From: Cryomorphaceae bacterium
Lineage (GTDB): Bacteria; Bacteroidota; Bacteroidia; Flavobacteriales_D; SKUL01
Length of the DNA: 64,000 nt
Assembly (NCBI GenBank): GCA_007695365.1
Contig: REDV01000092.1
Coordinates: forward strand, 4,844 to 68,843
Direction: 5' to 3'
In this document: one piece after another, positions 1 through 64,000 of the stretch
How the letters are laid out: every line of letters begins with the position of its first letter
How positions within the stretch are numbered: the first letter of the stretch is position 1
Program-made: the position numbers and the translations under genes
Notes under the pieces: model-generated
Seen by the model: the letters and a program-made list of their open reading frames with translations, nothing else
Told to the model about the DNA's origin: nothing
Database searches by the model: none

Positions 1-1919
1 ATTCCTTCGCGCAAGGACTCATTCAATCCGCTGAGGGTCACATACACACGGTCTCTGCTGCTGAACACGTCAAAGTTTAATCCGAGTTTAAAAAACTCTT
101 TTTGAAGGTCTTCTGAGCTGTGCTGCGAGGTGCCCAAATAGGGCAGATAGCTGATGGCCAACGCCATTTCCAAATCGTGGTCGCTACCCATGTCCAGAAT
201 GTAATACAGGCTGAAAAGCTCGTTGTTCTTGTTTTGCACGTGGTACATCTCCAGGCCATTGTCGAGCGTTGCACGGTTGATATCGCGCTGGTAATCTACA
301 AACACCGGCTTGATTCTGCGCGATTCAATAGAATCCCACTGCACATAGAAATTCGACTTCGATTCGCGGTCAATCTCAATGGGGGTGATCTGCGGCTTCT
401 CAACTTTCACAGCTGTATTTTCGCCCATTACCTTGTTAATCTGAACATAGTTCTCACCAAACCATTGGTTGGCAAAGGCTACAATATCGTCTTTGGTAAT
501 CTGCTCCATGCGGTTGAACTCGTTCACTACATCCTGCCATTCCTGGTGGTACACAAAACTGTTGGTCATTTTGCTTGCGCGTGCCCAGTTCGACTCGCTT
601 GCGCGCAATTCGTTGAGTTTCATGTCGCGAATAACCGCTTCAACCATCCAGTCATCAAAGTCGCCGCTTTTAATCAGTTCCATTTGCTCCAGAAGCAGTT
701 CGGCCACTTCGTCGAGTGTTTGCCCGTCGCGGGGATTTCCACTCAACGTGAAGATGGAGTAATCAGTAAAAGAGGTGGGTGACGAAGAAGCGCGAAGTAC
801 CTTCTGGCGCTTTTCGAGGTTGAGGTCAATGAGTCCGGCTTTTCCGTTAGACAGGATGGCATCCATCACGCGCAGCTTCAGTGCTTCTTCGCTGTGAATA
901 CCGGGCAAGCGGTAGGCAATGGTCACAAACTCGGGCTCAACGCCACTTACTTCACGCACGATGGGCTCGGTGATAGGAGCTTCTTCTTCAAACGCAAATT
1001 CCGGAATTTCACCGGGTTCGTAGTCGCCAAAGTAGCGCTTGATTACATCTACCGCCTCATCGGGGTCAATATCACCGCTCAAAATAATGGCCATGTTGTT
1101 GGGCAGGTAGCGCGCAGCGAAATACTCGTGAATCTTCTCCATGGATGGATTCTTGAGGTGCTCGCTGGTACCAATGGTGGTTTGTGTTCCGTATGGGTGA
1201 TTCTTAAAAAGCTCCTCCATCATGGCGTAGTAGGATAGACGGAAGTCACTGTCGAGTGCACGATTAAACTCTTCGTACACTGCTTCAAGCTCAGTGTGAA
1301 ACAGGCGCAGAACGAGTTCGCGAAAGCGCTCGCCTTCAACCATGGCCCATTTTTCAAGTTCGTTGCTGGGGATGTCATTGATATAAACCGTTTGCTCATA
1401 CCAGGTATAAGCATTGGTTCCCTGTGCACCCAAAGATCCAATCATCTTGTCGTACTCGTTGGCAATGGCCAGTTGTGCTGCTGCGCCCGAAATGCTGTCA
1501 ATTTTGGCGTAAATTGCCTTGCGCTGAGCCGGGTCTGTCGTGTTTCGGTGTTCTTCGTAGAGATCTGAAATCTGGTCGAGCAACACACTTTCGGCCTCCC
1601 AGTCTTTGGTGCCGTAGTTCGACGTCCCCTTAAAGAGCATGTGCTCCAGATAGTGGGCCAGCCCCGTTGCGTCGGCGGGATCTTGCTTGCTTCCGGTGCG
1701 AACCGCAATCTGCGTAACCACGCGCGGCTCATCGCGATTTACCGACATGTAGATTTTCAGGCCGTTGTCGAGCGTGTAGATTTTGGTGCCAAGGGGGTCA
1801 CCCTCAACGGTTTTATACTTGTACTTGTAGCGTGTAGTGGTTTCTTTCTCTGTCGGTTCGCAAGACCAAAAGAGCGTCGTAACCAGCAGCATAGCTGCCA
1901 GGTGAAAAATGTACTTCAT
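1..1919 (-). CDS. M16 (pitrilysin/insulinase) family zinc peptidase, lipoprotein-like; 3' end runs off the window
   Basis: Open at the window edge, so it is absent from the ORF track. My translation of the minus strand from the ATG at 1919 gives MKYIFHLAAMLLVTTLFWSCEP...QIAVRTGSKQDPADATGLAHYLEHMLFKGT, with the HxxEH inverted zinc motif (HYLEH) and an LFWSC lipobox-like signal. The frame stays open to base 1. Plus-strand ORFs 120..782, 894..1238 and 1296..1568 are antisense shadows. Confidence 0.85.
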   Translation of the reverse strand, partial: MKYIFHLAAMLLVTTLFWSCEPTEKETTTRYKYKYKTVEGDPLGTKIYTLDNGLKIYMSVNRDEPRVVTQIAVRTGSKQDPADATGLAHYLEHMLFKGTSNYGTKDWEAESVLLDQISDLYEEHRNTTDPAQRKAIYAKIDSISGAAAQLAIANEYDKMIGSLGAQGTNAYTWYEQTVYINDIPSNELEKWAMVEGERFRELVLRLFHTELEAVYEEFNRALDSDFRLSYYAMMEELFKNHPYGTQTTIGTSEHLKNPSMEKIHEYFAARYLPNNMAIILSGDIDPDEAVDVIKRYFGDYEPGEIPEFAFEEEAPITEPIVREVSGVEPEFVTIAYRLPGIHSEEALKLRVMDAILSNGKAGLIDLNLEKRQKVLRASSSPTSFTDYSIFTLSGNPRDGQTLDEVAELLLEQMELIKSGDFDDWMVEAVIRDMKLNELRASESNWARASKMTNSFVYHQEWQDVVNEFNRMEQITKDDIVAFANQWFGENYVQINKVMGENTAVKVEKPQITPIEIDRESKSNFYVQWDSIESRRIKPVFVDYQRDINRATLDNGLEMYHVQNKNNELFSLYYILDMGSDHDLEMALAISYLPYLGTSQHSSEDLQKEFFKLGLNFDVFSSRDRVYVTLSGLNESLREG

Positions 1920-1938
1920 GGTTTTTGTGTTGTGATGA

Positions 1939-3834
1939 TTAAAATATATCCAGGTTCAGGTTTTGAGCCAGTTTGCCAAGGTTGGGATTTTTCTGCACCA
2001 TGGCTTCAAATTTCTTATCAGTGGTCATTAACTTGGTTGGCTGGTTGTTTTGTGAGAGTTCAAAGTCCAGATCAATGGCGAAATTTCGCAACTCCTTGCG
2101 CAGGTATTCCAACATCTCTCCTTTCTCCCGATTCATTTCAATTTCCTGCGCGGCATTGGCGATTTTTAGGGTAATGTGTTTGTTTTCATCCATTACCGGA
2201 GCGTGCAGCGTAAGGCTGGCAAAGAGACTTTCGCGTCCGCGGGCTTTCATCATTTCTGCCAGGTTTCTCCATACGCGCTTCAGGTCGTCCTCACTAAACT
2301 CTTCGCGCAGTTGAGGTTCCTGACTGGCTTCGTCCTCAGCTTCATCTGCTTCATTCGCATCGGGTTCCTGAAAAAGCGAGCCTCCCAGTCCGGCGGTGAT
2401 GGACACCGAGGTTGACTGGTAGTTGCGCAGGATCTTCTTGCGACGGCTTACGTTTTCGGGACTTACTTCGGGGGATTGAGCTGCTTCCGGGAGTACGGGT
2501 CGTGGTTCTTCCGTTTTTTCGGCAACGGGTACTTCCTCGGTTTTGGAAGGGGCTGACGGTTCTTGTACTGTTTCTTCCGCCGGTGGTTTCGGTGTAGATG
2601 CCTGTGGTTCCGGCTGAGGGGCAGGGGGTGCAGGTGAAGCTGGTGATGCGGAAACGGGGGTTGAGGGAGGTGGGGGCTCCGGGGTGGGTGGGTGGGAGGA
2701 GACCCCACCGGATAAATGGCCTGGAGCCGCTTTGGACTCAGATCCTATCTCAAGGTTGTTTTTTTTTTCAACCCCGATGGCGCACATTCGGATGAGGGCA
2801 AGTTCTACAAGAAGTCGTTGGTTTTTGCTTCCGCGATATTGTACGTCTACCTCGTTCAGAATTTCGAGGCACTTAAGCAGCATTCTCACGCTGAGGCTTT
2901 CGCCCTGAGCGCGGTAGCGTTCGCGAATGCGATCGCTGGTTTCAATCAAAATCAGCGTTTTGGGGTTTTTACTCACCATCAGGTTGCGCACGTGCTGCGC
3001 CAAACCCTGCACAAAGTTGTGCCCGTCAAAACCTTTACTTAAAATCTGGTTGTACACCAGCAGCGTTTCGGGAATGTTGCGCTCCACGATAAGGTCTGTC
3101 AGCGAAAAGTAGTAATCGTAATCCAGCACATTGAGGTGCTCAATCACCGCCTCATAGGTGAGGTTGTTTCCGCTAAAACTTACCAGTTGATCGAACATTG
3201 ACAGCGCATCGCGCATCGCTCCATCTGCTTTTTCGGCAATCACGCTCAATCCCTCGGGTTCAGCTTTTACCCCTTCTTTTTCGGCAATTTCACCGAGGTG
3301 ATCGGCGATGTCCAGCACGGTGATTCGCTGAAAATCATAGATCTGACAGCGCGAAAGAATGGTGGGCAGAATTTTGTGCTTCTCTGTAGTGGCCAGAATA
3401 AAAATGGCGTGTGCCGGGGGCTCTTCCAGCGTTTTCAGAAAGGCGTTAAAGGCTTGCTGCGACAACATGTGCACCTCGTCGATGATGTAAACCTTGTGGG
3501 TACCAACCTGGGGTGGAAAGCGAACCTGGTCGGTAAGCTGGCGAATGTCTTCAACTGAGTTGTTCGAAGCCGCATCGAGCTCTAAGATATTCAGACTGAA
3601 ATCTTCGTCTTTATTGATGCCTTTTTGACCAGCTGTGTGCTTGTTGATTTCTCTGGCAAGTATTCGCGCGCATGAGGTCTTTCCCACACCTCGCGGACCA
3701 CAAAATAAAAAAGCCTGCGCCAAATGGTTTTGCTCAATAGCATTGCGGAGGGTATCGGTAATTGCCCGTTGACCAACCACAGTATCAAAAGTTTGGGGCC
3801 TGTATTTTCGCGCCGATACTACAAAATTCTCCAT
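1939..3834 (-). CDS. dnaX: DNA polymerase III subunit gamma/tau
   Basis: MENFVVSARKYRPQTFDTVVGQ..., Walker A GPRGVGKTS, and the clamp-loader motifs DEVHML and SRC. A long Pro/Ala/Glu-rich linker is followed by a tau C-terminal domain. Start moved to the internal Met (track ORF 1939..3864). Confidence 0.95.
   Translation of the reverse strand: MENFVVSARKYRPQTFDTVVGQRAITDTLRNAIEQNHLAQAFLFCGPRGVGKTSCARILAREINKHTAGQKGINKDEDFSLNILELDAASNNSVEDIRQLTDQVRFPPQVGTHKVYIIDEVHMLSQQAFNAFLKTLEEPPAHAIFILATTEKHKILPTILSRCQIYDFQRITVLDIADHLGEIAEKEGVKAEPEGLSVIAEKADGAMRDALSMFDQLVSFSGNNLTYEAVIEHLNVLDYDYYFSLTDLIVERNIPETLLVYNQILSKGFDGHNFVQGLAQHVRNLMVSKNPKTLILIETSDRIRERYRAQGESLSVRMLLKCLEILNEVDVQYRGSKNQRLLVELALIRMCAIGVEKKNNLEIGSESKAAPGHLSGGVSSHPPTPEPPPPSTPVSASPASPAPPAPQPEPQASTPKPPAEETVQEPSAPSKTEEVPVAEKTEEPRPVLPEAAQSPEVSPENVSRRKKILRNYQSTSVSITAGLGGSLFQEPDANEADEAEDEASQEPQLREEFSEDDLKRVWRNLAEMMKARGRESLFASLTLHAPVMDENKHITLKIANAAQEIEMNREKGEMLEYLRKELRNFAIDLDFELSQNNQPTKLMTTDKKFEAMVQKNPNLGKLAQNLNLDIF
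2759..2768 (-). other. A10 homopolymer run inside dnaX: candidate transcriptional-slippage or frameshift site giving a truncated gamma subunit
   Basis: The mRNA reads GUU GAA AAA AAA AAC AAC CUU GAG AUA GGA. The -1 frame gives AAA CAA CCU UGA and the +1 frame gives ACA ACC UUG AGA UAG. The run lies at about codon 356, right after ...LVELALIRMCAIGVE and before the Pro-rich linker. Confidence 0.5.
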
Positions 3835-3971
3835 GTGAACCTGTTGATTTTTGAGGGGAAACAAATATAGCGTTCCCGATGGCTAAATCGGGAGGTGTTT
3901 ATCCCAAATTATGCAATTGGCTCCTGCCATTGCATATTTTCGGTTTAAAACTTACGGCAGCATTGTTTGAC

Positions 3972-4937
3972 TCAACCAAAGAGGTAAGCCCCTGCATGCC
4001 GATTTATCCCAATCTCCGGATACTTCCAGTGAATTTCCCGATTGTCATCCGCAAACAGCGATTTGAATTTTTCCATGTCCGAAGGGGTCCATTCAACGGG
4101 CGTTTCTCCTCCTGAACCAGCCAGAATCCTGCGCTTCATCCGATGATAAATTCCCCTTCCCACGCGACTTTTTTCAGCCAGTGGATACCATCGGTTCAGC
4201 GCTCGAAGTTTCTTTGCCTGCCATTCATCCACACCCTGATTCAGGGGCTGCGTGGTCAAAATTTGTTCAAGAACCTTCTCATCCAGCTGATGCTCAAAAA
4301 TAGCTTCCAATCGCCTCAATACTTCCTGCGGATTGCTTTTAAAGTCCTCGTAGAGAAAAACCTCCACGCTTGGAAAAAGCGATTTGTACAATTTCACCAT
4401 AGGTAGATAGCGATACCCCGGGGCAAATTCGCAGGCGTGATAGGTGTCGAACTTCGCCCAGTCAAACAAATCAACCGCCGGCTGACTGCTGTAGCTTTCA
4501 GGTTGATAAACAGGTGATTCAAATCGAACAAAATCGTGGAGCGAGCACGTCTCCTTGTCTTGAAGCGCAATGAGATACATGGATTTCAGCAACTCCGGCT
4601 GGTTGCGCAAGAAGAGCAACACGGTGGAGTCTGGCATTGCCTGCTGAAGTCGAGTGGCAATTCTCGTCCGGTTGCCGTAATGCCAGTAGAGCGCCTGGCC
4701 TGCGAAGTTTTCGTTGCTCAAAAGCAAGGGTTGATTGCCATGGCTTTGCACCCAGCTTCGAAGCGCCGAAGGTTGGTAAGTGCTGTCATCCTCATACATC
4801 AGGTTTTGAAACAAGGGGTTAATCTGCGTAAAAGGCAATCCGACATAATTCAGCGCCCTGAACTCCGGAAAAACCACCCTCTGAAAAAAGGTAGTGGCCG
4901 TGCGCGGCATGCCGATATGAATGAAGTTTTTCGTCAC
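3972..4937 (-). CDS. sulfotransferase family protein
   Basis: The N-terminal IHIGMPRTATTFFQ resembles the PAPS 5'-phosphosulfate-binding loop of bacterial sulfotransferases. 321 aa ORF with no competing frame. Confidence 0.6.
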   Translation of the reverse strand: MTKNFIHIGMPRTATTFFQRVVFPEFRALNYVGLPFTQINPLFQNLMYEDDSTYQPSALRSWVQSHGNQPLLLSNENFAGQALYWHYGNRTRIATRLQQAMPDSTVLLFLRNQPELLKSMYLIALQDKETCSLHDFVRFESPVYQPESYSSQPAVDLFDWAKFDTYHACEFAPGYRYLPMVKLYKSLFPSVEVFLYEDFKSNPQEVLRRLEAIFEHQLDEKVLEQILTTQPLNQGVDEWQAKKLRALNRWYPLAEKSRVGRGIYHRMKRRILAGSGGETPVEWTPSDMEKFKSLFADDNREIHWKYPEIGINRHAGAYLFG

Positions 4938-4946
4938 CCCGTGGGA

Positions 4947-5141
4947 TTAGCCGTGTTTCACTTTGCGCACATCATAGGCGCTTTTTTTACTGTTTTCCTC
5001 ATGAATTTCAAACGATACACGGTCGTTCTTTTTAATGAGGTCAATCAAATCTCCTGCGTGAACATAAAGTTCCTCGCCTTCCCATTCAATAAATCCGAAG
5101 CATTTGGCGGTGTCGAAAAACTTTACTTTTCCGGTTGGCAT
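4947..5141 (-). CDS. cold-shock domain protein (CspA family)
   Basis: 64 aa. MPTGKVKFFDTAKCFGFIEWEGEELYVHAGDL matches the RNP1/RNP2 pattern (K-G-F-G-F-I, V-F-V-H) of cold-shock proteins. Confidence 0.9.
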   Translation of the reverse strand: MPTGKVKFFDTAKCFGFIEWEGEELYVHAGDLIDLIKKNDRVSFEIHEENSKKSAYDVRKVKHG

Positions 5142-5195
5142 AAGCCTTTTTATTTGGTGTGAAGTGACTACTTTGGTCTGCCAAAAGTAACGAAA

Positions 5196-5705
5196 ATGAA
5201 AAGCTGCTTTTACGGGGTGAAAACGGTACTGCTACTTCCTTTGGTACTGCTGTTTGCTTGCACGGCGCCCGAAGAGAAAAAAGCTGATGAACCGGCTGCA
5301 ACGGCTGTGCATCAGTTTAAAAAACTGGTGGGTGAGTGGGTAGATACCTCCTCACAGAACGCTTTTCATGAGGTTTGGAAACACACCGGTAAGGGCTGGC
5401 AAGGTACCGGTGTTGTGCTCGAAGGCCGGGATACCGTGTGGATAGAGCACCTTGAAATCGCCCCGCGGGCCAATCGCTGGTACTACGGAGTGACCCTCGG
5501 AGGTGCCAGTTTTAGCCGGCCGGTGTATTTTGAGCTTACTACTTTCTCAAACAATCACTTCCGTTTTGAGAATCCGCAGCATGATTTTCCGCAGCTTATT
5601 CATTACGAATTCAGAGGAGACGACTCACTGTACGTGCGCATTGAAGGAGTAGAGGCCGATACAGCCCGCTTCGAAGAGTTCTTTATGCGCCGCGCGGATA
5701 GCTGA
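5196..5705 (+). CDS. hypothetical lipoprotein (DUF6265-like)
   Basis: Signal peptide with lipobox LLFAC. 169 aa with Trp/Gly-rich beta-type composition. Confidence 0.55.
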   Translation: MKSCFYGVKTVLLLPLVLLFACTAPEEKKADEPAATAVHQFKKLVGEWVDTSSQNAFHEVWKHTGKGWQGTGVVLEGRDTVWIEHLEIAPRANRWYYGVTLGGASFSRPVYFELTTFSNNHFRFENPQHDFPQLIHYEFRGDDSLYVRIEGVEADTARFEEFFMRRADS

Positions 5706-5733
5706 ACGGCCGGGAAGATTGCCTTTGCGCCTT

Positions 5734-6696
5734 TCATTCACCAAAAGCCGCCCAATCTGCTTCTTTGTACCGGGCCTTGAGCGTGCGGTACAGGGTGTTG
5801 TGCTTCCTCTTATTGGCCTCATGATCCGGGCTGTCGGGCCAGTTGGGTCGGTGGTTTACGAACGACAGCAATGGCTGAAAATCCTTGATCCATTCACGGC
5901 TTTTTTTACTGAGTACCGACGCTGCAAAAGCCTCCCAAATGTATTGAACAGCGAGTTCGTTGGGGTGGAGCAAGTCGTCTGCGTAAAATCTGTAATCACG
6001 CAGGTCGTCCATCATAATCTCGTACGATGGAAAGTAGTGGGCTTGCTCTACTTCCTCCACCACGCGGTGCACTGCGGCAATCAGGTGTGATTTACTTCTG
6101 AGATTTCCCATGGCTCCGTCTCTCCAGTGCCTTACCGGACTTACCGATAACAGCACATGCAGGTGTGGGTGGGTTTTTTGAAGCAGCAACAGGCTTTTGG
6201 TTAGCTCTTTGGTGATTTCTTGCACCGATAAAAGGATGCGTTCAAACTCGTTTCCGGGAAGCCGGTGGCAATTGTTTACCAACTTTCCGGTTTTCTTGTG
6301 TTTCCAGGCATGGGCTGTTCCCAGGGTAATCATCAGCAACTTTCCGGAAATCAGCATCCTGCCCGCTCTTGAGAGACTCCGGTTGATTCCTGCCAGGCAT
6401 TGGTCCTTGTCGGGATGTGAAAAAACGCTGTAGTGGTCAAAACTGAAAAACAGTCCGCGGTGAAAAGTTAGCTCATGGGGTTTGTAAGGCGTAGGCGATT
6501 GCAGCTTTTCAACTTGTTGTGCAATGGAAACGGGGTTGAAGCTGGTTCCAAATGGATTCTCAGCTACCCTGAAAAGATGTTTTCTTAGTTGAGAAGCCAT
6601 GTGCTGGCTGAAACACGAACCCAGATGCACAATTCCCTCACCGGGCTCAAGGGCAAAAGGATACTTAGGGGCGTCAACAACTGTTCGGAAAATCAT
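5734..6696 (-). CDS. GSCFA domain protein
   Basis: Contains the HLGSCFSQH (GSCFA) motif near the N-terminus. Start moved to MIFRTVVDAPKYPF (track ORF extends to 6807). Confidence 0.75.
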   Translation of the reverse strand: MIFRTVVDAPKYPFALEPGEGIVHLGSCFSQHMASQLRKHLFRVAENPFGTSFNPVSIAQQVEKLQSPTPYKPHELTFHRGLFFSFDHYSVFSHPDKDQCLAGINRSLSRAGRMLISGKLLMITLGTAHAWKHKKTGKLVNNCHRLPGNEFERILLSVQEITKELTKSLLLLQKTHPHLHVLLSVSPVRHWRDGAMGNLRSKSHLIAAVHRVVEEVEQAHYFPSYEIMMDDLRDYRFYADDLLHPNELAVQYIWEAFAASVLSKKSREWIKDFQPLLSFVNHRPNWPDSPDHEANKRKHNTLYRTLKARYKEADWAAFGE

Positions 6697-6843
6697 AGGT
6701 GCACGTTCGGAATGCAATGGGAAATTTGTCTTTTTCGCGTGTTCGCACTTCAGCCGTGTGCGAGGCTGCAAAGGTAGTATCATTTCAGAGCTCTTCCGAA
6801 ATATCACCTGATCAATGGTGAGGCTTTTGGCTATTTTCGCGGT

Positions 6844-7344
6844 ATGAACTCATCGTCGCTGCCTCAATTGCGAAAAATATGGAAAGACCTCAGTGCTGAG
6901 GAATTGCATCAACTGCTCGATAGATTGGGGAGGTTTAGCCGCGACAACAAAGAGCTGCTTCATTACCTGCTGGTTTTTGGTAACAATGAGGATGCCTACA
7001 TCAGCGCCATTTGCCACCAACTTGACGAGGGGTTCGAAGGTCTGAACAGACAGAACATAACATGGACGCGAAAAGGACTTCGGCGGCTGGTGCGCATGCT
7101 CAACCGATATGTTCGTTACTCCGGAAAAACCGATACGGAGATTGTTCTCCGTACGGAATTTTGTAACAGAATGCTTGTTCACGGTATTCCGCTGGAAAAA
7201 TCTGCGGTGGTAGGAAACATGTTCAATCGCGAATTGGATCGCATAAGCAGAGCGCTGTCAAAGCTGCATCCTGATCAGCAACTCGACTACGATGGATGGG
7301 TGCAAACGCTCCACAAACTGGAGCCGGTTGAAATCAATCGTTAG
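6844..7344 (+). CDS. hypothetical protein
   Basis: 166 aa helical ORF that fills the gap between convergent and divergent neighbours. No recognisable motif. Confidence 0.5.
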   Translation: MNSSSLPQLRKIWKDLSAEELHQLLDRLGRFSRDNKELLHYLLVFGNNEDAYISAICHQLDEGFEGLNRQNITWTRKGLRRLVRMLNRYVRYSGKTDTEIVLRTEFCNRMLVHGIPLEKSAVVGNMFNRELDRISRALSKLHPDQQLDYDGWVQTLHKLEPVEINR

Positions 7345-7359
7345 ATTTCGTCCGGGTAC

Positions 7360-8043
7360 CTACAATTCCCAGCTTTCCTCTTCGGCCTGCAGGCCACGGT
7401 TCAAAAAATCAATCAGGGGCTTCAGCACTTTGAACATGGCAACCGTGTTTTGCACCATGTCGGCCTTGGAGAAGAAATCGTCGCTAAGCGGCGCAACGGC
7501 TGTAAAACTCTTGAGTTTGAGTAGCTCTATGTGCGGGTGCGATGCCTCATAGCCTTTAGGAGGGCGAACAAGCACAAAATCCTTGTCGAGTTCACCGTAC
7601 ATCTTCTTGAATGCCGGCTTGTTGACGATGGCAACAAGGTCTTCTCCAAAAGCATCAATCTCGGCACGAATTTTCTGAAGCGCTGCCGGCTCAGGCAGGT
7701 AATAGCCACCGCCAATAAACGCTGCGCCCTCTTCCATGTGAAGGTAGTAGTGACCCATGCCCGCCTTTTTTCCCAGGCACGGAAGCACCACCGAAAGATG
7801 AGTTTTGTAAGGCGTTTTGTCTTTGCTGAAGCGGGTGTCGCGCGCAATGCGAAACATACATTCTTTCACTTCCACAGAGGCAAGGGTGGGGTCCACAGGC
7901 TTCATCGCCTCCAGTATTTCTCCGGCAACTTTGCGGTAGTCTTTTTTAACCTCGTTGTAGCGCTTTGCCTGCGAATGAAACCAGTCGCGGTTGTTGTTTT
8001 CTCTGAGATCGCGTAAAAACTGAATGGTAGCGGCTTGAAACAT
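7360..8043 (-). CDS. DUF2461 (TIGR02453) family protein
   Basis: MFQAATIQFLRDLRENNNRDWFHSQAKRYNE... and ARDTRFSKDKTPYKTH are typical of this family. Confidence 0.8.
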   Translation of the reverse strand: MFQAATIQFLRDLRENNNRDWFHSQAKRYNEVKKDYRKVAGEILEAMKPVDPTLASVEVKECMFRIARDTRFSKDKTPYKTHLSVVLPCLGKKAGMGHYYLHMEEGAAFIGGGYYLPEPAALQKIRAEIDAFGEDLVAIVNKPAFKKMYGELDKDFVLVRPPKGYEASHPHIELLKLKSFTAVAPLSDDFFSKADMVQNTVAMFKVLKPLIDFLNRGLQAEEESWEL

Positions 8044-8141
8044 AGTAGTGCAAAGATGGGGATATGGAAGAACAACCGCACCGTCTCAAAGAGGTTTTTC
8101 CTCCATTTAGCTATCTTGCCGGGCACTAATCAAAGTGATGT

Positions 8142-9011
8142 ATGGAAGAAAGTATCTTAACCGCTGTTTTTTTGCCACTTGCGCTTGCCTTTATCATGGT
8201 TGGCATGGGGCTTTCGCTTACGCCCGGTGATTTCAGGCGCGTGGTGGCTTATCCCAAAGCGGTAACGATTGGCATCATTTGCCAATTGATTTTACTGCCG
8301 CTGGTGGGCTTCCTGCTGGTTTCGCTTTTTAAACTGGAGGGTGCTTTGGCCGTTGGGCTGATGATTATTGCGGCATGTCCGGGAGGCGCAACATCCAACC
8401 TGATTGCGCACCTCAGCCGGGGAGACACTGCCTTGTCCATATCTCTCACCGCGGTATCTTCCACGCTGGCCGTGGTAACCATCCCGTTGATTGTGAATTT
8501 CTCCATAGGCTATTTTGGTGAAGAGGGAAGCGTAATGCTACCGGTGGTAAAAACCATTGCTCAGATTTTTGTCATCACCCTGATTCCTGTTGCCATTGGA
8601 ATGTATATCCGGAAAAAGCGCCCGGGTTGGGCCGATGCCGCCGATAAACCCGTGCGGTGGATGTCGGCCGTATTTCTTGCCCTCATCATCATCGCTGCCA
8701 TGGTAAAAGAGCGCGAGAACCTGGTGGCATTCTTCCGGTTAATGGGGCCGGCAACACTTGCGCTGAATCTTGGGATGTTGCTTGTTGGGTATGTGCTGGC
8801 TACTGTTTTTATGCTGAGTAAAAAGCAGCGTATTACCATCAGTGTTGAATCGGGCATACAAAACGGTACACTCGGTATTTTTGTGGCTGCTACATTGCTT
8901 AAAAATTCAACCATGACCATTCCGAGCGCCATTTACAGCCTGATTATGTTTATGACTGCCGTGCTGGTTATTGTGATCAGTACGCGAAACAAGCCTCAAG
9001 AGGGATTGTGA
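8142..9011 (+). CDS. bile acid:sodium symporter (BASS) family transporter
   Basis: Polytopic membrane protein. MVGMGLSLTPGDFRRV and PGGATSNLIAHLSRGD are BASS signatures. Confidence 0.85.
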   Translation: MEESILTAVFLPLALAFIMVGMGLSLTPGDFRRVVAYPKAVTIGIICQLILLPLVGFLLVSLFKLEGALAVGLMIIAACPGGATSNLIAHLSRGDTALSISLTAVSSTLAVVTIPLIVNFSIGYFGEEGSVMLPVVKTIAQIFVITLIPVAIGMYIRKKRPGWADAADKPVRWMSAVFLALIIIAAMVKERENLVAFFRLMGPATLALNLGMLLVGYVLATVFMLSKKQRITISVESGIQNGTLGIFVAATLLKNSTMTIPSAIYSLIMFMTAVLVIVISTRNKPQEGL

Positions 9012-9076
9012 GTTTGCTGCGAAACCTGTGGCGGTTCTTGTTGTTGCTTGAAAGTGCTGTTATTTTTAGACCCAAA

Positions 9077-10207
9077 ATGCAAACTATGTTCGCTAAATAC
9101 CTTTCCGCTGTTTTGATGTTGCTTTTCATCACGCCTGCTTTTGCCCAGGTAGAGGATGACGACGATGATGATTTTGATTTTTCGGAGTTTGAATTGGCGG
9201 CACCTCCGTCAAAGAGTTTTTGCAACAACAAGGTGTTGGGGCAGATTCCAACAACGCTCGTTGGATTTAATTACGACTATCAGTTTCCGCACGATTTATC
9301 CGTGATGCCTCCCATCGGAGGAGAAGGTTTTTTTCCCGAGCAAACAGCCGGGATTTCACCCTCGCAGGCTTTCAATTTCCAGGGAAATTTTCCCATCGTT
9401 TCCCGAAACAACATCCTTATCAACCTCAACACCATTTTTCATCATCAGTCGTATGCTTTTTCCGGCAACGACAGCCACCCGTTGATGCAAAGCCTTGGCC
9501 GCCACGGACTGACCCGATCAGCAGTGATGGGTACGGTGTTTAAGCCGCTGAACGACCGTCATTTTATTCTGGCTCAGGTAGGTGCTGAAGTAAACGGCGA
9601 TTATGTTTTTAATGATGCCGGCGATGTCTTCGGTTCGGTTCGCATGCCTGCCGCTGTGCTATTCGGATGGAAGCCGCACGACCGTTTGATGTATGCTTTT
9701 GGACTGTCTCGCACCTACATCGGTGGATCGCTCAACTACGTACCGGTTGTTTATTACTACCACACTTTCAAGAACCAGAAATGGGGAATAGAGGCGCTTT
9801 TGCCCGCGCGGGGTGCCTTGCGCTACAGGTTCAATAGCCTGTCTGTGCTTTTGCTTGGCTTTAACGCAACGGGTGCCAGCTACAGCCTGAACAGTTTTGA
9901 TGCCTATGCCCAGTCCTTTGGGATACCCCAGCAAGGTGAATTGCCGGGCTTTAACGATTTACTGAGTAGCGCCCGAAATGTAGAACTGCGCCGCTCGGAA
10001 TTGCGACTCGGCTTAACATTTCAGCGCTCAATCGTGGGCTTTTTCTGGCTGACGCTTGATGCAGGTTACCGCGTAAACTGGAGTTATGGAGTTGACCAGG
10101 GAGGAGATTTTCTCCGCTTCTTTGGTGACAATACACCGTACTTTCTGGAAACGGAGCTGCGCAATACGCCATACATCAGCGTAGGCATCAGCTACATGAG
10201 CCCGTAA
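9077..10207 (+). CDS. hypothetical outer-membrane beta-barrel-like protein
   Basis: Start moved to MQTMFAKYLSAVLMLLFITPAFAQ (signal peptide). An acidic tract VEDDDDDDFDF is followed by alternating beta-strand-like sequence, and the C-terminus is aromatic-rich. Confidence 0.6.
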   Translation: MQTMFAKYLSAVLMLLFITPAFAQVEDDDDDDFDFSEFELAAPPSKSFCNNKVLGQIPTTLVGFNYDYQFPHDLSVMPPIGGEGFFPEQTAGISPSQAFNFQGNFPIVSRNNILINLNTIFHHQSYAFSGNDSHPLMQSLGRHGLTRSAVMGTVFKPLNDRHFILAQVGAEVNGDYVFNDAGDVFGSVRMPAAVLFGWKPHDRLMYAFGLSRTYIGGSLNYVPVVYYYHTFKNQKWGIEALLPARGALRYRFNSLSVLLLGFNATGASYSLNSFDAYAQSFGIPQQGELPGFNDLLSSARNVELRRSELRLGLTFQRSIVGFFWLTLDAGYRVNWSYGVDQGGDFLRFFGDNTPYFLETELRNTPYISVGISYMSP

Positions 10208-10211
10208 CTGC

Positions 10212-10676
10212 TTACTCGCCTTTTTTCTTGAGACGGGTCCACACGTCGGTGCGGCCAAAAACTGCGGTACCCACATATCCGCGCACCTCAATTTTGTTCT
10301 CGTCCACCAGTTCAATCTTGCAGTTGTAGGTGGTGCCGTTTTTGGGGTCGTAAATGGTACCGTCTTTCCAGATTTGGTCTTTCTCATCAAACACAAAATC
10401 TTTCAGTACCCGGTATCCTTTAAGTGGAGTTGAACGCAGCGACTTGTCGGGGTTGTTTTCATCCACGCGCGGGTTGCCTTTTTCGTCGAGCGGTTCTTTG
10501 AGCCAAACCACTTTTCCGTAGAATTTATTCCCGATTTTCTCAATTTTGATGTAACTGCGCCCGTCGCTGGGCTGCCATACTCCGGTGAGTTGATCTGCCT
10601 CAGCCTGAGCCACTGCGGTTCCGGCGAAAAGCGAAAACAAAAAAGTGATTAATGTGATGGGAAGTACAGATTTCAT
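10212..10676 (-). CDS. DUF2147 domain protein (secreted)
   Basis: Signal peptide, then LTGVWQPSDGRSYIKIEKIGNKFYGKVVWLKEP...DENNPD, the canonical DUF2147 pattern. Confidence 0.8.
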   Translation of the reverse strand: MKSVLPITLITFLFSLFAGTAVAQAEADQLTGVWQPSDGRSYIKIEKIGNKFYGKVVWLKEPLDEKGNPRVDENNPDKSLRSTPLKGYRVLKDFVFDEKDQIWKDGTIYDPKNGTTYNCKIELVDENKIEVRGYVGTAVFGRTDVWTRLKKKGE

Positions 10677-10694
10677 GGGTTTGGGTATTTGTTG

Positions 10695-11189
10695 TTATTC
10701 GTTGTGATGGATACTGAAACGCAATTTTCCTGCCACAGTCATGTCGTCCATGAGGTCTTCACTGATGTTTAAATCCAGCACCCAGGTGGTTCCTTCATCG
10801 TTCAGGTAGGGCACCAGGTTCATTTTTTCGGCGAGGCTGAGTTTGAATCGGGTTCCCTCAGGCAAAGGGCTGAGCGTTCCAATGGTCAAAAGACTGTGAT
10901 TGTTGCTCACCACCTGCAGCAAGAGACTTTCGGTAATGGCCGCATCTTCTGTACCCATCTCCAGCGTAGCTTCCGCAATACCCACTGTTTTGATTTTGCT
11001 TTTCTCGATTCCGGTGGCCTTTGCCAACTGGTCGAGGTTCAGATTGGCGGGCATCTGAAGGGTGTTGGAGCCTTCAAACAGCATTTCGCCGGTGAGCTCG
11101 AGCAGTTCTTCGTGTTGATCGTACACCGCAGTGGTGGCGCATCCGTATAGTGTTGCCAGCGCAACGGCCAGCAAAGCTGTTTTTCTCAT
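10695..11189 (-). CDS. hypothetical lipoprotein
   Basis: MRKTALLAVALATLYGCATT lipobox. 164 aa. Confidence 0.6.
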   Translation of the reverse strand: MRKTALLAVALATLYGCATTAVYDQHEELLELTGEMLFEGSNTLQMPANLNLDQLAKATGIEKSKIKTVGIAEATLEMGTEDAAITESLLLQVVSNNHSLLTIGTLSPLPEGTRFKLSLAEKMNLVPYLNDEGTTWVLDLNISEDLMDDMTVAGKLRFSIHHNE

Positions 11190-11244
11190 GGTTGATGGCT
11201 TGTTAATGGGTCGTAAAAATAACGAATCACGAGGGAGTTGGTTC

Positions 11245-11589
11245 TTAGTCCTCGAGGAGCATAATGGCCTCCTGCAATTCGCCTAGTGTTTTTGCATCCT
11301 GTTTTTTTTGCGCGATGGTCAATCCGCGGTGGTACACCTTCATGGCCTCGTCTGCATCGCCTGACTCTTCGAGCAGTTTGCCGAGTTGGTAATAGCTCCC
11401 CAGGTAGTCAGGGTCGTGGGCAACGAGATTTTGGAGGGTCTGGAGCGCCCGTTTCATTTCGCCGGCTTTGCGGTATTCGAGCGCAGCGGCGTAGCGCAGA
11501 AAGGAATCATCAGGGTTGGTCTCCAGCATTTCTTCAATCATGCGGAGTCTGTTCCTTGGAATGTCAGAATCGGAGTAAGTGTTTGTCAT
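11245..11589 (-). CDS. tetratricopeptide-repeat protein
   Basis: Start moved to MTNTYSDSD. TPR-like helices are present (AALEYRKAGEMKRALQTLQNLVAHDPDYLGSYYQLGKLLEESGD). Confidence 0.6.
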   Translation of the reverse strand: MTNTYSDSDIPRNRLRMIEEMLETNPDDSFLRYAAALEYRKAGEMKRALQTLQNLVAHDPDYLGSYYQLGKLLEESGDADEAMKVYHRGLTIAQKKQDAKTLGELQEAIMLLED

Positions 11590-12529
11590 CGTAAAACAGG
11601 TTAACCTCGCTCCCGGGTTGCAGAACTTCCTGCTCCCTGAAGATAAACTCAAAGTTACCTGATTTCAGCAAATAGGCATAACTGGTTCCTTCAAACCGAC
11701 GATCGAGCACCTGCGCCCTCATTTTTGATTCGCTTCCCCTTACGCTTAGTTTCTCAGGGCGAATCATGATTTTCTTTCCGGCTACCGTGCTTCCGAGTTC
11801 AACTACAGGGCCTGTTAATTTGGCAACGTACTCATTCACCGGCTCGTTGTAAATCTTTTCGAAGGGTGCTTTTTGCAGAATCTGTCCGTCTTTCATCACA
11901 GCCAGTTCATCACAAAGAGCAACTGCGTCCTGAATGTCGTGGGTAACAAGTACCGCTGCAGTTCTCGTAGTGCGAAGCAAATCGTGCACCTGTTGCCTGA
12001 GCTGGCTGCGCAGGGTAACGTCCAGGTTGCTGAAAGGCTCGTCGAGCAACAACAAACGCGGTGAAGTAGCCATGCAGCGCGCAAGTGCCAAACGTTGCTG
12101 CTGACCGCCGGACAGTGCACCGGGTTTTCGCGATTCCAACCCCTCCAGATTGGTGAGTGAAATCATCTGGCGGGCAATTTCCCGCCTGCGGGTTTTGTCT
12201 TTTTCGCGAACCCCGAACAGAATGTTGTCCATGACCGTGAGGTGAGGAAACAGCGCAAAATCCTGAAATATCATTCCGATATTCCGTTCACCGGGAGGTA
12301 CCATCACCTCCTCCGAAACTACAGTGGTTCCATCTACCCGAACCACACCTTTTTCGGGTACTTCAAAGCCGGCAATAATCCGCAGCAGCGTGGTTTTGCC
12401 GCAGCCGCTTTCTCCAAGCAGACCCAGCACCTTACCCTTGTCCAGGGTGATGTTTGCTCCATGCACTGCCGGCAGCTCCTTGCCTGCAAATGACTTACTA
12501 ACTCCTGTTACTTCCAGTGCAGGTATCAT
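11564..12529 (-). CDS. Fe(3+)/polyamine-type ABC transporter ATP-binding protein
   Basis: Walker A GESGCGKTT, signature LSGGQQQR, Walker B LLLLDEP, and a C-terminal TOBE-like domain. Operon with the permease and SBP. Confidence 0.9.
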   Translation of the reverse strand: MIPALEVTGVSKSFAGKELPAVHGANITLDKGKVLGLLGESGCGKTTLLRIIAGFEVPEKGVVRVDGTTVVSEEVMVPPGERNIGMIFQDFALFPHLTVMDNILFGVREKDKTRRREIARQMISLTNLEGLESRKPGALSGGQQQRLALARCMATSPRLLLLDEPFSNLDVTLRSQLRQQVHDLLRTTRTAAVLVTHDIQDAVALCDELAVMKDGQILQKAPFEKIYNEPVNEYVAKLTGPVVELGSTVAGKKIMIRPEKLSVRGSESKMRAQVLDRRFEGTSYAYLLKSGNFEFIFREQEVLQPGSEVNLFYDDKHLLRF

Positions 12530-14196
12530 TTGGACTTGATAAGGTGATGGATGAGCAAGATGGGAACAATTCCCGAAACCACAATCAGCAAAGAGGCAGG
12601 TGCCGACTCGCGCAACATCTCGTCGTTGGCATACTCAAAAGCTGTGGTGGCGAGCGTATCGTAGTTAAAGGGTCTTAAAATTAATGTGAGCGGAAGTTCC
12701 TTCATCACATCCACAAAAACCAAGAGAAAAGCTGCGAGAATAGCGGGTTTCAATACGGGAATATTCACGCGAAAAAGTGTGTACAAATGTCCTTTTCCGA
12801 GCGACCGCGACGCCTCGTCAAGATTGCTGCACTGCTGCTCAAAGTTGCCCTCCAGCGGATTAACTGATACGGCCATAAACCGAATGAGATAAGCATACAC
12901 CAGCGCGGCAATGGTGCCCGTAAACAGGATTTGTGTGTGCACCGAACCGAGTGCATGGGCAAGAGATTCCAGAAAGTGCTCTGCTCCGGCGGCTGCTACC
13001 ATTACGCCAACGGCAATCACAGCCCCGGGAATAGCATAGCCCAATGAAACCACTCTTTTCACCAATGTGCCTGCAAGCGTCCGGTTAATCCGGCTGCTGT
13101 AGATAAATACCAGCGAAAGCACCACAATCAGCGTAGCAGCCAGTAAGGCGAGGCTCACCGAATGCCACACAATTTCACCGAAGCGGGTGCCCTCCATCCG
13201 TGGCCATGTTATCCATGAATCGGAAACAATCTTCAAGAATGGAATAAGAAAACCAAAGGCAAAAGGAACCAAACACGCTAAAGTGAAGAGCCATTTGCGG
13301 GGTCCGATTACTTTGAGCGATGCACTTTTTTTGAGTCCGGTATTGCTCGCAAAGCGCGAGCGTTGAATTCGCTTTTCAACCAGAAAAAGCAGACCCACAA
13401 CCAGCATGAGCACAGCCGACAGTTTGATGGCTGCTTCCAAATCGCCCAATGAAAACCAGGCCTTGAATATGCCGGTGGTAAACGTATTGATTCCAAAATA
13501 CTTTACGGCTCCGTAATCGTTCAATACTTCCATCATTACCAGAAACAAGCCCCCGGCTATGGCCGGCCTTGCCAATGGCAGGGCAATTTGGTAGAAAATG
13601 CGAAAAGGCTTGTTGCACAAGGACGAGGCAGCCTCAAATATGGATGCCGACTGCAACTCGAATGCAGCCTTTGCGGGTAGGTACACGTATGGAAATAACA
13701 CCAGTCCTAGGGTGATGGAAAGCGTGCCGATGTTCATCGTGTCGAAGTAAAGTGACTGAGCTAGTTCAGGTCCACCCCATAGGTGCAGTGTTCCGTAAAT
13801 AGGCCCGGTAAACGATAGGATGCCGGCATAGCTGTACGCTACAATATAGGATGGGAGCGAAAGAGGCAGAATGAGGGCCCATGAAAGCCATCCTTTTGCA
13901 GGAAAATCATATCTGCTGATAAACCATGCACTTCCTACTCCCAACACCAGCGCAATGGCACCGGTAAACGCACAAAGCAATATGGAATTGGCCGTGTACT
14001 GAAAAAGCAGGTTGTTTACAATATGCTGCCAGGCTGGTGTGCCGGGCAGAAACATGCGCAGCAACACAAGCAGAAGAGGAATGGAAAAAATGATCCCCAG
14101 CAGCACTGATGTGAGCAGCCAGCCCGGTGCCACAAACAAGCGCGTTATGCGGCGGTAAGAGGAGAGGATGGCGTTACTTCCAGCCGACACGATCAA
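12526..14196 (-). CDS. iron ABC transporter permease (duplicated FbpB-type)
   Basis: 556 aa with two permease halves, each carrying an EAA-like loop (EAASSL..., DEASRSLG). Confidence 0.9.
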   Translation of the reverse strand: MIVSAGSNAILSSYRRITRLFVAPGWLLTSVLLGIIFSIPLLLVLLRMFLPGTPAWQHIVNNLLFQYTANSILLCAFTGAIALVLGVGSAWFISRYDFPAKGWLSWALILPLSLPSYIVAYSYAGILSFTGPIYGTLHLWGGPELAQSLYFDTMNIGTLSITLGLVLFPYVYLPAKAAFELQSASIFEAASSLCNKPFRIFYQIALPLARPAIAGGLFLVMMEVLNDYGAVKYFGINTFTTGIFKAWFSLGDLEAAIKLSAVLMLVVGLLFLVEKRIQRSRFASNTGLKKSASLKVIGPRKWLFTLACLVPFAFGFLIPFLKIVSDSWITWPRMEGTRFGEIVWHSVSLALLAATLIVVLSLVFIYSSRINRTLAGTLVKRVVSLGYAIPGAVIAVGVMVAAAGAEHFLESLAHALGSVHTQILFTGTIAALVYAYLIRFMAVSVNPLEGNFEQQCSNLDEASRSLGKGHLYTLFRVNIPVLKPAILAAFLLVFVDVMKELPLTLILRPFNYDTLATTAFEYANDEMLRESAPASLLIVVSGIVPILLIHHLIKSK

Positions 14197-15214
14197 AAAT
14201 TTCTACTGCCCGGGAGTTGTGTATGCCCAATAGGCTCAAGTTCATCGTGTCTTGTTTAAACTCACCCCATGATTGAAGCAATTCTGATACAGGAACACCG
14301 GGCTTTACAGGGTACTCTGAGTTGGCCTCAGCAAAGAGCTCCTGAATATCGTCTCTGGAGAGGAATTCAAGCAACTTAACGGCATTCTCGCGGTTGGGTG
14401 CATGGGCGGTAACACCTGCGCCGCTGATGTTGATGTGCGTGCCGCGGTCGTTCTGATTGGGAAAGAAAATGCCGATATTCTCTACAGCAGCACGCTCTCC
14501 GGGTTCATCGCTCTGAATGAGTTTACCGAGGTAATAGCTGTTCACAATGGCAACATCCCCCAGTCCGGACGCAATGGCAATCACCTGATCGCGATCATTT
14601 CCTTTGGGTTTACGTGCCAGATTGTTCACAATGCCGCGGGCCCAATTTTCGGCAGCTTCGTCTCCTCCGTGCGCCACCATTGACGAAAGCAGCGATTGAT
14701 TGTAGATATTATCCGAGCTTCTCACCAGGATGCGGCCTTTCCATTTTTCTGAAGTGAGGGCTTCATAGGTAGAAAGGTCATCGGGTTTCACCCTGTCTTT
14801 GGCATATACCAACATTCTGGCGCGCACAGTTTGCCCAAACCAGTAGTTTTCGGAGTCGCGCAGATATGACGGAATGTTTTGTTCCAGTTTGGGCGAGGAA
14901 ACAGCCTGAAGCAGGTTTTTTGTTTTTGCCAACACCAGGCGGCCGGCATCTACAGTCACCAACAAATCAGCCGGAGATTTTGCACCTTCGTTCTCAAGGC
15001 GGGTAATAAGTTCGTCAGCTCCGGCTTTTACTACATTTACCCTGATACCGGTTTCGGACTCGAAACGGTTAAAAATGACCTGATCTACCTCGTAATGGCG
15101 ATGCGAATACACATTAACCACTTGTTCGGTAGCACTTTGTTCTTGGCTTTCAGATTGGGTTTCGTTGCACGCAGCTATGGAAAATGCCAATAAGGCGATT
15201 AGGAATAAACGCAT
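14174..15214 (-). CDS. Fe(3+) ABC transporter substrate-binding protein (FbpA/AfuA-like)
   Basis: Lipoprotein signal (FSIAAC). VNVYSHRHYEVDQ..., ADLLVTVDAGRL and VNSYYLGK are typical of ferric-binding proteins. Confidence 0.9.
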   Translation of the reverse strand: MRLFLIALLAFSIAACNETQSESQEQSATEQVVNVYSHRHYEVDQVIFNRFESETGIRVNVVKAGADELITRLENEGAKSPADLLVTVDAGRLVLAKTKNLLQAVSSPKLEQNIPSYLRDSENYWFGQTVRARMLVYAKDRVKPDDLSTYEALTSEKWKGRILVRSSDNIYNQSLLSSMVAHGGDEAAENWARGIVNNLARKPKGNDRDQVIAIASGLGDVAIVNSYYLGKLIQSDEPGERAAVENIGIFFPNQNDRGTHINISGAGVTAHAPNRENAVKLLEFLSRDDIQELFAEANSEYPVKPGVPVSELLQSWGEFKQDTMNLSLLGIHNSRAVEIFDRVGWK

Positions 15215-15406
15215 TGTATTGTTTTTTGAGCTGCAAAGATAGGGGTATGTGCAGGTTCTGAAATACCGTAATTGTGGTATGATGTAGTCTGCTATAATCG
15301 TCTTGAAATAGGCTTTGATTAGCTTGACCTGATATTTTTGGTGGAACAGTTGTTTTGGATGGCCGATTTTGAATTAAACGCCAATAGATTTCAATACGTG
15401 TTTTGC

Positions 15407-15414
15407 TATATTTG
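15407..15414 (+). promoter_or_regulatory. candidate Bacteroidota -7 box (TATATTTG) for the histidine kinase gene
   Basis: Exact match to TAnnTTTG, 47 nt upstream of the ATG at 15461. A second match, TATTTTTG, lies at 15333..15340. Confidence 0.3.
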
Positions 15415-15460
15415 GCCAAAGCAAGAAGCATAAAGCCAACCAAACTCATTTAACCCCTAC

Positions 15461-17332
15461 ATGAATACGGAAGCGTTCAAGCAAATTCTGGATTGCGCAA
15501 ATGAGGTTGTTCACGTTTTCGACGAGTCAGGTAAGTTGCTTTATGTTAATAAGATGGCGGAATTTCGTACTGGTGTTTCTGCACAAAGTGTTGAAAATCA
15601 TTCGTATTTTGATGTCGAAACCACACTTGAAAAAAGTGAGCAATGGGCCTCGTGGCTGAAAGTCAGTAGAGAAAGAATTAATGAGACTTTCAGTGGTGAA
15701 TACAGGAACCTGAAGAGTGACGAAACCTTTCCTGTTGAAATAAACATTTGTCTGGTTACCTTTGAAAACAGCTTATGGTATGTTGCTTCCGCACGCGACA
15801 TTCAGGGGCGCGTTGAAACAGAACGGGCACTTGCCGAAAGCAAAGAAGCCCTGGAGCAGACAAGTAAACTGGCACGGGTAGGTGGATGGGATTTAGACCT
15901 TGTGAGAAGCCGGCTTTATTGGACTGACATGACCAAGGAGATTCATGAGGTTCCTCCTGACTACGTTCCGGATTTTCAAACAGCGGTGAATTTTTACAAA
16001 GAAGGAGAAAGCCGTGATGCTATTGTGAATGGATTGAAGGGTGCCCTGGAGGAGGGCGGACCCATGGGGGTGAAGGAAGTACAGATTGTTACGGCCAAAG
16101 GTAATGATTTGTGGGTGAGGGCGGTAGGGGATATAGAGCGCGACGAAAATGGAATCCCCATGCGAATTTATGGTTCGTTTCAGGACATTGATGACCAAAA
16201 AAGGACAGAACTTAAACTCGAAGAAAGCCTCAGGCTGCTATCCGACCTTACCAGCAATATGCCGGGTGCGGTATATCAGTTTGAAATTGAACCTGAAGGT
16301 ACTGTGAAGTACAATTTCGTAAGCTCAGGAATCTCGCGCTTGTACCCAAATCTGGAGTTGCCCAACCAAGGCCGGCTTGAAGAGTTACTCGGGAAAATTG
16401 TTTCTCCGCTTGATTTTAGACGGGTGCAGTTGGCTATTTTGCATTCGGCCAAGAGTTTGGATTCGTTTCACGTAGAGTTCAGACATCCTAACCTCAAAAT
16501 GCTTCGTTGGTTTGAAAGCTCTGCCCAACCTAAACGAAACGAGAAAGGTACATTGATTTGGCACGGCTACCTGCAGGACATAACAGACAGAAAAAGGCGC
16601 AGGGCAGAGTTACAGGAATTTGTGGATGTTACCGCCGAGCAAAACAAGCGGCTGCTCAACTTTACCTACATTATCTCGCACAATATTCGTTCGCATGTTG
16701 CCAACCTTCTTGGGATAATCGCCATTCTGGATGATGACAGTGCAGATGTCAAAAACCATTTTCTACCTCTCATGCGCCAGTCAGTTGCCAACCTCGATGA
16801 GTCTATCAAAAACCTGAACGAGGTAGTGAGCATTCAAACAAGGGTGGGCTTAAACATGGCTGTGGTCTCACTGCGAGAATGGGTAAACAAAACAATCATG
16901 AACCTGAGGGTTGCCATTGAAGATTCGGGCGCAATGGTTCAGAATGAAGTTGCAGAAGAATTCACAATCTACACAAACCCCGCATACATTGAGAGTGTTC
17001 TGCTTAATATTATCAGCAATTCCATTAAGTACCGGCATCCGGATCGCACCGCAGAGATCTCTGTTTATGCTTCTAAATCGGATGACCAGGTTATGATTGA
17101 GGTCGTTGACAACGGTTTGGGCATAGACATGGAAAAGTACCGTGATGTGGTGTTTGGAATGTACAAAACATTTCACGCTCACCGCGACTCCAAAGGCCTG
17201 GGCTTGTACATAACCAAAACCCAGGTGGAGGCATTGGGGGGAAGAATTCAAATGGAGAGCGAAGTGGGCAAGGGAACCCGCGTAACAGTAACATTTAAGA
17301 ATCGCCATGAACCGAGTTTGGATCATCGATGA
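15461..17332 (+). CDS. cytoplasmic multi-PAS sensor histidine kinase
   Basis: No TM segments and repeated PAS/PAC-like segments. H-box ISHNIRSH, N-box NSIKYRH, and G-boxes DNGLGID and GLGLYITK. Confidence 0.9.
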   Translation: MNTEAFKQILDCANEVVHVFDESGKLLYVNKMAEFRTGVSAQSVENHSYFDVETTLEKSEQWASWLKVSRERINETFSGEYRNLKSDETFPVEINICLVTFENSLWYVASARDIQGRVETERALAESKEALEQTSKLARVGGWDLDLVRSRLYWTDMTKEIHEVPPDYVPDFQTAVNFYKEGESRDAIVNGLKGALEEGGPMGVKEVQIVTAKGNDLWVRAVGDIERDENGIPMRIYGSFQDIDDQKRTELKLEESLRLLSDLTSNMPGAVYQFEIEPEGTVKYNFVSSGISRLYPNLELPNQGRLEELLGKIVSPLDFRRVQLAILHSAKSLDSFHVEFRHPNLKMLRWFESSAQPKRNEKGTLIWHGYLQDITDRKRRRAELQEFVDVTAEQNKRLLNFTYIISHNIRSHVANLLGIIAILDDDSADVKNHFLPLMRQSVANLDESIKNLNEVVSIQTRVGLNMAVVSLREWVNKTIMNLRVAIEDSGAMVQNEVAEEFTIYTNPAYIESVLLNIISNSIKYRHPDRTAEISVYASKSDDQVMIEVVDNGLGIDMEKYRDVVFGMYKTFHAHRDSKGLGLYITKTQVEALGGRIQMESEVGKGTRVTVTFKNRHEPSLDHR

Positions 17333-17690
17333 TGACACAATTGCTTCAGCCATCGCAAAGCACCTTTTGGGCCGTCATCAGGCATTTGAACTGATGGCTG
17401 AGTTTACCTGTGGAGCCGACGCGGTGGATGTACTGCAAAATGGAGAAAAACAACATCCCGATGTTATTTTGCTTGACCTCAACATGCCTGTGATGAGCGG
17501 TTGGGAATTTCTTGATTTTCTCAGTGAAAACTCAGGCTTGCAATCTATTCCGGTAGTAATTTTTACGAGTTCCATAGATCCCAGAGATCGGCTGAGGGCA
17601 CGGGATTATCCAGTGGTTATTGGCCACTTTGTGAAGCCTATTGATATGGGTACCCTCAATGAAATCAACAGTTTGCTTAACCGACGCTAA
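17307..17690 (+). CDS. response regulator, receiver domain only
   Basis: 127 aa. WIIDDD...ILLDLNMP...T...K receiver pattern. Overlaps the kinase stop by 26 nt. Confidence 0.9.
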   Translation: MNRVWIIDDDTIASAIAKHLLGRHQAFELMAEFTCGADAVDVLQNGEKQHPDVILLDLNMPVMSGWEFLDFLSENSGLQSIPVVIFTSSIDPRDRLRARDYPVVIGHFVKPIDMGTLNEINSLLNRR

Positions 17691-17699
17691 GCATTAGGC

Positions 17700-18590
17700 C
17701 TAGGGTGATTTCATGCAAAGTTCAACGTGTTTCAGGATGTCTGACCAATCGGAGGGATAAAACCACCGTACATCCAGGTTTTTTTTAAACCAGGTCATTT
17801 GCCGTTTGGCAAATCGTCGGGTGTTGACTTTTATCTTCTCAATCGCTTCCGTTTCGCTGCAATTTCCTTCAAATGCTTCGAACAACTCCTTGTATCCCAC
17901 CGTTTGGAGTGCGTTGTAATGACGTAATGGGTAGAGAGCCCGGGCTTCGGCCAAAAGTCCTTGCTCAATCATGTGGTCAACCCGCTGGTCAATTCTTTGA
18001 ATCAATGCTGCTCGTGGCAGGTTAAGGCCTATGGCAATGGTTTGAAAAGGTCTGGGTTTGGCTTGCCTGGTGAGAAACGAAGAGTAGGGCCTTCCGGAAA
18101 CCACACAAACCTCCAGGGCGCGTATCATGCGTTGATGATTATAAAGGTCAATGCGCTGATGGGTTTCAGGGTCGAGTCGTTGAAGCTCGTTCTGAAGGTA
18201 TTCGATTCCGCGGTCGTGAAAATTGGCAATGAGCTGGTTGCGAATATCAATATCCGATGGGTGCTCGTCCAGACCGTGCGTCACAGCCTTCACGTACAGT
18301 CCCGACCCTCCGGTAAGCACCGCAACCGGGTTTTGTTGGTGGATTTTATCGATGCAGCGCAAAGCATCAACCTCGTAATCGCCGGCGCTGTAGTCGTCTT
18401 TTATGCTCAGCTGAGCCACAAAATGGTGTTTGGCCAATTGCAGCTCCCCGGCAGAGGGAGCAGCCGTTCCAATAGGCATTTCCCTGAAAAACTGGCGTGA
18501 ATCAGCCGATACAATTTCAGTATGAAAATGTTTGGCAAGATCAATACTCACGCGTGTTTTGCCCACGGCTGTGGGTCCCACCACAACCAA
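17700..18590 (-). CDS. miaA: tRNA dimethylallyltransferase
   Basis: VVGPTAVGKT P-loop, SADSRQFFREMPIGTA, and TRRFAKRQMTWFK. Apparent TTG start. Confidence 0.9.
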   Translation of the reverse strand: MVVVGPTAVGKTRVSIDLAKHFHTEIVSADSRQFFREMPIGTAAPSAGELQLAKHHFVAQLSIKDDYSAGDYEVDALRCIDKIHQQNPVAVLTGGSGLYVKAVTHGLDEHPSDIDIRNQLIANFHDRGIEYLQNELQRLDPETHQRIDLYNHQRMIRALEVCVVSGRPYSSFLTRQAKPRPFQTIAIGLNLPRAALIQRIDQRVDHMIEQGLLAEARALYPLRHYNALQTVGYKELFEAFEGNCSETEAIEKIKVNTRRFAKRQMTWFKKNLDVRWFYPSDWSDILKHVELCMKSP

Positions 18591-18616
18591 TAAATACCGC
18601 TTATTTGGTTGGGAGC

Positions 18617-19162
18617 TCAGAATGAATCGCGGTCGCTTAACGAGTCCAGATCGTCTGAGTCGATATCATCATCGAAATCGTCAAAGTAATCGTCTTCATC
18701 TCCTTCATCACCGTCGTAATCGGTTTCAATTTCAAAGTCCATATCCTTGGAGCCCTCCTCAGGGGCGTCACCCAGAGCCATGGCTACGCGAGGGTAGGTC
18801 ATTTCGTTGAGCTCCGGGCTGATTTCAACCATCTCCACAAAAAAGCCCCACATCCTCAAAAAGTCGTAGATGTAGATTAATTTTTGCCCGGTTTTGCGAA
18901 TCAGTTCACCAATTTTTACCTGCCCCATGGAGTAGAGCTGGTCATCGTCGCCGTAGTTCATGTCCATGAGCGGCAGCTCTTTGCCTTTTTCCCAGTCGTC
19001 GTTGCTGAGGTAAAAAGAAGCCATCTCCTTGGCACTGAAACCAAAGGCTTCCTGAATGGCCAGATGCAGTTGCTCAAAGGTGTTTTCGGGCTTGATTTCA
19101 ATGTCGCGAAAAACCTCCAGCTCAGTGTCGAGTAGCACGCGAAACTTGTAGATATTGGGCAT
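18617..19162 (-). CDS. pRiA4b ORF-3-like (PF07929-like) protein with acidic C-terminal tail
   Basis: MPNIYKFRVLLDTELEVFRDIEIKPENTFEQLHLAIQEAFGF...YIYDF resembles the plasmid pRiA4b ORF-3 family core. The tail is about 50 aa rich in D/E. Confidence 0.6.
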   Translation of the reverse strand: MPNIYKFRVLLDTELEVFRDIEIKPENTFEQLHLAIQEAFGFSAKEMASFYLSNDDWEKGKELPLMDMNYGDDDQLYSMGQVKIGELIRKTGQKLIYIYDFLRMWGFFVEMVEISPELNEMTYPRVAMALGDAPEEGSKDMDFEIETDYDGDEGDEDDYFDDFDDDIDSDDLDSLSDRDSF

Positions 19163-19203
19163 AATGTCTTGGTAGATGGACGTGTAAAATTAACAAATGG
19201 CTT

Positions 19204-20631
19204 TTATCCTTGATTTTTTTTGGACGGGATTTGCAAATTTAGCTTTTCGGCATAGGCAACCATAAACCGGTATGCAGCATCGTAATCATTGGGAATATCG
19301 CCGTCGAGAATGGCATCCTTAATGGCGTTCTTAATCTGGCCGATTTCAGGCCCGGGTTTGAGCTGAAAGGTCTCAATGATCTCTTTGCCATCAATGGGGG
19401 GCTGCCAGTTTCGGATGCGGTCTTTTTCTTCAACCTCCACAAGTCGCTTTTTTACACGCTCGTAGTTTTCCAAGTAGCGCTTAACCTTGGCTTCATTTTT
19501 TGAGGTGATATCTGCTTTGCATAAAGTCATTAAATCGTCCAGGTCGTCACCGGCTTCAAAGAGCAAACGCCTCAATGCAGAGTCGGTTGCTTCTTCTTTG
19601 GTGAGGGCAATGGGCCGGAGATGAAGCAGCACGAGCTTTTGCACATACTTCATTTTGTGGTCGAGAGGTAGTTTGAGCCGTTTAAAAATCTTAGGCACCA
19701 TCAAAGCTCCACGGTCTTCGTGTCCGTGAAAAGTCCAGCCGGCACCTTCAAAAAATCGTTTTGTTTCAGGCTTGGCAATATCATGGAGTAAGGCAGCCCA
19801 TCTTAGCCAAAGATTGTTGCTCTCATCCGATACATTGTCAACTACCTGAAGAGTGTGGTAGAAATTGTCTTTGTGCGCTATTCCGTTTTTAACTTCCACA
19901 CCATGAAGTTTGACAAGCTCCGGTAAGAACTGATCCAGCAAGCGTGTTTCAAAGAGAAGGTTTAAGCCAAGAGAGGGTTTTGGAGATAACAATATCCTGT
20001 TAAACTCAGTAGAGATGCGCTCGCCCGAAACGATTTCCAACCTTGGGCTGTTCCTTCGAATGGCTTTCAGCGCTTTGCTGTCAATTCTGAAGCCGAGTTC
20101 ACTGGCAAAACGCACGCCCCGCATCATGCGCAAGGGGTCGTCTGAGAATGTGATGTCGGGGTTGAGGGGCGTTTTGAGTAGTTTCTTTTCCAGATCCTGG
20201 AGTCCGCCAAATGGATCCACCACTTCCCCAAAATCACCAGGATTGAGCGAAATGGCCAAAGCATTAATGGTAAAATCACGTCTTTGTTGATCTTCTTCGA
20301 GCGTTCCGTCTTCAACAATGGGTTTGCGGGAATGTGCGCGGTAGGATTCTTTCCGGGCTCCAACAAATTCAATTTCATATCCTTGGTAGCGGAACATGGC
20401 GGTTTTAAAATTCTTGAAAACCGTCACCTTTTCAACGCCCAGTGCTGTTGCAACCGCTTCGGCCAGGCTACTGCCGCTTCCTTCGCACACAATGTCAATG
20501 TCTTTGTCGCCACGCTCCAATAGAAGGTCGCGCACAAAACCGCCAATAACGTAAGCCTTTTCGTTGAGCTTTACAGCTTGTTCAGAAATGGTTTGGAAAA
20601 CGGGGTGCCTAAGCTGGTGTGAGAGGTTCAT
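19204..20631 (-). CDS. cca: CCA-adding tRNA nucleotidyltransferase / poly(A) polymerase family with HD domain
   Basis: GGFVRDLLL...DIDIV nucleotidyltransferase head, RRDFTINA, and an HD region (LLHDIAKP). Confidence 0.85.
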   Translation of the reverse strand: MNLSHQLRHPVFQTISEQAVKLNEKAYVIGGFVRDLLLERGDKDIDIVCEGSGSSLAEAVATALGVEKVTVFKNFKTAMFRYQGYEIEFVGARKESYRAHSRKPIVEDGTLEEDQQRRDFTINALAISLNPGDFGEVVDPFGGLQDLEKKLLKTPLNPDITFSDDPLRMMRGVRFASELGFRIDSKALKAIRRNSPRLEIVSGERISTEFNRILLSPKPSLGLNLLFETRLLDQFLPELVKLHGVEVKNGIAHKDNFYHTLQVVDNVSDESNNLWLRWAALLHDIAKPETKRFFEGAGWTFHGHEDRGALMVPKIFKRLKLPLDHKMKYVQKLVLLHLRPIALTKEEATDSALRRLLFEAGDDLDDLMTLCKADITSKNEAKVKRYLENYERVKKRLVEVEEKDRIRNWQPPIDGKEIIETFQLKPGPEIGQIKNAIKDAILDGDIPNDYDAAYRFMVAYAEKLNLQIPSKKNQG

Positions 20632-20634
20632 GAA

Positions 20635-21195
20635 TCATCTTATCACTTGAATCTCCCCGTTAAGAGCCACTTTTATGATATCGGAAGGTTGGGGAAGCAT
20701 GGTTTCCTGACGTCGCAAATTTACGGCATAATCAACGCCGTCCAAAATGACCTGACCGATGTCGGAAAAACTTTTGGGTGCAGGTTGGCCGCTGATATTG
20801 GCCGAAGTTGAAACAATGGGCACATTGGCCTGCTGAATGAGCTTTTCGCAAAACACATCTTTGGCCATACGAATGGCTACTGAGCCGTCATCGCCCATCA
20901 CTTTTGAAGATACTCCTTTACCGCCGGGGTAAACGATGGTGAGAGGTCGTTTGGCAACGTCCATCAAATCCCACGCAATGGCGGGAACTTCATGTACGTG
21001 ACGATTAATACGGGCGTCGCGCTCAACCAAAAGAATGAGACCCATTTTATTTCCACGGTTCTTGATGTCCAGAATTTTCTGTACAGCCTCGTCATTGGAA
21101 GCGTCGCAGCCAAGACCCCAGATGGTGTCGGTAGGGTAAAGGAGTACCCCCCCCGAGCGCATGCACTCAACGGCTTTTTCTATTTCTTCTTTCAT
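20635..21195 (-). CDS. tsaC: L-threonylcarbamoyladenylate synthase (YrdC/TsaC type)
   Basis: 186 aa. YPTDTIWGLGCDA, RPLTIV and VSTSANISG motifs. Confidence 0.85.
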   Translation of the reverse strand: MKEEIEKAVECMRSGGVLLYPTDTIWGLGCDASNDEAVQKILDIKNRGNKMGLILLVERDARINRHVHEVPAIAWDLMDVAKRPLTIVYPGGKGVSSKVMGDDGSVAIRMAKDVFCEKLIQQANVPIVSTSANISGQPAPKSFSDIGQVILDGVDYAVNLRRQETMLPQPSDIIKVALNGEIQVIR

Positions 21196-22166
21196 GGTGT
21201 TGGGAACTGCTTAGCGTTAATCGTTGTGGCACACTTAAAATGACCTTCCGGACATTGTCCGTGGCCGTGAAGCCCACAGGGTCGGCAATCGAGCTTCTCA
21301 GTAGTTTCAATAACATGTGATTGATCGGATACCGGCCCGAAACCAAAATTGGGCACAGTAGAGCAGAAAACTGCCGCAACCGGGGCGTTCATGGCAGAGG
21401 CCAGGTGCATGGGGGCAGAATCGTTTACGTAGTTCATAGCAGCATATTTCATCAGGGCCGCCGACTGAAGCAACGATAATTTACCCGCAAGATTCACCAC
21501 ATTGTTCCGTTCGCAGTCTTCCGCAATGCGGTTGCACAAATCGCTGTCCGCCGGGCTGCCCAGCAGATAGATCTTAACCTCTCGGTCAATGGTCTGACAC
21601 AATTTTACCCACCCCTCTGCGGGGAACTGCTTCGTAAACCAAACCGACGCCGGAGCTACACATACAAAGGGCTGGCTTCTATATTGCCAAATTACTTGCT
21701 CGTCCTCAGCCGATACCTGTATTTCGGGTCGCGTAAGAGCTAAGTCGTTAGATACCAGTTCGAGGTTTCGTTCAATTTCGTGTTTGCCGTTACCCACTTC
21801 GTGGTTCACTTTTCGCGTGTAGCAAAACGAGAATGGATTCTTGTTGAATCCGACCTTATATCCTGCACCCGAAAACCAGGTGATAAACCCCGAAGTGCCA
21901 AACCGATGCAGGTTGAACACGGCGTCGAACTTTAATTTGCGAACCTTGGTGGCGACTTTCAACAGGTTGAGGTACTTGCCCTCTGTTTTGTCCCACACCA
22001 GTACCTCTTTCACATGGGGGTGGTGGCGCAAAAGCGACTCATTGCCTTTACGCACCAAAAATGAAATGGCAGCATCAGGATAGCGGCTTTTGAGAGCTGA
22101 AAGGATGGGCGTGGCCAATATTACATCGCCAATAAAAGCGGTTTGTATGATGAGTATGTTTTTCAA
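21192..22166 (-). CDS. glycosyltransferase family 9 (heptosyltransferase-like)
   Basis: ILIIQTAFIGDVILATP, and a C-terminal NDSAPMHLA motif typical of GT9. Confidence 0.8.
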   Translation of the reverse strand: MKNILIIQTAFIGDVILATPILSALKSRYPDAAISFLVRKGNESLLRHHPHVKEVLVWDKTEGKYLNLLKVATKVRKLKFDAVFNLHRFGTSGFITWFSGAGYKVGFNKNPFSFCYTRKVNHEVGNGKHEIERNLELVSNDLALTRPEIQVSAEDEQVIWQYRSQPFVCVAPASVWFTKQFPAEGWVKLCQTIDREVKIYLLGSPADSDLCNRIAEDCERNNVVNLAGKLSLLQSAALMKYAAMNYVNDSAPMHLASAMNAPVAAVFCSTVPNFGFGPVSDQSHVIETTEKLDCRPCGLHGHGQCPEGHFKCATTINAKQFPTP

Positions 22167-22973
22167 TCAGACGGCAACATTGAAATCACGCAGGGCGTCG
22201 TTCAACGATGTTTTTTTGTCGGTACTTTCTTTACGCGTTCCGATAATCAATGCGCATGGAACCTGATAAGTGCCGGCAGGAAATTGTTTGGGCAGACTTC
22301 CGGGAATGACTACCGAGCGGGGAGGAACTTCGCCGCGAAATTCTTTGGGTTCACTGCTGCTCACGTCAATAATGCGGGTAGAACCTGTGAGCACCACATT
22401 GGCACCCAGCACAGCTTCCTTTCCAACTCTTACTCCTTCTACCACAATACAACGCGAGCCGATAAACGCATTGTCTTCAATAATGACCGGCGAAGCCTGC
22501 AGGGGCTCCAGTACACCGCCAATACCCACTCCGCCGCTCAGGTGTACATTCTTGCCGATTTGCGCACAAGAACCTACGGTGGCCCAGGTGTCAACCATGG
22601 TTCCACCATCCACGTAGGCCCCGATATTGACGTATGAGGGCATCATGACCACGCCCTTCGCAATGAATGCGCCGTAGCGGGCAACTGCGTGCGGAACAAC
22701 GCGCACACCTGCGTCACTGTAATTGCGTTTAAGCTTCATTTTATCGTGAAACTCAAAAGGCCCCACTTCAATCACCTCCATTTGGCGAATGGGAAAATAG
22801 AGCACCACGGCTTTTTTTACCCATTCATTTACCTGCCAGCCTTCTTCAGTGGGTTGTGCACAACGTAACTCCCCGCAGTCTATGCGGGCAATGACCTCCT
22901 CAATGGCTTGTTGATATTTGGATTCTTTGAGAAGTTCGCGATTCTCCCAGGCTTCTTCTATGAGTTGACGCAT
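22167..22973 (-). CDS. dapD: 2,3,4,5-tetrahydropyridine-2,6-dicarboxylate N-succinyltransferase
   Basis: Left-handed beta-helix hexapeptide repeats and the N-terminal EEAWENRELL pattern of DapD. Confidence 0.85.
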   Translation of the reverse strand: MRQLIEEAWENRELLKESKYQQAIEEVIARIDCGELRCAQPTEEGWQVNEWVKKAVVLYFPIRQMEVIEVGPFEFHDKMKLKRNYSDAGVRVVPHAVARYGAFIAKGVVMMPSYVNIGAYVDGGTMVDTWATVGSCAQIGKNVHLSGGVGIGGVLEPLQASPVIIEDNAFIGSRCIVVEGVRVGKEAVLGANVVLTGSTRIIDVSSSEPKEFRGEVPPRSVVIPGSLPKQFPAGTYQVPCALIIGTRKESTDKKTSLNDALRDFNVAV

Positions 22974-23046
22974 GCGGATGGGTTTTGTGGCAAAGATATC
23001 TGAATGACGCTAAAGCCTGACCAGCTTATTTTGGTTACTTTGCGGC

Positions 23047-23469
23047 ATGGGCAGAATTGTGGCCATTGACTACGGAAGAAAACGAACGGGTATTGCCGCT
23101 ACCGATGATCTTCAGCTTATTGCTAGTGGGGTTACCACTGTCAGCAGTCACGATTTACTTGTGTGGTTGGGAAAATACTTTGAACAACATAAAGTAGATA
23201 CCCTGGTGGTGGGCGACCCGGTTGATTTGCGTGGTAACCCTGCAGAAGTTTCGCCTCAGGTGAATGCTTTTGTAAGGTCTTTTGAGCGCAGGTTTCCCCA
23301 TGTGAAGGTGGTGCGTGTTGACGAGCGTTTCACCTCCAAAATGGCATCACAGAGTATGCTGCAAAGCGGATTAAAGAAAAAAGACAGGCAAAACAAGGCG
23401 TTGATAGATGAAATCAGCGCCACGCTCATTCTTCAATCCTACCTCGAATCAGTTGGAAGGGTAGGTTAA
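23047..23469 (+). CDS. ruvX: Holliday junction resolvase-like RuvX/YqgF
   Basis: MGRIVAIDYGRKRTGIAATD..., 140 aa. Confidence 0.9.
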   Translation: MGRIVAIDYGRKRTGIAATDDLQLIASGVTTVSSHDLLVWLGKYFEQHKVDTLVVGDPVDLRGNPAEVSPQVNAFVRSFERRFPHVKVVRVDERFTSKMASQSMLQSGLKKKDRQNKALIDEISATLILQSYLESVGRVG

Positions 23470-23542
23470 CCCTAGTTACCTGCACACCTCCTTTGTTTTT
23501 CAGTGTGGGGGCATAGTTGTAACTTTGCGTCAAATCAACAGA

Positions 23543-24112
23543 ATGATACTTCCCATTGTACCTTACGGAGACCCCGTACTCAAGCGGCGCGCTGTAGATA
23601 TTGACGAAGGTTATGACGGTTTGAATGAGCTGATTGAGAACATGTACGAAACCATGTATCAGGCTCATGGCGTTGGATTGGCGGCACCTCAGGTGGGTCT
23701 GTCTATTCGGCTTTTTGTGGTGGATGGTGCCCCTTTTGCGGAGGATGAGGAAGATGCTGAGGACTTGAAAGACTTTAAAAAGGTATTCATCAACCCCGAA
23801 ATTATTGAAGAAAGCGGAGATGCCTGGGGCTTTGTAGAGGGGTGTTTGAGTATCCCGAACATCCGCGAAGAAGTGGTGCGAGAAGAGGACATTTTGATTC
23901 GGTATCTGGACGAGAACTTTAAACCGCACGAGGAGAAGTTTTCAGGATACCGGGCGCGGATTATTCAGCACGAGTATGATCATCTGGAAGGTGTATTATT
24001 TACAGATCGAATTTCGCCTTTGCGCCGCAGAATGTTGCGGGGCAAGCTCAACGACATAACCCGGGGTAAAACAGATGTGAGCTATCGCATGCGTTACCCG
24101 GTGAAAGCTTAA
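23543..24112 (+). CDS. def: peptide deformylase
   Basis: GVGLAAPQVG, EGCLS and HEYDHLEG metal-binding motifs. Start moved to MILPIVPYGDPVL. Confidence 0.92.
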   Translation: MILPIVPYGDPVLKRRAVDIDEGYDGLNELIENMYETMYQAHGVGLAAPQVGLSIRLFVVDGAPFAEDEEDAEDLKDFKKVFINPEIIEESGDAWGFVEGCLSIPNIREEVVREEDILIRYLDENFKPHEEKFSGYRARIIQHEYDHLEGVLFTDRISPLRRRMLRGKLNDITRGKTDVSYRMRYPVKA

Positions 24113-24132
24113 CCAAACTTAAAATAATAAGA

Positions 24133-24699
24133 ATGAAAACCAACATTGTAGCGTTTCTGCTTGGTGCGATTTTGATTACTGCCTGCGGAGGCTCAGCGAG
24201 TGAGCAGGAGCAAGCCAAAAATGAAATGGAGTCGCTGGCCCACAGAATTGATTCCTTGGAACAGGTTCTTTTCAGCCATGAGTCGAGGGTTGATCGGGAG
24301 GCAGCAGCTCAGCTTCTTCAGTCGTACATCAAATTTGTGGATACCTATCCGACAGATGAACGCGCACCACATTTCCTCTACAAAGGAGCTGGAATTGCGC
24401 GCGGTGTTGGGGTGCACAACCGGGCCATTGAAATGTACTTCCGCATTCTGGATGATTATCCGGATTTTGGTAAAGATCCTGAGATATACTTTTTGATAGC
24501 TTTCACGCTCGACAATGACGTAAAGGACATTGAAGGAGCCAAGGGTATGTACAACGAGGTAATTGCGCGTTTCCCGGATCATGAGTTTGCAGTTCAGGCT
24601 GAAGAGCGCCTTAAAACCATTGACCTCACCGATGAAGAACTTATTGAGCTCTTTATGCAGCGCAATGCGGAAGCCGAAGCGGGAGCTGCAGGAAGCTAG
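24133..24699 (+). CDS. TPR-like lipoprotein
   Basis: Lipobox ILITAC, with helical TPR-like repeats. Confidence 0.6.
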   Translation: MKTNIVAFLLGAILITACGGSASEQEQAKNEMESLAHRIDSLEQVLFSHESRVDREAAAQLLQSYIKFVDTYPTDERAPHFLYKGAGIARGVGVHNRAIEMYFRILDDYPDFGKDPEIYFLIAFTLDNDVKDIEGAKGMYNEVIARFPDHEFAVQAEERLKTIDLTDEELIELFMQRNAEAEAGAAGS

Positions 24700-24739
24700 A
24701 TGAAATTTAAGGCTCAGACACAGACTGTAGGATAAAATA

Positions 24740-24772
24740 AACGCCCTCTCAATTTTGAAAGGGCGTTTTTCA
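24740..24772. terminator. bidirectional intrinsic terminator between convergent genes
   Basis: AAACGCCCU-cucaauuuuga-AGGGCGUUUUU hairpin flanked by an A-tract and a T-tract. Confidence 0.7.
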
Positions 24773-24789
24773 TTGCTATAAGCAGTTAG

Positions 24790-25704
24790 TTAGCGGACTA
24801 TCAGCTTAAAATTGCGCTCAAACTTTTCAGAAGAAAGATTGACCATGTACAACCCGCTGTTGAGTCCATTCAAAGCCAGTGTGTGCAATTCGTTTCCAAC
24901 AAGAGTCTCGTTTCGAAGTAATTTACCGCTCAGGTCATACATCTGCATGTGCACTTCGTTTTCCAGGCCATTCAGGTTGACTTGAAAATGGGTTGTGGCG
25001 GGATTCGGGAAAATCGAAACGTTGTGAAGCAGGTGCCCGGCAGTAGAAGTAGGGTCTTCCGTTTCGAATTCTGCAACCACATCATCAATGTAGTAACGGT
25101 TGTTGTTGTTGATGGAGTAAAAGTTAACACCACCCAAGGTGTTGAAGTACATCGCTGTGGTATAAACAGGAAGGTCGTTAATGTAAACGTCCATCAGAGC
25201 AGCATCCAAATCAATATCATGAAGGACTGAAAACCACTCTCCTTCGGGATAGCTGAAAGTGCCCAAAACGGTGTTTCCGAGTTTTATGGCAGCAATTCCC
25301 GGACTGTTTCCATTTTCATTGAAGTACACATTAAAATTCCAACCAACGCCCGGCGTTTCGCTTGATTGATGGTTGTAGTAAGCAGTTTTACCGGCAGGAA
25401 TCAACATGTTCCATCCAATGTTTATTGCACCAGATGAATAGTCATCTCCAAGAAGCAAAATCACATCTTCAACACCGCCCTCCGCAACGCGAAGGGAGTG
25501 AGGCGCACTCGCAAATTCCTCTTCCACAACAAAGCATTCCATACCACCTCCCGGGTTCATGTCCCAGGTTATCCATTGGTCGGTTTGTGTGGTGAGAGGA
25601 CCAGGTTCATAATTGTCAAAATCATCATAGATGTTTTGACCTTGTACATTCATTGAAAAGCACGCAGCCAATGCCACGCTCAAAACAGATAATTGATTTT
25701 TCAT
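24790..25704 (-). CDS. secreted protein with T9SS type A C-terminal sorting domain
   Basis: Signal peptide. C-terminal VSIFPNPATTHFQVNL...GLYMVNLSSEKFERNFKLIVR matches the Por_Secre_tail pattern. Confidence 0.75.
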   Translation of the reverse strand: MKNQLSVLSVALAACFSMNVQGQNIYDDFDNYEPGPLTTQTDQWITWDMNPGGGMECFVVEEEFASAPHSLRVAEGGVEDVILLLGDDYSSGAINIGWNMLIPAGKTAYYNHQSSETPGVGWNFNVYFNENGNSPGIAAIKLGNTVLGTFSYPEGEWFSVLHDIDLDAALMDVYINDLPVYTTAMYFNTLGGVNFYSINNNNRYYIDDVVAEFETEDPTSTAGHLLHNVSIFPNPATTHFQVNLNGLENEVHMQMYDLSGKLLRNETLVGNELHTLALNGLNSGLYMVNLSSEKFERNFKLIVR

Positions 25705-25864
25705 GGGTGATAGATTTTAGGTTAATGTTCACCCAATATTAAGAAAATCAAATGATTGCGAGGGGTGTTTTGCTAGTACCGTTTGACGAACGGCATTTTT
25801 TCAGTATGATTCGATAGCAAAACCGTAGGTAACGGAATTTATAAAAGTGCTAATAACAATAGAA

Positions 25865-26350
25865 TTACAGCCACTTCAAAGCAATCATCTTCACAGCGGC
25901 AACAGCGCATTCTACGCCTTTGTTTCCGTGCTTACCACCTGATCTTGCCCGGGCCTGGTCTATGTTGTTGTCGGTGAGTACGCCAAATATAACTGGCGCG
26001 CTGTGCTTGATTCCCACTTGCATAATGCCCTGAGCAGTGGCGTTGCACACAAACTCAAAATGGCGGGTTTCTCCCTGAATCACGCTACCCAGCGCAACCA
26101 CGCCGTCTGCTCCGGCACCTTCAATAAGCCACTCGGCAACAAGGGGCAACTCAAAGCTGCCAGGTGCATAGCGAACAATGATGTTCTCTTCAAGCACACC
26201 CATTTTGAGCAAAGCCTCTTGTGCTCCTTGCAAGAGGTTGCTGGTGATTTCGATGTTCCACTCCGATACGGCAATCCCCACACGCATGCGCTCTGTGCCT
26301 TCAACGGGACTCAGGTCGTAATCCGACAGGTTTTGGTTGGAAGTAGCCAC
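25865..26350 (-). CDS. ribH: 6,7-dimethyl-8-ribityllumazine synthase
   Basis: RVGIAVSEWN..., PGSFELP, VIFGVLT, and 161 aa. Confidence 0.92.
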   Translation of the reverse strand: MATSNQNLSDYDLSPVEGTERMRVGIAVSEWNIEITSNLLQGAQEALLKMGVLEENIIVRYAPGSFELPLVAEWLIEGAGADGVVALGSVIQGETRHFEFVCNATAQGIMQVGIKHSAPVIFGVLTDNNIDQARARSGGKHGNKGVECAVAAVKMIALKWL

Positions 26351-26364
26351 GTGGTTTATTTCAT

Positions 26365-26392
26365 AAAAAAGGCCCGTTAAACAGGGCCTTTT
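26365..26392 (-). terminator. intrinsic terminator after the TPR gene
   Basis: The minus strand reads GGCCC-UGUUUAAC-GGGCC followed by UUUUUU. Confidence 0.6.
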
Positions 26393-26403
26393 GGGTATCT
26401 CGA

Positions 26404-27090
26404 TTATCCGGCAAATGCCTCAGCACGCGCAATGTATTTGTCTATGCTGCGGGCTTCGGTAGAGTCGGGGTATTTCTTTTTGATATCCTTGTAAAGCGAC
26501 AGCGCCTTGCTGAAGTTGCCAAGTTCCTCGTAAACCAGGGCAGCCTTCATCATGTAAATAGGTGCGGTAAACTGATTGGCCGAGTGGCTGGCAGCTTTCT
26601 TAAACTGGCTCAGGGCTTTTTCATAATCGCCCAACTCAACGTAGCAATCGCCGATGGCACCAATAGCAACTGCTCCGGCCACTGCATCGTCTAATTGACC
26701 TTTTCTTAAATGATCGATGGCAAGCTCGTACTCACCTTGCTGCAAATAAATCAAACCTATGTAGTAGTTGGCTACTGTTGCATAGTTGGTCAGTCGGTAA
26801 TTGTCAGCGATTTCCAAAAAGCCGAAGTGGTTACCATCTCCATATAAAGCCAAATCCAGAGAATCTTGCTCAAAGTAGAACTCAGCTTTCCATATCAGCT
26901 CGGAAGCTTCCTGTTCCAATGGAAAAAGGTAGAGACGCGTAAACCCGAAATAACCGGCAAACAATACAAAAATTGCACTGGCAATGATGGTCAGTGTTTT
27001 GCGGTTCTTCTCAATATAGGCCTCTGTTTTGTCGTATGCTTCCTGCACATCCAGAATGGGTTCGTCAGAGGGCTTGTTTTTCTTGGCCAT
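26404..27090 (-). CDS. membrane-anchored tetratricopeptide-repeat protein
   Basis: N-terminal TM helix (IIASAIFVLFAGYFGF) followed by TPRs. Usual neighbour of ribH in Bacteroidota. Confidence 0.7.
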   Translation of the reverse strand: MAKKNKPSDEPILDVQEAYDKTEAYIEKNRKTLTIIASAIFVLFAGYFGFTRLYLFPLEQEASELIWKAEFYFEQDSLDLALYGDGNHFGFLEIADNYRLTNYATVANYYIGLIYLQQGEYELAIDHLRKGQLDDAVAGAVAIGAIGDCYVELGDYEKALSQFKKAASHSANQFTAPIYMMKAALVYEELGNFSKALSLYKDIKKKYPDSTEARSIDKYIARAEAFAG

Positions 27091-27193
27091 GGTTGCAAAT
27101 TTGAGCGGCGAAGATAGTTAATTTTTGAAAGCGGAAAATATCATGGCCTCAAATGGAAAAAGTCATACCGGTCAATCAAGGGAGGTCATGTTT

Positions 27194-30100
27194 CTAGCGC
27201 AGCACGGTTACGGTACCAACAAACTCACGCACCTCTTGCGTTGAAGCTGATTGCGCGATAACCTTCACCACATAGACTTCATCGTGAACAAAGTGTGAAC
27301 TTGTTCCAAGATGACTCCCATTCCATTTTTCAAAAAGATTGTCCGTAGAAAAAACCAATTGCCCCCAACGATTGAAAATTCTCATGCTGAAGTGGTCGGG
27401 ATCTATGTCCTCTCCCTGAACAAAAAACAGGTCATTGATGCCGTCTCCGTTGGGTGAGAATGCATTGGGGATATACACCACAAATTCCTCTCTTACCTCG
27501 AACTCGGCACAGCCTATATCGCTGCAGCCCCATTCATTCCAGGTGTACAGACAAACAGGATAAAAGCCGGGCTTGTCGGCAAATTCAATGACCGGATCGT
27601 TTTCTGTACTTGTTCCAAATTCGTGGAAATCCCACACAAAGGATGTATGCCCGATACTCTCATTGAAAAACTGCACAGGTCCATCATAAATACTGGCAAC
27701 GCGTGGGCTTGCAGTAAATCTTGATTTGGGTGAAGGCAGTACAGTAATTTCAAAGTAGTAGATGCTGTCGCAGCCACTGGGGGTTTGAAAAACATCAGCG
27801 TAGGTGCCTGATTGGGTGATAATCTGCCCTTTGAAGGTAACGTATTGCTCGCCGGAGCAAATACTATCAATAACTGTAGCAGAAAAAGTTGGTGCGATGG
27901 AAATGGTGAGATTGATAATCGAGTCACATCCATGCACGCTGGTAAATTCAAGCACGTAAAACCCATCTTGCGATATGGCGCTTCCATCCGGGCCTATGTA
28001 TGTCTGATTGTCGCAAACGATGATGGTCTGATCAATGTTGTACTCCGGAAAAATGGCGAGGTTATACAAAACAGTGCTATCGCAGCCAAAAATGTTGCTG
28101 TACATCTGCGGGTAGCTACCCGCTTCCGAAATTTCTGTGCCGTCGGGCAACGTGTAGGACTCTCCCGGGCAAATTCCTACCGGAATGTTCACCTCAGAAG
28201 TGGGGTGCACGGTGAGGGTCACCTGTACGGTGCTGTCGCAACCATGAACTGATGTGAAGTTAAAGGTGTAGTTTCCGCTTTGACTCACCAGACTGCCGTC
28301 GGGCATGGTATACTGCTCTCCGGCGCAAATTACCGGATTGAGGTTGGTTACGAACGTGGGAAATACGATAAGTTCAATCGTATAAAGGGTGTCGCAAAGT
28401 CCGCTTCCGGCGGCCGCTGTATAAGTTCCAGTTTGATTCACCACCTCACCATCAGGAAGTGTATAGTTCTGATTATCGCAAATGCTGGCTTCGATGCTTA
28501 CAGCAATGGTTTCGATTACATCGAGGTTCACCGTTACCGTGCTGTCGCAACCAAACTGCGTAAAGAGGTCAAATACGAATTGGCCGGAAACCTCCGTCGC
28601 ACTGCCATCGGGCAGGGTGTAGGTCTCACCTTCACAAATTACAGCTTCAATGAGCGTAGATTCCAGAGGATGTACAGTTACAGTTGTGGTAATAACACTG
28701 TCGCACTCCAGCACAGTCTGTAATTCTGAAATATAATTACCGGCTTGACTCACAGTGTTTCCATTGGGCAGTGTGTAGCTTTCTCCCTCACAGATGGAAA
28801 CCGCTTCATTCAAGTCGTAAACCAGTCCTACTGTGAGGTTGGTTATCACGAGCGAGTCACAACCCAAAACGGATGTGAACATGGTTTCATAGGCACCTTC
28901 CTGGCTCGTGGTGGTGCCATCGGGCAGGGTATACGATTCACCTTCGCAGATCACGGCCTCGGTAATGGTTTCAAAGTTTTGATCAATCACAGAGATGGTC
29001 ACCTCATCCGAAGCCGTACACCCGTTTTCATCGGTTACTGTCAGGGTGTAAGTAGTGGTCTGCCCAGGACTGGCTATAGGTGTTGGAGAAGTCGGGTCAT
29101 CAAGACTGTCTTCGGGTGTCCAGCTAAAAAGTTCTGCCGTTTGGCTGCTTCCATTGAGTGCGATGCCTGTGTTGGGGCAAATTTCAAGGTCTGTGCCGGC
29201 ATCTACGTCAGGATCGGGAAGCACCGTTGCCGTTAACTCTGCGGTTTCGCTGCAGCCATTTTCGTCGGTCACAGTAACTGAGTAGGTGGTACTTTGAGCG
29301 GGTGATGCAATCACCGTGGCCTCGTTGTTCACGTTAAGCCCTGTTGCCGGCGACCACTCATAAGCCACTCCTCCAGAGGCAGTGATTTCCACAGAACCAT
29401 CGATACACAGCTTGGGGTCTTCCGGCTCAAAAGTAACGACGGGTACGTCATTCAAGCTAACTGTTACTTCCGTCTCGTTTTCGCATGTACCTATCGCCCC
29501 AACCACCGAATAGGTCTGGGTGGCGGCCGGTGAGGCCTCTACGCTGGCACCCTCAGTGGCAGAAAGACCTGTTGCCGGCGACCATGTGTAGGTTTCTGCA
29601 CCGCTTGCCGTGAGGGTGATACTTTCGCCGGGGCATATACCGGGTTCGGTCGGGATCACGCTAATTTCCGGTAAGCTGATGACAGTAACTGTAACAGAAA
29701 CGGTGTCGCTGCATTCCTCATTTTCACCTGTAAGAAGATAGGTTTGGGTTTCTTCGGGAGAGGCAACCACAACAGGCCCGGTGGTAGTATCAAGTCCAAT
29801 GGCCGGCTCCCATGTGTACTCGTCGGCACCGCTTGCTGTGATGGTGATGGACTCACCTTCACAAATGATGGCAGATGCGGGTTCAACCACCAGTTCGAGC
29901 CCAAGGCCCACAGGTGTAATCGTAACGTATCCGTGTCCGGAATTGGTTCCTTGCGAACAACCTCCTCCGGCGGGAATCAGGCTCGAACCTCCTCCACCTG
30001 CACCACCGCCAAGTGTTCCGGATGCAAAGCAGTCGCTACCGCCGCCGCCGCCGCCATATAAGCCGCCACCACCGCCACCACCGGGTCCAACATTGTGGCA

Positions 30101-30709
30101 AGGGTCGGTGCCGCCTGCACCGCCATTGCCCAGCGATCCTGCCTGCCCGGCGTTACCACTGGCAATCCAGGGAGGACCCCCGTTTCCGCCGGCATTTACG
30201 CTTGCGCCAAAACCACCCTGACCAAACGGGCTGTTTCCATTTGTTCCGTTGGGACACCCACCTACACCGGCCACAGCGTTGGTGTTACCTCCACCCATGC
30301 CGCCTCCGCCGCCAGCAACAATTACCCGGTTGCCCAGCGCATAAGGTTCAATTCTCACGTCCGATGCTCCGCCACCACCACAGGCAATATTGCCCGCACC
30401 ATTGGCATTCGCCCCAAAACCGCCACCATTCCAGCCTGAGGCCGGACAGGCTCCCTGACCTCCCACATACACCTGAAGCACTTGCCCGGGAGTTACGGCG
30501 ATGGTGGCTGTTACCACTGCACCATTACCGCCATTACCGCCACCACCCTGCGCGCCGGCTGCCACCACCTCAATCTCATTCACACACGGAGGCACAGTGT
30601 AGGTCTGCACGCTGCCGGTAAAGTTGAAGGTTGTGGTATTTTGAGCCAACAGCAGGTTCACTGCCAAAATCAATGGCAGTAAAAACAGGAAACGAAGATG
30701 CTGATTCAT
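27194..30709 (-). CDS. large surface protein: glycine-rich N-domain, Ig-like repeats, eight Cys-bracketed repeats, PKD-like domain, T9SS type B (gliding-motility) CTD
   Basis: Signal peptide. C-terminal VVYIPNAFSPNGDGINDLFFV...MRIFNRWGQLVF...GTVTVLR is the type B sorting domain (TIGR04131-like). Confidence 0.88.
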   Translation of the reverse strand: MNQHLRFLFLLPLILAVNLLLAQNTTTFNFTGSVQTYTVPPCVNEIEVVAAGAQGGGGNGGNGAVVTATIAVTPGQVLQVYVGGQGACPASGWNGGGFGANANGAGNIACGGGGASDVRIEPYALGNRVIVAGGGGGMGGGNTNAVAGVGGCPNGTNGNSPFGQGGFGASVNAGGNGGPPWIASGNAGQAGSLGNGGAGGTDPCHNVGPGGGGGGGLYGGGGGGSDCFASGTLGGGAGGGGSSLIPAGGGCSQGTNSGHGYVTITPVGLGLELVVEPASAIICEGESITITASGADEYTWEPAIGLDTTTGPVVVASPEETQTYLLTGENEECSDTVSVTVTVISLPEISVIPTEPGICPGESITLTASGAETYTWSPATGLSATEGASVEASPAATQTYSVVGAIGTCENETEVTVSLNDVPVVTFEPEDPKLCIDGSVEITASGGVAYEWSPATGLNVNNEATVIASPAQSTTYSVTVTDENGCSETAELTATVLPDPDVDAGTDLEICPNTGIALNGSSQTAELFSWTPEDSLDDPTSPTPIASPGQTTTYTLTVTDENGCTASDEVTISVIDQNFETITEAVICEGESYTLPDGTTTSQEGAYETMFTSVLGCDSLVITNLTVGLVYDLNEAVSICEGESYTLPNGNTVSQAGNYISELQTVLECDSVITTTVTVHPLESTLIEAVICEGETYTLPDGSATEVSGQFVFDLFTQFGCDSTVTVNLDVIETIAVSIEASICDNQNYTLPDGEVVNQTGTYTAAAGSGLCDTLYTIELIVFPTFVTNLNPVICAGEQYTMPDGSLVSQSGNYTFNFTSVHGCDSTVQVTLTVHPTSEVNIPVGICPGESYTLPDGTEISEAGSYPQMYSNIFGCDSTVLYNLAIFPEYNIDQTIIVCDNQTYIGPDGSAISQDGFYVLEFTSVHGCDSIINLTISIAPTFSATVIDSICSGEQYVTFKGQIITQSGTYADVFQTPSGCDSIYYFEITVLPSPKSRFTASPRVASIYDGPVQFFNESIGHTSFVWDFHEFGTSTENDPVIEFADKPGFYPVCLYTWNEWGCSDIGCAEFEVREEFVVYIPNAFSPNGDGINDLFFVQGEDIDPDHFSMRIFNRWGQLVFSTDNLFEKWNGSHLGTSSHFVHDEVYVVKVIAQSASTQEVREFVGTVTVLR
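27728..28957 (-). repeat. eight tandem 47 to 53 aa repeats, consensus (I)C-x-G-E-x-Y-T-L-P-D-G-x6-G-x-Y-x8-GCDS-x6-L-x-V
   Basis: Counted in the translation, aa 585..994. Confidence 0.85.
29912..30631 (-). other. glycine-rich domain (about 240 aa, roughly 45% Gly) of the 1171-aa surface protein
   Basis: FNFTGSVQTYTVPPCVNEIEVVAAGAQGGGGNGGNG...GGGGGGGLYGGGGGGSD...GHGYVTITPV. Confidence 0.7.
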
Positions 30710-30987
30710 TTGGTTATGTGCAGGTTAGCCGCTTTTGGCTTGAGGTTCCAAGAGGCGCATGCGTTTCATCTCGTCAAACAAGGCAGTTTTACCCCCGCTT
30801 CACAAGGATGATGTTCGCACCTCTAAGACTCTTTAACCATATAAGCGTTGCCTCTGCAAGGATACTAAAATAATTTGTAGCGGTATGACGGCTTGTTAAC
30901 GTGAACGCTACATTTTGGAATTAAATTTTTGAGAGCAAGGTGCCGTTTGGTGGGTGAACCTTGGTCATTTTTTCCGAGCTTTGTGGG

Positions 30988-32097
30988 GTGTATCTCCAAA
31001 GCCTGCAACTTGTAAACTTTAAGAACTGTCCGTCTGGAACTTTCAGCTTTGAGCCGGGTGTGAACTGCTTTGTGGGCGAGAATGGTGCCGGAAAGACCAA
31101 CCTGCTGGATGCCATCTATTACCTGTCACACTGTAAGAGCTACTTCAATCCTGTTGATTCTCAAAACATTTACCACGATGCGCCTTTCTTTGTGGTGGAG
31201 GGTAGTTTTGTACTGAATAACGTAGAAGACACGGTGTATTGCGGTGTAAAGCGAGGGCAGAAAAAAGTTTTCAAGCGGGGAGGTAAGGAATATTCGCGAC
31301 TGAGTGAGCACATTGGCAGGTATCCTGTGGTTATCGTATCCCCTTATGACAAGGATCTGGTATATGAAGGAAGCGATGTGCGAAGAAAGTTTATGGACGG
31401 AATTCTGGCTCAGTTTAACAGCCTTTACCTCGATTCATTGATTCAGTACAACAAAGCCTTACAGCAGCGAAATGCCCTGCTTAAGTATTTCTGGGAGAAC
31501 CGTCGCTTTGACTTGGAAAGTCTGGAGGTTTGGGATCAACAGTTGATTGAAACCGGGACTGTTCTTTACGAAGCTCGTCGTGCTTTTATGGAAGCCTTTA
31601 CGCCTGTTTTCAACCAAATTCATGAAAGAATCAGTGGTGGAAAAGAAGATGTTACGCTGGAGTATGATTCACAACTTCATGATGATTCATTTGAAGACTT
31701 GCTCGAATTACACAGGGATCAGGACAAGCAGCGGCAGCATTCTACTGCCGGGTTGCACAAAGACGATTTGCGCCTGAATATTGACGGTCATCCGCTCAAG
31801 AAATTTGGTTCTCAAGGACAGCAGAAAACCTTTTTAATTGCGTTAAAGCTGGCCCAATTTGCGTTTATCGCTGAAAAGAAAGATTGTAAGCCCATTTTGT
31901 TGCTGGATGATGTGTTCGATAAGATTGACGATCACCGCGTGCGCCACCTGATGGAGCTTGTGTCTGAAAACAATTTCGGGCAGATTTTCGTGACAGATAC
32001 GGATTTGAAGAGGGTCCCGGGCATTTTTGAGGCCATTGGCGCACCTGGAAAAGTGTTTGAACTTCAAAAAGAATCGAAGCATGTCGAAGTTCAGTAG
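30988..32097 (+). CDS. recF: DNA replication and repair protein RecF
   Basis: A GTG start gives MYLQSLQLVNFKN. Walker A GENGAGKTN, signature SQGQQKT, and Walker B LLLDDVFDKID. Confidence 0.9.
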   Translation: MYLQSLQLVNFKNCPSGTFSFEPGVNCFVGENGAGKTNLLDAIYYLSHCKSYFNPVDSQNIYHDAPFFVVEGSFVLNNVEDTVYCGVKRGQKKVFKRGGKEYSRLSEHIGRYPVVIVSPYDKDLVYEGSDVRRKFMDGILAQFNSLYLDSLIQYNKALQQRNALLKYFWENRRFDLESLEVWDQQLIETGTVLYEARRAFMEAFTPVFNQIHERISGGKEDVTLEYDSQLHDDSFEDLLELHRDQDKQRQHSTAGLHKDDLRLNIDGHPLKKFGSQGQQKTFLIALKLAQFAFIAEKKDCKPILLLDDVFDKIDDHRVRHLMELVSENNFGQIFVTDTDLKRVPGIFEAIGAPGKVFELQKESKHVEVQ

Positions 32098-32377
32098 TAA
32101 CGAGCACACTCTGAAGGATGCCATTCAACGGCTGCTGAAAACCTATGAACTGGAGCAGGGGCTTGATGAAGCGGGTATCGTAGCCTCCTGGGAAGAAGTG
32201 GTTGGAGCCCCCATCGCACGCAAAACAAACGAGCTGTTTTTCAGAGGGAGAACCCTCGTAATACGTTTGGATTCCTCCGCGCTACGACATGAACTGAGTA
32301 TGCAGAAAGAGCAACTACGCACCCTGCTCAATGAGCACGCAGGCAAAGAAGTGGTGAAAGCCATTGATATTCGATAG
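32081..32377 (+). CDS. DUF721 domain protein
   Basis: MSKFSSNEHTLKDAIQRLLKTY...WEEVVG...L.V...S.ALRHEL. Standard partner downstream of recF, with a 17-nt overlap. Confidence 0.75.
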   Translation: MSKFSSNEHTLKDAIQRLLKTYELEQGLDEAGIVASWEEVVGAPIARKTNELFFRGRTLVIRLDSSALRHELSMQKEQLRTLLNEHAGKEVVKAIDIR

Positions 32378-32477
32378 TTGCTGCCGCTTACGTACCTATT
32401 TTTCCGGTGATGTAGCCTTCATCAAATTATAAACGCCATTTTGTACCTTGCGGCGAACCAAAACCTCAGGATTAGTT

Positions 32478-33803
32478 ATGAGAATACCATTACTCATGGG
32501 GCTTGCAGTGATGACTCTTTCGGTCACTACATCCGCCCAGCAAGACCAAAACTACACACCGTGTGCGCACGATCACTGGCTGCATCACATACGCCAGCAC
32601 AAACCCGAAAAGGCCGCTGCCATTGATGAGTTTTACCGCTATGCAGTTCAAAAAAGTCAAACATCTCAGAGGGATGATGAGGTATATACCGTGCCGGTGG
32701 TGTTTCACGTGGTGTACAACAATGCCGAACAGAATTTACACGATTCGGTGATTCATTCTCAAATAGAGGTGCTCAATGAAGACTACCGCCGCATGAATGC
32801 AGACGCAGATCTTACCCGCGATATTTTTCTGCCTGTTGCCGGAGATGTGGGCATTGAATTTCAACTCGCGGAAGTCGATCCCAGCGGAAATCCAACCGAT
32901 GGAATTGTTAGGGTAGAGACCAATCGGGCTGGTTTTTCGCTCGACCTGTTTGGAGCTGAAAACACCCTCGATGAGGTGAAGTTTGCCGCAACGGGTGGTA
33001 GCGATGCATGGGATACCGAGCATTACCTTAATATATGGGTGTGCAACATTGAAGGTGGTTTGTTTGGGCAGATATTCGGTCTTGCCTATCCGCCCGATGG
33101 CGTTCCCAATTGGCCGGATGGAGCAGCGGAGCCCTCGCCCGACGTATCGGGTGTTATAGTGCACTTCACCACAGTGGGTCGAAACAATCCCAGTGCAGAT
33201 CTGGATGGAGTTCCCTACAACAACCTGGGGCGTACTTGCACCCATGAGGTGGGCCATTACTTTGGTTTGCGTCATACGTGGGGCGATGCACTTCCTCTGT
33301 TTGGAGATGGCTGTGCTGAAGATGACGGACTTGACGATACGCCAAATTGTTTTGGACCCGATAATCAGGCATGTAACTACAGCGCGAACACATGTCCAGA
33401 AGATCCGCTGCCAGACATGATTGAGAATTACATGGATTACAGCCGGGATAATTGCATGAACATATTTACCCAGCAGCAAGTAGAAATCATGCGTTTGGCA
33501 CTCACCGAATTTCGACCAGGATTGATTGCTTCACCTGCTTTGAGTGTGCGGGAGAACCCACTTGACCATACTTTGAAAATGTATCCCAATCCGGCCAAAG
33601 AGTGGTTGGTAATAGAACAAATTGGCGATATCCCCGTGCAAAGGGTTGAGGTGTACGATGCGCTCGGGAGGTTGATCAACGACCACGACCGAATCAATCT
33701 CACACGTGTAGAGTTGCCACTGGGGGCTCTGGCGCCCGGCAATTATTTAGTGCGCATCCATGCAGGTGAGCACTTTACAACGCGAAGTCTGATGAAATAC
33801 TAG
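32478..33803 (+). CDS. M43 (pappalysin-like) zinc metalloprotease with T9SS type A CTD
   Basis: Signal peptide MRIPLLMGLAVMTLSVTTSAQ, zinc site HEVGHYFGLRHTWGD, and a C-terminal YPNPAKEWLVIEQ...YLVRIHAGEHFTTRSLMKY. Confidence 0.88.
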   Translation: MRIPLLMGLAVMTLSVTTSAQQDQNYTPCAHDHWLHHIRQHKPEKAAAIDEFYRYAVQKSQTSQRDDEVYTVPVVFHVVYNNAEQNLHDSVIHSQIEVLNEDYRRMNADADLTRDIFLPVAGDVGIEFQLAEVDPSGNPTDGIVRVETNRAGFSLDLFGAENTLDEVKFAATGGSDAWDTEHYLNIWVCNIEGGLFGQIFGLAYPPDGVPNWPDGAAEPSPDVSGVIVHFTTVGRNNPSADLDGVPYNNLGRTCTHEVGHYFGLRHTWGDALPLFGDGCAEDDGLDDTPNCFGPDNQACNYSANTCPEDPLPDMIENYMDYSRDNCMNIFTQQQVEIMRLALTEFRPGLIASPALSVRENPLDHTLKMYPNPAKEWLVIEQIGDIPVQRVEVYDALGRLINDHDRINLTRVELPLGALAPGNYLVRIHAGEHFTTRSLMKY

Positions 33804-33831
33804 GGGCTGAGTTTAACCTGCAAGTGCCCCG

Positions 33832-33857
33832 GGCGACCTCTTGGTCGCCTTTTTTTT
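33832..33857 (+). terminator. intrinsic terminator after the M43 protease gene
   Basis: GGCGACC-ucuu-GGUCGCC followed by U8. Confidence 0.8.
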
Positions 33858-33923
33858 GCGTGGAAGCTCTGCGGATATCAAATTGCTCAGGTTTCTTTAC
33901 CTTGTTGCACCAAACTTCAAAGC

Positions 33924-34451
33924 ATGCACCAATCAATTGCTCCTCACTGGGAGAAGCTTACCCTTCTTAAAAACGAATGGATTGCTCAATTGGAAACCCT
34001 GCCTCAGGAGACTTGCTCGGCCCGGCTGGCTCAGGGGTGGAATATTCTGCAGGTTGTTGAGCACGTTATCACTTCCGAAACAGGTACATTGGGCTACATG
34101 AAAAAGAAAACAGCCGCCCCGTGGAGTGAAATACCATTGGCAAACGAAAATCATGTATCGAAAGGCAGGCAACTGAATGAAGCACTTAAATCTGAAAAAC
34201 GCTGGAAGGCCCCGGATGTGCTTCCGGATCCTACCGGGTCACAATCATTTGATAATATGGCGAAGTATTGGGATGGATTGCGTGGAGAGTATCAAGGATT
34301 CCTAAGCGACCTCGATCCTGCCTATTTCGAAAGAACCATCTTCAGACACCCCTATTCAGGCCCACTCGATTTGTACCATACACTGGATTTTCTGTGTAAC
34401 CACATTCTTCACCATCAGTATCAGGTAGAGAGGATTAAGGTGATGCTTTGA
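33924..34451 (+). CDS. DinB family protein
   Basis: 175 aa four-helix type. Has the conserved His pattern (VEHVITSE..., LCNHILHHQYQ). Confidence 0.75.
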   Translation: MHQSIAPHWEKLTLLKNEWIAQLETLPQETCSARLAQGWNILQVVEHVITSETGTLGYMKKKTAAPWSEIPLANENHVSKGRQLNEALKSEKRWKAPDVLPDPTGSQSFDNMAKYWDGLRGEYQGFLSDLDPAYFERTIFRHPYSGPLDLYHTLDFLCNHILHHQYQVERIKVML

Positions 34452-34485
34452 GCGGGTGCGCCGAACCTCACCACACTTATGAACT

Positions 34486-34570
34486 ATTGTTGACAACATA
34501 TGTTCAAACAATGTGAAAAACATCCATACGAAAAGTTTGCCTGGCCGAGGTTTTATACTGTCCTTTGACA
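34486..34570 (+). promoter_or_regulatory. upstream module copy 1: imperfect dyad ATTGTTGA-N9-TTCAAACAAT, ATGTGAAAA, AAAAGTTTG (-33-like), CCTTTGACA (-7-like TTTG)
   Basis: Same ordered blocks as 35018..35113. The two TTTG boxes are spaced 20 to 21 nt from the expected TAnn position, as in Bacteroidota sigma-A promoters. Confidence 0.4.
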
Positions 34571-34573
34571 CGC

Positions 34574-34952
34574 AAGTCAACGGATTTGTTGTCGGTTTTT
34601 CAAACCAGTTGAGTGTTTTGACATCGTGCCTTCTCAAGGGAAGGAACACCACGGAGGCAACTCCTGAAGTGAAGATGCTGCCCGGTGTAAGTCGGGTGAG
34701 TTGCAAGTTCGGTTCGCCGAAAAAGCAAAGTAACATTTGCGATTGCAGCGAAAGGAGCAGGGTTCGCAAGAACCTGTTCGCATACATGTCTTCGGACATT
34801 GGCGAAAGGCTTCAAAACACAACGCCAGATACGTAGAACTTCGGTTGGACGTTGAAGACAGTAGAAAAGATGATTTGTTCACTTTGCAAACTACGGTTTG
34901 CATGAGTGATGCGGGAGTCCGTTTCTTACGATTCGGACTCCCGTTTTTTTTT
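34574..34952 (+). ncRNA. candidate structured ncRNA A (about 380 nt, unassigned family)
   Basis: No credible ORF. Tetraloop hairpins: 34653..34664 GGAG-GCAA-CUCC; 34758..34776 with a GCAA loop; 34786..34799 AUGUC-UUCG-GACAU; 34832..34851 with a UUCG loop; 34886..34901 GCAAAC-UACG-GUUUGC. Ends in the terminator at 34912..34952. Confidence 0.45.
34912..34952 (+). terminator. strong intrinsic terminator
   Basis: CGGGAGUCCG-12 nt loop-CGGACUCCCG followed by U9. Confidence 0.85.
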
Positions 34953-35017
34953 GTCCGTTTTCGTCCATTACAAGAGTATAGTTGCTTGTTTTTAGCAGGC
35001 GGGAACAGGACCATTGA

Positions 35018-35113
35018 GTTGTTGACAATTGTTCATAACTCATGTGAAAACGAAGTGCAAAAACTCCAAAAGAAAAGTTTGGTAACTGGGCAGTAATTTC
35101 CCCACCTTTGACA
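35018..35113 (+). promoter_or_regulatory. upstream module copy 2: dyad GAGTTGTTGAC-N4-GTTCATAACTC, ATGTGAAAA, AAAAGTTTG, CCTTTGACA
   Basis: Block-for-block similarity to 34486..34570, about 532 bp downstream of copy 1. Confidence 0.4.
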
Positions 35114-35116
35114 TGT

Positions 35117-35570
35117 CAAACGAGAGATAGAAGCCGGTCGAACGAGATCGGAAACTCTGAAAAGGCAGGTGCAAACGGAAAGTCCTCCTCGCGGTTGCGG
35201 TTTTCTGTGCAAGGTTGAGTTCGGCAACGACTCAATGTCCTGTGGGAATGAGTAGCGAAACACAAGACTCACTTACTTCGGTGGCTGAGTTGAAAGGGAG
35301 TTAAATCCCCGTTGCGTTGCGAAGTTTCGTTCGTGAAAGCGACGAAGCATGTTCCCGGCGAAGCACACCAAGTTGAATATCCTCAGGGATGCTCATTGTG
35401 TGGTGTGTGTACCACGATGCAAATCGTCGCCGGTTTCAGAGTAGAATGGAAAGAGGCTTCCGGGCCGAATTCCGGGCTTCGAACGGTAGTTTGAAATCAG
35501 GTTGCGCTACGGTGCAGCCACGATTAACGGGAGCTATTTCGCAAGAAGTGGCTCCCGTTACTGTTTTATG
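35117..35570 (+). ncRNA. candidate structured ncRNA B (about 450 nt, unassigned family)
   Basis: Hairpins: 35134..35151; 35215..35235 (8 bp with a GCAA loop); 35267..35290 (UUCG loop); 35504..35515 (UACG loop). A long terminal hairpin at 35526..35559, AACGGGAGC...GCAA...GCUCCCGUU, is followed by ACUGUUUUA. Confidence 0.4.
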
Positions 35571-35617
35571 GAGTTAGCGAATAGGAAGAAAATTCAATCT
35601 GGTGGATGGCTGTGGGG

Positions 35618-38600
35618 CTATCGCAACACTGTAATGCTGCCCCTGAACTCATAGGTTTCAAGCGTAGCTGTGGAACCCACTTGCAGGTGATACACGTACA
35701 CTTCGTCCTGAGCATAGTATTTCCCAGATGTATCGCTCCCGTTCCATTTCAGTTCAGGATCGCTCGATTCAAAAACCAATTGCCCCCAGCGGTTGAAAAT
35801 GCGCAACCTGAAGTTACCAGGGTCAATACCCAATCCTTCAATGGAAAACAGGTCGTTGATCCCGTCTTCATTGGGTGTAAATGCGTTGGGGATATAGACG
35901 CTAAAATCATCGCGAACCACATAGTTGATGCATCGCTGATCGCTGCATCCCTCTTCCGACCACACCGTCAGGCAAACAGGATACACTCCGGGTTGCTGAT
36001 CAAAGGTGAGTACAGGATTGTTGATGCCAAAAGTACCCCACTCGCCAAAGTCCCACTCAAGTGAGTCGGCATTTAGACTTTGATTAAAAAACTGCACCTG
36101 TTCGTTGTAAATGGTAGATTCTTGAGGAGATGCTCTGAAATCGGCAATTACAGGCGGAAGTACTTCAAGGTGATGATTCACAATGCTGTCGCAGCCATTG
36201 CTGGCAGGAAATATCTGAATGTAGGTGCCGGAGCTGGTGTAGTTGTTCAATCCAATGGTGTAAACGTCACCGTCGCAAATCTCGGCAAAAACATCCGTCA
36301 ATACATTGGGCGTGATAGTGAGCGTAAGTGTAGCACTCACCTCACAACCCCAAACGTTGAAACCTTCGTGCTGATACACCCCACTTTCCGTGTAGGCAGT
36401 TCCAAACCATGTATAGCTGCCGCACGCGCTTATCTCCGAAGTGATGTCTTCTGAGAAGTTAATGGTCAGGTCGAGAATAATGGTGCTGTCGCAGCCTGCT
36501 TCATTGCTCAATACAACCGAATGCACGCCACTTTGCACATAGGTTTCTCCGTTCAGCGGCCAGGTATAACCATCGCACTCTGAAATTTCCAGCACTGTTT
36601 CGCTGGCCTGTAAAACTTCCAAAGTGAGTGTTGCAGGCTCACTACAACCTTCGCCCGAAGGTGTGAACGTGTAAGTTGTTGTTTGCAGATTATTGATGGC
36701 CGGAGACCAGGAGCCAGCTACACCATTTATTGAAGTCACAGGCAGGGCAGGAATATCATCACCTGCACAAAAAGGCCCTTGCACATCGAAAAGAGGTATT
36801 ACGGTTTCTTCTATTTCTATGGTCAATGTTGTGGCAGTAGCACATTCACTCCCGGTAGGGGTAAAAGTGTAGGTGGTTGTTTCTGCATTGTTTAGGGCAG
36901 GAGACCAACTGCCGGAAAATCCGTTCAGGGATGTGGTTGGCAGAGCCGGTATATTCGCACCCTGACAGAAGGGACCCACATCAGCAAATTCAGGTTCTGT
37001 TGGTGCAGCAATCTCGATGGTAAGCGAAGTTTGAGATGCACATTGCCCCGCGCCGGGGGTAAAGGTGTAGCTGGTAGTTGCTGTGTTGTTCACTGCCGGC
37101 GACCAGGTTCCTGTAATTCCATTGTTGGAAGTGGTAGGCAAAGCAGGAATGTCAGCACCCTCGCACCAGGTGTCGGGTTCGTCAAAAAGTGGAGTGGTTT
37201 CGGGGCTAATTATTATATCAACCGTAGTTGACTCTGCGCATTGCCCCGGGTCGGGAGTGAAGGTGTAGGTAGTGGTTGCGGTATTGTTAACGGCAGGAGC
37301 CCATGAGCCGGTAATGCCATCGTTGCTAATAGCGGGCAGAGGGGGAATATCAGAACCCACACAATACGCCGGCGGTGGTGTAAAGGAAGGAGTAGTTTCG
37401 GGCTCAATTTCAATGACAAGCGTTGTATTCACAGCGCACTGATCCGGGTCAGGCGTAAAAGTATAGGTGGTGGTTGCCGTGTTGTTGATGACTGGTGCCC
37501 AGTTGCCGGTAATGCCATTGTTGGAGCTTGTGGGCAAGTCCGGAATATCCGAACCCGTGCAAAAAGGGCCTGCCTCATCGAATACGGGTTCTATTTCGGT
37601 GTCGATTACAACCTCCAAAGTAGTGGTGGTTGCACATTGACCCGCGTTGGGGGTGAAGGTATAGGTAGTGGTTGTTGTGTTGTTCATCGCGGGCGCCCAG
37701 GTTCCGGTAACACCGTTATTAGAGGTGGTTGGCAGCGCAGGGATGTCCGAGCCAAGACAATAAGGCCCTGCAGCACTGAATGCAGGCTCCTGTGCCTCTA
37801 CAATGGTTACAGTGGTCTGGGCAGTCACTTCTTCGCAACTACCAAAAGCCGGTATGGTATAGGTGATGGTGTATGTGCCTCCTGAGCTTTGGTCGGGAGT
37901 AATTTGACCGTTGCCGGGGTTGATGGCAAGGCCGCCCGGTTCGGCTGTGAAGGTGCCGCCTGTAAAGTTTTCAGTGCCTTCCAGAACTACGTCCTGAGGA
38001 GGTGCTTCTGACGCACAGAGTTCGGTGTCGGGATAACTAATAGTGGCGGTAGGGCAGGGATCTACGGTTGCCCCCACAAAATAGGGGCAGTGCAGGCTGT
38101 GCGTGCAGCCAAATGGAACGTTAAAGGTGTAGCAGAAAACATATGAGTTTCCCGGTACTACCGGCGAAAAGGTCAGGCTCGTCAGTGAACCGGTTTGAAT
38201 CGGTGCCCCGCACGTGATGTCGTATAGCGCCCAGGAAAAGTTCGTAACATTTCCCGCGCCGCAATCTGAGGTGATGATGACGTTGAAGCTCACGCTGGTT
38301 ACTGTGGCTGTAAAAGAGTTGCAGAAAGTGTTGAGTGAGCCTGAGGCCAATGGAGGAAAAAACTCAGGAGTTTCACAGTCTTCTACCACTTGTGGAATGG
38401 TGGGCTCAGTTGCATAGCCCAATGCATCGCCGCAAGGATCTTCACAAGTTGGGCAGAGCTGATTGTCGCCACCGCCACCTCCACCCGACAGACAGTTAAC
38501 GCAAGCAGGGTTAGTGGCTGCAATGCCAGCGCAAATAGCATCCCACGTTGTGACGCAACAGAATATGTCAACAGCGCAAACAGCAGTTTGACAAAGTATG

Positions 38601-38752
38601 TCGGACGGAAAGCCTGCCCCGGTCTGAGCTTGGTCGCAAAAAGGTTGCGCCTGCACATGATTCACGCTAACCGTTGCAATGCTTAATAGCATAGCCGCCA
38701 GCACGTTGCGGAGAGAAGCAAAGCTAAGTATTGAAAATTCAAACAGTTGCAC
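35618..38752 (-). CDS. large surface protein: Cys-rich N-module, six 66-aa repeats, three CDS-type repeats, PKD-like domain, T9SS type B CTD
   Basis: C-terminal FSVYIPNAFTPNEDGINDLFSI...LRIFNRWGQLVF...GSITVLR. Shares a 30-nt near-identical stretch of CTD DNA with 27194..30709. Confidence 0.88.
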   Translation of the reverse strand: MQLFEFSILSFASLRNVLAAMLLSIATVSVNHVQAQPFCDQAQTGAGFPSDILCQTAVCAVDIFCCVTTWDAICAGIAATNPACVNCLSGGGGGGDNQLCPTCEDPCGDALGYATEPTIPQVVEDCETPEFFPPLASGSLNTFCNSFTATVTSVSFNVIITSDCGAGNVTNFSWALYDITCGAPIQTGSLTSLTFSPVVPGNSYVFCYTFNVPFGCTHSLHCPYFVGATVDPCPTATISYPDTELCASEAPPQDVVLEGTENFTGGTFTAEPGGLAINPGNGQITPDQSSGGTYTITYTIPAFGSCEEVTAQTTVTIVEAQEPAFSAAGPYCLGSDIPALPTTSNNGVTGTWAPAMNNTTTTTYTFTPNAGQCATTTTLEVVIDTEIEPVFDEAGPFCTGSDIPDLPTSSNNGITGNWAPVINNTATTTYTFTPDPDQCAVNTTLVIEIEPETTPSFTPPPAYCVGSDIPPLPAISNDGITGSWAPAVNNTATTTYTFTPDPGQCAESTTVDIIISPETTPLFDEPDTWCEGADIPALPTTSNNGITGTWSPAVNNTATTSYTFTPGAGQCASQTSLTIEIAAPTEPEFADVGPFCQGANIPALPTTSLNGFSGSWSPALNNAETTTYTFTPTGSECATATTLTIEIEETVIPLFDVQGPFCAGDDIPALPVTSINGVAGSWSPAINNLQTTTYTFTPSGEGCSEPATLTLEVLQASETVLEISECDGYTWPLNGETYVQSGVHSVVLSNEAGCDSTIILDLTINFSEDITSEISACGSYTWFGTAYTESGVYQHEGFNVWGCEVSATLTLTITPNVLTDVFAEICDGDVYTIGLNNYTSSGTYIQIFPASNGCDSIVNHHLEVLPPVIADFRASPQESTIYNEQVQFFNQSLNADSLEWDFGEWGTFGINNPVLTFDQQPGVYPVCLTVWSEEGCSDQRCINYVVRDDFSVYIPNAFTPNEDGINDLFSIEGLGIDPGNFRLRIFNRWGQLVFESSDPELKWNGSDTSGKYYAQDEVYVYHLQVGSTATLETYEFRGSITVLR
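36599..37789 (-). repeat. six tandem 66 to 67 aa repeats, consensus P-x-F-x4-P-x-C-x-G-x-D-I-P-A-L-P-T-T-S-N-N-G-I-T-G-x-W-x-P-A-x-N-N-T-x-T-T-T-Y-T-F-T-P-x3-Q-C-A
   Basis: Counted in the translation, aa 322..718. The period is about 198 bp. Confidence 0.88.
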
Positions 38753-39089
38753 GTATTGGTTTTGCGGTGGTTTCTGTCAGGTTCAGGCTGAAAGAGATGC
38801 GGGCATCTTTCTCTGCCTTGCAAGATGCAACTTTTTTCTTATGTACCCAATGACGGCGAAAAAAACTCTAAGGTTGCATGGGGTATCAATCATTACATCG
38901 TGTCGTCCTCTATGTTATTGGAGTGTAATCAGGGGGTGGTTAAAAGGTGACGCATCGTGCTGAATACATGATAAACACAAAATCCTAAGCCTTTACTTTC
39001 AACCTGTCTTTGTGGAAAATTATGGAGCGGCGGTTCAGTAACCCATCCTAAATGAAATACCTTTCACCCAAATCAAGAACGTTCTCTTC

Positions 39090-40460
39090 ATGGTAAGGAA
39101 GTCATCCGCGCGGAAGAAAAAAGCTGGCAACGAAGAGCCCGGGAAAATCTTTGTGATAGATACCTCGGTTATTCTGTACGACAGCAATGCAATCAATAAT
39201 TTTGATGAACACTCCATCGTAATACCTATTCAGGTGTTGGAGGAGGTAGATAACTTCAAAAAAGGCAACGAAACCAAAAACTTTGAGGCACGCGAGTTCA
39301 TCCGTTTTGTAGATCAGGTTGCTCAAAATCAACTTATCAACGATTGGGTGCCACTAAACGGTGCCGGAAAAGGCAAGTTTAAAGTTGCACTCACCCACGA
39401 TGTAAAAGGTGTTGATGCTGTGAGAGTCTTGGGCGACAAGAAGTACGACAATCAAATTTTAAATTGCGCGCTTAGTACCCAGGAGGCCAACCCCGATAAA
39501 AAGGTGATTTTGGTATCCAAGGATATTTGCCTTCGGCTTAAGGCCAAGGCCCTGAACATTCAGGCTGAAGATTACGAAACGGGCAAGGTGAAGGATGTAT
39601 CCAAGCTTTATAAAGGCCACCAAAGCATTGATCGCATCTCTGAAACACTCCTCGATAGCCTCTTTAACAAAGGTTTTGGCGACCCTGAACTTTTGCCCAA
39701 AAAGGTTAAGCCGGTTGCCAATGAATACTTTGTGCTGCGAAATGCCAAAAAATCTGTTCTGGCGCGATACGATGCCCTGGAGCAAATGCTGGTGCGTGTA
39801 AAACCTGAGCCGGCTTTTGGTATCAAGGCCCTCAACGCTGAGCAAAGTTTTGCGCTGGATGCCCTTGCAAACCCCTCTATTAAGCTGATAACCATCCAAG
39901 GTAAAGCAGGAACCGGAAAAACCCTCCTCGCACTTGCAAGCGCCATTGAGCAACGCAGAGACTACAGGCAGATTTTTGTGAGCCGTCCCGTAATACCTCT
40001 TAGCAACAAGGATATCGGATACCTTCCCGGAGATATCAAAAGCAAACTCGACCCCTACATGCAGTCTATCTGGGATAACCTGAACTACATCAAAAGTCAG
40101 TTCAGAAATACCGATAAGAACGTGCAGCGAATCAAAGAAATGGTGGACAACGAAAAGATAGCCATTTCGCCTTTGGCGTACATTCGCGGACGAAGTCTAG
40201 TAAAGATTTTCTTCATCGTTGATGAAGCCCAAAACCTCACTCCTCACGAAGTGAAGACCATCATCAGCAGGGCCGGTGACGATACCAAAATTGTGTTTGC
40301 CGGAGATATTCACCAAATCGATACACCCTATCTTGATTCTGAGTCAAACGGCCTGTCGTATCTGATTGATAAGGTAAAAGGCAGTCCGCTGTTTGCCCAT
40401 ATTGCCCTTGAGAAAGGTGAGCGGAGCGATTTGGCCAATCTCGCCAATGAGCACCTCTAG
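39090..40460 (+). CDS. PhoH-like ATPase with N-terminal PIN domain (YlaK type)
   Basis: PIN-like FVIDTSVILYD...QVLEEVD. Walker A GKAGTGKT, Walker B FIVDEAQNL. Confidence 0.9.
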   Translation: MVRKSSARKKKAGNEEPGKIFVIDTSVILYDSNAINNFDEHSIVIPIQVLEEVDNFKKGNETKNFEAREFIRFVDQVAQNQLINDWVPLNGAGKGKFKVALTHDVKGVDAVRVLGDKKYDNQILNCALSTQEANPDKKVILVSKDICLRLKAKALNIQAEDYETGKVKDVSKLYKGHQSIDRISETLLDSLFNKGFGDPELLPKKVKPVANEYFVLRNAKKSVLARYDALEQMLVRVKPEPAFGIKALNAEQSFALDALANPSIKLITIQGKAGTGKTLLALASAIEQRRDYRQIFVSRPVIPLSNKDIGYLPGDIKSKLDPYMQSIWDNLNYIKSQFRNTDKNVQRIKEMVDNEKIAISPLAYIRGRSLVKIFFIVDEAQNLTPHEVKTIISRAGDDTKIVFAGDIHQIDTPYLDSESNGLSYLIDKVKGSPLFAHIALEKGERSDLANLANEHL

Positions 40461-40502
40461 AAAATGCTATTTTTGCGAACCTTCAACCCAAAAAACCAAA
40501 AA

Positions 40503-41210
40503 ATGAAATCTCTGTTCTTACCCGTAATGCTGGCCGTTTTTCTGATGGCAGCATGCACAGAAACTCCTGAAACCAAAACTGAAGAAAACACTGAAAAACC
40601 TGCAACCATGACTGAAAAAGACGCAAAGCCTGAAGGCGAGCAATCCATATCTGTTCCTGCTCAAGAGGGTATGTATGCACAAATCACCACCAACCGAGGG
40701 GTGATTCTTATTCGCCTTGAGTACCAACGTACCCCCATGACCGTAGCCAACTTTGTAGCTTTGGCCGAGGGAAAAATGCCCAACAAAGCGAAGCCCGAAG
40801 GAGAGCCTTTTTACGACGGGCTTCTTTTCCATCGAGTTATCAGCCGGGCCAATGGTCAGGATCAGGATTTTATGATTCAGGGTGGTGACCCCGAAGGACG
40901 CGGAACCGGAGGCCCCGGATACCGTTTTCCCGATGAATTTCATCCGGAGTTGCGCCACGATAAGCCGGGTATTTTATCCATGGCCAATTCAGGACCGGCT
41001 ACCAATGGGAGCCAGTTCTTCATTACCCACCTGCCTACACCATGGCTCGATAACCGTCACTCCGTGTTTGGGAGTGTAATTGGCGGAATGGATATAGTGA
41101 TGAACACTTTGCAGGGCGATGTGATGCAAAAAGTTGAAATCATCCGAATCGGTGATGAGGCAAAAGCTTTTGATGCCCTGGCTGTGTTCAATGAAAAGAT
41201 GGGCGCATAG
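40503..41210 (+). CDS. cyclophilin-type peptidyl-prolyl cis-trans isomerase, lipoprotein
   Basis: Start at [18 protein letters not shown]. Cyclophilin core [28 protein letters not shown]. Confidence 0.9.
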
Positions 41211-41259
41211 GCCAAATAACATAAACCCGCTTGAAGCGTTCTGTTTAAAACCTGGTGTC

Positions 41260-41793
41260 ATGAAAATCCTGCTATCCACTTTTTTTACAGGCTTTTTTGC
41301 TGTGACTGCCTGGGCCCAAACCGGCAATATGTTTCCTGAATTATCGGGAGAAACCCTCTCGGAGGAGGTACTTACCATTCCGGATGATACCCGCGGCAAG
41401 TACACACTTGTTGGATTGGCTTCGAGCGAAAAAGCCGAGGAATTCCTAAGAGGATGGTACGAACCGGTGTACAACAAGTTCATCGCAAAAACCGGAATGT
41501 TTGATGACATGTTCGACGTGAATGTGTTTTTTGTGCCCATGTTTTCCGGAAGCAAGAAGATAGGTAAGGGAAAGGTGATGAAGAGCATGAAAGAAAGCAA
41601 GAATACAGAGCTTTTTGATCACGTGCTCTTTTACGAAGGACAACTCAAAACCTACCAGGAAGCCTTGAGAATGAGCAAAACGGATTTACCTTATATTTTT
41701 CTGCTCGATCCCGATGGGAACATTGCTTATTCAACGTCGGGTTATTACAATGAGCGTAAAATGGATGCCATTGACGATATCCTCATTCAGTAA
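41260..41793 (+). CDS. hypothetical secreted protein
   Basis: Start at MKILLSTFFTGFFAVTAWAQ (signal peptide). 177 aa. Confidence 0.5.
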   Translation: MKILLSTFFTGFFAVTAWAQTGNMFPELSGETLSEEVLTIPDDTRGKYTLVGLASSEKAEEFLRGWYEPVYNKFIAKTGMFDDMFDVNVFFVPMFSGSKKIGKGKVMKSMKESKNTELFDHVLFYEGQLKTYQEALRMSKTDLPYIFLLDPDGNIAYSTSGYYNERKMDAIDDILIQ

Positions 41794-41795
41794 CC

Positions 41796-42503
41796 GTGTG
41801 TACCCTCACTTTTGCTCCCTTAGGTACTAAACAGGTTATCACTATCAATCGTGATGAAGCCCCTGAGCGCCGCGCTGACGATCCCGTTATACGTGAGCGT
41901 TCCGGAAAGCAGTTGTGGTTGGCTCCCGAACCCGTTTCCGGCTCAAGTAACGTGGTATTCGATATCATCAACCATCGTCTGGTCGTCCTGCTGAACGGTG
42001 CTTTTGAATCACACGAACATAAACCTCCGTATAGGTTGAGCAGGGGATTGGTGATTCTCGACAGCTTCGATTACGATTCTCTGGGTGCCATGAAACGCTT
42101 ATACGACTTTACAGGTATTGAGCCTTTTACCTTACTTGCTTTTCAAAAAGGAGCAACGGAGGAAATGAGATGGGACGGAGAGAAGGTTCATTACACCGAC
42201 CCTGCAGCACACCAATTTACCATTTGGTCTTCGGCCAAATTGTACCCGGCCGAAGTCATTCAAAGCCGTGAGGAGGCTTTTGCAGATTGGCTGAAGAAAA
42301 ATCAACGCATTTACGCACAGCAACTGTTTGATATGCACCAGCGCGAAGGCGACGATAGCCGCGGGCCCGGTTTCAGAATGAACTACGAGGATTTGGTAAA
42401 AACAGTGAGTATTACTCAGTTTACTTTAAGTGGAAACAGGGTGGCTTTGCGATACCTTGATTTGATGCGGAGGCCGGCTCAACTCATGGAGCGCGTTTTT
42501 TAA
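41796..42503 (+). CDS. NRDE family protein (TANGO2-like)
   Basis: A GTG start gives MCTLTF... with the invariant Cys2 and the INRDE motif at residues 17 to 21. Confidence 0.75.
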   Translation: MCTLTFAPLGTKQVITINRDEAPERRADDPVIRERSGKQLWLAPEPVSGSSNVVFDIINHRLVVLLNGAFESHEHKPPYRLSRGLVILDSFDYDSLGAMKRLYDFTGIEPFTLLAFQKGATEEMRWDGEKVHYTDPAAHQFTIWSSAKLYPAEVIQSREEAFADWLKKNQRIYAQQLFDMHQREGDDSRGPGFRMNYEDLVKTVSITQFTLSGNRVALRYLDLMRRPAQLMERVF

Positions 42504-42572
42504 TCTGATCCATTGAAAAGAGGTTCGGTCGGTTTTTCAACTAACTTTGCGTGAAACCAAAAGTGCAGATCT

Positions 42573-43250
42573 ATGCGTGATGCTTACCTCATTTCGAACT
42601 TTGGCGGACTTTTGATGGCCATGCTGTTCATGTTTCCGGCAAATTCGCAGGCACAGTTATTCGATGACATGAAACCCCGGGAAACCATTCTCGACTCGAG
42701 ATGGATGTATGGGTTCAACATAGCGGCGGTTGCTGCCAGCTACAGTTTCGGTACGAGCACCACTGATGCGGATATCCCTATAGGTGAGCGCTTTGACGAA
42801 ACTACTATGCCTTTTGGTTACCGCGTGGAGGGCTATCTGTTGTACAACGCCAACTTTTTGTATGTGGGGCCAGTTGTGAGTTACGAACACCTATATGGTC
42901 GCAATCGCTCATTGATGGGTAATGATTTTTCCTATAGCATTGGAAGTGCTCGCTTTGGTATTCATGCCGAGTTTCCCTTGCTGACATCCTCGAGCGGTGC
43001 GATATACATGTCGGTAGAGGTGGGTGGATTGGCGTTGATTGATGACGGCACCCTGATGGGCACAGGCCAGGCACCCGTGTTGATGTACGGTGGTTACGGC
43101 ATCGGCTATCAAATCAACCTAGGTGAACACAGCAGCCTTAATATTGGTTTTACACTCGATTACACCAGGTTTAGAAATGATTGGAACGGCCTCCGACTCA
43201 CACATAGTCTGTTTCCCTTCGGACTTAAAACTGGTCTGAGATTTGGTTAA
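42573..43250 (+). CDS. hypothetical outer-membrane-like protein
   Basis: Signal peptide ending SQAQ, beta-strand-like alternation, and a C-terminal ...GLRFG. Confidence 0.5.
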   Translation: MRDAYLISNFGGLLMAMLFMFPANSQAQLFDDMKPRETILDSRWMYGFNIAAVAASYSFGTSTTDADIPIGERFDETTMPFGYRVEGYLLYNANFLYVGPVVSYEHLYGRNRSLMGNDFSYSIGSARFGIHAEFPLLTSSSGAIYMSVEVGGLALIDDGTLMGTGQAPVLMYGGYGIGYQINLGEHSSLNIGFTLDYTRFRNDWNGLRLTHSLFPFGLKTGLRFG

Positions 43251-43280
43251 AGCAGAATTTGAACAACGAAAACTTTAAAC

Positions 43281-43631
43281 ATGAAAGCAATTTTGTCTCT
43301 TTTCTTTTTGCTCGCTATGGGCGCTATGAATCTGGCTCAGGCGCAAGACACCCAAAAAGTGGATGCCGAACAGATTGTGGTGAGGTTCTATGAAACCGGT
43401 GCACTCGCTCCGTCAGAGGCTGTTATTTCCTATAGTGACGGCACCCATGAAGTGGTTGATATGAAAAGCCTCACCGGTCGCACCAAAAACTGGGAGGAAA
43501 ACGCAAAAATCATCAATGAGGTGCTAAACCGCTTGCGAAAGCAAGGTTACACGCTTATTAGTTCGGTAGGAGGTGGTCCTGATATGATGCTATCCACCTA
43601 TGTTTTCCTGAGAGATGATCTGGTGAAATAG
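43281..43631 (+). CDS. hypothetical secreted protein
   Basis: Signal peptide MKAILSLFFLLAMGAMNLAQA. 116 aa. Confidence 0.5.
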   Translation: MKAILSLFFLLAMGAMNLAQAQDTQKVDAEQIVVRFYETGALAPSEAVISYSDGTHEVVDMKSLTGRTKNWEENAKIINEVLNRLRKQGYTLISSVGGGPDMMLSTYVFLRDDLVK

Positions 43632-43633
43632 GA

Positions 43634-44455
43634 CTACACAGCCACCACACTTTGGAGCGTCATTCGCATGGCATCCATTCCGCGTTTTTCAAGAGAATCC
43701 TCCACGTAATTAAAAGTTGAAAGAATATCGGGTTGGCCGTTTACCACGGCTACATCGTGCTCAAAATGGGCTGATGGCATGCGATCTAACGTAACAATGG
43801 TCCAGCCGTCTTCCAATTGGAGAACATCTTTCGTGCCCAGGTTCACCATGGGTTCAATGGCAATCACAAGGCCTTCCTGAATTTTCTTACCCCGTCCTCT
43901 TTTTCCGTAGTTGGGAACCTGAGGGTCTTCGTGCATTGAGGTTCCAAGGCCGTGCCCAACCAGTTCTCTTACAACGCCATAACCTTCTCGTTCTGCATGC
44001 TCCTGGATGGCTGCTCCAATGTCTCCCAAGCGTCGTCCTACACGCGCCTCGTGGATGCCGAGATAAAGGCTCTCTTTGGTAATGCGTAACAGTTTTTTCA
44101 CCTCCGGGCTAATTTCTCCGATGGCAAAAGTGTAAGCGTGATCGCCGTAATAGTCGTTGAGAATCGCTCCGCAGTCAACCGAAACAATATCCCCCTCTTT
44201 AAAGGGTGTTTTGCAGGGAATTCCGTGCACCACCTGCTCGTTTACCGACATGCACAAGGTGTTGGGAAATCCGCCAAAGCCCAAAAAAGCTGGCACTGCC
44301 CCCTGATCGCGAATATACTCCTCTGCCATTTTATCCAGTTCAAGAGAGGTAACTCCGGGCCCGATGCGCTCTGCCACCAAACCCAATGTGCGTGAAACTA
44401 CCTGCGCGGCAGCCCGCATAAGTTCAATTTGTTCAGGGGTTTTGTAGTGAATCAT
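43634..44455 (-). CDS. map: type I methionyl aminopeptidase
   Basis: Metal ligands in DIVSVDCG, GDHAYTF, GHGLG, VIAIEP and FEHDV. Confidence 0.95.
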   Translation of the reverse strand: MIHYKTPEQIELMRAAAQVVSRTLGLVAERIGPGVTSLELDKMAEEYIRDQGAVPAFLGFGGFPNTLCMSVNEQVVHGIPCKTPFKEGDIVSVDCGAILNDYYGDHAYTFAIGEISPEVKKLLRITKESLYLGIHEARVGRRLGDIGAAIQEHAEREGYGVVRELVGHGLGTSMHEDPQVPNYGKRGRGKKIQEGLVIAIEPMVNLGTKDVLQLEDGWTIVTLDRMPSAHFEHDVAVVNGQPDILSTFNYVEDSLEKRGMDAMRMTLQSVVAV

Positions 44456-44934
44456 TTCTTTTTGAATAGCTTGTCAAAAAATGAGCGATTGGATTTTTTG
44501 TAGTTGTGGTGTGCGGCCTGGTTGCGCAACTGAAGGTCAGTACCGCCATCGCCCGGGTGAATCATTTGGTAGATTTCGCCCCAACCTATAAAGCCGCCTA
44601 CGTTTCTGTCGTCTATAAACAGATCGGCGTTTATTTTTCTGCTCACCCTAGCGTCTTCAAACACTTCTTCGGGGTAACTCTTGTTCACCGCGTAAAATTC
44701 CAGTCCGTTTTCGCGGCAGTACTCCACCGCATCGTCGAGGTATCTTCCGGCTCTGAAAGTCCACAAAATGAGTTTGTGCCCCTTGGATTGCAGCTTTTTA
44801 AGCGTATCGAAGGCAAACAGCATTTCAGGTCCGATATCGGGGTATTTGTGCTCTACTATGGTGCCGTCGAAATCAACTGCAATGGTGAGCGAATCTTCTC
44901 CGATAAGCATGTTTTCTGTTGTTGATGGGTACAA
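44452..44934 (-). CDS. HAD-superfamily-like small hydrolase (hypothetical)
   Basis: IAVDFDGTIV carries the DxDxT motif I. 160 aa. Overlaps the map start by 4 nt. Confidence 0.55.
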   Translation of the reverse strand: MYPSTTENMLIGEDSLTIAVDFDGTIVEHKYPDIGPEMLFAFDTLKKLQSKGHKLILWTFRAGRYLDDAVEYCRENGLEFYAVNKSYPEEVFEDARVSRKINADLFIDDRNVGGFIGWGEIYQMIHPGDGGTDLQLRNQAAHHNYKKSNRSFFDKLFKKK

Positions 44935-45103
44935 TTGAGCGCAAAAGTAAATAGTTTAGGGTCAAGTTGCGGTGAATAGTTGTAACAGCTAGAAAAACAT
45001 CGGTATGTGATCGTGTTTTGAGGTTTGATTTCAACCTGTTCTGGCTGCGGGTGTGCAACTTTACCGGAATTTGTGAGTCATCAGAACAACCAACCCACAT
45101 AAC

Positions 45104-47980
45104 ATGAAAACCAATCCAGTAATCCTCACTACCGCCCTGCTTTTCAGCTTAGGTACAGCAATGGCTCAATGTCCTGACACCCTTACCGTATGGCAAACCG
45201 GTTGCGGACAGGTAGAGGCGAGTATCAATCATTTTGGCTCCACCGGAAATCTCATTTGGACATGGGGCGACGGCGAAAGCAGTTCCGCTGTGAATCCTGC
45301 TACACACCAGTACGATGCACTCGGAACCTACGAAATCTGTGCCCAGGCATGGTCGTCTGGCTGCCCGCAAGGTGTGGAACTCTGTGTGCTTTTTGAACTG
45401 GAGCAATGCCCCGAAGATTGTGGGCTGAGTATTTCAACCGTTTCACAGGAGAATGGCCTGTTAACCCTCATGGCATCGGATTTTCCGCAGGATGCGATGG
45501 TTCATTGGGAGCAGAACGGTGATATTGTAAACATTGGTGATCAGACCACCTTTGAACTTGAGTTTGGGAACAATGAGATTTGCGCCTACTACGAAACTCC
45601 TGAATGTCCGCAAGGTGTATTTTGGTGCAACAACTTTTTCTTTCAAAACCCGGACTGTCCAACCGCCATAGAGGCACAACAAGTAGGCTGTGATGTGTTT
45701 AATTTATCGCTGGTTGGTGGTTTCAGCGGCGCAAGTGTGCTGTGGAGTGTCGGTTCTGATGTGATTGAGGGCGATACCGAGCTTAACGGTGTACAACTCT
45801 CACCTGGAAACAATCAAATCACAGCTTTGTACAACCACCCGGATTATCCCTTATGTGATGACACCCAGCTGAGCTTGAATGTGAGTGCTTTGCTCTGTGA
45901 CAGTATTTGCGAATTGGAATTGGTTCACACATGGGTGAGCCTGAATCCAATGGTATTCAGTGCTTTGAATTACGACCCTGGTGCTTTGGTTACATGGACC
46001 GTTAACGGTAATCCGGCGGGTACAGGACACAACTTTACGCTCTCCAGCCAGGTTCCAGGTGGCACTTATACAGTTTGTGCAAGCTATGACTCTGAGTACT
46101 GCGATGAGGTCATAGAAGAATGCGCCACGATTTCGCTTCCCAATTGTCCTACCGGCATTACAGCCGAGCAATTATCCTGTGGAGTGTACGAGCTTACGCT
46201 GGAGAATGCGCAGGAAGGTTCTACCATTCAATGGAGCTACCCCGGCAATAGCTTTGAATCTAACGCCACCCCTCAAATTGTGATTCTTGAGGAATGGTTT
46301 AACGTGATTACCGCTGTGTACAACAATCCTGACAACCCTGAATGTGATGGCTCTATCTACAGCCAGTTAGTAATTCACACCAGTTGCGACACGGTGTGTA
46401 GCTTGGATGTGGACATGATTCAAGGCGTTGAAGGTGATATGTTTATTGCCTCTGCCGGACAGGAGGATGCTGTGATTGAATGGTCTATTGGTGGTGAGCC
46501 GGTAGCTTTTGGCGACACGCTCAATCTCGATTCCTTATCGCCCGGTCAATACCTGATTTGTGCGGCGTACGAAACACCGTTCTGTCCGGAGGGTGTGCTC
46601 TGGTGCGATACGTATGTGGTGAGCGATGACGATTGTCCTTTTGAACTCATTGTGGAAGAGGGTGATGAATGTGGTTGTTACGATTTTACGATTGGGCCTT
46701 CCGGGGCTGGAGGGGCCTACATGTGGAACATGGGTGATACATCATTTGTATCATTAACCCCAGGTGTATCTTACTGCTTTGTGCCCGGTTTTCAAACTGT
46801 TTATGTGCAGATCATGGGCAGCAATTTTCCTGACTGTGAAACGAGTCCGCTCGTGCATCAATGGCAGGTTCCCGATTGCGATGAGCCCACATGCCCTGCC
46901 GAACTGTTTGTGTTGGAGTTAGAGGATTGTGGCTGTTATATGTTTACTGTGAACCCGCCAAATATTGGAGGAAGCTATATGTGGAATCTTGGTGATACGA
47001 GTTTTGTCAGCAGTCTTGCCAGTCATATTCAATGCTACGAACCAGGTTTTCAAACTGTGTACGTTCAGATTTTGGAAAGTGATATAGCGGATTGCGAGAT
47101 GGCTCCGCTTGTTCATCAGTGGGAACAAATAGATTGTGATGGATGTTCGCTGGGCCTGACTTTTGAACACCTCGGAGGAGGTTTGTTCGAGTTTCAAGCC
47201 TCTGTATATGGATCGAACGCGCCGCTGTGGTGGGACTTTGGAGATGGGTTTACAACCGAAACGGGCAATTGGTCAACCCAACACATTTATCTTCCCGGAA
47301 ACTACACAGTATGTGTAATAACTACGGATACAGTATGTCCCGAGATCCTGGAGGCCTGTGTTGAGTTCACTGTTGAAGATTCTGTTGAATGCTTCTGGTG
47401 GGGTGGAATATGGGGTACTACTGCAGCCTCGCCTCCTGTGACCTTTGACTTTCTTTTCTCTAACGAAGCTGGCGATGAAGTCGGTTTTTTTACCTCCTGG
47501 CTTGAAGGAGACTCCATTTGGTTTGGCGGAGAATGGTGCCTGCTGCCGGGTTGTTATCATTTGATGGTAAGCAGCGATGTTCCTCTCACCCCTGAAATGA
47601 TTGAACCCGATTTGTGGATGATATTGCCAGACGTGATTCCCATGAATATTAACTGGCAGGATAACGACAATCCTTTTGAGTGGGAAGCATGGCTGGAGAT
47701 CCTCGTCGAATGCGAAGATCCTTCGGTGGGTGTGCAGGAAAACCCCCTTGATGTGATCCGCGTCTTTCCCGTGCCAACCCGCGATCTGCTGCAAATTGAA
47801 TTATCCGGAGTGGACGGGGTAGACTGCATTTTGTTCAACGCGGTAGGTCAACCTGTTTTAACCCGTGTACTCCGCACCAATGATCGAATTTCATTGGCTC
47901 ATCTCCCTGCTGGTCTGTATATCATGCAGTTCAGACACAATGACCAGGTAAAGACATTCAGTATTCCCGTACTGAATTGA
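45104..47980 (+). CDS. Cys-rich secreted protein with T9SS type A CTD
   Basis: Signal peptide. Many modules bracketed by CP-x-GV-x-C and CPDT/CPTG. C-terminal VFPVPTRDLLQIEL...GLYIMQFRHNDQVKTFSIPVLN. Confidence 0.8.
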   Translation: MKTNPVILTTALLFSLGTAMAQCPDTLTVWQTGCGQVEASINHFGSTGNLIWTWGDGESSSAVNPATHQYDALGTYEICAQAWSSGCPQGVELCVLFELEQCPEDCGLSISTVSQENGLLTLMASDFPQDAMVHWEQNGDIVNIGDQTTFELEFGNNEICAYYETPECPQGVFWCNNFFFQNPDCPTAIEAQQVGCDVFNLSLVGGFSGASVLWSVGSDVIEGDTELNGVQLSPGNNQITALYNHPDYPLCDDTQLSLNVSALLCDSICELELVHTWVSLNPMVFSALNYDPGALVTWTVNGNPAGTGHNFTLSSQVPGGTYTVCASYDSEYCDEVIEECATISLPNCPTGITAEQLSCGVYELTLENAQEGSTIQWSYPGNSFESNATPQIVILEEWFNVITAVYNNPDNPECDGSIYSQLVIHTSCDTVCSLDVDMIQGVEGDMFIASAGQEDAVIEWSIGGEPVAFGDTLNLDSLSPGQYLICAAYETPFCPEGVLWCDTYVVSDDDCPFELIVEEGDECGCYDFTIGPSGAGGAYMWNMGDTSFVSLTPGVSYCFVPGFQTVYVQIMGSNFPDCETSPLVHQWQVPDCDEPTCPAELFVLELEDCGCYMFTVNPPNIGGSYMWNLGDTSFVSSLASHIQCYEPGFQTVYVQILESDIADCEMAPLVHQWEQIDCDGCSLGLTFEHLGGGLFEFQASVYGSNAPLWWDFGDGFTTETGNWSTQHIYLPGNYTVCVITTDTVCPEILEACVEFTVEDSVECFWWGGIWGTTAASPPVTFDFLFSNEAGDEVGFFTSWLEGDSIWFGGEWCLLPGCYHLMVSSDVPLTPEMIEPDLWMILPDVIPMNINWQDNDNPFEWEAWLEILVECEDPSVGVQENPLDVIRVFPVPTRDLLQIELSGVDGVDCILFNAVGQPVLTRVLRTNDRISLAHLPAGLYIMQFRHNDQVKTFSIPVLN
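46627..47143 (+). repeat. internal tandem duplication, 2 x about 86 aa
   Basis: DCPFELIVEEGDECGCYDFTIGPSGAGGAYMWNMGDTSFVS...GFQTVYVQIMGSNFPDCETSPLVHQWQ compared with TCPAELFVLELEDCGCYMFTVNPPNIGGSYMWNLGDTSFVS...GFQTVYVQILESDIADCEMAPLVHQWE. Confidence 0.85.
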
Positions 47981-47997
47981 TTGATGTTTCATGAGTC

Positions 47998-48033
47998 AAA
48001 AAACTCCGCAGCTTCCCTCTGCGGAGTTTTTTT
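47998..48033 (+). terminator. intrinsic terminator (A/T-flanked, potentially bidirectional)
   Basis: AAAAAACUCCGCAG-cuucccu-CUGCGGAGUUUUUUU. Confidence 0.85.
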
Positions 48034-48071
48034 GTACAAAAGCCGTATTTTCAGACCCAATTAACCAAACA

Positions 48072-49964
48072 ATGGGAGAGAAAAGCGTATCAACCAAAAC
48101 CTCCGCTGCGAGCCGTAAGCGGTTTCTGAAGTATCTGCTCAATGATGTAGAAGCACTGGATTACATGCTCCGCGAGGGCATGATTGAATCGGGTGTGCAA
48201 CGCATCGGTGCCGAGCAGGAATTTGCGCTGGTTGATAAATACTTCAAGCCATCCAAAAACGGTCTCGAAATTCTTCAACGCGTGAATGACCCGCATTTCA
48301 CCACGGAATTGGCTCGGTACAATCTCGAGATCAACCTGGACCCATTTGATTTGCAGGGTAAATGCTTTTCCAAAATGGAGCGGCAGTTGCGAACGTTACT
48401 CAACAAGGCCGATGATATTGCTGGCAAGTTCAATGACCACGTAATACTTACCGGAATCTTGCCTTCCATTGATATCAGATCGGTACAGATGGATTTTATG
48501 ACTCCCAACCCCAGGTATTATGCCTTGGGAGATATCATTAAAGAGCTTCGTGGTCAGGATTTTGAGTTGAATATACTCGGTGTGGATGAGCTTATTCTTG
48601 CACATACCAACATTCTGTTTGAGGCTTGTAATACCAGCTTTCAGTGCCATTTGCAGGTAAGTCCCGAAGAATTTGTAGATCGCTACAACTGGGCTCAGAT
48701 GATTTCGGGTCCGGTGATGGCTATGGCGGCTAACTCACCTTTGCTCTTTGGTCGTCAGCTCTGGAGCGAAACACGTATTGCACTCTTTCAACAGAGCATA
48801 GATATGCGAAGTAAGGGTTATCACCTTCGTGAGCGGCAGCAGCGCGTTTCATTTGGTAACGACTGGATATCAAGCGTAACCGATATTTATAAAGACGATA
48901 TCGCTCGCTTTACGCTGATATTGACCAATATGGCTGAAGAGGACTCGCTTAAAAAGCTGAGAAACGGTGAAATTCCAACCCTGAGCGCCCTGCGATTGCA
49001 CAACGGAACCATCTGGAAGTGGAACCGCCCCTGTTATGGAGTGGGTGGCGGAGTGCCCCATCTCAGGATTGAAAACAGGTACATTCCTTCCGGCCCCACC
49101 GTAATCGATGAAATGGCCAACTTTGCTTTTTGGGTGGGCTTGATGCAAAACATGCCCAATGAGCTGAAAGGAAACTGGCACAATCTGGATTTTGAAGATG
49201 CCAAAGAGAATTTCTACAAAGCCTGCACAACCGGAATCCAAAGCGGTATGGTGTGGAATGGGAAAATCGTAGCTACCAAACAGCTTGTACTGGATGAGCT
49301 TGTACCAATGGCCCGCGAAGGACTCCGGAAAACGGGTATCGATATGGATGACATTGATCGATATCTTCAGGTAATCAGCGAGAGGGCAGAGGCCGGCCAA
49401 AACGGTAGCCGCTGGATGGTAAAGAGCTTTAGAAAGCTGAAAAAAGAATTTGGCCGCGATGAGGCCATGGTAAAACTTACCGCTGCCATGCACAAACAGC
49501 GCCTGACCAAAAAGCCGGTGCACACCTGGAAAACCGCCGATGCTGCAGCTGTGCGCAAAATAGACATGCAATACGACTGCGTGCTCAATGTAATGACCAC
49601 CGACATCATCAGCGTGCAGGAAACCGACCTCGTAGATTTGGTTGCCAGCATCATGGAGTGGAGGAATATTCGCCATATACCGGTAGAAAGCGCCCGGGGT
49701 GAACTGAAGGGAATTATTACGCGCAAACATATTGAGCAATACAATAGTGATCCCAAACGGAAAAAGATGGCCATAGCTGCCGATATCATGCAAACCAAAA
49801 TCACCTCGGTAGAACCTGAAGCTGACGTGAAATACGCCATGCTTCTGATGATAGATGAAAAAATCAGTTCTTTGCCCGTGGTTAGCAATGGCCAGTTGGT
49901 TGGGCTGCTTACCGATTCGGATACTGTTGATTTGTGGGACAAACTAAAGAACAGAAAGGGGTAG
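48072..49964 (+). CDS. glutamate-cysteine ligase family 2 (GCS2, carboxylate-amine ligase) protein fused to a C-terminal CBS pair
   Basis: Start placed after the terminator, at MGEKSVSTK. The GAEQEFALVD motif of the GCS2/COG2170 type is present. The C-terminal part has two CBS-like motifs (VMTTDIISV...IPV, IMQTKITSV...LPVV). Confidence 0.75.
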   Translation: MGEKSVSTKTSAASRKRFLKYLLNDVEALDYMLREGMIESGVQRIGAEQEFALVDKYFKPSKNGLEILQRVNDPHFTTELARYNLEINLDPFDLQGKCFSKMERQLRTLLNKADDIAGKFNDHVILTGILPSIDIRSVQMDFMTPNPRYYALGDIIKELRGQDFELNILGVDELILAHTNILFEACNTSFQCHLQVSPEEFVDRYNWAQMISGPVMAMAANSPLLFGRQLWSETRIALFQQSIDMRSKGYHLRERQQRVSFGNDWISSVTDIYKDDIARFTLILTNMAEEDSLKKLRNGEIPTLSALRLHNGTIWKWNRPCYGVGGGVPHLRIENRYIPSGPTVIDEMANFAFWVGLMQNMPNELKGNWHNLDFEDAKENFYKACTTGIQSGMVWNGKIVATKQLVLDELVPMAREGLRKTGIDMDDIDRYLQVISERAEAGQNGSRWMVKSFRKLKKEFGRDEAMVKLTAAMHKQRLTKKPVHTWKTADAAAVRKIDMQYDCVLNVMTTDIISVQETDLVDLVASIMEWRNIRHIPVESARGELKGIITRKHIEQYNSDPKRKKMAIAADIMQTKITSVEPEADVKYAMLLMIDEKISSLPVVSNGQLVGLLTDSDTVDLWDKLKNRKG

Positions 49965-49978
49965 CGAAGGGTGCCGGA

Positions 49979-51106
49979 ATGACTGGGGAGCGAGTGAATG
50001 ACCGGCTTATTTTTTCGCGAAACACCTTGCAAACACACCCCACGGTGGTTTTCTTCGCCGGAATTCACGGTAACGAACCCGCTGGTGTGCTGGCGCTGGA
50101 GCGAATCGCGAATTGGCTTCCGGATGAGGTACAAGGAAACATTTATGCATTTCGCGGTAACCTGAGAGGACTGGCCCAAAAGCGCCGTTTTGTGCGCTAC
50201 GACCTGAACCGGATATGGGGGCAGGAGCAGTTCAATATTGTGAGAAATGCCCCGATTGAAGAACTTGAGGATGAGCTTTTAGAACTGCGCGAACTGCTCA
50301 ATGAAATTGACGCCATTCTGCATAAGCACGGAAAAAGGCCTGTGGTTTTTATGGACTTACACACCACTTCTGCAAAGAGTTGTTCCTTTCTTCCTTTTAA
50401 TGACGCTTTGATGAACCGGGCTATTGCAGAGCGTTTCCCGGTACCGCTGATTTTGGGTATCGAGGAGTTCTTGGACGGTGCTCTCATGAGTTACATCAAC
50501 GACCTGAACCATCCGGCCCTTGCTTTTGAAGGCGGTCAGCACGATGACCCCGCGGCCATTGATCAGCATGAGGCATTTGCAAAACTGACGCTTCACCACC
50601 TCAAGATATTTCAGCTGGACACAACTGAAAAAGCGAAATGCGAAGCATTGCTTACACCTCCACCCAAGGTTCAAACAGGTTTTTATGAGATTTTGCATAG
50701 ACACCTGATACCCACCGGTGCAGAGTTCATCATGGAGCCTGGCTATGAGAACTTCGATTTCGTGGAACTCGATGAAGCATTGGCCACGCAGGACGGCCGT
50801 GTTGTTTCGGCACCCGTTTCGGGTCAGATTTTCTTACCGCTCTATCAGCCCGTGGGAGAGGATGGCTTTTTTATAGGGAGACCTGTTTCGGCGATTTGGT
50901 TGCGCCTTTCAGCCCGACTCAGAAAATGGCGCTTTCAGCGCGTTTTGGCAGCATTGCCGGGAATCTCACCGCACCCCACACGCCCCAGGTGCTACCTCGT
51001 AAATCACCGCGTCACCCGAATTTTGAGTAGGGAAATCTTTCACCTGCTGGGATTTCGAATCAAGCAACTGGAGGCAGAAAGATGGTTGTTGATACAGCGG
51101 GATTGA
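49979..51106 (+). CDS. succinylglutamate desuccinylase/aspartoacylase (AstE/AspA, M14-like) family protein
   Basis: FFAGIHGNEPAG zinc-binding HxxE motif. DLHTT. Starts 15 nt after the ligase stop. Confidence 0.78.
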   Translation: MTGERVNDRLIFSRNTLQTHPTVVFFAGIHGNEPAGVLALERIANWLPDEVQGNIYAFRGNLRGLAQKRRFVRYDLNRIWGQEQFNIVRNAPIEELEDELLELRELLNEIDAILHKHGKRPVVFMDLHTTSAKSCSFLPFNDALMNRAIAERFPVPLILGIEEFLDGALMSYINDLNHPALAFEGGQHDDPAAIDQHEAFAKLTLHHLKIFQLDTTEKAKCEALLTPPPKVQTGFYEILHRHLIPTGAEFIMEPGYENFDFVELDEALATQDGRVVSAPVSGQIFLPLYQPVGEDGFFIGRPVSAIWLRLSARLRKWRFQRVLAALPGISPHPTRPRCYLVNHRVTRILSREIFHLLGFRIKQLEAERWLLIQRD

Positions 51107-51198
51107 TGCGGCGTTCAGACAGCTTTGCTCTGCTTTGCGAGTGCCCAAATTTTTGTTTTTTTACGCGGTGTTTGGCGAAACCGCGACACCTCTGAAAC

Positions 51199-52644
51199 AT
51201 GCTGTTTAACTCTTTTGATTTTGCCGTATTTCTGCCTCTGGTGTTCCTTCTTTACTGGGCCATCAAGCCCTTCGGCATCAGGCTGCAAAACATTTTTCTT
51301 GTAAGTGTTAGCTACTTGTTTTACGGCTGGTGGGATTGGCGCTTTTTGGGTCTCATCATTTTCAGTACGCTGATTGATTATGCCGTGGGCCGCGCACTTG
51401 CGGGCGAGTTGAAGCAAACCAAACGCACAACTCTTCTCTGGCTGAGCATTATCGTTAACCTCGGGTTTTTGGGCTTTTTCAAATACTTCAACTTCTTTCT
51501 GGATAACTTCACTACTGCTTTCACCTTTTTTGGGGGCGAAGTGTCTGTGCGAGCCTTGAATATCGTTTTGCCGGTAGGTATCAGTTTCTACACCTTTCAA
51601 ACTCTTAGCTACACCATTGACGTGTACAAGCGCAAGCTTGAGCCTACCAAAGATGTGGTTGCTTTTGCAGCTTATGTCAGCTTTTTTCCACAGTTGGTTG
51701 CAGGCCCCATCGAACGTGCTACCCAGCTGCTGCCACAGTTCTATAAAAGGCGATCATTCAATTATGGGGCAGCTACCGATGGCATGCGTCAAATTCTGTG
51801 GGGCCTTTTTAAGAAAATGGTGATTGCCGATAACTGCGCTGTATTTGCGGATATGGCATTCACCCAAGGTCAGGATCATAGCGGCAGCACTCTGTTTCTT
51901 GGCGCCGTTTTCTTTGCTTTTCAGATTTATGGCGATTTCTCGGGCTATTCAGATATTGCCATTGGAACAGCGCGGTTGTTTGGTTTCAACCTCATGCAGA
52001 ACTTTGCTTTTCCGTATTTCAGCAGAGATATTGCCGAGTTTTGGCGGAGGTGGCACATATCCCTTTCAACCTGGTTTCGGGATTATCTATACATCCCTCT
52101 TGGAGGTAGTAAGGGAGGGCGATTGCTCAATATTCGTAATATTTTTATCATATTCATAGTGAGTGGCTTTTGGCACGGTGCCAACTGGACATTTATTGCT
52201 TGGGGAGCCCTGAACGCCATGTTTTTTCTGCCTCTATTCATCCTGAACAGGAACAGAAGAAATCTGGAAGCGGTTGCCCCGGGTAAGTGGTTTCCTTCTA
52301 TCCGTGATGGTTTCAGCATATTGGGGACTTTCTCCCTGACTTGCCTGGCATGGGTTTTCTTTCGGGCGGAGGATGTTTCACATGCAATTGGATACGTTTC
52401 AAACGTTTTTTCATGGTCATTTTTCAACCTTCCGGAGTTGTCCCAAAAGGATATTGTGATTCTTGGGTTGATTGCCCTTTTGTTGGGCATAGAATGGAAG
52501 GGACGCACTGACCAATACGGGTTTCAAACCATTGGGCGTGCATGGCCGGTACCACTGCGATGGAGCTTGTACCTCGCCCTTTTGTTTGTTGTGGTGATGT
52601 TTCATCGCACGGAAGAAACTCCGTTTATTTACTTCCAATTCTAG
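51199..52644 (+). CDS. MBOAT family O-acyltransferase (AlgI/DltB-like)
   Basis: MLFNSFDFAVFLPLV..., and the conserved RRWHISLSTWFRDYLYIPLGG with a catalytic His. Polytopic. Confidence 0.9.
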   Translation: MLFNSFDFAVFLPLVFLLYWAIKPFGIRLQNIFLVSVSYLFYGWWDWRFLGLIIFSTLIDYAVGRALAGELKQTKRTTLLWLSIIVNLGFLGFFKYFNFFLDNFTTAFTFFGGEVSVRALNIVLPVGISFYTFQTLSYTIDVYKRKLEPTKDVVAFAAYVSFFPQLVAGPIERATQLLPQFYKRRSFNYGAATDGMRQILWGLFKKMVIADNCAVFADMAFTQGQDHSGSTLFLGAVFFAFQIYGDFSGYSDIAIGTARLFGFNLMQNFAFPYFSRDIAEFWRRWHISLSTWFRDYLYIPLGGSKGGRLLNIRNIFIIFIVSGFWHGANWTFIAWGALNAMFFLPLFILNRNRRNLEAVAPGKWFPSIRDGFSILGTFSLTCLAWVFFRAEDVSHAIGYVSNVFSWSFFNLPELSQKDIVILGLIALLLGIEWKGRTDQYGFQTIGRAWPVPLRWSLYLALLFVVVMFHRTEETPFIYFQF

Positions 52645-52648
52645 CCTA

Positions 52649-53614
52649 ATGAAGAGATTTCTTACTCGATTGGCTGTTTTTTCTGCTGTGGCAATTCCAG
52701 GATATGTTTTGGCGGTATGTATTTGGGGGCTCATAGCTCCTTTGGTACTCCGCCCAAACTTACCCTATCTTAAAGGGGTAGCTGGTTTCACGCACACCCG
52801 CACACATGAAATTCTGGATTATGGAAAAGTAGATGTTTTGGTGTTGGGATCGTCCAGGGCTTTCAGAGGGTTTGACACCCGAATCTTTGAGCAAAGAGGC
52901 ATACGAATGTTCAATTTGGGAACAACGGGCCAAGCTCCTGTAGGGTCACTGATGCTTGCTAAACAATATATGCACAAGGTGGATCCGGATCTGGTGATTA
53001 TTGAAATTGGGAATGAAACTTTTACCTCGGATGGTGTTGAATCAGGCCTGGACTTACTTACCAATAACAAAATAGATTGGCATTCGCTGGTTTTGACTTT
53101 AGAGGTAAATCATGTGAAACTGTACAATACATTCATATACTCACTATTCAGGCAGATTCTCAACTTGGACAAAGACTACGTTGAACCGAAGAAAAAAGAT
53201 GGCCGTAAATATGTGTCCGGTGGCTACATAGAGGCGGAGATTGTTCACCATACTCCGTCAAAATACCCCAAAGAAAGAGTTCGAAAACTTTCCAAACTGC
53301 AAAAAAGGTCTTTACAGGATCTGGTTCATTGGCTTGAGGACCAAGAGAAAAGTGTTCTGCTTGTTGAAGTGCCTACGGCTTCGGACCGATACAGAACATT
53401 CGGTAATCACGATGAATTCACCAATTTTCTGGAGAACACGGCCCCTTTCGTGAGCTTCCTTAAAAACCTGAATTTGAATGATTCTTTGCACTTTAGCGAT
53501 GCCAGTCACCTCAATCAATATGGGACTGAAGTTTTCAACAAGGCATTGATTAATTGGCTGACGGATCATGGTTGGCTTTCTGAAACGGAAGGGGAGTTAC
53601 CTGTATCTGATTAA
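52649..53614 (+). CDS. membrane-anchored SGNH/DltD-like protein, putative partner of the MBOAT
   Basis: N-terminal TM helix. VLVLGSSRAF (block I Ser) and a C-terminal FSDASHLN (DxxH block V). Confidence 0.5.
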   Translation: MKRFLTRLAVFSAVAIPGYVLAVCIWGLIAPLVLRPNLPYLKGVAGFTHTRTHEILDYGKVDVLVLGSSRAFRGFDTRIFEQRGIRMFNLGTTGQAPVGSLMLAKQYMHKVDPDLVIIEIGNETFTSDGVESGLDLLTNNKIDWHSLVLTLEVNHVKLYNTFIYSLFRQILNLDKDYVEPKKKDGRKYVSGGYIEAEIVHHTPSKYPKERVRKLSKLQKRSLQDLVHWLEDQEKSVLLVEVPTASDRYRTFGNHDEFTNFLENTAPFVSFLKNLNLNDSLHFSDASHLNQYGTEVFNKALINWLTDHGWLSETEGELPVSD

Positions 53615-53626
53615 GTATCTCCCAAA

Positions 53627-53662
53627 CAAAAACCCGTCACCAAACGGCAACGGGTTTTAAAA
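53627..53662. terminator. bidirectional intrinsic terminator between convergent genes
   Basis: AAAAACCCGU-12 nt loop-ACGGGUUUUAAAA. Confidence 0.65.
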
Positions 53663-53680
53663 TCGTTTCGAATATGTTGA

Positions 53681-54313
53681 TTAGTGAGCAGCCAGGTACT
53701 CAGCCACTCCTTGGTGGTCTGCCTTCATACCTTCGGCGCCTTCTGACCAGTTAGCCGGGCAAACCTCTCCTTTGGCTTCAAAGAACTGCAGTGCGTCAAC
53801 CATACGCATGGCTTCATCTACATTGCGTCCAAGCGGAAAGTTGTTTACAATCTGATGCTGAACCACACCTTCTTTGTCAATAAGGAAGAGGCCGCGGTAG
53901 GCAATCATCGGGCCGGTAGCCACCAATTCGCCTTCAACGCCATAATCGTACTGGCCTGCCAGTACACCAAATGCGTCGCTAATGGTTTTTGAAGTGTCGG
54001 CAACAATCGGGTAGGTTACACCCTGAATACCACCATCTGCCTTAGGCATTTGAAGCCATCCCCAGTGTGATTCTTCGGTGTCGGTAGAGCAGGCTACAAC
54101 AGCTACACCCTTGCTTTCAAATTCAGCCAATCGCGACTGAAAAGCGTGCAATTCGGTAGGGCACACAAAAGTAAAATCCTTGGGGTAGAAGAAGAAGATT
54201 ACGTGTCGCTTTCCAATAAACTGATCGAGTGAAAAATCACTGACAATCTCCTCACCATTGATAACGGCTGAAGCCTTGAATGATGGCGCTTTTTTTCCTA
54301 CAAGTACTGACAT
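53681..54313 (-). CDS. 2-Cys peroxiredoxin (AhpC/Tsa family)
   Basis: FFFYPKDFTFVCPTE peroxidatic Cys, and a resolving Cys in GEVCPANW. Confidence 0.92.
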   Translation of the reverse strand: MSVLVGKKAPSFKASAVINGEEIVSDFSLDQFIGKRHVIFFFYPKDFTFVCPTELHAFQSRLAEFESKGVAVVACSTDTEESHWGWLQMPKADGGIQGVTYPIVADTSKTISDAFGVLAGQYDYGVEGELVATGPMIAYRGLFLIDKEGVVQHQIVNNFPLGRNVDEAMRMVDALQFFEAKGEVCPANWSEGAEGMKADHQGVAEYLAAH

Positions 54314-54459
54314 GGTGTTTTATGTTTTGGGTTTTAAAATTTTCTTGTTGAGCGGCAAAAGTAGCTATTCAACGCAAGCGTGCACTCGCTTTTTCATGGT
54401 AATTAATGATGGCTTCATAGCTTGTTATTATGAAGGCCGCGGCCGTAGGAAACAAACTT

Positions 54460-55239
54460 CTAGGACGCAAGCAGAGCCAACCCGAATCCTGCGAGAATCA
54501 CCACCATTTTATACAGGTTGAAGCGGTGGTTTTCGCCGGTTTCAAAGAGGATGGTTGTAGATAAATGAAGGATGATACCTCCGGCGAGCGCAAGAATTCT
54601 GGAAAAAACAACCATATCCTGGCCGTTGTTGCTGATTAGCGGGCTTACCAAAATACCAATTGGCGCGGAAGCCGCAAAAATGAAAAGAAACAATATGGTT
54701 TTAGCCCTGGACATTTTCAACCCCAACATCATCCCTACCAATGCTATGGTAATAGGAATATTGTGAATCACAATACCCCAAAGGTAGCCCTGATGACTGT
54801 GGTGGTGATGGTGATGACCGTGGTTGTGCATGTGATCGTGCGCATGATGGAGTTGCTCATCAAAGCCTAGCGGCAGACTTTCCGTAAAGGCGTGAATACA
54901 CAGGCTCAATAGCATGGTCCAAGTGATGGCCTTTCCGTGCTCATGTTCGTGATGCTGGGCCGGGTGGTGCACATGTCCGTGCTCTATTCCTCCACTGAAA
55001 TAGTCAAGAATAATCTGAAGTAAAAAACCGGCAATTACGAACACTCCAACCTGCGCACCGCCCAATTCGTAAGCTTCCGGAAGAATATGCATCACGGTAA
55101 TTCCCAAGAGCAGTGCCCCGCTAAACGCAAGCAGCATTTTCAGGTAGGGCTTCATCAATTTAGGGAAGGCAATTACCAATAGCCCGACAGTCATCGCCGA
55201 GAAAAACAGAATGAGAATACGTTCGAGGCTTTCGGTCAT
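54460..55239 (-). CDS. ZIP family metal transporter with two His-rich loops
   Basis: Polytopic. HGHVHHPAQHHEHEHG and HHAHDHMHNHGHHHHHHSH. The ZIP signature HNIP is present. Confidence 0.85.
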   Translation of the reverse strand: MTESLERILILFFSAMTVGLLVIAFPKLMKPYLKMLLAFSGALLLGITVMHILPEAYELGGAQVGVFVIAGFLLQIILDYFSGGIEHGHVHHPAQHHEHEHGKAITWTMLLSLCIHAFTESLPLGFDEQLHHAHDHMHNHGHHHHHHSHQGYLWGIVIHNIPITIALVGMMLGLKMSRAKTILFLFIFAASAPIGILVSPLISNNGQDMVVFSRILALAGGIILHLSTTILFETGENHRFNLYKMVVILAGFGLALLAS

Positions 55240-55973
55240 TTTTTACGTGTTGTAATGATCAGTCGGTCTGAATGATGCGTGTCAAATGGCTCAAACTGAT
55301 AGGAGCCATAGACTGATTCCGGAATGAGATTGGATTCTTCAAACATGCTGAAAAGCATTTCCTTAGAGAATGCCTGTACCCGCTCCTCAAATTGAAGTTC
55401 GGGGTTGTTGTTGATACGGATACGTTTCACTATTTCACCGTTCTCTACACTTCGGCTTATGTCAAAGTGGTTGTTGTCAACAATTTTTGTTTCGTTGGGG
55501 GTGAGCTCGTTCATCACCTTTTCAGCATTCATGAAATCCAGTACAAAAATACCCTCCGGCAAAAGCATGGAATGTACAGCTTGCAGCACCTGGAGGTTGT
55601 CATTCAGTTCTTTAAAGTATCCGAAGCTCGTAAATAAGTTGAGAATCAAATCAAATTGTAAACCACGCAGCGGTTCGCGCATATCGTGTTGAATAAATTG
55701 TAAATCGGCTCGGCCGTACTCACTGGCTGCAGCAATATTGGCCGCGCTCAGGTCAATCCCCACCACATCGTATCCAAGTTCGTTAAGCATAATACAATGG
55801 CGGCCTTTACCACAACCCAGGTCCAACACTTTTTTGCCCTGAGGTAGTTTCAATACGTCCATCAGGTGGTGCACAAAGCGGCCTGCCTCCGACCGGTCAC
55901 GATTCCGGTAAAGGATGTGGTAGTAGGGCGAGTCAAACCAATGCTTGAACCAGGAAGTCTGAGAAGTTGACAT
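55236..55973 (-). CDS. class I SAM-dependent methyltransferase
   Basis: VLDLGCGKGRH motif I. Start moved to MSTSQTSWF. Confidence 0.8.
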   Translation of the reverse strand: MSTSQTSWFKHWFDSPYYHILYRNRDRSEAGRFVHHLMDVLKLPQGKKVLDLGCGKGRHCIMLNELGYDVVGIDLSAANIAAASEYGRADLQFIQHDMREPLRGLQFDLILNLFTSFGYFKELNDNLQVLQAVHSMLLPEGIFVLDFMNAEKVMNELTPNETKIVDNNHFDISRSVENGEIVKRIRINNNPELQFEERVQAFSKEMLFSMFEESNLIPESVYGSYQFEPFDTHHSDRLIITTRKK

Positions 55974-56111
55974 GAAATTGCGATGGGGTCGCAAATATAC
56001 GGCAATGCCATCACAATGCTTACCTCGCTATTAACACGGAGCCATGAAAATGTTTTTTCCGCGTGTAGGTCGCAATTGCTGTGCCTTGTTATCTTTGTGA
56101 GAAACCAACCC

Positions 56112-56669
56112 ATGAGCGGACACCTGGAGATATACGACCTGTACGAGAAGCTTGAAAGGAAAAACATTATGATCTCTTTCAAGGGAGAGCTGACCAGCCA
56201 ATTGATGGAGTCTATTCTTACGGTGGTTGAGCGAAAACTTGAGGGCTTTAGTGAAAGTGCTTCTACGCGAAAAAAGGTGTTCAACGTATTGGTTGAGTTG
56301 CTTCAGAACCTTTATCACCATCGCGGAGTTTCTCCGCTTGCAAGGGCATCGGGTTTTAGCGATGGCGATTCGGTAATCATTATGATTGCTCGTAATGCTA
56401 CAGGTTATTCCATTATTACCGGCAATTTCATCAACAATCATGATGTAGAACGTCTCAAACTTCGTTTGGAAGAGATCAACTCAATGGGGGCAGAAGAGCT
56501 CAAGAATTTTTACAAGCAGGTTCTGAGCAATGGTACTATCAGTCAAAAAGGAGGTGCCGGCCTCGGAATGATTGATGTCGCCCGAAAATCGAAGGATAAG
56601 CTGGAATACGGCTTTATCCCCTTTGATGAAAACCATTCATTTTTCAGCTTGAACGTTAAAGTCGCATAA
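56112..56669 (+). CDS. SiaB-like GHKL-type protein kinase (partner-switch kinase)
   Basis: Start at MSGHLEIYDLYEKL. A C-terminal KGGAGLGMIDVARKS ATP-lid-like motif. Sits immediately upstream of a DUF1987 gene, as in SiaB/SiaC pairs. Confidence 0.6.
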   Translation: MSGHLEIYDLYEKLERKNIMISFKGELTSQLMESILTVVERKLEGFSESASTRKKVFNVLVELLQNLYHHRGVSPLARASGFSDGDSVIIMIARNATGYSIITGNFINNHDVERLKLRLEEINSMGAEELKNFYKQVLSNGTISQKGGAGLGMIDVARKSKDKLEYGFIPFDENHSFFSLNVKVA

Positions 56670-56679
56670 TCAGTTAGCC

Positions 56680-57063
56680 ATGGAAAACATCACCTTAGAA
56701 GGATCTACCAAAACTCCGTCGGTTCAGTTTGACGCAACAAAAGGCTCGCTCGCTATTCGCGGCCGTTCCATTCCGGAGAACTCTATTGAATTCTACTCCC
56801 CTTTGCTCGATTGGATAGACACTTACGGAACTAATGCCAAGAACCCCACGGTAGTTATTATTCAGCTTGAATATTTTAACACAAGCTCGTCCAAGTGTAT
56901 TCTGGATATATTCAAAAGGCTTGAGAAAATACGATCTCAAGGAAACGAGGTGCTCGTGAAATGGCACTATGAAGCCGACGATGAGGATATGCTGGAAGCC
57001 GGCGAAGACTATCAGGCCATAATTAGCTTGCCTTTTGAAATGATTGAAGTAGAGGAGGCCTAA
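56680..57063 (+). CDS. DUF1987 (SiaC-like) regulatory protein
   Basis: MENITLEGSTKTPSVQFDATKGSLAIRGRSIPENSIEFYSPLLDWI...YFNTSSSK is the characteristic DUF1987 pattern. Confidence 0.75.
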   Translation: MENITLEGSTKTPSVQFDATKGSLAIRGRSIPENSIEFYSPLLDWIDTYGTNAKNPTVVIIQLEYFNTSSSKCILDIFKRLEKIRSQGNEVLVKWHYEADDEDMLEAGEDYQAIISLPFEMIEVEEA

Positions 57064-57081
57064 GCAAGCGCCTCATAGGTT

Positions 57082-60000
57082 TTACAGCACCGACGGACTC
57101 GTGGTTCGGCGCGGTTTGCGAGGAACCAAACTGCTTATAAATTCGCCCGTTTTGCGCAATCCATCCGCGTATAAAAGCAAGCCTAAAAATAGGCTCATGC
57201 CCCAAATTACCAATAAATTGGCAGAAAACGTGTCTATACGGTGCTGAAATAAAATTTTGTTGGGTGCATAGAAGTGGCTACCAAAAAACGGGGTCTTAAA
57301 GGGCTCGCTATAAACTAAATCTTTCTTCTGAACCAGTCGATTGTTGTACGAAACAATGTAGTTAAGATCGTTTTTGTTGGTAACAAAATTTTCGAGCGCC
57401 CGATTGCTGTATCGCTGTTGCATTTTTTGATATTCCTCCCTGAGCTGCTCATTAGCGGTCATCTCCGAGATAATCTCCTCTCTCGCGTCGGCTGCTTTAT
57501 TGTACACTCTTCTGTAATGGGCCACCAGCTTATCAATGTGTTGCTCGAGTTCATGCAGAACGTCGATGTTTACCCGGTCAGCGTAAAGCATTTCGGTGAA
57601 AGCAAAATCCAATCCGCGGATGAATTGATTCTCTTGTGAAATTTCAAAGCGCAGTAAATCAATATGTTGTTGTAGTTCAAGGCCTGTGTAGTTTCTCGCC
57701 AAAAGGCGGCGAGCTGCTCCGCTGCGGTTTTTCATTTCTCGCGCCCAGTAATCTTTTTTCCAGTTGGAGTATTTCTTGCGTTTTTCGAGCTCATAGAACT
57801 TGCTGTCAAATGAATTGCGTGTGGCCTGAACAACTGCCAGTCCCTCGTAAGCCCATCGGGATGCCATGATATTTCCAATAAAAGGAACACCGGTTTGCGA
57901 GCTTATTGACGGGTGTAGCTTGTCAAATTTTACAATCACACCACTGAACAGCAGTTGTGGTATAATTAGCACTGGAACAATGATATAAATGACCTTGGCC
58001 GAATTGAAGGAAGCGGAAATGTTGAGTCCGAGCATATTCGCAAAACAGGAAACAGTAAAAAGCATAGCCCAGTAGTACAGACTGAGGCCGTGTACCCCCA
58101 GCATAAGGTTCCCCACCCAAACATAGGTGAGGGTTTGAATAGCCGAAATGATGAACATCACCGAGATTTTGGAAAGCAGGTAGCTCCCACGGCTCAGATT
58201 CAGAAACTGCTCGCGTTTGCTCACTTTTTTGTCGCGGATGATTTCCTCCGAACTTACGGTAAGGCCAAAGAATAGGGCCACAATCACCGAAATGAAAATG
58301 TACTGCGGAATGTTTTCGTTCTCACTGAAAATGTACTGCCCTCCTGCAATAGGGTCTTTCACAAAATAGCGCATAAAGAAGGTGAGAATGGCGGCCAATA
58401 CAGGGGCTTCCAAAAAGGTAATGAGCAGGTATTGTAAATTGGTGGATTTGGAGAGTATATCTCTCCTGAGAAAAACGCTGAATTGTTTCAGGTAGCCGGG
58501 AATACTGTATTGTCCCGATCGAACAGTTTTTGTCTCTTGCGGGGTTTCATTTTTTGGCTCGCAGTGCTCGAGGTAGTGTTGATGCCACTCTTCCGGCGCT
58601 ATTTTTCGTTTTGATGTGAGGTGCCCGTACTCATCCACAACCTTTGCTTCGAGCATCTGAAATACCTGTTCAGGGTTTACATTTCCGCAAACAGGGCATT
58701 CACTTTCTTCGCAGTCAGCATGATTAATGATGCGCTTAAAATAGGTTACGCTGTCAATGGGGTTACCGTTAAACACAGGGTACCCCCCCTGGTCGAGAAT
58801 GAGAAGCCGGTCAAACATTTTAAAAATGTCGGATGACGGCTGGTGAATAACCACAAAAATCAGCTTACCTTTTAAGCTAAGTTCTTTCAGAAGATCCATG
58901 ATGTTTTCTGAATCTCTGCTTGATAAGCCTGATGTAGGCTCATCTACAAAAAGCACCATGGGCTCGCGCACCAATTCCAGGGCTATATTCAAACGCTTTC
59001 GCTGGCCACCGCTAATGGTCTTATCCAAAGGCGAGCCCACGCGCAAGTGACTGATTTCAGACAGCCCGAGGTCGCTCAGGGTCTGCTGCACCATACTGTG
59101 AATTTGCTCGTTATTGTGATTCCCGAAACATAGTTTGGTGTTGTAGTAGAGGTTTTGGTATACGCTTAACTCTTCAATCAGCAGGTCGTCCTGGGCTATG
59201 TACCCGATGATTCCCTCCAACTTTTTTCGGTCGTGGTGTACATCTATACCGTTGATGGTTACTGCGCCATTGCTGGGCTTGAGGTTTCCATTGAGCACGT
59301 TGAGCAGGGTAGATTTACCGGACCCACTACCTCCCATAATCCCAACCAACTTGCCTGTTTCCTCGCAGAAATTCAAGGGTTGAAGGCCTTGATTTCCGAA
59401 TGGAAAGTGGTAGGTGAGTTGGTGTGTGCAGAGTTTCACCTGTTCAAAATCCGCTCCGCTCAGGTATGAACTAAGAATATCGGTGTAGTAAATAGAGTGG
59501 TGTAGCTTGGGACTTCTGATGCTGGCCCCGGAATTAAGCACGTGGATAAACGAAGGCATCATGTGTTGCCCGTTTAGCATAAGCGGCATTTCTCCGCGAT
59601 AACTCACAAAGAACAGGTTCAGGCTTTCAATTCGAAGCACCACCACCGGATCTTCAAGACCTTCGAACGGTGCTTGCAGGCAATGGCTAAGGTCTTCACG
59701 TTCCTTTTGCCATAACATCAAAAACCCGGGTTCATCCACTGCATCAAGATTGCTCCGTGTAATGAGTTTCTGAACTTGTTGGTATTCTTCCTTTTCAACG
59801 TTGAAGGTTTCTGCTACAGTGGTGAGAAACTCAAGTTCCTGCTCACTCACGTTTTGGTGGCTGTGTACAAACTCGAGCAATCGCAACAGCACCACAAATT
59901 TTTGTTTTTGAGTAAGTTCGGTGTTGATGGCTGTGCAAATCCTGAGTACTTTTACGGAAGCAACAGATGTTTTCTTGCGCACTTTTTGTTGCGATCCTTT

Positions 60001-60189
60001 GGGCTGGTATTGATCCACAAAGTCGTCGAACAGCTTCAGGTAGCCATTTACGAGCTTCTGACTCAGTTGCTGTTTCAGGAAGAGACGCACAATTTTGCGC
60101 CCTTCATCCTCATGGCTATCGTGCTGGGCATCTACCCGCGCGATAATCGCGAAGAGTTGCATAAGGGCTTTGAGTATATTTTCGCTCAT
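57082..60189 (-). CDS. fused ABC transporter: about 245-aa N-terminal extension, ABC ATPase, ABC-2-type permease
   Basis: Walker A GGSGSGKST, signature SGGQRKR, Walker B LFVDEPTSGL, then multiple TM helices and a long helical C-terminal insert. Confidence 0.85.
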   Translation of the reverse strand: MSENILKALMQLFAIIARVDAQHDSHEDEGRKIVRLFLKQQLSQKLVNGYLKLFDDFVDQYQPKGSQQKVRKKTSVASVKVLRICTAINTELTQKQKFVVLLRLLEFVHSHQNVSEQELEFLTTVAETFNVEKEEYQQVQKLITRSNLDAVDEPGFLMLWQKEREDLSHCLQAPFEGLEDPVVVLRIESLNLFFVSYRGEMPLMLNGQHMMPSFIHVLNSGASIRSPKLHHSIYYTDILSSYLSGADFEQVKLCTHQLTYHFPFGNQGLQPLNFCEETGKLVGIMGGSGSGKSTLLNVLNGNLKPSNGAVTINGIDVHHDRKKLEGIIGYIAQDDLLIEELSVYQNLYYNTKLCFGNHNNEQIHSMVQQTLSDLGLSEISHLRVGSPLDKTISGGQRKRLNIALELVREPMVLFVDEPTSGLSSRDSENIMDLLKELSLKGKLIFVVIHQPSSDIFKMFDRLLILDQGGYPVFNGNPIDSVTYFKRIINHADCEESECPVCGNVNPEQVFQMLEAKVVDEYGHLTSKRKIAPEEWHQHYLEHCEPKNETPQETKTVRSGQYSIPGYLKQFSVFLRRDILSKSTNLQYLLITFLEAPVLAAILTFFMRYFVKDPIAGGQYIFSENENIPQYIFISVIVALFFGLTVSSEEIIRDKKVSKREQFLNLSRGSYLLSKISVMFIISAIQTLTYVWVGNLMLGVHGLSLYYWAMLFTVSCFANMLGLNISASFNSAKVIYIIVPVLIIPQLLFSGVIVKFDKLHPSISSQTGVPFIGNIMASRWAYEGLAVVQATRNSFDSKFYELEKRKKYSNWKKDYWAREMKNRSGAARRLLARNYTGLELQQHIDLLRFEISQENQFIRGLDFAFTEMLYADRVNIDVLHELEQHIDKLVAHYRRVYNKAADAREEIISEMTANEQLREEYQKMQQRYSNRALENFVTNKNDLNYIVSYNNRLVQKKDLVYSEPFKTPFFGSHFYAPNKILFQHRIDTFSANLLVIWGMSLFLGLLLYADGLRKTGEFISSLVPRKPRRTTSPSVL

Positions 60190-60204
60190 TTCAGTGCGTT
60201 AGGC

Positions 60205-60243
60205 AAAATAAAAAAGGCATCGGGCCGAAGCCGGATGCCTTTT
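60205..60243 (-). terminator. intrinsic terminator after the 136-aa gene
   Basis: The minus strand reads GGCAUCCGGC-UUCG-GCCCGAUGCC followed by UUUUUUAUUUU. Confidence 0.7.
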
Positions 60244-60265
60244 CTACGCAAAAGAGCGCGTAGGG

Positions 60266-60676
60266 TTATTTTTCGAAGTTGATGAGCATTACTGCACAGC
60301 CTGAGTCTAGTTTACTTTGGTCGAGGTGGGCTTCAATAATCACTTGCATGGTTGACTCCACTTTAAAATCCCAATAAGGGGCATTGTCATAGTCGCTATT
60401 GGTAAAGAGGAGGTTGCGTTTCTCATCAAAAACAGAATAGATGAGGTTGCCGCTCTCAAACCCGCTGCATCCCACAAGACGGTAGGTGGAGCCTCCATAA
60501 AAGGTTGCATTGAACTCTGCCACCTGATCTTCGTAAAGCAGAGCCCGGTATAATTGGCCGTCGGAAATGAAACCATCCCCGATATTTTTGCTGCACACGC
60601 TCGCAATGGTGTCGCATTGCCCAAAGGCCGCACCAAGTATGAATGTCAGTAAGAAGGTGAGAAATAAGTTACGCAT
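60266..60676 (-). CDS. hypothetical secreted protein
   Basis: Signal peptide MRNLFLTFLLTFILGAAFGQ. 136 aa. Confidence 0.5.
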   Translation of the reverse strand: MRNLFLTFLLTFILGAAFGQCDTIASVCSKNIGDGFISDGQLYRALLYEDQVAEFNATFYGGSTYRLVGCSGFESGNLIYSVFDEKRNLLFTNSDYDNAPYWDFKVESTMQVIIEAHLDQSKLDSGCAVMLINFEK

Positions 60677-60691
60677 GGTGGTTCGGTTTTT

Positions 60692-61579
60692 TTAGCTAAC
60701 AATTGAGTTTCGGATGGATTCGAGTTCTTCTATGATTTGCGCAAACAACTCGTCGGTAATGCTGTAGCTTGTTTCGCTCTTGAGATGAGTTATTTTACCG
60801 GCAGCATCTACATCAGGCCGCTTGTATTCGTAGGTCGTTTTCACGCCGTCGAATAAAGCCTGCAAATCTTTAAGGCTAGTTATCAAAGAGGCAATGTCGT
60901 CAGACCCATGACGCTCTAAAATGGAAACGATGCCGTTCAGTGCGTGCTTTTGCTCTGCGATACGCTGACGAATCTCACCTTTACCATTGGTTGAGTTTAA
61001 TGCCATAAACATGCCCTCAACCCAACCACCCGCGATGATAAGGGCAGCTGTCAGGTCGCGCTCATTTTCTTTCAGATAGCCGTCACTGTGCCTGAAAAAG
61101 TGCGATGATAACACCAACAAAGAATCCTGGTTTCCGAGGTTTTCACTAAAACGGCGAATCAGCCCGCGATCAATGGCACCGGCAAGGTCGAGCTCATTGG
61201 CCAGCTGCTCCAATACCGTCATGCAACTAAGGGCTTCCTGGTTTTGGTCGAATATGGCATAGTAGGCCAGGTTGGCGCCATAAACGCCCATTGCCAAGCT
61301 TTTATCGGTGGCACTGATGTAATTTCCTGCGTTGGCTGTGGCGTTGGGCAGGCTGGCATCATAATCTGCTCCCGACCGCTCAATCAATAGTGCGGTTTGG
61401 ACTGGGCTGGGGATGCTGAAAACGGCTTCCCCAACGCGCAAAACAGATGACTTATCAGCTTCAGTTGCCGTAGTCAGGTCGTCGTCAGAAGATCTTTGGG
61501 AGTCGCTGCTTTCCACACAGCCCTGAAGTATGAGTAATGATGCTGCAAAGCAAGCTATACTCCATTTCATCCTTATCAT
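60692..61579 (-). CDS. hypothetical lipoprotein
   Basis: Lipobox LILQGC. 295 aa, helical. Confidence 0.5.
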   Translation of the reverse strand: MIRMKWSIACFAASLLILQGCVESSDSQRSSDDDLTTATEADKSSVLRVGEAVFSIPSPVQTALLIERSGADYDASLPNATANAGNYISATDKSLAMGVYGANLAYYAIFDQNQEALSCMTVLEQLANELDLAGAIDRGLIRRFSENLGNQDSLLVLSSHFFRHSDGYLKENERDLTAALIIAGGWVEGMFMALNSTNGKGEIRQRIAEQKHALNGIVSILERHGSDDIASLITSLKDLQALFDGVKTTYEYKRPDVDAAGKITHLKSETSYSITDELFAQIIEELESIRNSIVS

Positions 61580-61693
61580 GGGTTTTTGTTTTTAAGGTTG
61601 GGTTTCAAAGAGGCACCAAGTACCGAAAAAATCCTGAATTGTCAAAATCAGATAATTATCGACGAATGAATGGAAAATGCCGATGAACTGAAT

Positions 61694-63469
61694 TTAGTTT
61701 GCGCTGCGAAAAATTCCGCTTTTCTGCAATGCCTTGAGCATCGCCAAAAATCCGCCCAAAGCCAACGAAAAAGCCAGCCAACCGCTGCTGTATTCTGCAA
61801 GTATAAATTTGCCGGTAGCAAATAACAATCCGTAGGTCATCAGTATAGAAGTTAACCAGGCCACAAAAAGATACCGGTATACGGCTCGGCGAGGCGCGTC
61901 GGACTTATGAAAATCTTTGGGCCACCACCCCCCGGGCTCAACCTGACTGTAGTATTTGAGGAGTGTTTCGGTGGGGGTGGGTTGCGTTACGAACGTCACA
62001 ACAATCCAGCAAAGAGTAGTAAATGTCACCGTAAAGAAAAAGCTGTTGGGAAATACCCAATCCAGTAAACCGTGCGAAATGGCATAGCCCGCAAAAGGGG
62101 CAAAAGTGGCGGCAATTTCGCTCCACGCATTGATTCTCCACCAAAACCAGCGCAAAATGAGCACCATTCCCAGTCCGGCGCCACATTCCACAATAAACAC
62201 CCATACTCCTGATATAGATTCCATTTGTGTGGTTATGGCAAGGCCCAACACCATCACTACAATTGTAGTGAGCCTGCTTATCCAAACCAGGTGTGAATCT
62301 CCGGCATTGGTATTCACGAATCGTTTGTAAACATCATTTACGAGATAGCCGGCACCCCAGTTTAATTGGGTGCTGATGGTACTCAAATAGGCCGCAAAAA
62401 ATGCCACGAGCAGCAGGCCGCGCAATCCGTTTGGTAGAAAGTCGCGCATGGCCCACACATAGCCATTTCGCACTTCCTCTTCAGGCAGGTCGGGGTAGAG
62501 TACGATACAGGCCAAACCCACCAGGATCCATGGCCATGGCCGCAAACAGTAATGTGCTACCTGAAAAAACAACGTGGCATAAAGGGCGTCCCGCTCTGTT
62601 CGGGTGCTCATCATGCGCTGTGCAATGTAACCACCCCCGCCGGGCTCAGCACCGGGGTACCAACTGCTCCACCACTGAATACCGATGTAGGCCAGAAATG
62701 ACCCTAGCCCTAGTGTGAGGGTAGTGGCATCGGCTGCATTGGAACCAATAACCGGCAAAAAGCGTAAAGCTTCTTCGGGTAGCTGGCTTTTTAGCCCCTG
62801 GATGCCGCCAATTTGCTCGCTGTTCATCACAAGCCAGGCCAGTGCAATGGTTCCGCCCATGGCAATCACAAACTGAAATGCATCGGTTACCGCCACGCCT
62901 TTCAATCCCGATAAGGCTGCATATGCCCCCGCCACCAGCATGGCAGCACCAGTGAGCCAAAACACACGTTCAGGCTCAAGGTCAAAAAACACCTGCAAAA
63001 TAGACATCAATGCCAGGTTCACCCATCCTATGATCAGCACATTCATGAACAATCCCAGGTACACCGCCTTGAACCCTCGCAGCCACCTGGCAGGAGCTCC
63101 AGCATAGCGCAGTTCAATAAATTCTACTTCCGTAAGTACTTCAGCTTTTCGCCACAATCGCGCAAAGAAAAAAGTGGTGAACATTCCACCGGCCAAAAAG
63201 CACCACCACAGCCAATTGCCAGAAATACCATTGTTTGCAACCAATTCTGTAACTGCCAGTGGAGTGTCGGCGGCGAATGTTGTGGCAACCATAGAGATAC
63301 CAGCAATGTACCAGGGCAGGTTGCGACCTCCAAGAAAAAAGCTGCCAAGGTCTTTACCCGCCTCCCTCCTGTAATACAAGGCTATGCCCATCGACAGTGC
63401 AAAGAATGAAACAATGATAATCCAGTCGAAAAAGTTGAGCACAGAGCGGTTTGTTAGCGAACCGGACAA
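61694..63469 (-). CDS. sodium:solute symporter (SSS) family transporter
   Basis: About 13 TM helices. GGRNLPWYI and typical SSS N-terminal motifs. The start is uncertain (TTG at 63469 or a downstream GTG). Confidence 0.85.
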   Translation of the reverse strand: MSGSLTNRSVLNFFDWIIIVSFFALSMGIALYYRREAGKDLGSFFLGGRNLPWYIAGISMVATTFAADTPLAVTELVANNGISGNWLWWCFLAGGMFTTFFFARLWRKAEVLTEVEFIELRYAGAPARWLRGFKAVYLGLFMNVLIIGWVNLALMSILQVFFDLEPERVFWLTGAAMLVAGAYAALSGLKGVAVTDAFQFVIAMGGTIALAWLVMNSEQIGGIQGLKSQLPEEALRFLPVIGSNAADATTLTLGLGSFLAYIGIQWWSSWYPGAEPGGGGYIAQRMMSTRTERDALYATLFFQVAHYCLRPWPWILVGLACIVLYPDLPEEEVRNGYVWAMRDFLPNGLRGLLLVAFFAAYLSTISTQLNWGAGYLVNDVYKRFVNTNAGDSHLVWISRLTTIVVMVLGLAITTQMESISGVWVFIVECGAGLGMVLILRWFWWRINAWSEIAATFAPFAGYAISHGLLDWVFPNSFFFTVTFTTLCWIVVTFVTQPTPTETLLKYYSQVEPGGWWPKDFHKSDAPRRAVYRYLFVAWLTSILMTYGLLFATGKFILAEYSSGWLAFSLALGGFLAMLKALQKSGIFRSAN

Positions 63470-63566
63470 AGTTGTTCAAAAAAAGCACAGCTTACCTTTG
63501 GGCCGTTTTACAAAGCGCACGAATTCCTGTTAACTTCGCTCCGCACTTCGAGAATCCCGCAACAGC

Positions 63567-64000
63567 ATGGCAGAAAACACCTTGTTTGTAGATATGATAT
63601 TGCCCCTATCCGTAGGGCAGTTCTACACGTACAGGGTGCCGCGTGAGTTTGCACATCTGGTAAAGCCCGGTGTGCGCGCAGTGGTGCAATTCGGTAAGAA
63701 AAGAAGATATGCGGCCTTGATTCGAAACGTTCACAATCAGCCACCCAAGGGCTACGAAGCCAAGTATATCGACGAGGTGCTGGATGAAATACCTGTAGTA
63801 AATCAGTTGCAGTTCAGGCTTTGGGACTGGGTGGTTGACTATTACATTTGTACTCCCGGGGACGTGTTTAATGCGGCCGTTCCCGGTTCGTTAAGACTGG
63901 CGAGCGAAACGCGCATTATTCTGAACCATTCATTTCAGGAAGAAGAGCGTTTGGATGACAAAGAGTTTCTGGTATTTCAGGCGCTGCAGGTAAGTAACCA
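63567..64000 (+). CDS. priA: primosomal protein N' (partial, 3' end beyond the window)
   Basis: Own translation from the ATG at 63567: MAENTLFVDMILPLSVGQFYTYRVPREFAHLVKPGVRAVVQFGKKRRYAALI..., the N-terminal 3'-DNA-binding domain pattern of PriA. Confidence 0.85.
   Translation, partial: MAENTLFVDMILPLSVGQFYTYRVPREFAHLVKPGVRAVVQFGKKRRYAALIRNVHNQPPKGYEAKYIDEVLDEIPVVNQLQFRLWDWVVDYYICTPGDVFNAAVPGSLRLASETRIILNHSFQEEERLDDKEFLVFQALQVSN

Follow-up and report, generated by a model that had tools for sequence, protein, structure and literature searches.

The dnaX gene in the 64,000-nucleotide stretch of DNA analysed here (the window) contains, at the gamma/tau boundary, a run of ten adenines that is probably a site of programmed transcriptional slippage like that of Thermus thermophilus, yielding both the gamma and the tau subunit. 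This assignment depends on sequence comparison and on the analogy with Thermus. We infer that the shift takes place in transcription rather than in translation, and likewise the accumulation of gamma and the gamma:tau ratio. dnaX is among the few cellular genes with two essential, or nearly essential, products set by recoding, and is the textbook case of one outcome reached through ribosomal frameshifting, transcriptional slippage or proteolysis.

The dnaX gene and its A10 run

The identity of the gene is established by a full-length match of its product to NCBIfam PRK14971 (735.6 bits) and by the Pfam domains DNA_pol3_delta2, DNAX_ATPase_lid and DNA_pol3_gamma3, which cover residues 22-352. 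The ATG at 3834 agrees, as start codon, with the invariant homologue N-terminus MxxFVVSARKYRP, and the protein is 100% identical to one from a Cryomorphaceae metagenome-assembled genome (MAG). Residues 4-352 align to residues 3-358 of E. coli gamma, the crystallised clamp-loader core (1JR3/1XXI). The relevant features are:

1939..3834, minus strand: zero-frame dnaX coding sequence, stop codon included, encoding tau (631 aa, 70.4 kDa)
2769..3834, minus strand: part common to gamma and tau, AAA+ clamp-loader domains I-III (residues 1-355)
2759..2768, minus strand: A10 slippery run on the sense strand (T10 on the plus strand), codons 356-359, GAA AAA AAA AAC
2750..2752, minus strand: TGA predicted to end a 361-aa gamma (...EKKKQP) after one extra A, two fewer, or a -1 ribosomal shift
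2745..2747, minus strand: TAG predicted to end a 362-aa gamma (...EKKTTLR) after one A fewer or two extra
1939..2758, minus strand: tau-only part, absent from the predicted gamma, comprising linker and C-terminal domain

Across the run the zero frame reads GTT GAA AAA AAA AAC AAC CTT GAG ATA GGA (VEKKNNLEIG) and extends 272 codons beyond A10, giving a single uninterrupted tau ORF. The linker that follows is rich in proline (26 of 88 residues). Further into the tau-only part, precomputed Pfam data match DnaX homologues to PF28557 (DUF8439), and the C-terminal residues are conserved in the homologue alignment. Antisense ORFs crossing the run on the plus strand (e.g. 2716..3042) are unsupported and were disregarded. 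Also set aside was a 373-aa homologue (P0061), considered as a possible gamma-only protein, whose zero frame continues past EKK and which is short only through truncation.

The original prediction had placed the A10 run of this minus-strand gene at codon 356 of 631, on the gamma/tau boundary, with both alternative frames closing at once and a gamma of about 360 residues as the predicted consequence, and every point on the sequence is confirmed. The run begins 56% of the way along the gene, four codons after the end of Pfam domain III at residue 352 and immediately before the Pro-rich linker. The TGA starts 6 nt and the TAG 11 nt downstream, and the off-frame ORFs accordingly close at 361 and 362 aa. 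The additional contention that such a tract is otherwise improbable is overstated for the window as a whole. No other homopolymer in the window is as long, and no other of at least eight bases falls midway through a long ORF. Nevertheless, at least one A10 or T10 occurred in 61 of 100 dinucleotide-preserving shuffles, so that the count in the window as a whole is not significant by itself. What exceeds chance is the position of the run, in mid-ORF and precisely at the domain boundary, together with its length and the conservation of both in relatives, and its significance therefore rests on position and conservation.

Conservation across Bacteroidota

Conservation of the run and its off-frame stops in related dnaX genes had been proposed beforehand as a check, and the prediction passed it. 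The run was compared in two samples: 80 dnaX genes from Bacteroidota genomes and 77 dnaX loci from metagenomes, 157 loci overall. A run of A9-11 is present at the gamma/tau boundary in 72 of the 80 genome genes, being exactly A10 in 62, and at the same boundary in 42 of the 77 metagenome loci, although the loci are phylogenetically related, so that these counts overstate the independent observations, and some metagenome run lengths may be homopolymer assembly errors. The 72 genes, from Flavobacteriales, Sphingobacteriales, Chitinophaga and some Bacteroidales, encode proteins sharing 43-49% identity with the query, and their runs fall at codons 345-387. Isolate genomes of many genera, Flagellimonas, Pedobacter and Aquimarina among them, carry A10. 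In the closest relatives (92% and 64% amino acid identity) A10 is retained at codon 356, the former having it in both of two independent assemblies. An exact-flank, variable-gap search of JGI metagenomes for run-length variants of the source species gave no matches at all.

The distribution of run lengths is bimodal. Among the 157 loci, 43 have no boundary A-run longer than six bases and 114 have one of at least eight, a longest run of seven being absent; in a control stretch within these genes the longest A-run peaks at 4-5. The run lies in all three codon phases (phase 1 in 57 genes, phase 2 in 10 and phase 0 in 6), its length remaining near ten while the encoded peptide varies with phase. 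Of 42 aligned proteins, 41 have [EQ]KK, and flanking residues are otherwise unconserved. In 18 of the 73 genes the run has AAG as its terminal codon; elsewhere in the dnaX genes, Lys codons are 29% AAG and 71% AAA. What is constrained at the run is the nucleotide sequence, not the peptide.

Nearby stops in both alternative frames hold in 72 orthologues. In the extra-A frame a median of 1 sense codon separates the run from the first stop (73 genes), compared with 7 at other positions; for the one-A-fewer frame the corresponding medians are 5 and 10. The flanking sequences do not align between genes, and the local context GGAG-A(n)-GCCTGA is common to some orthologues and Thermus.

The run is absent from eight of the 80 genome loci, all labelled Bacteroidales or Bacteroidota, and from 35 of the 77 metagenome loci, nine of these on contigs from human-gut assemblies. 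Such run-less loci show that the device is dispensable or replaceable.

In eight of the 42 run-bearing metagenomic relatives the arrangement is split, with gamma in the zero frame; tau is then encoded in the extra-A frame in six and in the fewer-A frame in two. Some of these are separated by a single A from nearly identical tau-in-frame relatives (L142 from L139 and L141; L109 from L111). Such one-A flips would be tolerable only if both products were made whichever is in frame, and that tau would be reached by shifts of either direction argues for slippage.

Transcriptional slippage and alternative explanations

On the T10 template, RNA polymerase would hold an all-A:T RNA-DNA hybrid, which could re-pair out of register, so that the transcripts would be a mixture of A9, A10, A11 and further run lengths. 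Those with ten A's (or 7, or 13) would encode full-length tau of 631 aa. A gain or loss of one or two A's would place normally translating ribosomes in a frame closing after 2-4 codons, and the resulting product would be a gamma of 360-363 aa and about 41 kDa, consisting of domains I-III and lacking both the tau linker and the C-terminal domain. The behaviour of a Bacteroidota RNA polymerase on A10 is here extrapolated from E. coli and Thermus. For a ribosomal shift seven bases suffice; the retention of ten A's, along with early closure of both frames, fits insertions and deletions in RNA.

Stimulatory elements were sought on both sides of the run. Folding of 50 nt upstream and 60 nt downstream in 73 genes, with shuffle controls, yielded no consistent RNA structure beside the run (mean downstream z = -0.3), and the window itself has no stable downstream stem-loop, its 60 nt folding at -14.2 kcal/mol (z = +0.1 against shuffles). 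GGGG is present at -9 to -6 from the run in the window, and a Shine-Dalgarno-like (SD-like) tetramer within 15 nt upstream in just 29 of 76 genes. The Rfam DnaX frameshift element has no match in 2400..3100 at E-values up to 10; weak plus-strand matches to anti-hemB and JUMPstart in that interval fall far under gathering scores and are probably due to chance. In-frame A_AAA_AAG is missing from the window, the heptamers there being A_AAA_AAA and A_AAA_AAC. No terminator-like site was found in a scan, and a tRNA scan found no tRNA-Lys genes in the window. A sigma-70-like match at 2771..2742 (minus strand), with the run in its spacer, depends on consensus alone and consists mostly of the A-run; it was disregarded for these reasons and because promoters of Bacteroidota are not known to conform to that consensus. 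The length near ten in any phase, the closure of both frames and the lack of conserved stimulators support the earlier preference for the Thermus over the E. coli solution.

The most serious competing explanation is that gamma arises in the E. coli manner, by -1 programmed ribosomal frameshifting, tRNA-Lys and tRNA-Asn (or tRNA-Lys) slipping on A_AAA_AAC or A_AAA_AAA and the ribosome meeting TGA two codons on. Runs of this kind contain in-frame X_XXY_YYZ heptamers in every codon phase, AAG at their end, as in the 18 genes above, can give A_AAA_AAG, and the -1-frame stop is the tighter of the two, with its median of a single sense codon. In an IS cluster, moreover, A_AAA_AAC has been cited as a proven shift site for which no stimulator is established (PMC4066793). 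This mechanism would nevertheless leave several features unaccounted for: the length conserved is ten A's and not seven, a value which no locus has; the +1 frame closes early too; relatives require shifts both ways to make tau; and neither a conserved hairpin, a conserved SD-like motif nor an Rfam DnaX match is present. Low efficiencies are expected of ribosomal frameshifting when stimulators are lacking. Shine-Dalgarno pairing is also rare in Bacteroidia, according to one study (PMC8710568). We consider ribosomal frameshifting unlikely to be the main source of gamma, and it may contribute alongside slippage.

A conserved Lys-Lys motif written in the preferred AAA codon, within an AT-leaning linker and with incidental off-frame stops, would require no recoding whatever. 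Lysine codon usage in dnaX, the near-universal [EQ]KK and the unexceptional occurrence of an A10 somewhere in the window by composition would suit such an account, but it is very unlikely given a length of 9-11 held over three codon phases with differing peptides, run lengths that are bimodal with none interrupted or intermediate, off-frame stops far earlier than the null, and the lack of conservation in the residues around the motif; without recoding, moreover, the variants that encode gamma in the zero frame could make no tau, which is essential (PMC3711429). The single-A differences between close relatives, which change the in-frame product, bring to mind a DNA-level contingency (phase-variation) tract in which replication slippage toggles a tau-encoding and a gamma-only allele. 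However, tau is the essential form of DnaX (bioRxiv 10.1101/2022.11.10.516041), and a gamma-only state lacking RNA-level rescue would be lethal. Contingency loci have scattered lengths, whereas these are uniform across species (62 of 72 are A10), and the two assemblies of the 92%-identical relative agree, leaving phase variation highly improbable. An artefact of sequencing or assembly is scarcely credible: the window does match a MAG, and homopolymers are error-prone, but the ORF is intact across the run, isolates from many genera have A10 in their genomes too, and so do close relatives that were assembled independently.

Significance and comparison with known systems

Slippage in dnaX is not new in kind, having precedents in Thermus and in the A10 motifs of Antonov et al. 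2013, and the present site opens no new kind of biology. If confirmed, it would be a clean tau-in-frame member of the Thermus class in a different phylum. We see about an even chance that a broader picture is correct, in which the in-frame A10, far from being a scattered curiosity, is the commonest version of a device that extends through the phylum, may be ancestral to the Bacteroidota-Chlorobi lineage and has a prevalence of some 90% in the sampled genomes; polymerase slippage would set gamma:tau, a length of about ten would be held in any phase, single-A changes would repeatedly flip the in-frame subunit, and the device would have been lost in Bacteroidaceae-like gut lineages. The prevalence of the in-frame form appears to be uncatalogued in the searchable literature. 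Screens for disrupted ORFs cannot see in-frame cases (PMC4066793), and since tau is in frame here, genes of this kind went unnoticed when such screens picked up the split variants.

For Bacteroidota more widely, the comparison shows that run length is under tight selection, that one base can switch the in-frame product between gamma and tau, and that the device has been lost from some gut lineages. In annotating the present gene a gamma of about 41 kDa should be anticipated, and dnaX genes of relatives that seem frameshifted at the run should not be dismissed as pseudogenes. The phylum also offers a natural series for relating run length to slippage frequency.

In E. coli dnaX, a -1 frameshift occurs at A_AAA_AAG, with an upstream Shine-Dalgarno-like sequence and a downstream stem-loop. 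The predicted outcome here is similar, in that gamma would lack the tau C-terminal domains, the site is A-rich and composed of Lys codons, and a stop lies right behind the shift. Here, however, there is no AAG-ending heptamer, downstream hairpin, conserved SD-like element or Rfam match, the +1 frame is closed as well, and the site lies some 70 codons nearer domain III. A shortened gamma is likewise produced in Caulobacter crescentus, where ClpXP processes DnaX (bioRxiv 10.1101/2022.11.10.516041); that route is post-translational proteolysis and involves no nucleic-acid signal.

The closest parallel is Thermus thermophilus dnaX, in which slippage on A9, with close stops in both non-zero frames, produces gamma and tau at about 1:1 (PMC5009743, PMC1088944). 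That slippage was experimentally shown by Larsen et al. 2000, as related in these two later papers, whereas here it is predicted from sequence. The two systems have in common an A-run of at least about nine, a single tau ORF, stops near in both frames and a truncated product, predicted in the present case, that keeps domains I-III but not the tau-specific C-terminus. They differ in the length of the run, A10 here and A9 there, in the present host being a mesophilic member of the Bacteroidota of about 48% GC, and in the location of the present site, which follows domain III directly and lies 56% of the way along the gene.

Antonov et al. 2013 (PMC3711429, Supplementary Figure S3) placed the A10 motifs of split dnaX genes in an alignment with the Thermus site and put forward for them the mechanism known from Thermus. 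Their taxa comprise Flavobacterium johnsoniae, F. psychrophilum, Cytophaga hutchinsonii, Capnocytophaga ochracea, Chlorobi and Coraliomargarita (PMC3711429), four of these belonging to the Bacteroidota. The poly-A motif, its boundary position and the proposed programmed transcriptional realignment are shared with the gene described here. The arrangement is reversed: in the split genes gamma is encoded in the zero frame and tau is reached by a slip, whereas here tau is in frame and gamma would be made by slippage.

The dnaX gene and its run of ten adenines

The dnaX gene lies on the minus strand (1939..3834). Its raw predicted ORF opens at TTG 3864; the ATG at 3834, giving MENFVVSARKYRP..., agrees with the N-terminus invariant in 41 homologues and yields a protein of 631 amino acids. 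This protein, to which that of a Cryomorphaceae MAG (Flavobacteriales, Bacteroidota) is 100% identical, matches NCBIfam PRK14971 (DNA polymerase III subunit gamma/tau) over its full length (735.6 bits; cut-off 685) and contains the Pfam domains DNA_pol3_delta2, DNAX_ATPase_lid and DNA_pol3_gamma3. Domain III, the DNA_pol3_gamma3 match, finishes at residue 352, and residues 3-358 of E. coli gamma, from the clamp-loader core crystals 1JR3 and 1XXI, align with residues 4-352 (E = 2e-60). The message reads G-A10-CAACCUUGAGAUAGG, the first codon of the run being number 356 from the ATG, and the zero frame is GTT GAA AAA AAA AAC AAC CTT GAG ATA GGA (VEKKNNLEIG). Downstream comes a Pro-rich stretch (26 of 88 residues) and then a conserved C-terminal region. 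Since domain III and the E. coli core alignment both end at 352 and the Pro-rich stretch follows, the run is, by these alignments, placed precisely where the clamp-loader core gives way to the tau-specific part.

2759..2768, minus-strand ORF: A10 slippery run, T10 on the plus strand (sequence reading)
2750..2752, minus strand: TGA closing the -1 frame (one extra A), EKKKQP-stop
2745..2747, minus strand: TAG closing the +1 frame (one A fewer), EKKTTLR-stop

The original prediction had put the run at codon 356 of 631, after the core and before a Pro-rich linker, with K-Q-P-stop in the -1 and T-T-L-R-stop in the +1 frame, all of which is borne out. Slippage on the A10 would generate transcripts with varied numbers of A, to be translated as tau or as a short gamma according to frame.

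Predicted products of dnaX transcripts with different numbers of A in the run
A10: tau, 631 aa, 70.4 kDa
A11: 361 aa, ...EKKKQP
A9: 362 aa, ...EKKTTLR
A8: 360 aa
A12: 363 aa
A7 or A13: tau minus or plus one Lys

A large M16-family peptidase gene lies downstream on the same strand (1..1918, minus). The corresponding gene in relatives (L081-L083, from 2906 or 2910 on) carries Pfam Peptidase_M16 and Peptidase_M16_C, and this gene order is common to the relatives at 92% and 64% identity. A sigma-70-like match also spans the run (minus strand 2771..2742: TTGAAA, 18-nt spacer containing the A10, TAGGAT). It is a consensus-only match and probably meaningless; to our knowledge, Bacteroidota promoters do not follow the sigma-70 consensus.

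The run in orthologues

The run is the longest homopolymer of the window. Its description as otherwise improbable was too strong, since composition alone makes an A10 or T10 somewhere not unlikely: dinucleotide-preserving shuffles of the window contain a mean of 1.52, with at least one in 61 of 100. The remaining A/T runs, 8-9 long, lie between genes or at extreme ORF ends (T9/T8 at 34944..34952, 11302..11309 and 33850..33857, outside long ORFs or at their edges), the last preceded by a short GC-rich inverted repeat, GACCTCTTGGTC, and resembling an intrinsic-terminator tail. The sole other run of at least 8 is a C8 (plus strand 21147..21154; G8 in the sense strand) near the 5' end of a short candidate minus-strand stop-to-stop ORF (20635..21210, 191 codons). 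What is decisive in taking the run beyond chance is the comparative evidence.

Among 42 aligned homologues, conservation of E356-K357-K358 reaches at least 90%, while residues on either side vary in sequence and length. The closest relatives (92% and 64% identical in amino-acid sequence) carry their A10 at codon 356. For the genome sample, 80 dnaX loci were taken from genomes representing their species; their proteins are 43-49% identical to the query, and they take in Flavobacteriaceae, Cryomorphaceae, Pedobacter, Mucilaginibacter, Sphingobacterium, Chitinophaga, Dysgonomonas, Proteiniphilum and Bacteroides. A run of A9-11 occurs at codons 345-387 in 72 of them (62 A10, 6 A11, 4 A9). With the window counted (73 genes), the first A falls at codon position 2 in 57 genes, at position 3 in 10 and at position 1 in 6, so that the peptide changes with phase ([EQ]KK[NKSTIMR], xKKK or KKKx) and the number of A's does not. 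The longest A-run at codons 335-430 is bimodally distributed over all 157 loci sampled (at most 6 in 43, at least 8 in 114, exactly 7 in none); in an equally sized control region of the same loci (codons 100-195) it peaks at 4-5. As AAG accounts for 29% of Lys codons elsewhere in these genes, codon bias does not explain the pure-A runs. From run to first stop, the 73 genes have a median of 1 sense codon (maximum 7) in the extra-A frame and 5 in the one-A-fewer frame, against null medians of 7 and 10 over all other positions in the same genes. Conservation of both the run and its early off-frame stops in related dnaX genes thus agrees with the original prediction.

The eight run-less genome loci (L044, L055, L063, L065, L069, L071, L072, L076), with no A-run above 6 at the boundary (codons ~347-430), include Bacteroidaceae, Phocaeicola plebeius, a Bacteroides sp. 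and Bacteroidales MAGs. The run is kept in loci labelled Bacteroides (L079, A11), Dysgonomonas (L078, A10) and Proteiniphilum (L075, A9). An A-run above 6 is also absent from 35 of 77 metagenome loci (e.g. L089, L093-L100), nine of these contigs being human-gut assemblies. No obvious alternative slippery motif was found at the boundary in these 8 genome and 35 metagenome loci.

Frame changes among metagenomic relatives

The metagenomes were scanned with a gamma-only query, so that ranking was independent of an intact tau. An A8-11 run is present in 42 of the 77 loci extending to the boundary, and in 33 of the 42 tau is in frame, as in the window. In eight others the zero frame stops 0-4 codons past the run, and another frame stays open over a long stretch (at least 205 codons, or to the contig end): the extra-A frame in six and the fewer-A frame in two. 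The remaining locus is ambiguous. In L152 an A9 at codon 372 is followed one codon on by a zero-frame stop, with only 89 open codons in the extra-A frame, a pattern neither tau- nor gamma-in-frame, possibly owing to a second downstream indel.

Loci with near-identical flanks (codons 363/372) differ by one A: L139 and L141 (A10, tau in frame) from L142 (A11, gamma in frame), and L111 (A9, tau in frame) from L109 (A8, gamma in frame). These differences may reflect genuine polymorphism, or else homopolymer errors in assembly; the gamma-in-frame arrangement is published for complete genomes (PMC3711429). Two further loci show frame breaks. In L119 (nt 2340-2360) the break is at GGGAAAATAAATC (A4-T-A3), exactly at the relatives' A10 position, and the tau part goes on in another frame; in L132 (~nt 1258), which lacks any run, it lies past domain III. 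Both loci may reflect faulty assembly, decay of the site or some other arrangement.

With tau the essential form according to a preprint (bioRxiv 10.1101/2022.11.10.516041), such flips are viable only when the cell makes both products, irrespective of which one the template puts in frame. Transcripts of mixed A number supply shifts in either direction, and Antonov et al. called transcriptional realignment by the same both-direction criterion (PMC3711429).

Transcription or translation, and known systems

Gamma may instead arise by -1 ribosomal frameshifting, which requires a heptamer, and both A_AAA_AAA and A_AAA_AAC stand in frame within the run. However, ten bases are conserved where seven are needed, a seven-base run being found in 0/157 loci, and the +1 frame is closed early as well (73 genes). 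There is no downstream hairpin (folding z = +0.1 in the window, mean -0.3 over 73 genes), no Rfam family, the DnaX frameshift element included, matches at E-values up to 10, and an upstream Shine-Dalgarno-like motif is not conserved, lying within 15 nt in 29 of 76 genes; such pairing is described as rare in Bacteroidia (PMC8710568). An A10 rather than an A7, the closed +1 frame, the lack of a hairpin or Rfam match and the poor conservation of any Shine-Dalgarno-like motif therefore favour slippage by RNA polymerase. Bacterial RNA polymerase adds up to 6 extra nucleotides at 9 A's or T's (PMC5009743); AAAAAAA and UUUUUUU are under-represented in all three frames of E. coli genes, transcriptional slippage or indel mutation being offered as possible reasons (PMC4066793). 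On sequence grounds, the run is very probably a programmed site producing gamma, and transcriptional slippage is likely to be the main mechanism. Residue 359 would discriminate between the two: Lys in the slippage product (...EKKKQP), Asn after a ribosomal shift at A_AAA_AAC (...EKKNQP).

In Thermus thermophilus dnaX, slippage on an A9 gives mRNAs of variable A number, with nearby stops in both non-zero frames and gamma:tau of about 1:1 (PMC1088944, PMC5009743). Antonov et al. (2013) described 17 split, two-ORF dnaX genes, nine with an A10 and alignable to the Thermus motif, and proposed the Thermus mechanism with roles reversed, the slip yielding tau; their Supplementary Figure S3 includes Flavobacterium johnsoniae, F. 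psychrophilum, Cytophaga hutchinsonii, Capnocytophaga ochracea, several Chlorobi and Coraliomargarita (PMC3711429). Shorter shifted products are invisible to disrupted-ORF screens (Sharma et al. 2014; PMC4066793). In the literature, of which our coverage is incomplete, we found neither a description of the in-frame A10 in Bacteroidota nor an account of how widespread it is; such an extension would not surprise specialists. The comparative picture is useful yet incremental: ~90% of the Bacteroidota genomes sampled have the run, whose length is fixed near 10 whatever the codon phase; the in-frame product switches between gamma and tau; and a subset of lineages, gut Bacteroidales among them, has lost the run.

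Many Flavobacteriaceae (L008-L012, L015, L028-L032, L039 and other loci) have GATGGAG directly 5' of the A10, some also with GCCTGA 3' of it, resembling the Thermus site GAGGGAG-A9-GCCTGA (Antonov et al., Supplementary Figure S3). Gly-Glu coding might produce this likeness by coincidence, or the sites may share a context that affects slippage.

The window site lacks the A_AAA_AAG heptamer, downstream hairpin and Rfam match expected of an E. coli-type dnaX frameshift element, and it is not divided into two ORFs like the split genes; it has every sequence-level feature of the Thermus dnaX slippage site, in support of the original prediction's Thermus-type reading.

Follow-up and report, generated by a model that had tools for sequence, protein, structure and literature searches.

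A conserved four-box array and promoter, duplicated upstream of two structured RNAs in Cryomorphaceae: a probable shared operator

Two structured non-coding RNAs, RNA1 and RNA2, are each preceded in the window (the whole 64-kb stretch of Cryomorphaceae DNA that was analysed) by a copy of the same promoter module, and this duplicated module is real, non-random and conserved. In the reading we favour, to which we assign a probability of about 0.65, the RNAs are independent transcription units on Bacteroidota primary-sigma promoters, each with a 44-bp operator of four boxes for one protein that would co-regulate them, most likely as an activator.

The two RNAs and the duplicated module

The transcription units downstream of the modules were delimited as follows, the starts being predicted.

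34572–34952, + strand: RNA1, structured non-coding RNA with an intrinsic terminator at 34912–34943 and a T9 run
35115–35570, + strand: RNA2, structured non-coding RNA ending in a hairpin (35525–35560) followed by CTGTTTTATG, a terminator-like site

RNA1 has an MFE z-score of −4.6 and 23 pairs with compensatory changes, including a closing helix that begins at nucleotide 1, and RNA2 has a z-score of −5.5 and 29 such pairs across four sequences. No Rfam family matched anywhere in the window at the gathering threshold, and matches were at chance level at E ≤ 10 for the locus and E ≤ 1 for L032, a related genome. The RNAs of the set are 320–460 nt long, highly structured and rich in GNRA and UUCG; no repeated loop motif was found in them, and the idea of Csr/Rsm-like sponge RNAs was dropped. 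A 5’ GUCAA(A)CG and a terminator sequence ACGGGAGY...RCUCCCGUU are common to RNA1 and RNA2, which are probably old duplicates judging by these shared ends; their bodies can no longer be aligned.

A search of the 64-kb window with module 1 recovered module 2 (nhmmer E = 1e-4), the reverse query gave E = 7.5e-5, and neither module had a further match anywhere else in the window. The TTTG...nnnnTTTGAC pair occurs at two sites in the whole window, both in the modules. The first-pass annotation had reported ordered blocks common to both copies. All four were located where it had placed them, with a likeness beyond chance (nhmmer ~1e-4):

34487–34496 and 35019–35028: block TTGTTGACAA
34502–34509: block GTTCAAAC, with its counterpart GTTCATAAC at 35031–35039
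34511–34519 and 35042–35050: block ATGTGAAAA
34531–34539 and 35073–35081: block AAAAGTTTG
34562–34570 and 35105–35113: block CCTTTGACA

The offset of 532 bp given there for the two copies had to be corrected, as the homologous register is gapless at 542–543 nt and the earlier one is out by a single repeat unit. In the earlier register the block offsets are 532, 529–530, 531, 542 and 543, which needs an indel of ~10 nt; the value of 532 arose because the upstream part of the module is internally repetitive. The same shift affects the inverted repeat described as GTTGAC...GTTCA(A/T)AAC, which is a true palindrome in copy 2 (35019–35038) but was placed one unit off in copy 1, where the pair GTTGAC...GTTCAAAC (34489–34509) consists of two units in the same orientation. 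The true equivalent in copy 1 is TTATGAACTATTGTTGACAA at 34477–34496, beginning 9 nt before the start of the earlier finding. A dyad had been put about 75 to 90 nt upstream, and one does exist, centred near −86 in both copies; the position given for copy 1 was wrong, and in that register the two dyads (approximately −83 to −63 in copy 1 versus −94 to −76 in copy 2) are mutually inconsistent.

The four-box array and its conservation

In each module four 9-mers, of which one is forward and three are reverse, share the consensus TTWTNMACA and form an array between approximately −95 and −52 relative to the predicted start.

34477–34496: module 1 dyad, box r1 TTATGAACT (34477–34485, forward), 2 bp, and box r2 TGTTGACAA (34488–34496, reverse complement TTGTCAACA); approximately −95 to −76
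34501–34509, − strand: module 1 box r3, TGTTCAAAC, reverse complement GTTTGAACA; approximately −71 to −63
34512–34520, − strand: module 1 box r4, TGTGAAAAA, reverse complement TTTTTCACA, a perfect TTWTNCACA; approximately −60 to −52
35019–35038: module 2 dyad, box r1 TTGTTGACA (35019–35027), 2 bp, and box r2 TGTTCATAA (35030–35038, reverse complement TTATGAACA); approximately −96 to −77
35043–35051, − strand: module 2 box r3, TGTGAAAAC, reverse complement GTTTTCACA
35054–35062, − strand: module 2 box r4, AGTGCAAAA, reverse complement TTTTGCACT, 2 bp from r3

Eight such modules were collected from four genomes (the window, L001/L029, L032 and L033), a sample made up of two pairs of close relatives, and each lies 5’ of a structured, terminator-ended non-coding RNA without an Rfam match. 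L032 has three of these RNA genes in tandem, with modules X0, X1 and X2. The gaps between boxes are the same in all eight modules (r1–r2 2 bp, r2–r3 4 bp, r3–r4 2 bp), giving an array of 44 bp in which the dyad is only half and r3 and r4 follow as direct repeats oriented like r2. Boxes r1 and r2 together form a 20-bp palindrome that is perfect in L032 and self-complementary at 14 of 20 positions in both module 1 (shuffle p = 0.015) and module 2 (p = 0.0075); all seven dyads scored were palindromic at 14–20 of 20 positions (p 0.0001–0.016). Over the eight modules 22 columns of the array are invariant, G/C positions included (TGT, AC), and in box r3 the pattern TGT..A.A never varies. Invariance extends beyond the 9-mers to a T in column 20 and a C in column 30, and a G in column 9 is present in 6/8 modules.

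Over the dyads the window is 90% identical to L001 and 79% identical to L032, a genome in which RNA2 is only 56% identical to the RNA2 of the window. Between the paralogous modules the dyad is 78% identical, versus 28–29% for linker and spacer, which is the random level. Despite these random-level linkers, the eight aligned modules are free of indels over ~74 columns (10 to 83), which speaks for an operator that binds a factor and is coupled to the promoter. Positions 5–6 of the palindrome vary without covariation between the arms, which is the behaviour anticipated for a protein-binding site and not for an RNA hairpin. The proposal that the dyad looks like the operator of a dimeric regulator is supported: the modules do have, upstream, a palindrome of the kind that dimeric DNA-binding proteins recognise, no other part of the module is as well conserved over the four genomes, and when orthologous regions were checked the dyad was kept in them. 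A profile HMM of the array matched nothing further in the window or in the other loci analysed. Its restriction to RNA genes can be stated only weakly, since the scan covered ~64 kb of this genome.

Orthologues were reached through synteny of the downstream CHU_C gene. Synteny through the upstream DinB gene yielded one, L001, and at the more distant DinB loci (L002–L005, L025–L028) the RNAs were absent. Scans of viral contigs with an 18-mer and a 20-mer from the RNAs gave chance matches only, as did a metagenome scan with TTTGACATGTCAAACGAG (15 loci, all chance). Metagenomes queried with the RNAs translated as a pseudo-protein, a protein database queried with translated spurious ORFs from the RNA region, and phage and plasmid collections queried by BLAST gave no match, and the literature, searched for the half-site words, gave nothing beyond primer noise.

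Core promoter and proposed regulation

Downstream of the array each module continues into the elements of a Bacteroidota-type core promoter.

34531–34539, + strand: module 1 A-tract and −33 element, AAAAGTTTG; TTTG at 34536–34539 corresponds to −36 to −33
34560–34567, + strand: module 1 −7 box, GTCCTTTG; TTTG kept, TA missing, aligned with TATATTTG of X2 and Y2
35073–35081, + strand: module 2 A-tract and −33 element, AAAAGTTTG; TTTG at 35078–35081
35103–35110, + strand: module 2 −7 box, CACCTTTG; the orthologous position is TATATTTG in L032 and L033
35107–35120, no strand: perfect 14-bp palindrome TTTGACATGTCAAA, covering the TTTG of the −7 box, the predicted start site and 6 nt at the 5’ end of RNA2

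In Bacteroidota the consensus has TTTG around −33 (PMC7366714), and in flavobacteria TAnnTTTG spans −12 to −5 (PMC9723704). The −33 TTTG is present in seven of the eight modules, with CTTG in X0 of L032, and the distance to the −7 8-mer is 20–21 nt in every one. At the RNA2 promoters of L032 (X2) and L033 (Y2) a canonical TATATTTG is aligned to CACCTTTG of the window and is followed by the same ACATGTCAAAC; its presence in distant orthologues supports CCTTTG as the −7 element. The earlier assignment of the two TTTG elements to a −33/−7 promoter of this phylum is supported, and its remark on the −7 box was correct, as this box lacks its TA in the window, the two copies having GTCC and CACC. This promoter resembles those of sigma-ABfr/sigma-A in having TTTG at −36 to −33, a 20–21 nt spacer and, at −12 to −5, an 8-mer whose last letters are TTTG. 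It differs in that the TA is replaced in the window and likewise missing in L001, that X0 and X1 of L032 read TTTCG (the aligned X0 box being TAATTTCG), and that an unusual conserved operator lies upstream. No sigma-70-type promoter was detected at either module. The organism uses TAnnTTTG at other places too, with 16 intergenic matches versus 7.1 expected, many of them just 5’ of genes. Promoters of this class begin transcription ~5 nt past the G of TTTG. Transcription is predicted to start at G34572 for RNA1 and G35115 for RNA2. The predicted +1 coincides with the point where conservation of the RNA begins and, for RNA1, with nucleotide 1 of the covarying closing helix. The palindrome TTTGACATGTCAAA is unchanged in L001, L032 and L033 while the flanks on both sides are altered.

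From this anatomy we infer that each RNA gene would be transcribed separately from a primary-sigma promoter of the sigma-A/ABfr type (−33 TTTG, 20–21 nt spacer, −7 box), with the 44-bp operator held at a rigidly fixed distance upstream, its r1/r2 palindrome centred near −86 and r3 and r4 ending at approximately −52. A sequence-specific protein would nucleate as a dimer on the palindrome, spread cooperatively over the two proximal boxes and, once bound to the array, influence how RNA polymerase works at the core promoter, with activation as the likeliest effect. The presence of the same array at every RNA gene of the cluster suggests that one DNA-binding protein probably controls both RNAs, as had been proposed. 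Weak −7 boxes in the window, L001, X0 and X1 fit activator-dependent promoters; X2 and Y2, which have the consensus box, may do without an activator, and from −95 to −52 the operator might also repress, or have a role that does not concern these promoters. A local regulator gene was sought in the window, and none was found. An 89-aa gene 5’ of the L032 cluster was discarded as the regulator, having a winged-helix match below threshold only and no homologue in the window. As for RNA-guided transcription by dCas12f/sigma-E (PMC13472631), no Cas12f-like or ECF sigma family was found among the window ORFs scanned against Pfam.

Candidate factor, rival readings and significance

DnaA is the best-fitting named candidate by box sequence and 2-bp spacing, and it is possible, if tentative, that the boxes are DnaA boxes on which DnaA oligomerises, coupling transcription of the RNA cluster to the cycle of replication initiation and nucleotide state. 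The 28 boxes (T21/T27/W25/T28/N/(A15,C10)/A28/C28/A23) give TTWTNMACA, with a mean of 1.21 mismatches to the DnaA-box consensus TTWTNCACA (PMC4674748); the invariant, W and N positions are the same and seven of eight informative positions match. Perfect DnaA boxes are found twice in X0 of L032 (TTATTCACA), in r3 of L033 (TTATCCACA) and in r4 of the window (TTTTTCACA), and in the oriC of the Cyanothece linear chromosome, within a stretch on which DnaA domain IV gave a footprint, TTATCAACA carries the annotation of a predicted DnaA box. Boxes r1–r2 and r3–r4 are always 2 bp apart, and neighbouring DnaA boxes spaced by 2–3 bp allow cooperative binding (PMC11317965). Boxes of the E. coli type have also served to locate oriC in Bacteroidota (PMC4755523). 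However, position 6 is A instead of the consensus C in 15/28 boxes, especially in the dyad, the most conserved part, and the invariant bases beyond the 9-mers suggest a 22-bp symmetric dimer site. The r2–r3 gap is 4 bp, and in E. coli the addition of 1 bp to a 3-bp gap strongly lowered DnaA binding; a perfect TTATNCACA is absent from the window, and DnaA regulons are expected a priori to be small. The array resembles the DnaA-box pairs and clusters of DnaA-regulated promoters (the E. coli ‘double DnaA box’, the B. subtilis clusters) in the invariant, W and N positions of its 9-mer, its 2-bp gaps, its several boxes per site and some perfect boxes, and differs in the prevalent A at position 6, the convergent palindromic pair with conserved flanks, the single 4-bp gap and the RNA targets. 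A dedicated regulator with DnaA-like specificity is about equally likely as DnaA, or somewhat more so. Among CRP, FNR, Rex, Fur, Zur, parS, IHF and PhoB/ArcA-type sites, we know of none that fits both half-site and spacing.

Four other readings were considered. That the array works without a dedicated factor, as phased A-tracts forming an UP-element or curved DNA contacted by the alpha subunits of RNA polymerase in the manner of strong stable-RNA promoters, is improbable. Every unit does end in an A-run, A-tracts lie at approximately −58 to −52 and −42 to −37, directly 5’ of the −33 TTTG, where E. coli has its UP subsites, and the RNAs encoded here are stable and structured. An UP element is an A/T-rich stretch at −40 to −60 in which no G or C is conserved base-specifically. 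Unlike the UP element of a stable-RNA promoter, which it resembles in these A-tracts, the array has invariant G and C (TGT, AC) in a specific 9-mer that goes beyond mere A/T richness, a palindromic distal half (a perfect 20 bp in L032) and an extent to −95, beyond any UP element, while a unit period of 11–13 bp gives no helical phasing. More doubtful still is a role of the non-coding region as a chromosomal origin or DnaA-titration site, with boxes serving replication and not transcription. DnaA-like boxes do cluster in 1.2–1.6 kb of non-coding DNA, gene orientation diverges around 31–39 kb, a recF-like gene (in L029 also DciA) is nearby, and oriC is often distant from dnaA in Bacteroidota (PMC4755523). 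Against this, cumulative GC skew climbs monotonically and + strand GC3 skew is positive on both sides (+0.097, +0.054), an AT-rich unwinding region is absent (GC 41–51%), two covarying structured RNAs with terminators fill the region, and every array keeps a fixed position relative to a core promoter. With no origin-type skew switch, the locus was rejected as oriC.

It is equally doubtful that the upstream blocks are transcribed as a 5’ leader hairpin from a start further upstream, with, for example, AAAGTTTG as the −7 box. That sequence differs from TAnnTTTG at one position, and a hairpin could form from the palindrome. However, no module has a TTG at the right distance upstream of AAAGTTTG, conservation within the module is lowest over the 20 nt 3’ of this sequence (46–52% in orthologues, 28% in paralogues), and the variable positions of the palindrome arms are non-compensatory. 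Moreover, the strong terminator of RNA1 stops 66 nt 5’ of module 2, and in X2 and Y2 it is the downstream position that has the canonical −7 box. Least probable is that the similarity is a mere relic of tandem duplication of a unit of promoter, RNA and terminator, with no regulatory meaning. The 5’ and terminator sequences common to RNA1 and RNA2 would fit such an origin, yet the dyad and the indel-free array have outlasted RNA bodies and linkers, and the same pattern is seen at a third, unrelated RNA (X0) and across genomes in which RNA2 itself has diverged. Retention of the array while its surroundings diverged is explained only by selection on the array, and the conservation pattern largely refutes the relic.

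A shared protein-bound operator would place this locus beside paralogous sRNA genes that share a regulator site, such as OmrA/OmrB (OmpR), RsmX/Y/Z (GacA, with a palindromic UAS near −70), Qrr1–5 (LuxO) and PrrF1/PrrF2 (Fur). As in those systems, tandem or multiple RNA genes that are probable duplicates have their own promoters and terminators and the same upstream operator, implying co-regulation, and like OmrA/B they have common 5’ and 3’ ends and different middles. In contrast to them, the RNAs here are 320–460 nt, highly structured, GNRA/UUCG-rich, without a repeated sponge motif, and from another phylum. To our knowledge, very few regulator–operator pairs of Bacteroidota have been described beyond polysaccharide utilisation, and next to nothing on the control of non-coding RNAs; we know of no link between DnaA and a non-coding RNA in Bacteroidota, or between DnaA and large structured RNAs in any phylum. 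With its 22 invariant array positions and rigid spacing, the module offers a compact, strongly conserved handle for fishing out the regulator and for finding more regulon members in complete genomes. It gives precise predicted 5’ ends for the RNAs and may help to reveal the conditions under which these novel structured RNAs are made. If the factor were DnaA, the locus would join replication control to non-coding RNA expression: two to three large structured RNAs of soda-lake and related Cryomorphaceae would stand directly under the replication initiator, and the DnaA-ATP/ADP state, and with it replication and growth rate, would be tied to a dedicated set of non-coding RNAs.

The RNA pair and its related loci

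RNA1 and RNA2 lie in one non-coding stretch of a MAG that is annotated as Cryomorphaceae, each with a copy of the module on its 5' side.

Features of the locus (window positions unless stated)
33924-34451, + strand: DinB_2 gene, flanking the non-coding stretch
34452-35617: non-coding stretch, 1,166 nt, holding both modules, RNA1 and RNA2
34572-34952, + strand: RNA1 region, folding z-score -4.6 against shuffled controls
34912-34952: common-terminator segment of RNA1 (L032 7880-7925)
35115-35570, + strand: RNA2 region, folding z-score -5.5 against shuffled controls
35525-35568: common-terminator segment of RNA2 (L032 7275-7322)
35618-38752, - strand: gene for a CHU_C/T9SS surface protein of 1,044 aa, its 3' end bordering the non-coding stretch
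L032 8405-8722, - strand: RNA0, folding z-score -3.2, without Rfam match, present in L032 only among the sequences fetched

Synteny of the DinB gene led to a single close orthologous locus, L001, in which DinB has 81% amino-acid identity; it comes from a MAG of soda-lake sediment. Across the whole intergenic region L001 shares 91% identity with the window, and the differences cluster in two parts of each module, the linker and the -33/-7 spacer; the RNAs are lost from more distant DinB loci. Viral and metagenome collections scanned by pattern, and two search variants in which the RNA was treated as protein, returned no further relatives. Synteny of the downstream CHU_C gene succeeded: the homologue P0043 (82% identity) led to L029-L031, all near L001, P0061 (57%) to L032 and P0071 (56%) to L033. 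In L032 the non-coding region measures 1.6 kb and contains three RNA genes in tandem, with a module 5' of each (X0, X1 and X2 for RNA0, RNA1 and RNA2); the homologues of RNA1 and RNA2 there scored 6.5e-9 and 2e-21. L033 carries RNA2 and its module (Y2).

A hairpin and then a T-run, read on the + strand, close both RNAs, and no Rfam family matched either of them, whether the gathering threshold was applied to the whole window or E up to 10 was allowed at the locus. Base pairs with compensatory changes number 29 in RNA2, whose sequence in L032 or L033 shares only 56% identity with that of the window, and 23 in RNA1; both are therefore genuine genes for structured RNAs, encoded on the + strand. 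The 5' GUCAA(A)CG and the terminator ACGGGAGY...RCUCCCGUU are common to both and the bodies do not align. Given these common ends and differing middles, RNA1 and RNA2 are probably ancient tandem duplicates with conserved ends. A segment of ~35 nt directly 5' of module 2 (within 34953-35018), TTTTAGCAGGCGGGAAyAGGryCATTGAG, is strongly kept between the window and L001 and not in L032.

A four-box array upstream of each promoter

The module duplication proposed in the first-pass annotation is real and conserved. With nhmmer, the 102-nt module 1 retrieved module 2 at E=1e-4 and the reverse search gave 7.5e-5, with no other match in the window; the four blocks on which the proposal was built are all present at the locus. 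The spacing of 532 bp, however, is not the homologous register, as the block offsets (532, 529-530, 531, 542 and 543) would need an indel of ~10 nt. At an offset of 542-543 the modules align without gaps, with 75% identity over 57 nt plus the -7 block. The register is ambiguous because the upstream part is built of repeated units, TTGTTGACAA being unit 2 in module 1 but unit 1 in module 2. The dyad originally assigned was thus r1+r2 in the second copy, as it should be, but r2+r3, two boxes of the same orientation, in the first, where the true dyad starts at 34477. Eight of eight modules show zero indels over alignment columns 10-83.

Anatomy of the module (positions in module 1; module 2)
Box r1, forward, consensus TTATGAACA, then 2 bp (AT): 34477-34485; 35019-35027
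Box r2, reverse, TGTTGATAA, then 4 bp (C + 3): 34488-34496; 35030-35038
Box r3, reverse, TGTGnAAAC, then 2 bp: 34501-34509; 35043-35051
Box r4, reverse, nGTGnAAAA, then a linker of ~10 nt without conservation: 34512-34520; 35054-35062
Core promoter, an A-tract fused to the -33 TTTG: 34536-34539; 35078-35081 (TTTG)
Core promoter, an unconserved spacer of 20-21 nt, then the -7 box, an 8-mer ending in TTTG: 34560-34567; 35103-35110 (-7 box)

Box counts and dyad scores cover seven modules. In a common orientation the 28 boxes read T21, T27, A14/T11, T28, any base, A15/C10, A28, C28 and A23, with the consensus TTWTNMACA. Together, r1 and r2 make a palindrome of 20 bp; in each of the seven modules 14-20 of its 20 positions are self-complementary (each shuffle p <=0.016), and in X0 it is perfect (TTATTCACAATTGTGAATAA). 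A 13-bp palindrome at 55471-55483, TTGTTGTCAACAA, with TTGTTGACAA on the - strand, lies within a methyltransferase gene; its E values against the array and dyad HMMs exceed 2, no better than chance, and it is probably coincidental.

Between paralogues, identity is 78% in the dyad and 58-63% in r3 and r4, against 28-29%, the random level, in the linker and spacer; when the window is compared with L032, the dyad (79%) is kept better than RNA2 (56%). This contrast speaks against a mere relic of duplication, an UP element or an RNA, as do invariant positions that include G and C (TGT, AC), palindrome arms that conserve the same bases with no covariation between them, and an array-to-promoter distance that is constant in all modules. 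The RNA1 terminator ends 66 nt 5' of module 2, which places that module outside RNA1. Beyond these copies, the array HMM matched nowhere in the 64-kb window or the other loci fetched, so that the array would be, as far as can be seen there, specific to these RNA genes. The array is best described as a putative operator. The earlier operator reading was correct in essence but in the wrong register and incomplete, the dyad being only part of a four-box array, and co-regulation of both RNAs by one factor can be inferred with good support.

Core promoter and predicted transcription starts

The Bacteroidota primary sigma factor recognizes TAnnTTTG at -12 to -5 (PMC9723704) and TTTG near -33 (PMC7366714). 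TAnnTTTG occurs 16 times in intergenic sequence against 7.1 expected, typically 15-90 nt 5' of start codons, and the organism evidently uses this element. The promoter assignment of the first-pass annotation stands: both TTTG are correctly spaced in 8/8 modules, and the TA is indeed absent from the -7 box in the window. At the aligned site in X2 and Y2 the 8-mer is the canonical TATATTTG, followed by ACATGTCAAAC as in the window, which settles by homology the prediction of CCTTTG as the -7 element.

Taking the G of TTTG as -5, the predicted +1 positions are G34572 and G35115, the first conserved nucleotides of RNA1 and RNA2; in RNA1 a closing helix is formed by nucleotides 1-6, and within it a compensatory change turns A-U into G-C. 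The -7 boxes are imperfect, with TA lost in the window and L001 and TTTCG in X0 and X1, and the upstream array is kept better, which would be the usual picture of factor-dependent promoters. A perfect 14-bp palindrome, TTTGACATGTCAAA (35107-35120), spans the -7 TTTG and the first RNA2 nucleotides. It is the same in all four genomes, even though the sequence on either side has diverged; RNA1 comes with a less strict version, TTGACacgcaaGTCAA (34565-34580). The palindrome might act as a second operator or simply follow from constraints on promoter and RNA. Elsewhere in the window, around 3864 and 55994, two ORFs (1939-3864 and 55236-55994) begin, when taken at their greatest length, with a TTG that belongs to a TATATTTG -7 box, so the true start codons are probably further downstream.

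Candidate factors and comparison with known systems

No regulator gene was found in the window, where the sole signalling gene found encodes an orphan PAS histidine kinase (15461-17332). In L032, an 89-aa gene (8828-9094, - strand), whose end abuts the first module of the three-RNA cluster, has only a sub-threshold winged-helix match (HTH_45, E=0.048), and the window lacks a homologue; its product could be a local DNA-binding protein.

The array boxes resemble the DnaA box TTWTNCACA (quoted in PMC4674748), differing in consensus only at position 6 and showing the same tolerance at positions 3 (W) and 5 (N). Perfect DnaA-type boxes are present (TTATTCACA twice, TTATCCACA and TTTTTCACA), and the r1-r2 and r3-r4 gaps are always 2 bp, matching the pairs 2-3 bp apart bound by Escherichia coli DnaA, which also works as the transcription factor of a compact regulon (PMC11317965). 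However, A is the commonest base at position 6, above all in the dyad, bases outside the 9-mers are also conserved, the r2-r3 gap is 4 bp, and no perfect TTATNCACA occurs in the window. With this good motif match weighed against a low prior, DnaA is a possible candidate, though less likely than not, and a dedicated regulator binding the array is about equally likely, or somewhat more so. The locus is not supported as oriC: cumulative GC skew rises monotonically across it, GC3 skew (+ strand) stays above zero to either side, and no segment is AT-rich; since neither skew switches sign, it is not an origin by this measure. Genes are mostly on the - strand to the left (1900-30700) and mostly on the + strand to the right (39000-53600), and a recF-like gene (30961-32097) adjoins the locus, with DciA also there in L029.

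Several small RNA families have multiple copies with the same regulator site at each member, as in OmrA/OmrB with OmpR, Qrr1-5 with LuxO and PrrF1/2 with Fur, and RsmX/Y/Z carry a palindromic GacA upstream activating sequence near -70. By analogy, the arrangement described here, several RNA genes with the same upstream site on each, is of this known regulatory kind, and a common 5' end and terminator with differing middles also recalls OmrA/OmrB. In contrast to those families, the RNAs here belong to a different phylum and are larger and more structured (320-460 nt for two in the window and three in L032, with many GNRA and UUCG tetraloops). They lack a repeated sponge motif, and an architecture of four boxes at a constant distance upstream also sets the arrangement apart. 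The RNAs of the cluster themselves appear to be undescribed. The module offers a precise experimental handle on them and on their putative regulator, and its importance would be considerably raised if that regulator were DnaA.

Follow-up and report, generated by a model that had tools for sequence, protein, structure and literature searches.

The gene-free gap described here extends from the stop codon of DinB_2 (34451) to that of an adhesin gene (35618) in the window, which is the whole 64-kb stretch of DNA that was analyzed. No gene was called in the gap in three independent assemblies, and no gap ORF matched Pfam, in agreement with a preliminary description of this DNA, which had seen no plausible genes there. 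Two candidate RNA genes were found in the gap, both on the + strand: RNA A (34572..34952, approximately 380 nt), delimited by sharp conservation edges, its fold, an excess of tetraloops and a consensus fold; and RNA B (approximately 35115..35567), recognized by its fold, a terminator scan, a covariance model and the covariation of its closing helix P1. DinB lies on the same strand directly upstream of RNA A. The next same-strand feature after RNA A is RNA B, followed by the convergent adhesin gene, whose 3′-end faces RNA A. Because RNA B ends at approximately 35567, before the adhesin stop codon, the RNA and the adhesin gene do not overlap.

RNA A and RNA B have in common an upstream module of approximately 95 nt, composed of a palindrome (TTATNAAC-AATT-GTTNATAA), a third half-site, a −33 TTTG and a −7 box (nnCCTTTG). 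The control element of A (34477..34514, + strand) contains the imperfect palindrome TTATGAAC-TATT-GTTGACAA (34477-34496), the third half-site TGTTCAAAC (34501-34509) and a GT (34513-34514), all three common to unit B. It is followed by a predicted sigma-A-type promoter (34536..34567), in which the −33 TTTG (34536-34539) is separated by a 20-nt spacer from the −7 box GTCCTTTG (34560-34567), a spacing also seen in the other promoters of the family described below. The element and promoter of B (35019..35110, + strand) show the same layout, with the palindrome at 35019-35038, the third half-site at 35044-35052, the −33 TTTG at 35078-35081 and the −7 box CACCTTTG at 35103-35110. Allowing up to three mismatches, the control element occurs at only two sites in the 64-kb window, upstream of A and upstream of B. 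Compared with the Bacteroidetes consensus TAnnTTTG (PMC7366714), both −7 boxes lack the TA, which suggests that these promoters depend on an activator.

RNA A lies between this predicted Bacteroidetes-type promoter and a strong predicted intrinsic terminator. Its start probably falls at 34572-34575 and its 3′-end at the U-run; the start originally proposed, 34574, is 7 nt past the −7 box and therefore consistent with this placement. The predicted Rho-independent terminator (34911..34952, + strand), identified by sequence and fold and 100% identical in the two related sequences available (L002 and L003), consists of a GC-rich stem-loop and a U-run. The stem pairs 34911-34921 with 34934-34944 (11 pairs, 10 Watson-Crick and one G-U) around a 12-nt loop, and the U-run is U9 (T9, 34944-34952), so that the GC-rich stem and U9 noted previously are both present. 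The consensus terminator scan missed this terminator because of its 12-nt loop.

Fold and conservation of RNA A

When 34572-34952 was scanned for tetraloops on the + strand, seven GNRA/UNCG hairpins with stems of at least 4 bp were found: GCAA (first loop base at 34657 and 34766), GUAA (34687), UUCG (34713, 34791 and 34840) and UACG (34892). The expectation from 1000 dinucleotide shuffles was 0.72 ± 0.83, and seven hairpins were reached in none of them (0/1000). The preliminary description had counted at least five (GCAA twice, UUCG twice and UACG once), to which the GUAA loop and a third UUCG loop are now added. Across the whole 64-kb window, segments of 381 nt with at least five such hairpins occurred only within 34551-35301 on the + strand; the − strand never had more than two per segment.

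The minimum free energy of RNA A was −134.1 kcal/mol on the + strand (z = −4.55) and −117 kcal/mol on the − strand (z = −5.3). The + strand fold was 17 kcal/mol better, but both z-scores were low, and the z-score therefore does not assign the strand; the assignment to the + strand follows from the loop types, the G-U pairs, the promoter and the terminator. The consensus fold obtained with RNAalifold from three sequences (RNA A itself, L002, which represents the sister lineage, and L003) comprised 125 pairs; pairing was retained in 98.9% of cells, and approximately 65% of the nucleotides of RNA A are within predicted helices capped by stable tetraloops. In this consensus the predicted helix P1 joins GCAAGUCA (34572-34579) to UGAUUUGU (34871-34878); it is invariant across the three sequences and displaced by 6 nt from the ACNGUA motif. 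Helix P2a joins UUUGUUGUC (34585-34593) to GACAGUAGA (34857-34865). The latter strand contains the ACAGUA motif of the family, which is base-paired in A, and its two substitutions (A to G and U to C) keep the pairing. The penultimate hairpin, CACUUUGCAAAC-UACG-GUUUGCAUGAGUG (34879..34909, + strand), was found in both the single-sequence and the consensus fold and shows one double compensation, from G-C to A-U, in L002 and L003 (columns 317/332).

RNA A was 93.4% identical to the sister lineage L002, compared with 77–87% for the flanking protein genes and 45–60% for the untranscribed spacers; the spacer between DinB and the control element, at 45%, is unconserved. RNA A was more conserved than every neighboring protein gene and more conserved than RNA B (87.2%), with sharp edges, starting at the Bacteroidetes −7 box and stopping at the U-run. 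Purifying selection on RNA A thus exceeds that on the neighboring protein genes. Covariation, which the preliminary description had proposed as a check, was not significant for unit A alone (three sequences; two double compensations, matched in 55 of 500 shuffles), whereas the P1 helix of the wider family does covary. Since no new A-type sequence came from scanning a metagenome collection for 5′-ends like that of A, covariation of A by itself stays underpowered: 8 of the 36 matches were genuine, and all eight belonged to a 650-nt marine Flavobacteriales type. Around more distant DinB homologs (L004-L006) synteny was lost, and the 3′-module covariance model of the family gave no RNA match there.

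RNA A and RNA B are tandem paralogs in one Bacteroidia RNA gene family

The upstream module was searched in 185,579 species genomes with a pattern of 19 fixed bases, which was derived from the window and then recovered approximately 36 independent loci in Bacteroidota among 43 loci overall. Each Bacteroidota element is located 77–78 nt upstream of a TAnnTTTG box, after which comes a terminator-ended RNA of 300–900 nt. The carriers are Bacteroidales, Prolixibacteraceae, Flavobacteriales and Cryomorphaceae, together with MAGs labeled as Rikenellaceae, Porphyromonadaceae and Sphingobacteriia. The family element (ACNATTGTTNANAAC-N3-TGTNNAAAC) contains the palindrome, and A carries it at 34483-34509. 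The distance from element to −7 box was 77–78 nt in 39 of 39 family promoters (77 nt in A), and the spacer between the −33 TTG and the −7 box, which ends in TTTG, was mostly 19–21 nt long. The palindrome and third half-site are rigidly phased across the family, centered at approximately −87 and −69. An A-tract is found directly upstream of −33 in family promoters.

The control element is dedicated, with one copy per family locus. It was absent from 2.9 million viral contigs, and there is thus no sign of phage association. We predict that the palindrome is bound by a dimeric transcription factor that serves only the family RNA genes. No candidate for this factor, or for a protein partner, was identified among the neighbors of family loci; a sigma-54-type activator gene is located upstream in only three loci and was rejected as a general solution. 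DnaA boxes were also considered unlikely: the DnaA box requires C at a position where both half-sites consistently carry A.

The closing helix P1 of the family, which joins the 5′-end to a site approximately 90 nt from the 3′-end, was 95% paired and showed double changes in five of six pairs, a result reached in 0 of 500 shuffles, which supports the view that each family RNA folds as one molecule. It is accompanied by a conserved internal loop, with GAGNGAUA on the 5′ strand and AACNGUA on the 3′ strand. The family is characterized by the phased palindrome with its third half-site, the covarying P1, a penultimate tetraloop hairpin and a terminator stem starting with GGGA. RNA B is a canonical member. 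Its P1 pairs GUCAAAC (35115-35121) with GUUUGA(A) (35489-35495) and its P2a pairs GAAGCC (35130-35135) with GGCUUC (35475-35480); between these helices lie the two sides of the conserved internal loop, J1/2 (GAGAGAUA, 35122-35129) and J2/1 (GAACGGUA, 35481-35488). A penultimate UACG hairpin precedes its terminator (35525-35560). The fold of B had a z-score of −6.2, and its comparison with L002 showed four double compensations.

Whereas RNA B has the internal loop of the family, RNA A does not: its 5′ side reads ACGGAUUUG, and ACAGUA, replaced by ACGGCA in L002 and L003, is base-paired, the loop having turned into a helix. RNA A retains the promoter, the 5′ GUCAAC-G, the position of ACAGUA, the penultimate hairpin, which has an equivalent in the canonical members, and the GGGAG terminator. 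Its 3′-end has the layout of the family 3′ module (UACG hairpin at 34879-34909, GCGGGAG terminator and U-run). A covariance model of this module (R1), built without sequences from the window, gave only two matches in the window, one at the end of B (46.5 bits, E = 9.5e-9) and a marginal one at the end of A (16.3 bits, E = 0.076). The model matched once in each canonical locus searched and twice in the three-unit array L020; it did not match the 650-nt L029-type loci. Tandem arrays are not confined to this genome: another Cryomorphaceae MAG has one of three units. The RNA gene proposed in the preliminary description thus stands, and the tandem paralogy within a widespread, promoter-defined family is a property that it had missed.

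The bodies of the family RNAs diverge between genera beyond detection by nhmmer, and when all loci were searched by nhmmer with alignments of A and of B, no body homolog turned up outside their own lineage. No gene was consistently adjacent to family loci, the neighbors differing by lineage. The k-mers enriched in the interiors are tetraloops with their closing pairs (CGCAAG, CUUCGG, CGAAAG and CCGGAA), and those containing GGA (CCGGAA and CGGAAG) fit GGAA tetraloops. As these are capped loops and no obvious single-stranded binding motif is among them, the k-mers favor a compact tertiary fold and only weakly a sponge. A possible intermolecular pairing of A (34884-34898) with B (35482-35496) involves invariant nucleotides, which are evidence neither way.

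Comparison with described RNA classes

Rfam 15 gave no match in the window at gathering thresholds, and only noise in the gap at E ≤ 10, as was anticipated from the sequence, in which no known RNA family had been recognized. A canonical member also gave only noise, and 18 family loci gave only tRNAs. Classes without a match included 6S, 6S-Flavo, RNase P, tmRNA, SRP, OLE, ROOL, GOLLD, raiA, HEARO, Flavo-1, Bacteroidales-1 and Bacteroides-1/2. We found no description of the family RNA or of its palindrome in the literature, and the family appears to be undescribed so far. Two recently reported elements, the UG27 reverse-transcriptase ncRNA arrays (2026 preprint) and the uS2/uS9-linked Bacteroidota element (2026 preprint), are different from the present family.

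The closest resemblance in gene organization may be to RsmY/RsmZ/RsmX and CsrB/CsrC. These, too, are stand-alone RNA genes that end in a strong terminator; their conserved palindrome lies upstream at a constant spacing from the promoter and is better conserved than the RNA body, and they have multiple, sometimes tandem, paralogs whose body length and sequence vary between genera. The rigidly phased palindrome of the present family might correspond to the upstream activating sequence that a response regulator binds in Csr/Rsm genes, and a protein bound to it could be either an activator or a repressor. In contrast, the hairpin loops identified here are GNRA/UNCG and lack the A(N)GGA motifs of Csr/Rsm loops, the closing helix and internal loop of the family are conserved, and its palindrome is unrelated to the GacA box. 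Bacteroidota are not known to have Hfq, ProQ or CsrA.

OLE, ROOL, GOLLD and raiA RNAs are similar in being hundreds of nucleotides long, with many helices capped by GNRA loops and independent transcription (predicted here). They differ in that the present family has no Rfam match and ranges over Bacteroidia, in that its element is absent from viral contigs (ROOL and GOLLD) and in that it has no consistently linked protein gene (OLE). We know of no dedicated conserved operator described for these classes. 6S RNA and Ms1, abundant-type RNAs that bind RNA polymerase, are also stand-alone structured RNAs closed by a 5′/3′ helix, and 6S has paralogs (6S-1 and 6S-2); however, 6S forms one long, irregular helix opened by a central bubble, whereas the family fold is multibranched with short capped hairpins, and neither the 6S nor the 6S-Flavo model matched. 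Bacteroidetes already possess a validated 6S RNA (PMC7366714, PMC9723704).

A length of approximately 380–450 nt is common to the RNAs described here and bacterial type A RNase P RNA, and canonical members show a superficial motif likeness (GAGCCGAAGUCCGG vs. GAGGAAAGUCCGG and ACAGUAACC vs. ACAGAACCC). An RNase P-like P4 was rejected, since this helix would need the ACCUGG and GUCCGG segments to pair with each other, and in the family ACCUGG is instead paired to the 5′-end in P1. The RNase P model gave no match even at E ≤ 10, and a separate RNase P RNA is present in F. psychrophilum and B. thetaiotaomicron (PMC7366714, PMC9723704).

Interpretation and alternative explanations

We favor, with a probability of roughly 60%, the reading that 34572-34952 (+ strand) is an independent gene whose product is a compactly folded ncRNA of approximately 380 nt that belongs to the Bacteroidia family and putatively acts in trans. 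The family RNAs would act as protein-binding or scaffold RNAs, rather than as cis-regulators or antisense RNAs, and by analogy their logic may be that of GacA driving RsmY/Z, or that of 6S RNA. RNA A may have been sub- or neofunctionalized after the duplication. We put at about even odds the wider reading that A and B represent an undescribed family of structured Bacteroidia RNAs of 320–900 nt with a dedicated, deeply conserved operator, forming the RNA arm of a regulatory circuit or ribonucleoprotein; as part of that reading, the family might fill the role that Gac/Rsm or 6S plays elsewhere, or it might constitute a new ornate RNA assembly.

Bacteroidia dominate polysaccharide turnover in the gut and in marine environments, and their RNA biology is poorly charted. 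They are not known to use Shine-Dalgarno-led initiation or to have the classical RNA chaperones. Few widespread bacterial orphan RNAs are on record, and a new large, heavily structured family, if real, would be a rare newcomer among them; its conservation extends from Bacteroidales to Flavobacteriales, and its promoter module is recognizable across orders. The family is also tractable: the palindrome can serve as bait for the transcription factor, defined RNA ends suit pull-downs and cryo-EM, and cultivable carriers appear to be present among relatives of Prolixibacteraceae/Tangfeifania. In the tandem pair, the bodies have diverged after duplication while the promoter has stayed unchanged, and the pair therefore offers a natural test of which RNA parts are important.

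Among the alternatives, a new essential housekeeping RNA, either catalytic or part of a ribonucleoprotein in the manner of RNase P, SRP or tmRNA, survives best, although we consider it unlikely; the element would then be a growth-rate-type promoter enhancer and not a regulatory operator. This reading would fit the wide distribution, the single copy adjoining the rpsK-rpsD-rpoA-rplQ-eno cluster in many Bacteroidales, the conserved internal loop beside a closing helix that covaries, the many helices capped by GNRA/UNCG loops, as is typical of RNAs with compact tertiary folds, and the A-tract right upstream of −33. However, bodies that diverge past nhmmer detection between genera, lengths from 320 to 900 nt and paralog numbers from 1 to 3 argue against it, and the conserved loop and/or 3′ module are missing in unit A and in the 650-nt L029-type RNAs, which would be unusual for an essential catalytic core.

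Still less probable is a regulatory sRNA function for unit A, in which an exposed seed region would base-pair with mRNAs. A separate gene that has a promoter and terminator to itself would suit an sRNA, and an identity of 93.4% is more than secondary structure alone requires; but the proportion of nucleotides in capped helices is high (approximately 65%), 380 nt is far above the typical length of seed-type sRNAs, and no conserved single-stranded stretch was identified in A. The loss of the conserved internal-loop sequences and the marginal 3′-module score could also be taken to mean that A is a degenerating duplicate of B, an RNA pseudogene without a function of its own. This is very improbable for a unit that is more conserved than B (93.4% vs. 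87.2%) and than all flanking genes, with an intact control element, −33 and −7 boxes and terminator, and with helix substitutions that keep the pairing.

A stand-alone structured RNA is also preferred over a small protein with incidental hairpins, such as one encoded by the 53-aa ORF at 34675-34836 (+ strand) or by a 105-aa ORF on the − strand, which we regard as scarcely credible. Several ORFs stay open in all three assemblies, but with only 7% divergence open frames are expected on both strands. In the small ORF preserved in A, substitutions fell 4/3/7 at codon positions 1/2/3, a weak bias without the codon periodicity that the preliminary description had named as contrary evidence, and L002 and L003 have lost the stop codon and show a radical change from SNI to MKV. 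The lack of Pfam matches and gene calls, the RNA-level constraints of the family (P1 covariation, and a promoter and terminator that bracket the unit) and the 93.4% identity all agree with its view of a folded functional RNA rather than decayed coding sequence.

The position of RNA A directly 3′ of DinB on the same strand and facing the adhesin 3′-end would allow a cis element (a DinB 3′ UTR, a leader or riboswitch for a gene further downstream, or an antisense RNA that regulates the convergent adhesin gene), a reading with an equally slight chance given the unconserved spacer after DinB, the promoter module and terminator of RNA A itself, the fact that the next same-strand feature is RNA B, ending before the adhesin stop codon, and the unrelated contexts of the family in other lineages; the absence of a cis target had been proposed before and is borne out. 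At L019, the ubiD-like gene downstream has its own −7 box, so the family RNA is not its leader there.

Fold and conservation of unit A

In this Cryomorphaceae MAG (Flavobacteriales), the gap lies between the stop codons of a DinB_2-family gene (33924-34451, +) and a convergent CHU_C/T9SS adhesin gene (35618-38752, −). It contained no called gene in the near-identical assembly L001 (99.98%) or in the two sister-lineage assemblies, L002 and L003. Unit A (34572-34952, +) folded compactly and was rich in stable tetraloops: the tetraloop scan of the + strand placed GCAA loops at 34657 and 34766, a GUAA loop at 34687, UUCG loops at 34713, 34791, and 34840, and a UACG loop at 34892 (loop starts). These seven hairpins with stems of at least 4 bp compare with 0.72 ± 0.83 in dinucleotide shuffles (0 of 1000 matched), which bears out the tetraloop-rich cluster of the preliminary description. 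Across all 64 kb, at least five such hairpins per 381-nt sliding window occurred on the + strand only at 34551-35301, and the maximum on the − strand was two. The terminator was as first described, with U9 at 34944-34952 and a stem (34911-34921 with 34934-34944, +) of 10 Watson-Crick pairs plus one G-U; its 12-nt loop explains why a generic terminator scan passed over it. The minimum free energy was −134.1 kcal/mol on the + strand (z = −4.55) and −117 kcal/mol on the − strand (z = −5.3). The z-scores thus did not decide the strand of A, which was set by the kinds of loop, the G-U pairs, the promoter, and the terminator. Rfam 15 gave no match at gathering thresholds in the whole window and only noise at E ≤ 10 over the gap, which agrees with the earlier placement of A outside known families.

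The DinB protein of the sister lineage was 81% identical to that of the window. Identity to L002 was 93.4% for RNA A and 87.2% for RNA B, the tandem second RNA gene (~35115-35567, +; ~450 nt); it was 87% for phoH, 84% for the M43 peptidase gene, 80.5% for dinB, 77% for the adhesin gene, 74–79% for the two upstream elements, and 45–60% for promoter spacers and flanks. Conservation of A set in at the −7 box and ended at the U-run, and on this alignment such sharp edges are the footprint of a transcribed RNA under selection. Unit A is a gene-like unit between a promoter consensus and a terminator, under strong purifying selection. Its consensus fold had 125 predicted pairs (98.9% of cells paired), with two double compensations (34762/34773 and 34886/34901), nine wobble-compatible single changes, and four breaks; B showed four double compensations relative to the sister lineage.

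Several frames on both strands were open throughout all three assemblies, as expected given 7% divergence. No ORF in the gap matched Pfam, and the best candidate (53 aa, 34675-34836) had substitutions distributed 4/3/7 over codon positions, a radical replacement of SNI by MKV, and a stop codon lost in L002 and L003, so the view that A is not decayed coding sequence stands. We consider A a real, independently transcribed structured RNA gene (probability about 0.9).

The adhesin gene carries approximately six repeats in tandem, each ~70 aa long (...SNNGITGTWAPAVNNTATTTYTFTP...), before its CHU_C/T9SS type-B C-terminal domain; these repeats cross-hybridise (66–69% DNA identity).

A shared promoter module and its distribution

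Alignment of 34470-34960 with 35005-35580 revealed no convincing similarity between the bodies of A and B, and 75% identity over 57 nt upstream (34483-34539 and 35025-35081), including an identical CCTTTGACA. In both units the module begins with the imperfect palindrome TTATGAAC-TATT-GTTGACAA (A, 34477-34496; B, 35019-35038; +), followed by a third half-site (TGTKNAAAC), an A-tract, a −33 TTTG, a 20- to 21-nt spacer, and nnCCTTTG as the −7 box. For Bacteroidetes sigma-A, the published consensus has TTTG near −33 and TAnnTTTG at −7 (PMC7366714). The −7 boxes in the window are without the consensus TA, which may hint at activator dependence. The palindrome (centre ~−87) and extra half-site (~−69) would bind a dimeric transcription factor touching RNA polymerase. 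In three of ~36 loci (L007, L028, and L041), the RNA promoter is directly preceded by a gene resembling sigma-54-type AAA+ activators (−1491 to −36 relative to the element in L007); this arrangement is not general, and the gene is a candidate regulator.

Within the window the control element (palindrome plus third half-site) was found only at the two RNA promoters. A scan of 185,579 species (one genome each) with ACNATTGTTNANAACNNNTGTNNAAAC, whose 19 fixed bases are the positions common to four promoter copies, returned 43 loci, ~36 of them in Bacteroidota (labelled Bacteroidales, Rikenellaceae, Porphyromonadaceae, Prolixibacteraceae, Tangfeifania, Sphingobacteriia, Flavobacteriales, Flavobacteriaceae, and Cryomorphaceae). 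A 593-nt contig of a gammaproteobacterial Aliidiomarina MAG (L039, NZ_JBLRWZ010000089.1) clearly carries a family member, recognisable by the element, the box TACTTTTG, and ACCAGGCAAGGGAUAAAAGG, and is probably a binning contaminant of Bacteroidota origin. The remaining loci (Paenibacillus, archaea, Marinimicrobia, and the Saprospiraceae-labelled L011) look like chance matches inside coding sequence. None of 2.9 M viral contigs contained the element.

Each family locus had one copy of the element, extending into a fuller palindrome (consensus gTTATtAACAATTGTTaAtAAC), and the TAnnTTTG box lay exactly 77–78 nt from the start of the element in 39 of 39 promoters; the spacer from the −33 TTG, where found, was mostly 19–21 nt. 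Downstream was a terminator-ended RNA of ~320–900 nt. Rfam found only tRNAs over 18 family loci and only noise on one canonical member. Gene neighbours varied among lineages, with a fixed order, rpsK-rpsD-rpoA-rplQ-eno-[RNA]-ubiD-like decarboxylase, in one Bacteroidales clade (L014, L018, L019, L022, L023, L032, L035, L045, and L047); at L019, the single locus inspected, the ubiD-like gene carried its own −7 box. Short tandem or REP-like repeats directly followed the RNA terminator in several loci (GCTCACCCGTTTATCTCCCG approximately six times in L045, GTGACTCGTGAATC-type in L038 and L044, and GTCATCCCCGCGAAAGCGGGGACCGCGA copies in L036).

RNA bodies and the placement of A

Canonical members start with ACCAGGU-GAGCGAUAAAAGG; their 3′ part reads ...AAUAAC-N-GUA-ACCUGG, followed by a hairpin capped by UUCG, UACG, or GNRA, then GAAAU, and a terminator (stem GGGAA...UUCCC, then U-rich sequence). 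The first nucleotides pair with the strand after GUA, and this closing helix covaries (CCAGG/CCUGG, GCAGG/CCUGC, UCGGG/CCCGA, CCAAG/CUUGG, UCAAAC/GUUUGA, GUCGAU/AUCGAC, and GUUGUUC/GAAUGAC), with 95% of cells paired, both-side changes in five of six pairs, and at most 45% pairing in slid controls. The covariation check proposed in the preliminary description was underpowered for A alone (55 of 500 shuffles did equally well) and succeeded for the closing helix of the wider family (0 of 500). This covariation implies that a single RNA molecule spans promoter to terminator. The family combines a covarying closing helix with a palindromic element that is dedicated to it and rigidly phased.

A covariance model of the 3′ module, built from 27 members with the window and sister lineage left out, found two matches in the 64 kb: B (35472-35569, +; 46.5 bits, E = 9.5e-9) and A (34854-34954, +; 16.3 bits, E = 0.076). 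Elsewhere it matched each canonical family locus once, the three-unit L020 twice, and L029-type loci not at all. RNA B (fold z = −6.2; terminator with 16 pairs) is a canonical member with all family features: P1, J1/2 GAGAGAUA, P2a GAAGCC/GGCUUC, and J2/1 GAACGGUA. Besides the promoter module, A and B have in common their 5′ sequence (GUCAAC-G and GUCAAACG, respectively), a UACG loop on the penultimate hairpin, a terminator with CGGGAG, and an ACAGUAG motif ~90 nt from the 3′ end. In A, ACAGUA is paired with UUUGUUGUC (ACGGCA in L002 and L003, pairing kept), so A has lost the conserved internal loop. A divergent paralogue is the best reading of A, whose place within the promoter-defined family is very probable.

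Over 15 nt, the penultimate hairpin of A (34884-34898, CAAACUACGGUU) and the J2/1-P1 segment of B (35482-35496, AACGGUAGUUUG) show 87% complementarity, and no nucleotide of either varies in the sister lineage; the match could reflect contact between A and B or be a leftover of common origin.

L020 (CAZNOG010000015.1, a Cryomorphaceae MAG; ~4437-6220 in reverse-complement coordinates) holds three family units in tandem; every unit has a palindrome and promoter of its own, and the terminators are nearly identical (GGCGGACCAAATCG.AAGATTTCGTCCGCC). Marine Flavobacteriales loci, in genomes (L029, L031, and L037) and metagenomes (L051, L053, L055, L060, L063, L075, L077, and L078), carry a third body type behind the same control element, a ~650-nt RNA beginning GUCAACGGAUGGGAACAUCCACGGAG and without an Rfam match. 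It shares with A the promoter and first 10 nt (GUCAACGGAU); its body and 3′ end differ, and it has no 3′ module. For the bodies of A and B, nhmmer found no homologue beyond their own lineage. Together with the L020 array and the 650-nt type, this indicates that the promoter outlives the body.

Novelty and putative function

No description of the RNA or its operator was found in Rfam 15 or in the literature, coverage of the latter being incomplete. Stand-alone bacterial structured RNAs with no assigned function are a known kind; the promoter-defined family appears to be new, and an order-spanning, dedicated promoter-operator module is unusual. The family RNAs would act in trans. That A is specifically a transcription-factor-controlled, protein-binding RNA is a tentative and rather doubtful proposal. 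Gac-controlled Rsm RNAs, with a conserved promoter, fast-diverging bodies, and variable paralogue number, are a closer likeness than a catalytic housekeeping RNA; the family differs from them in that its loops are GNRA and UNCG tetraloops. Enriched interior words were only tetraloops with closing pairs (CGCAAG, CUUCGG, CGAAAG, and CCGGAA), which, with these loop types, makes a compact scaffold likelier than a simple sponge.
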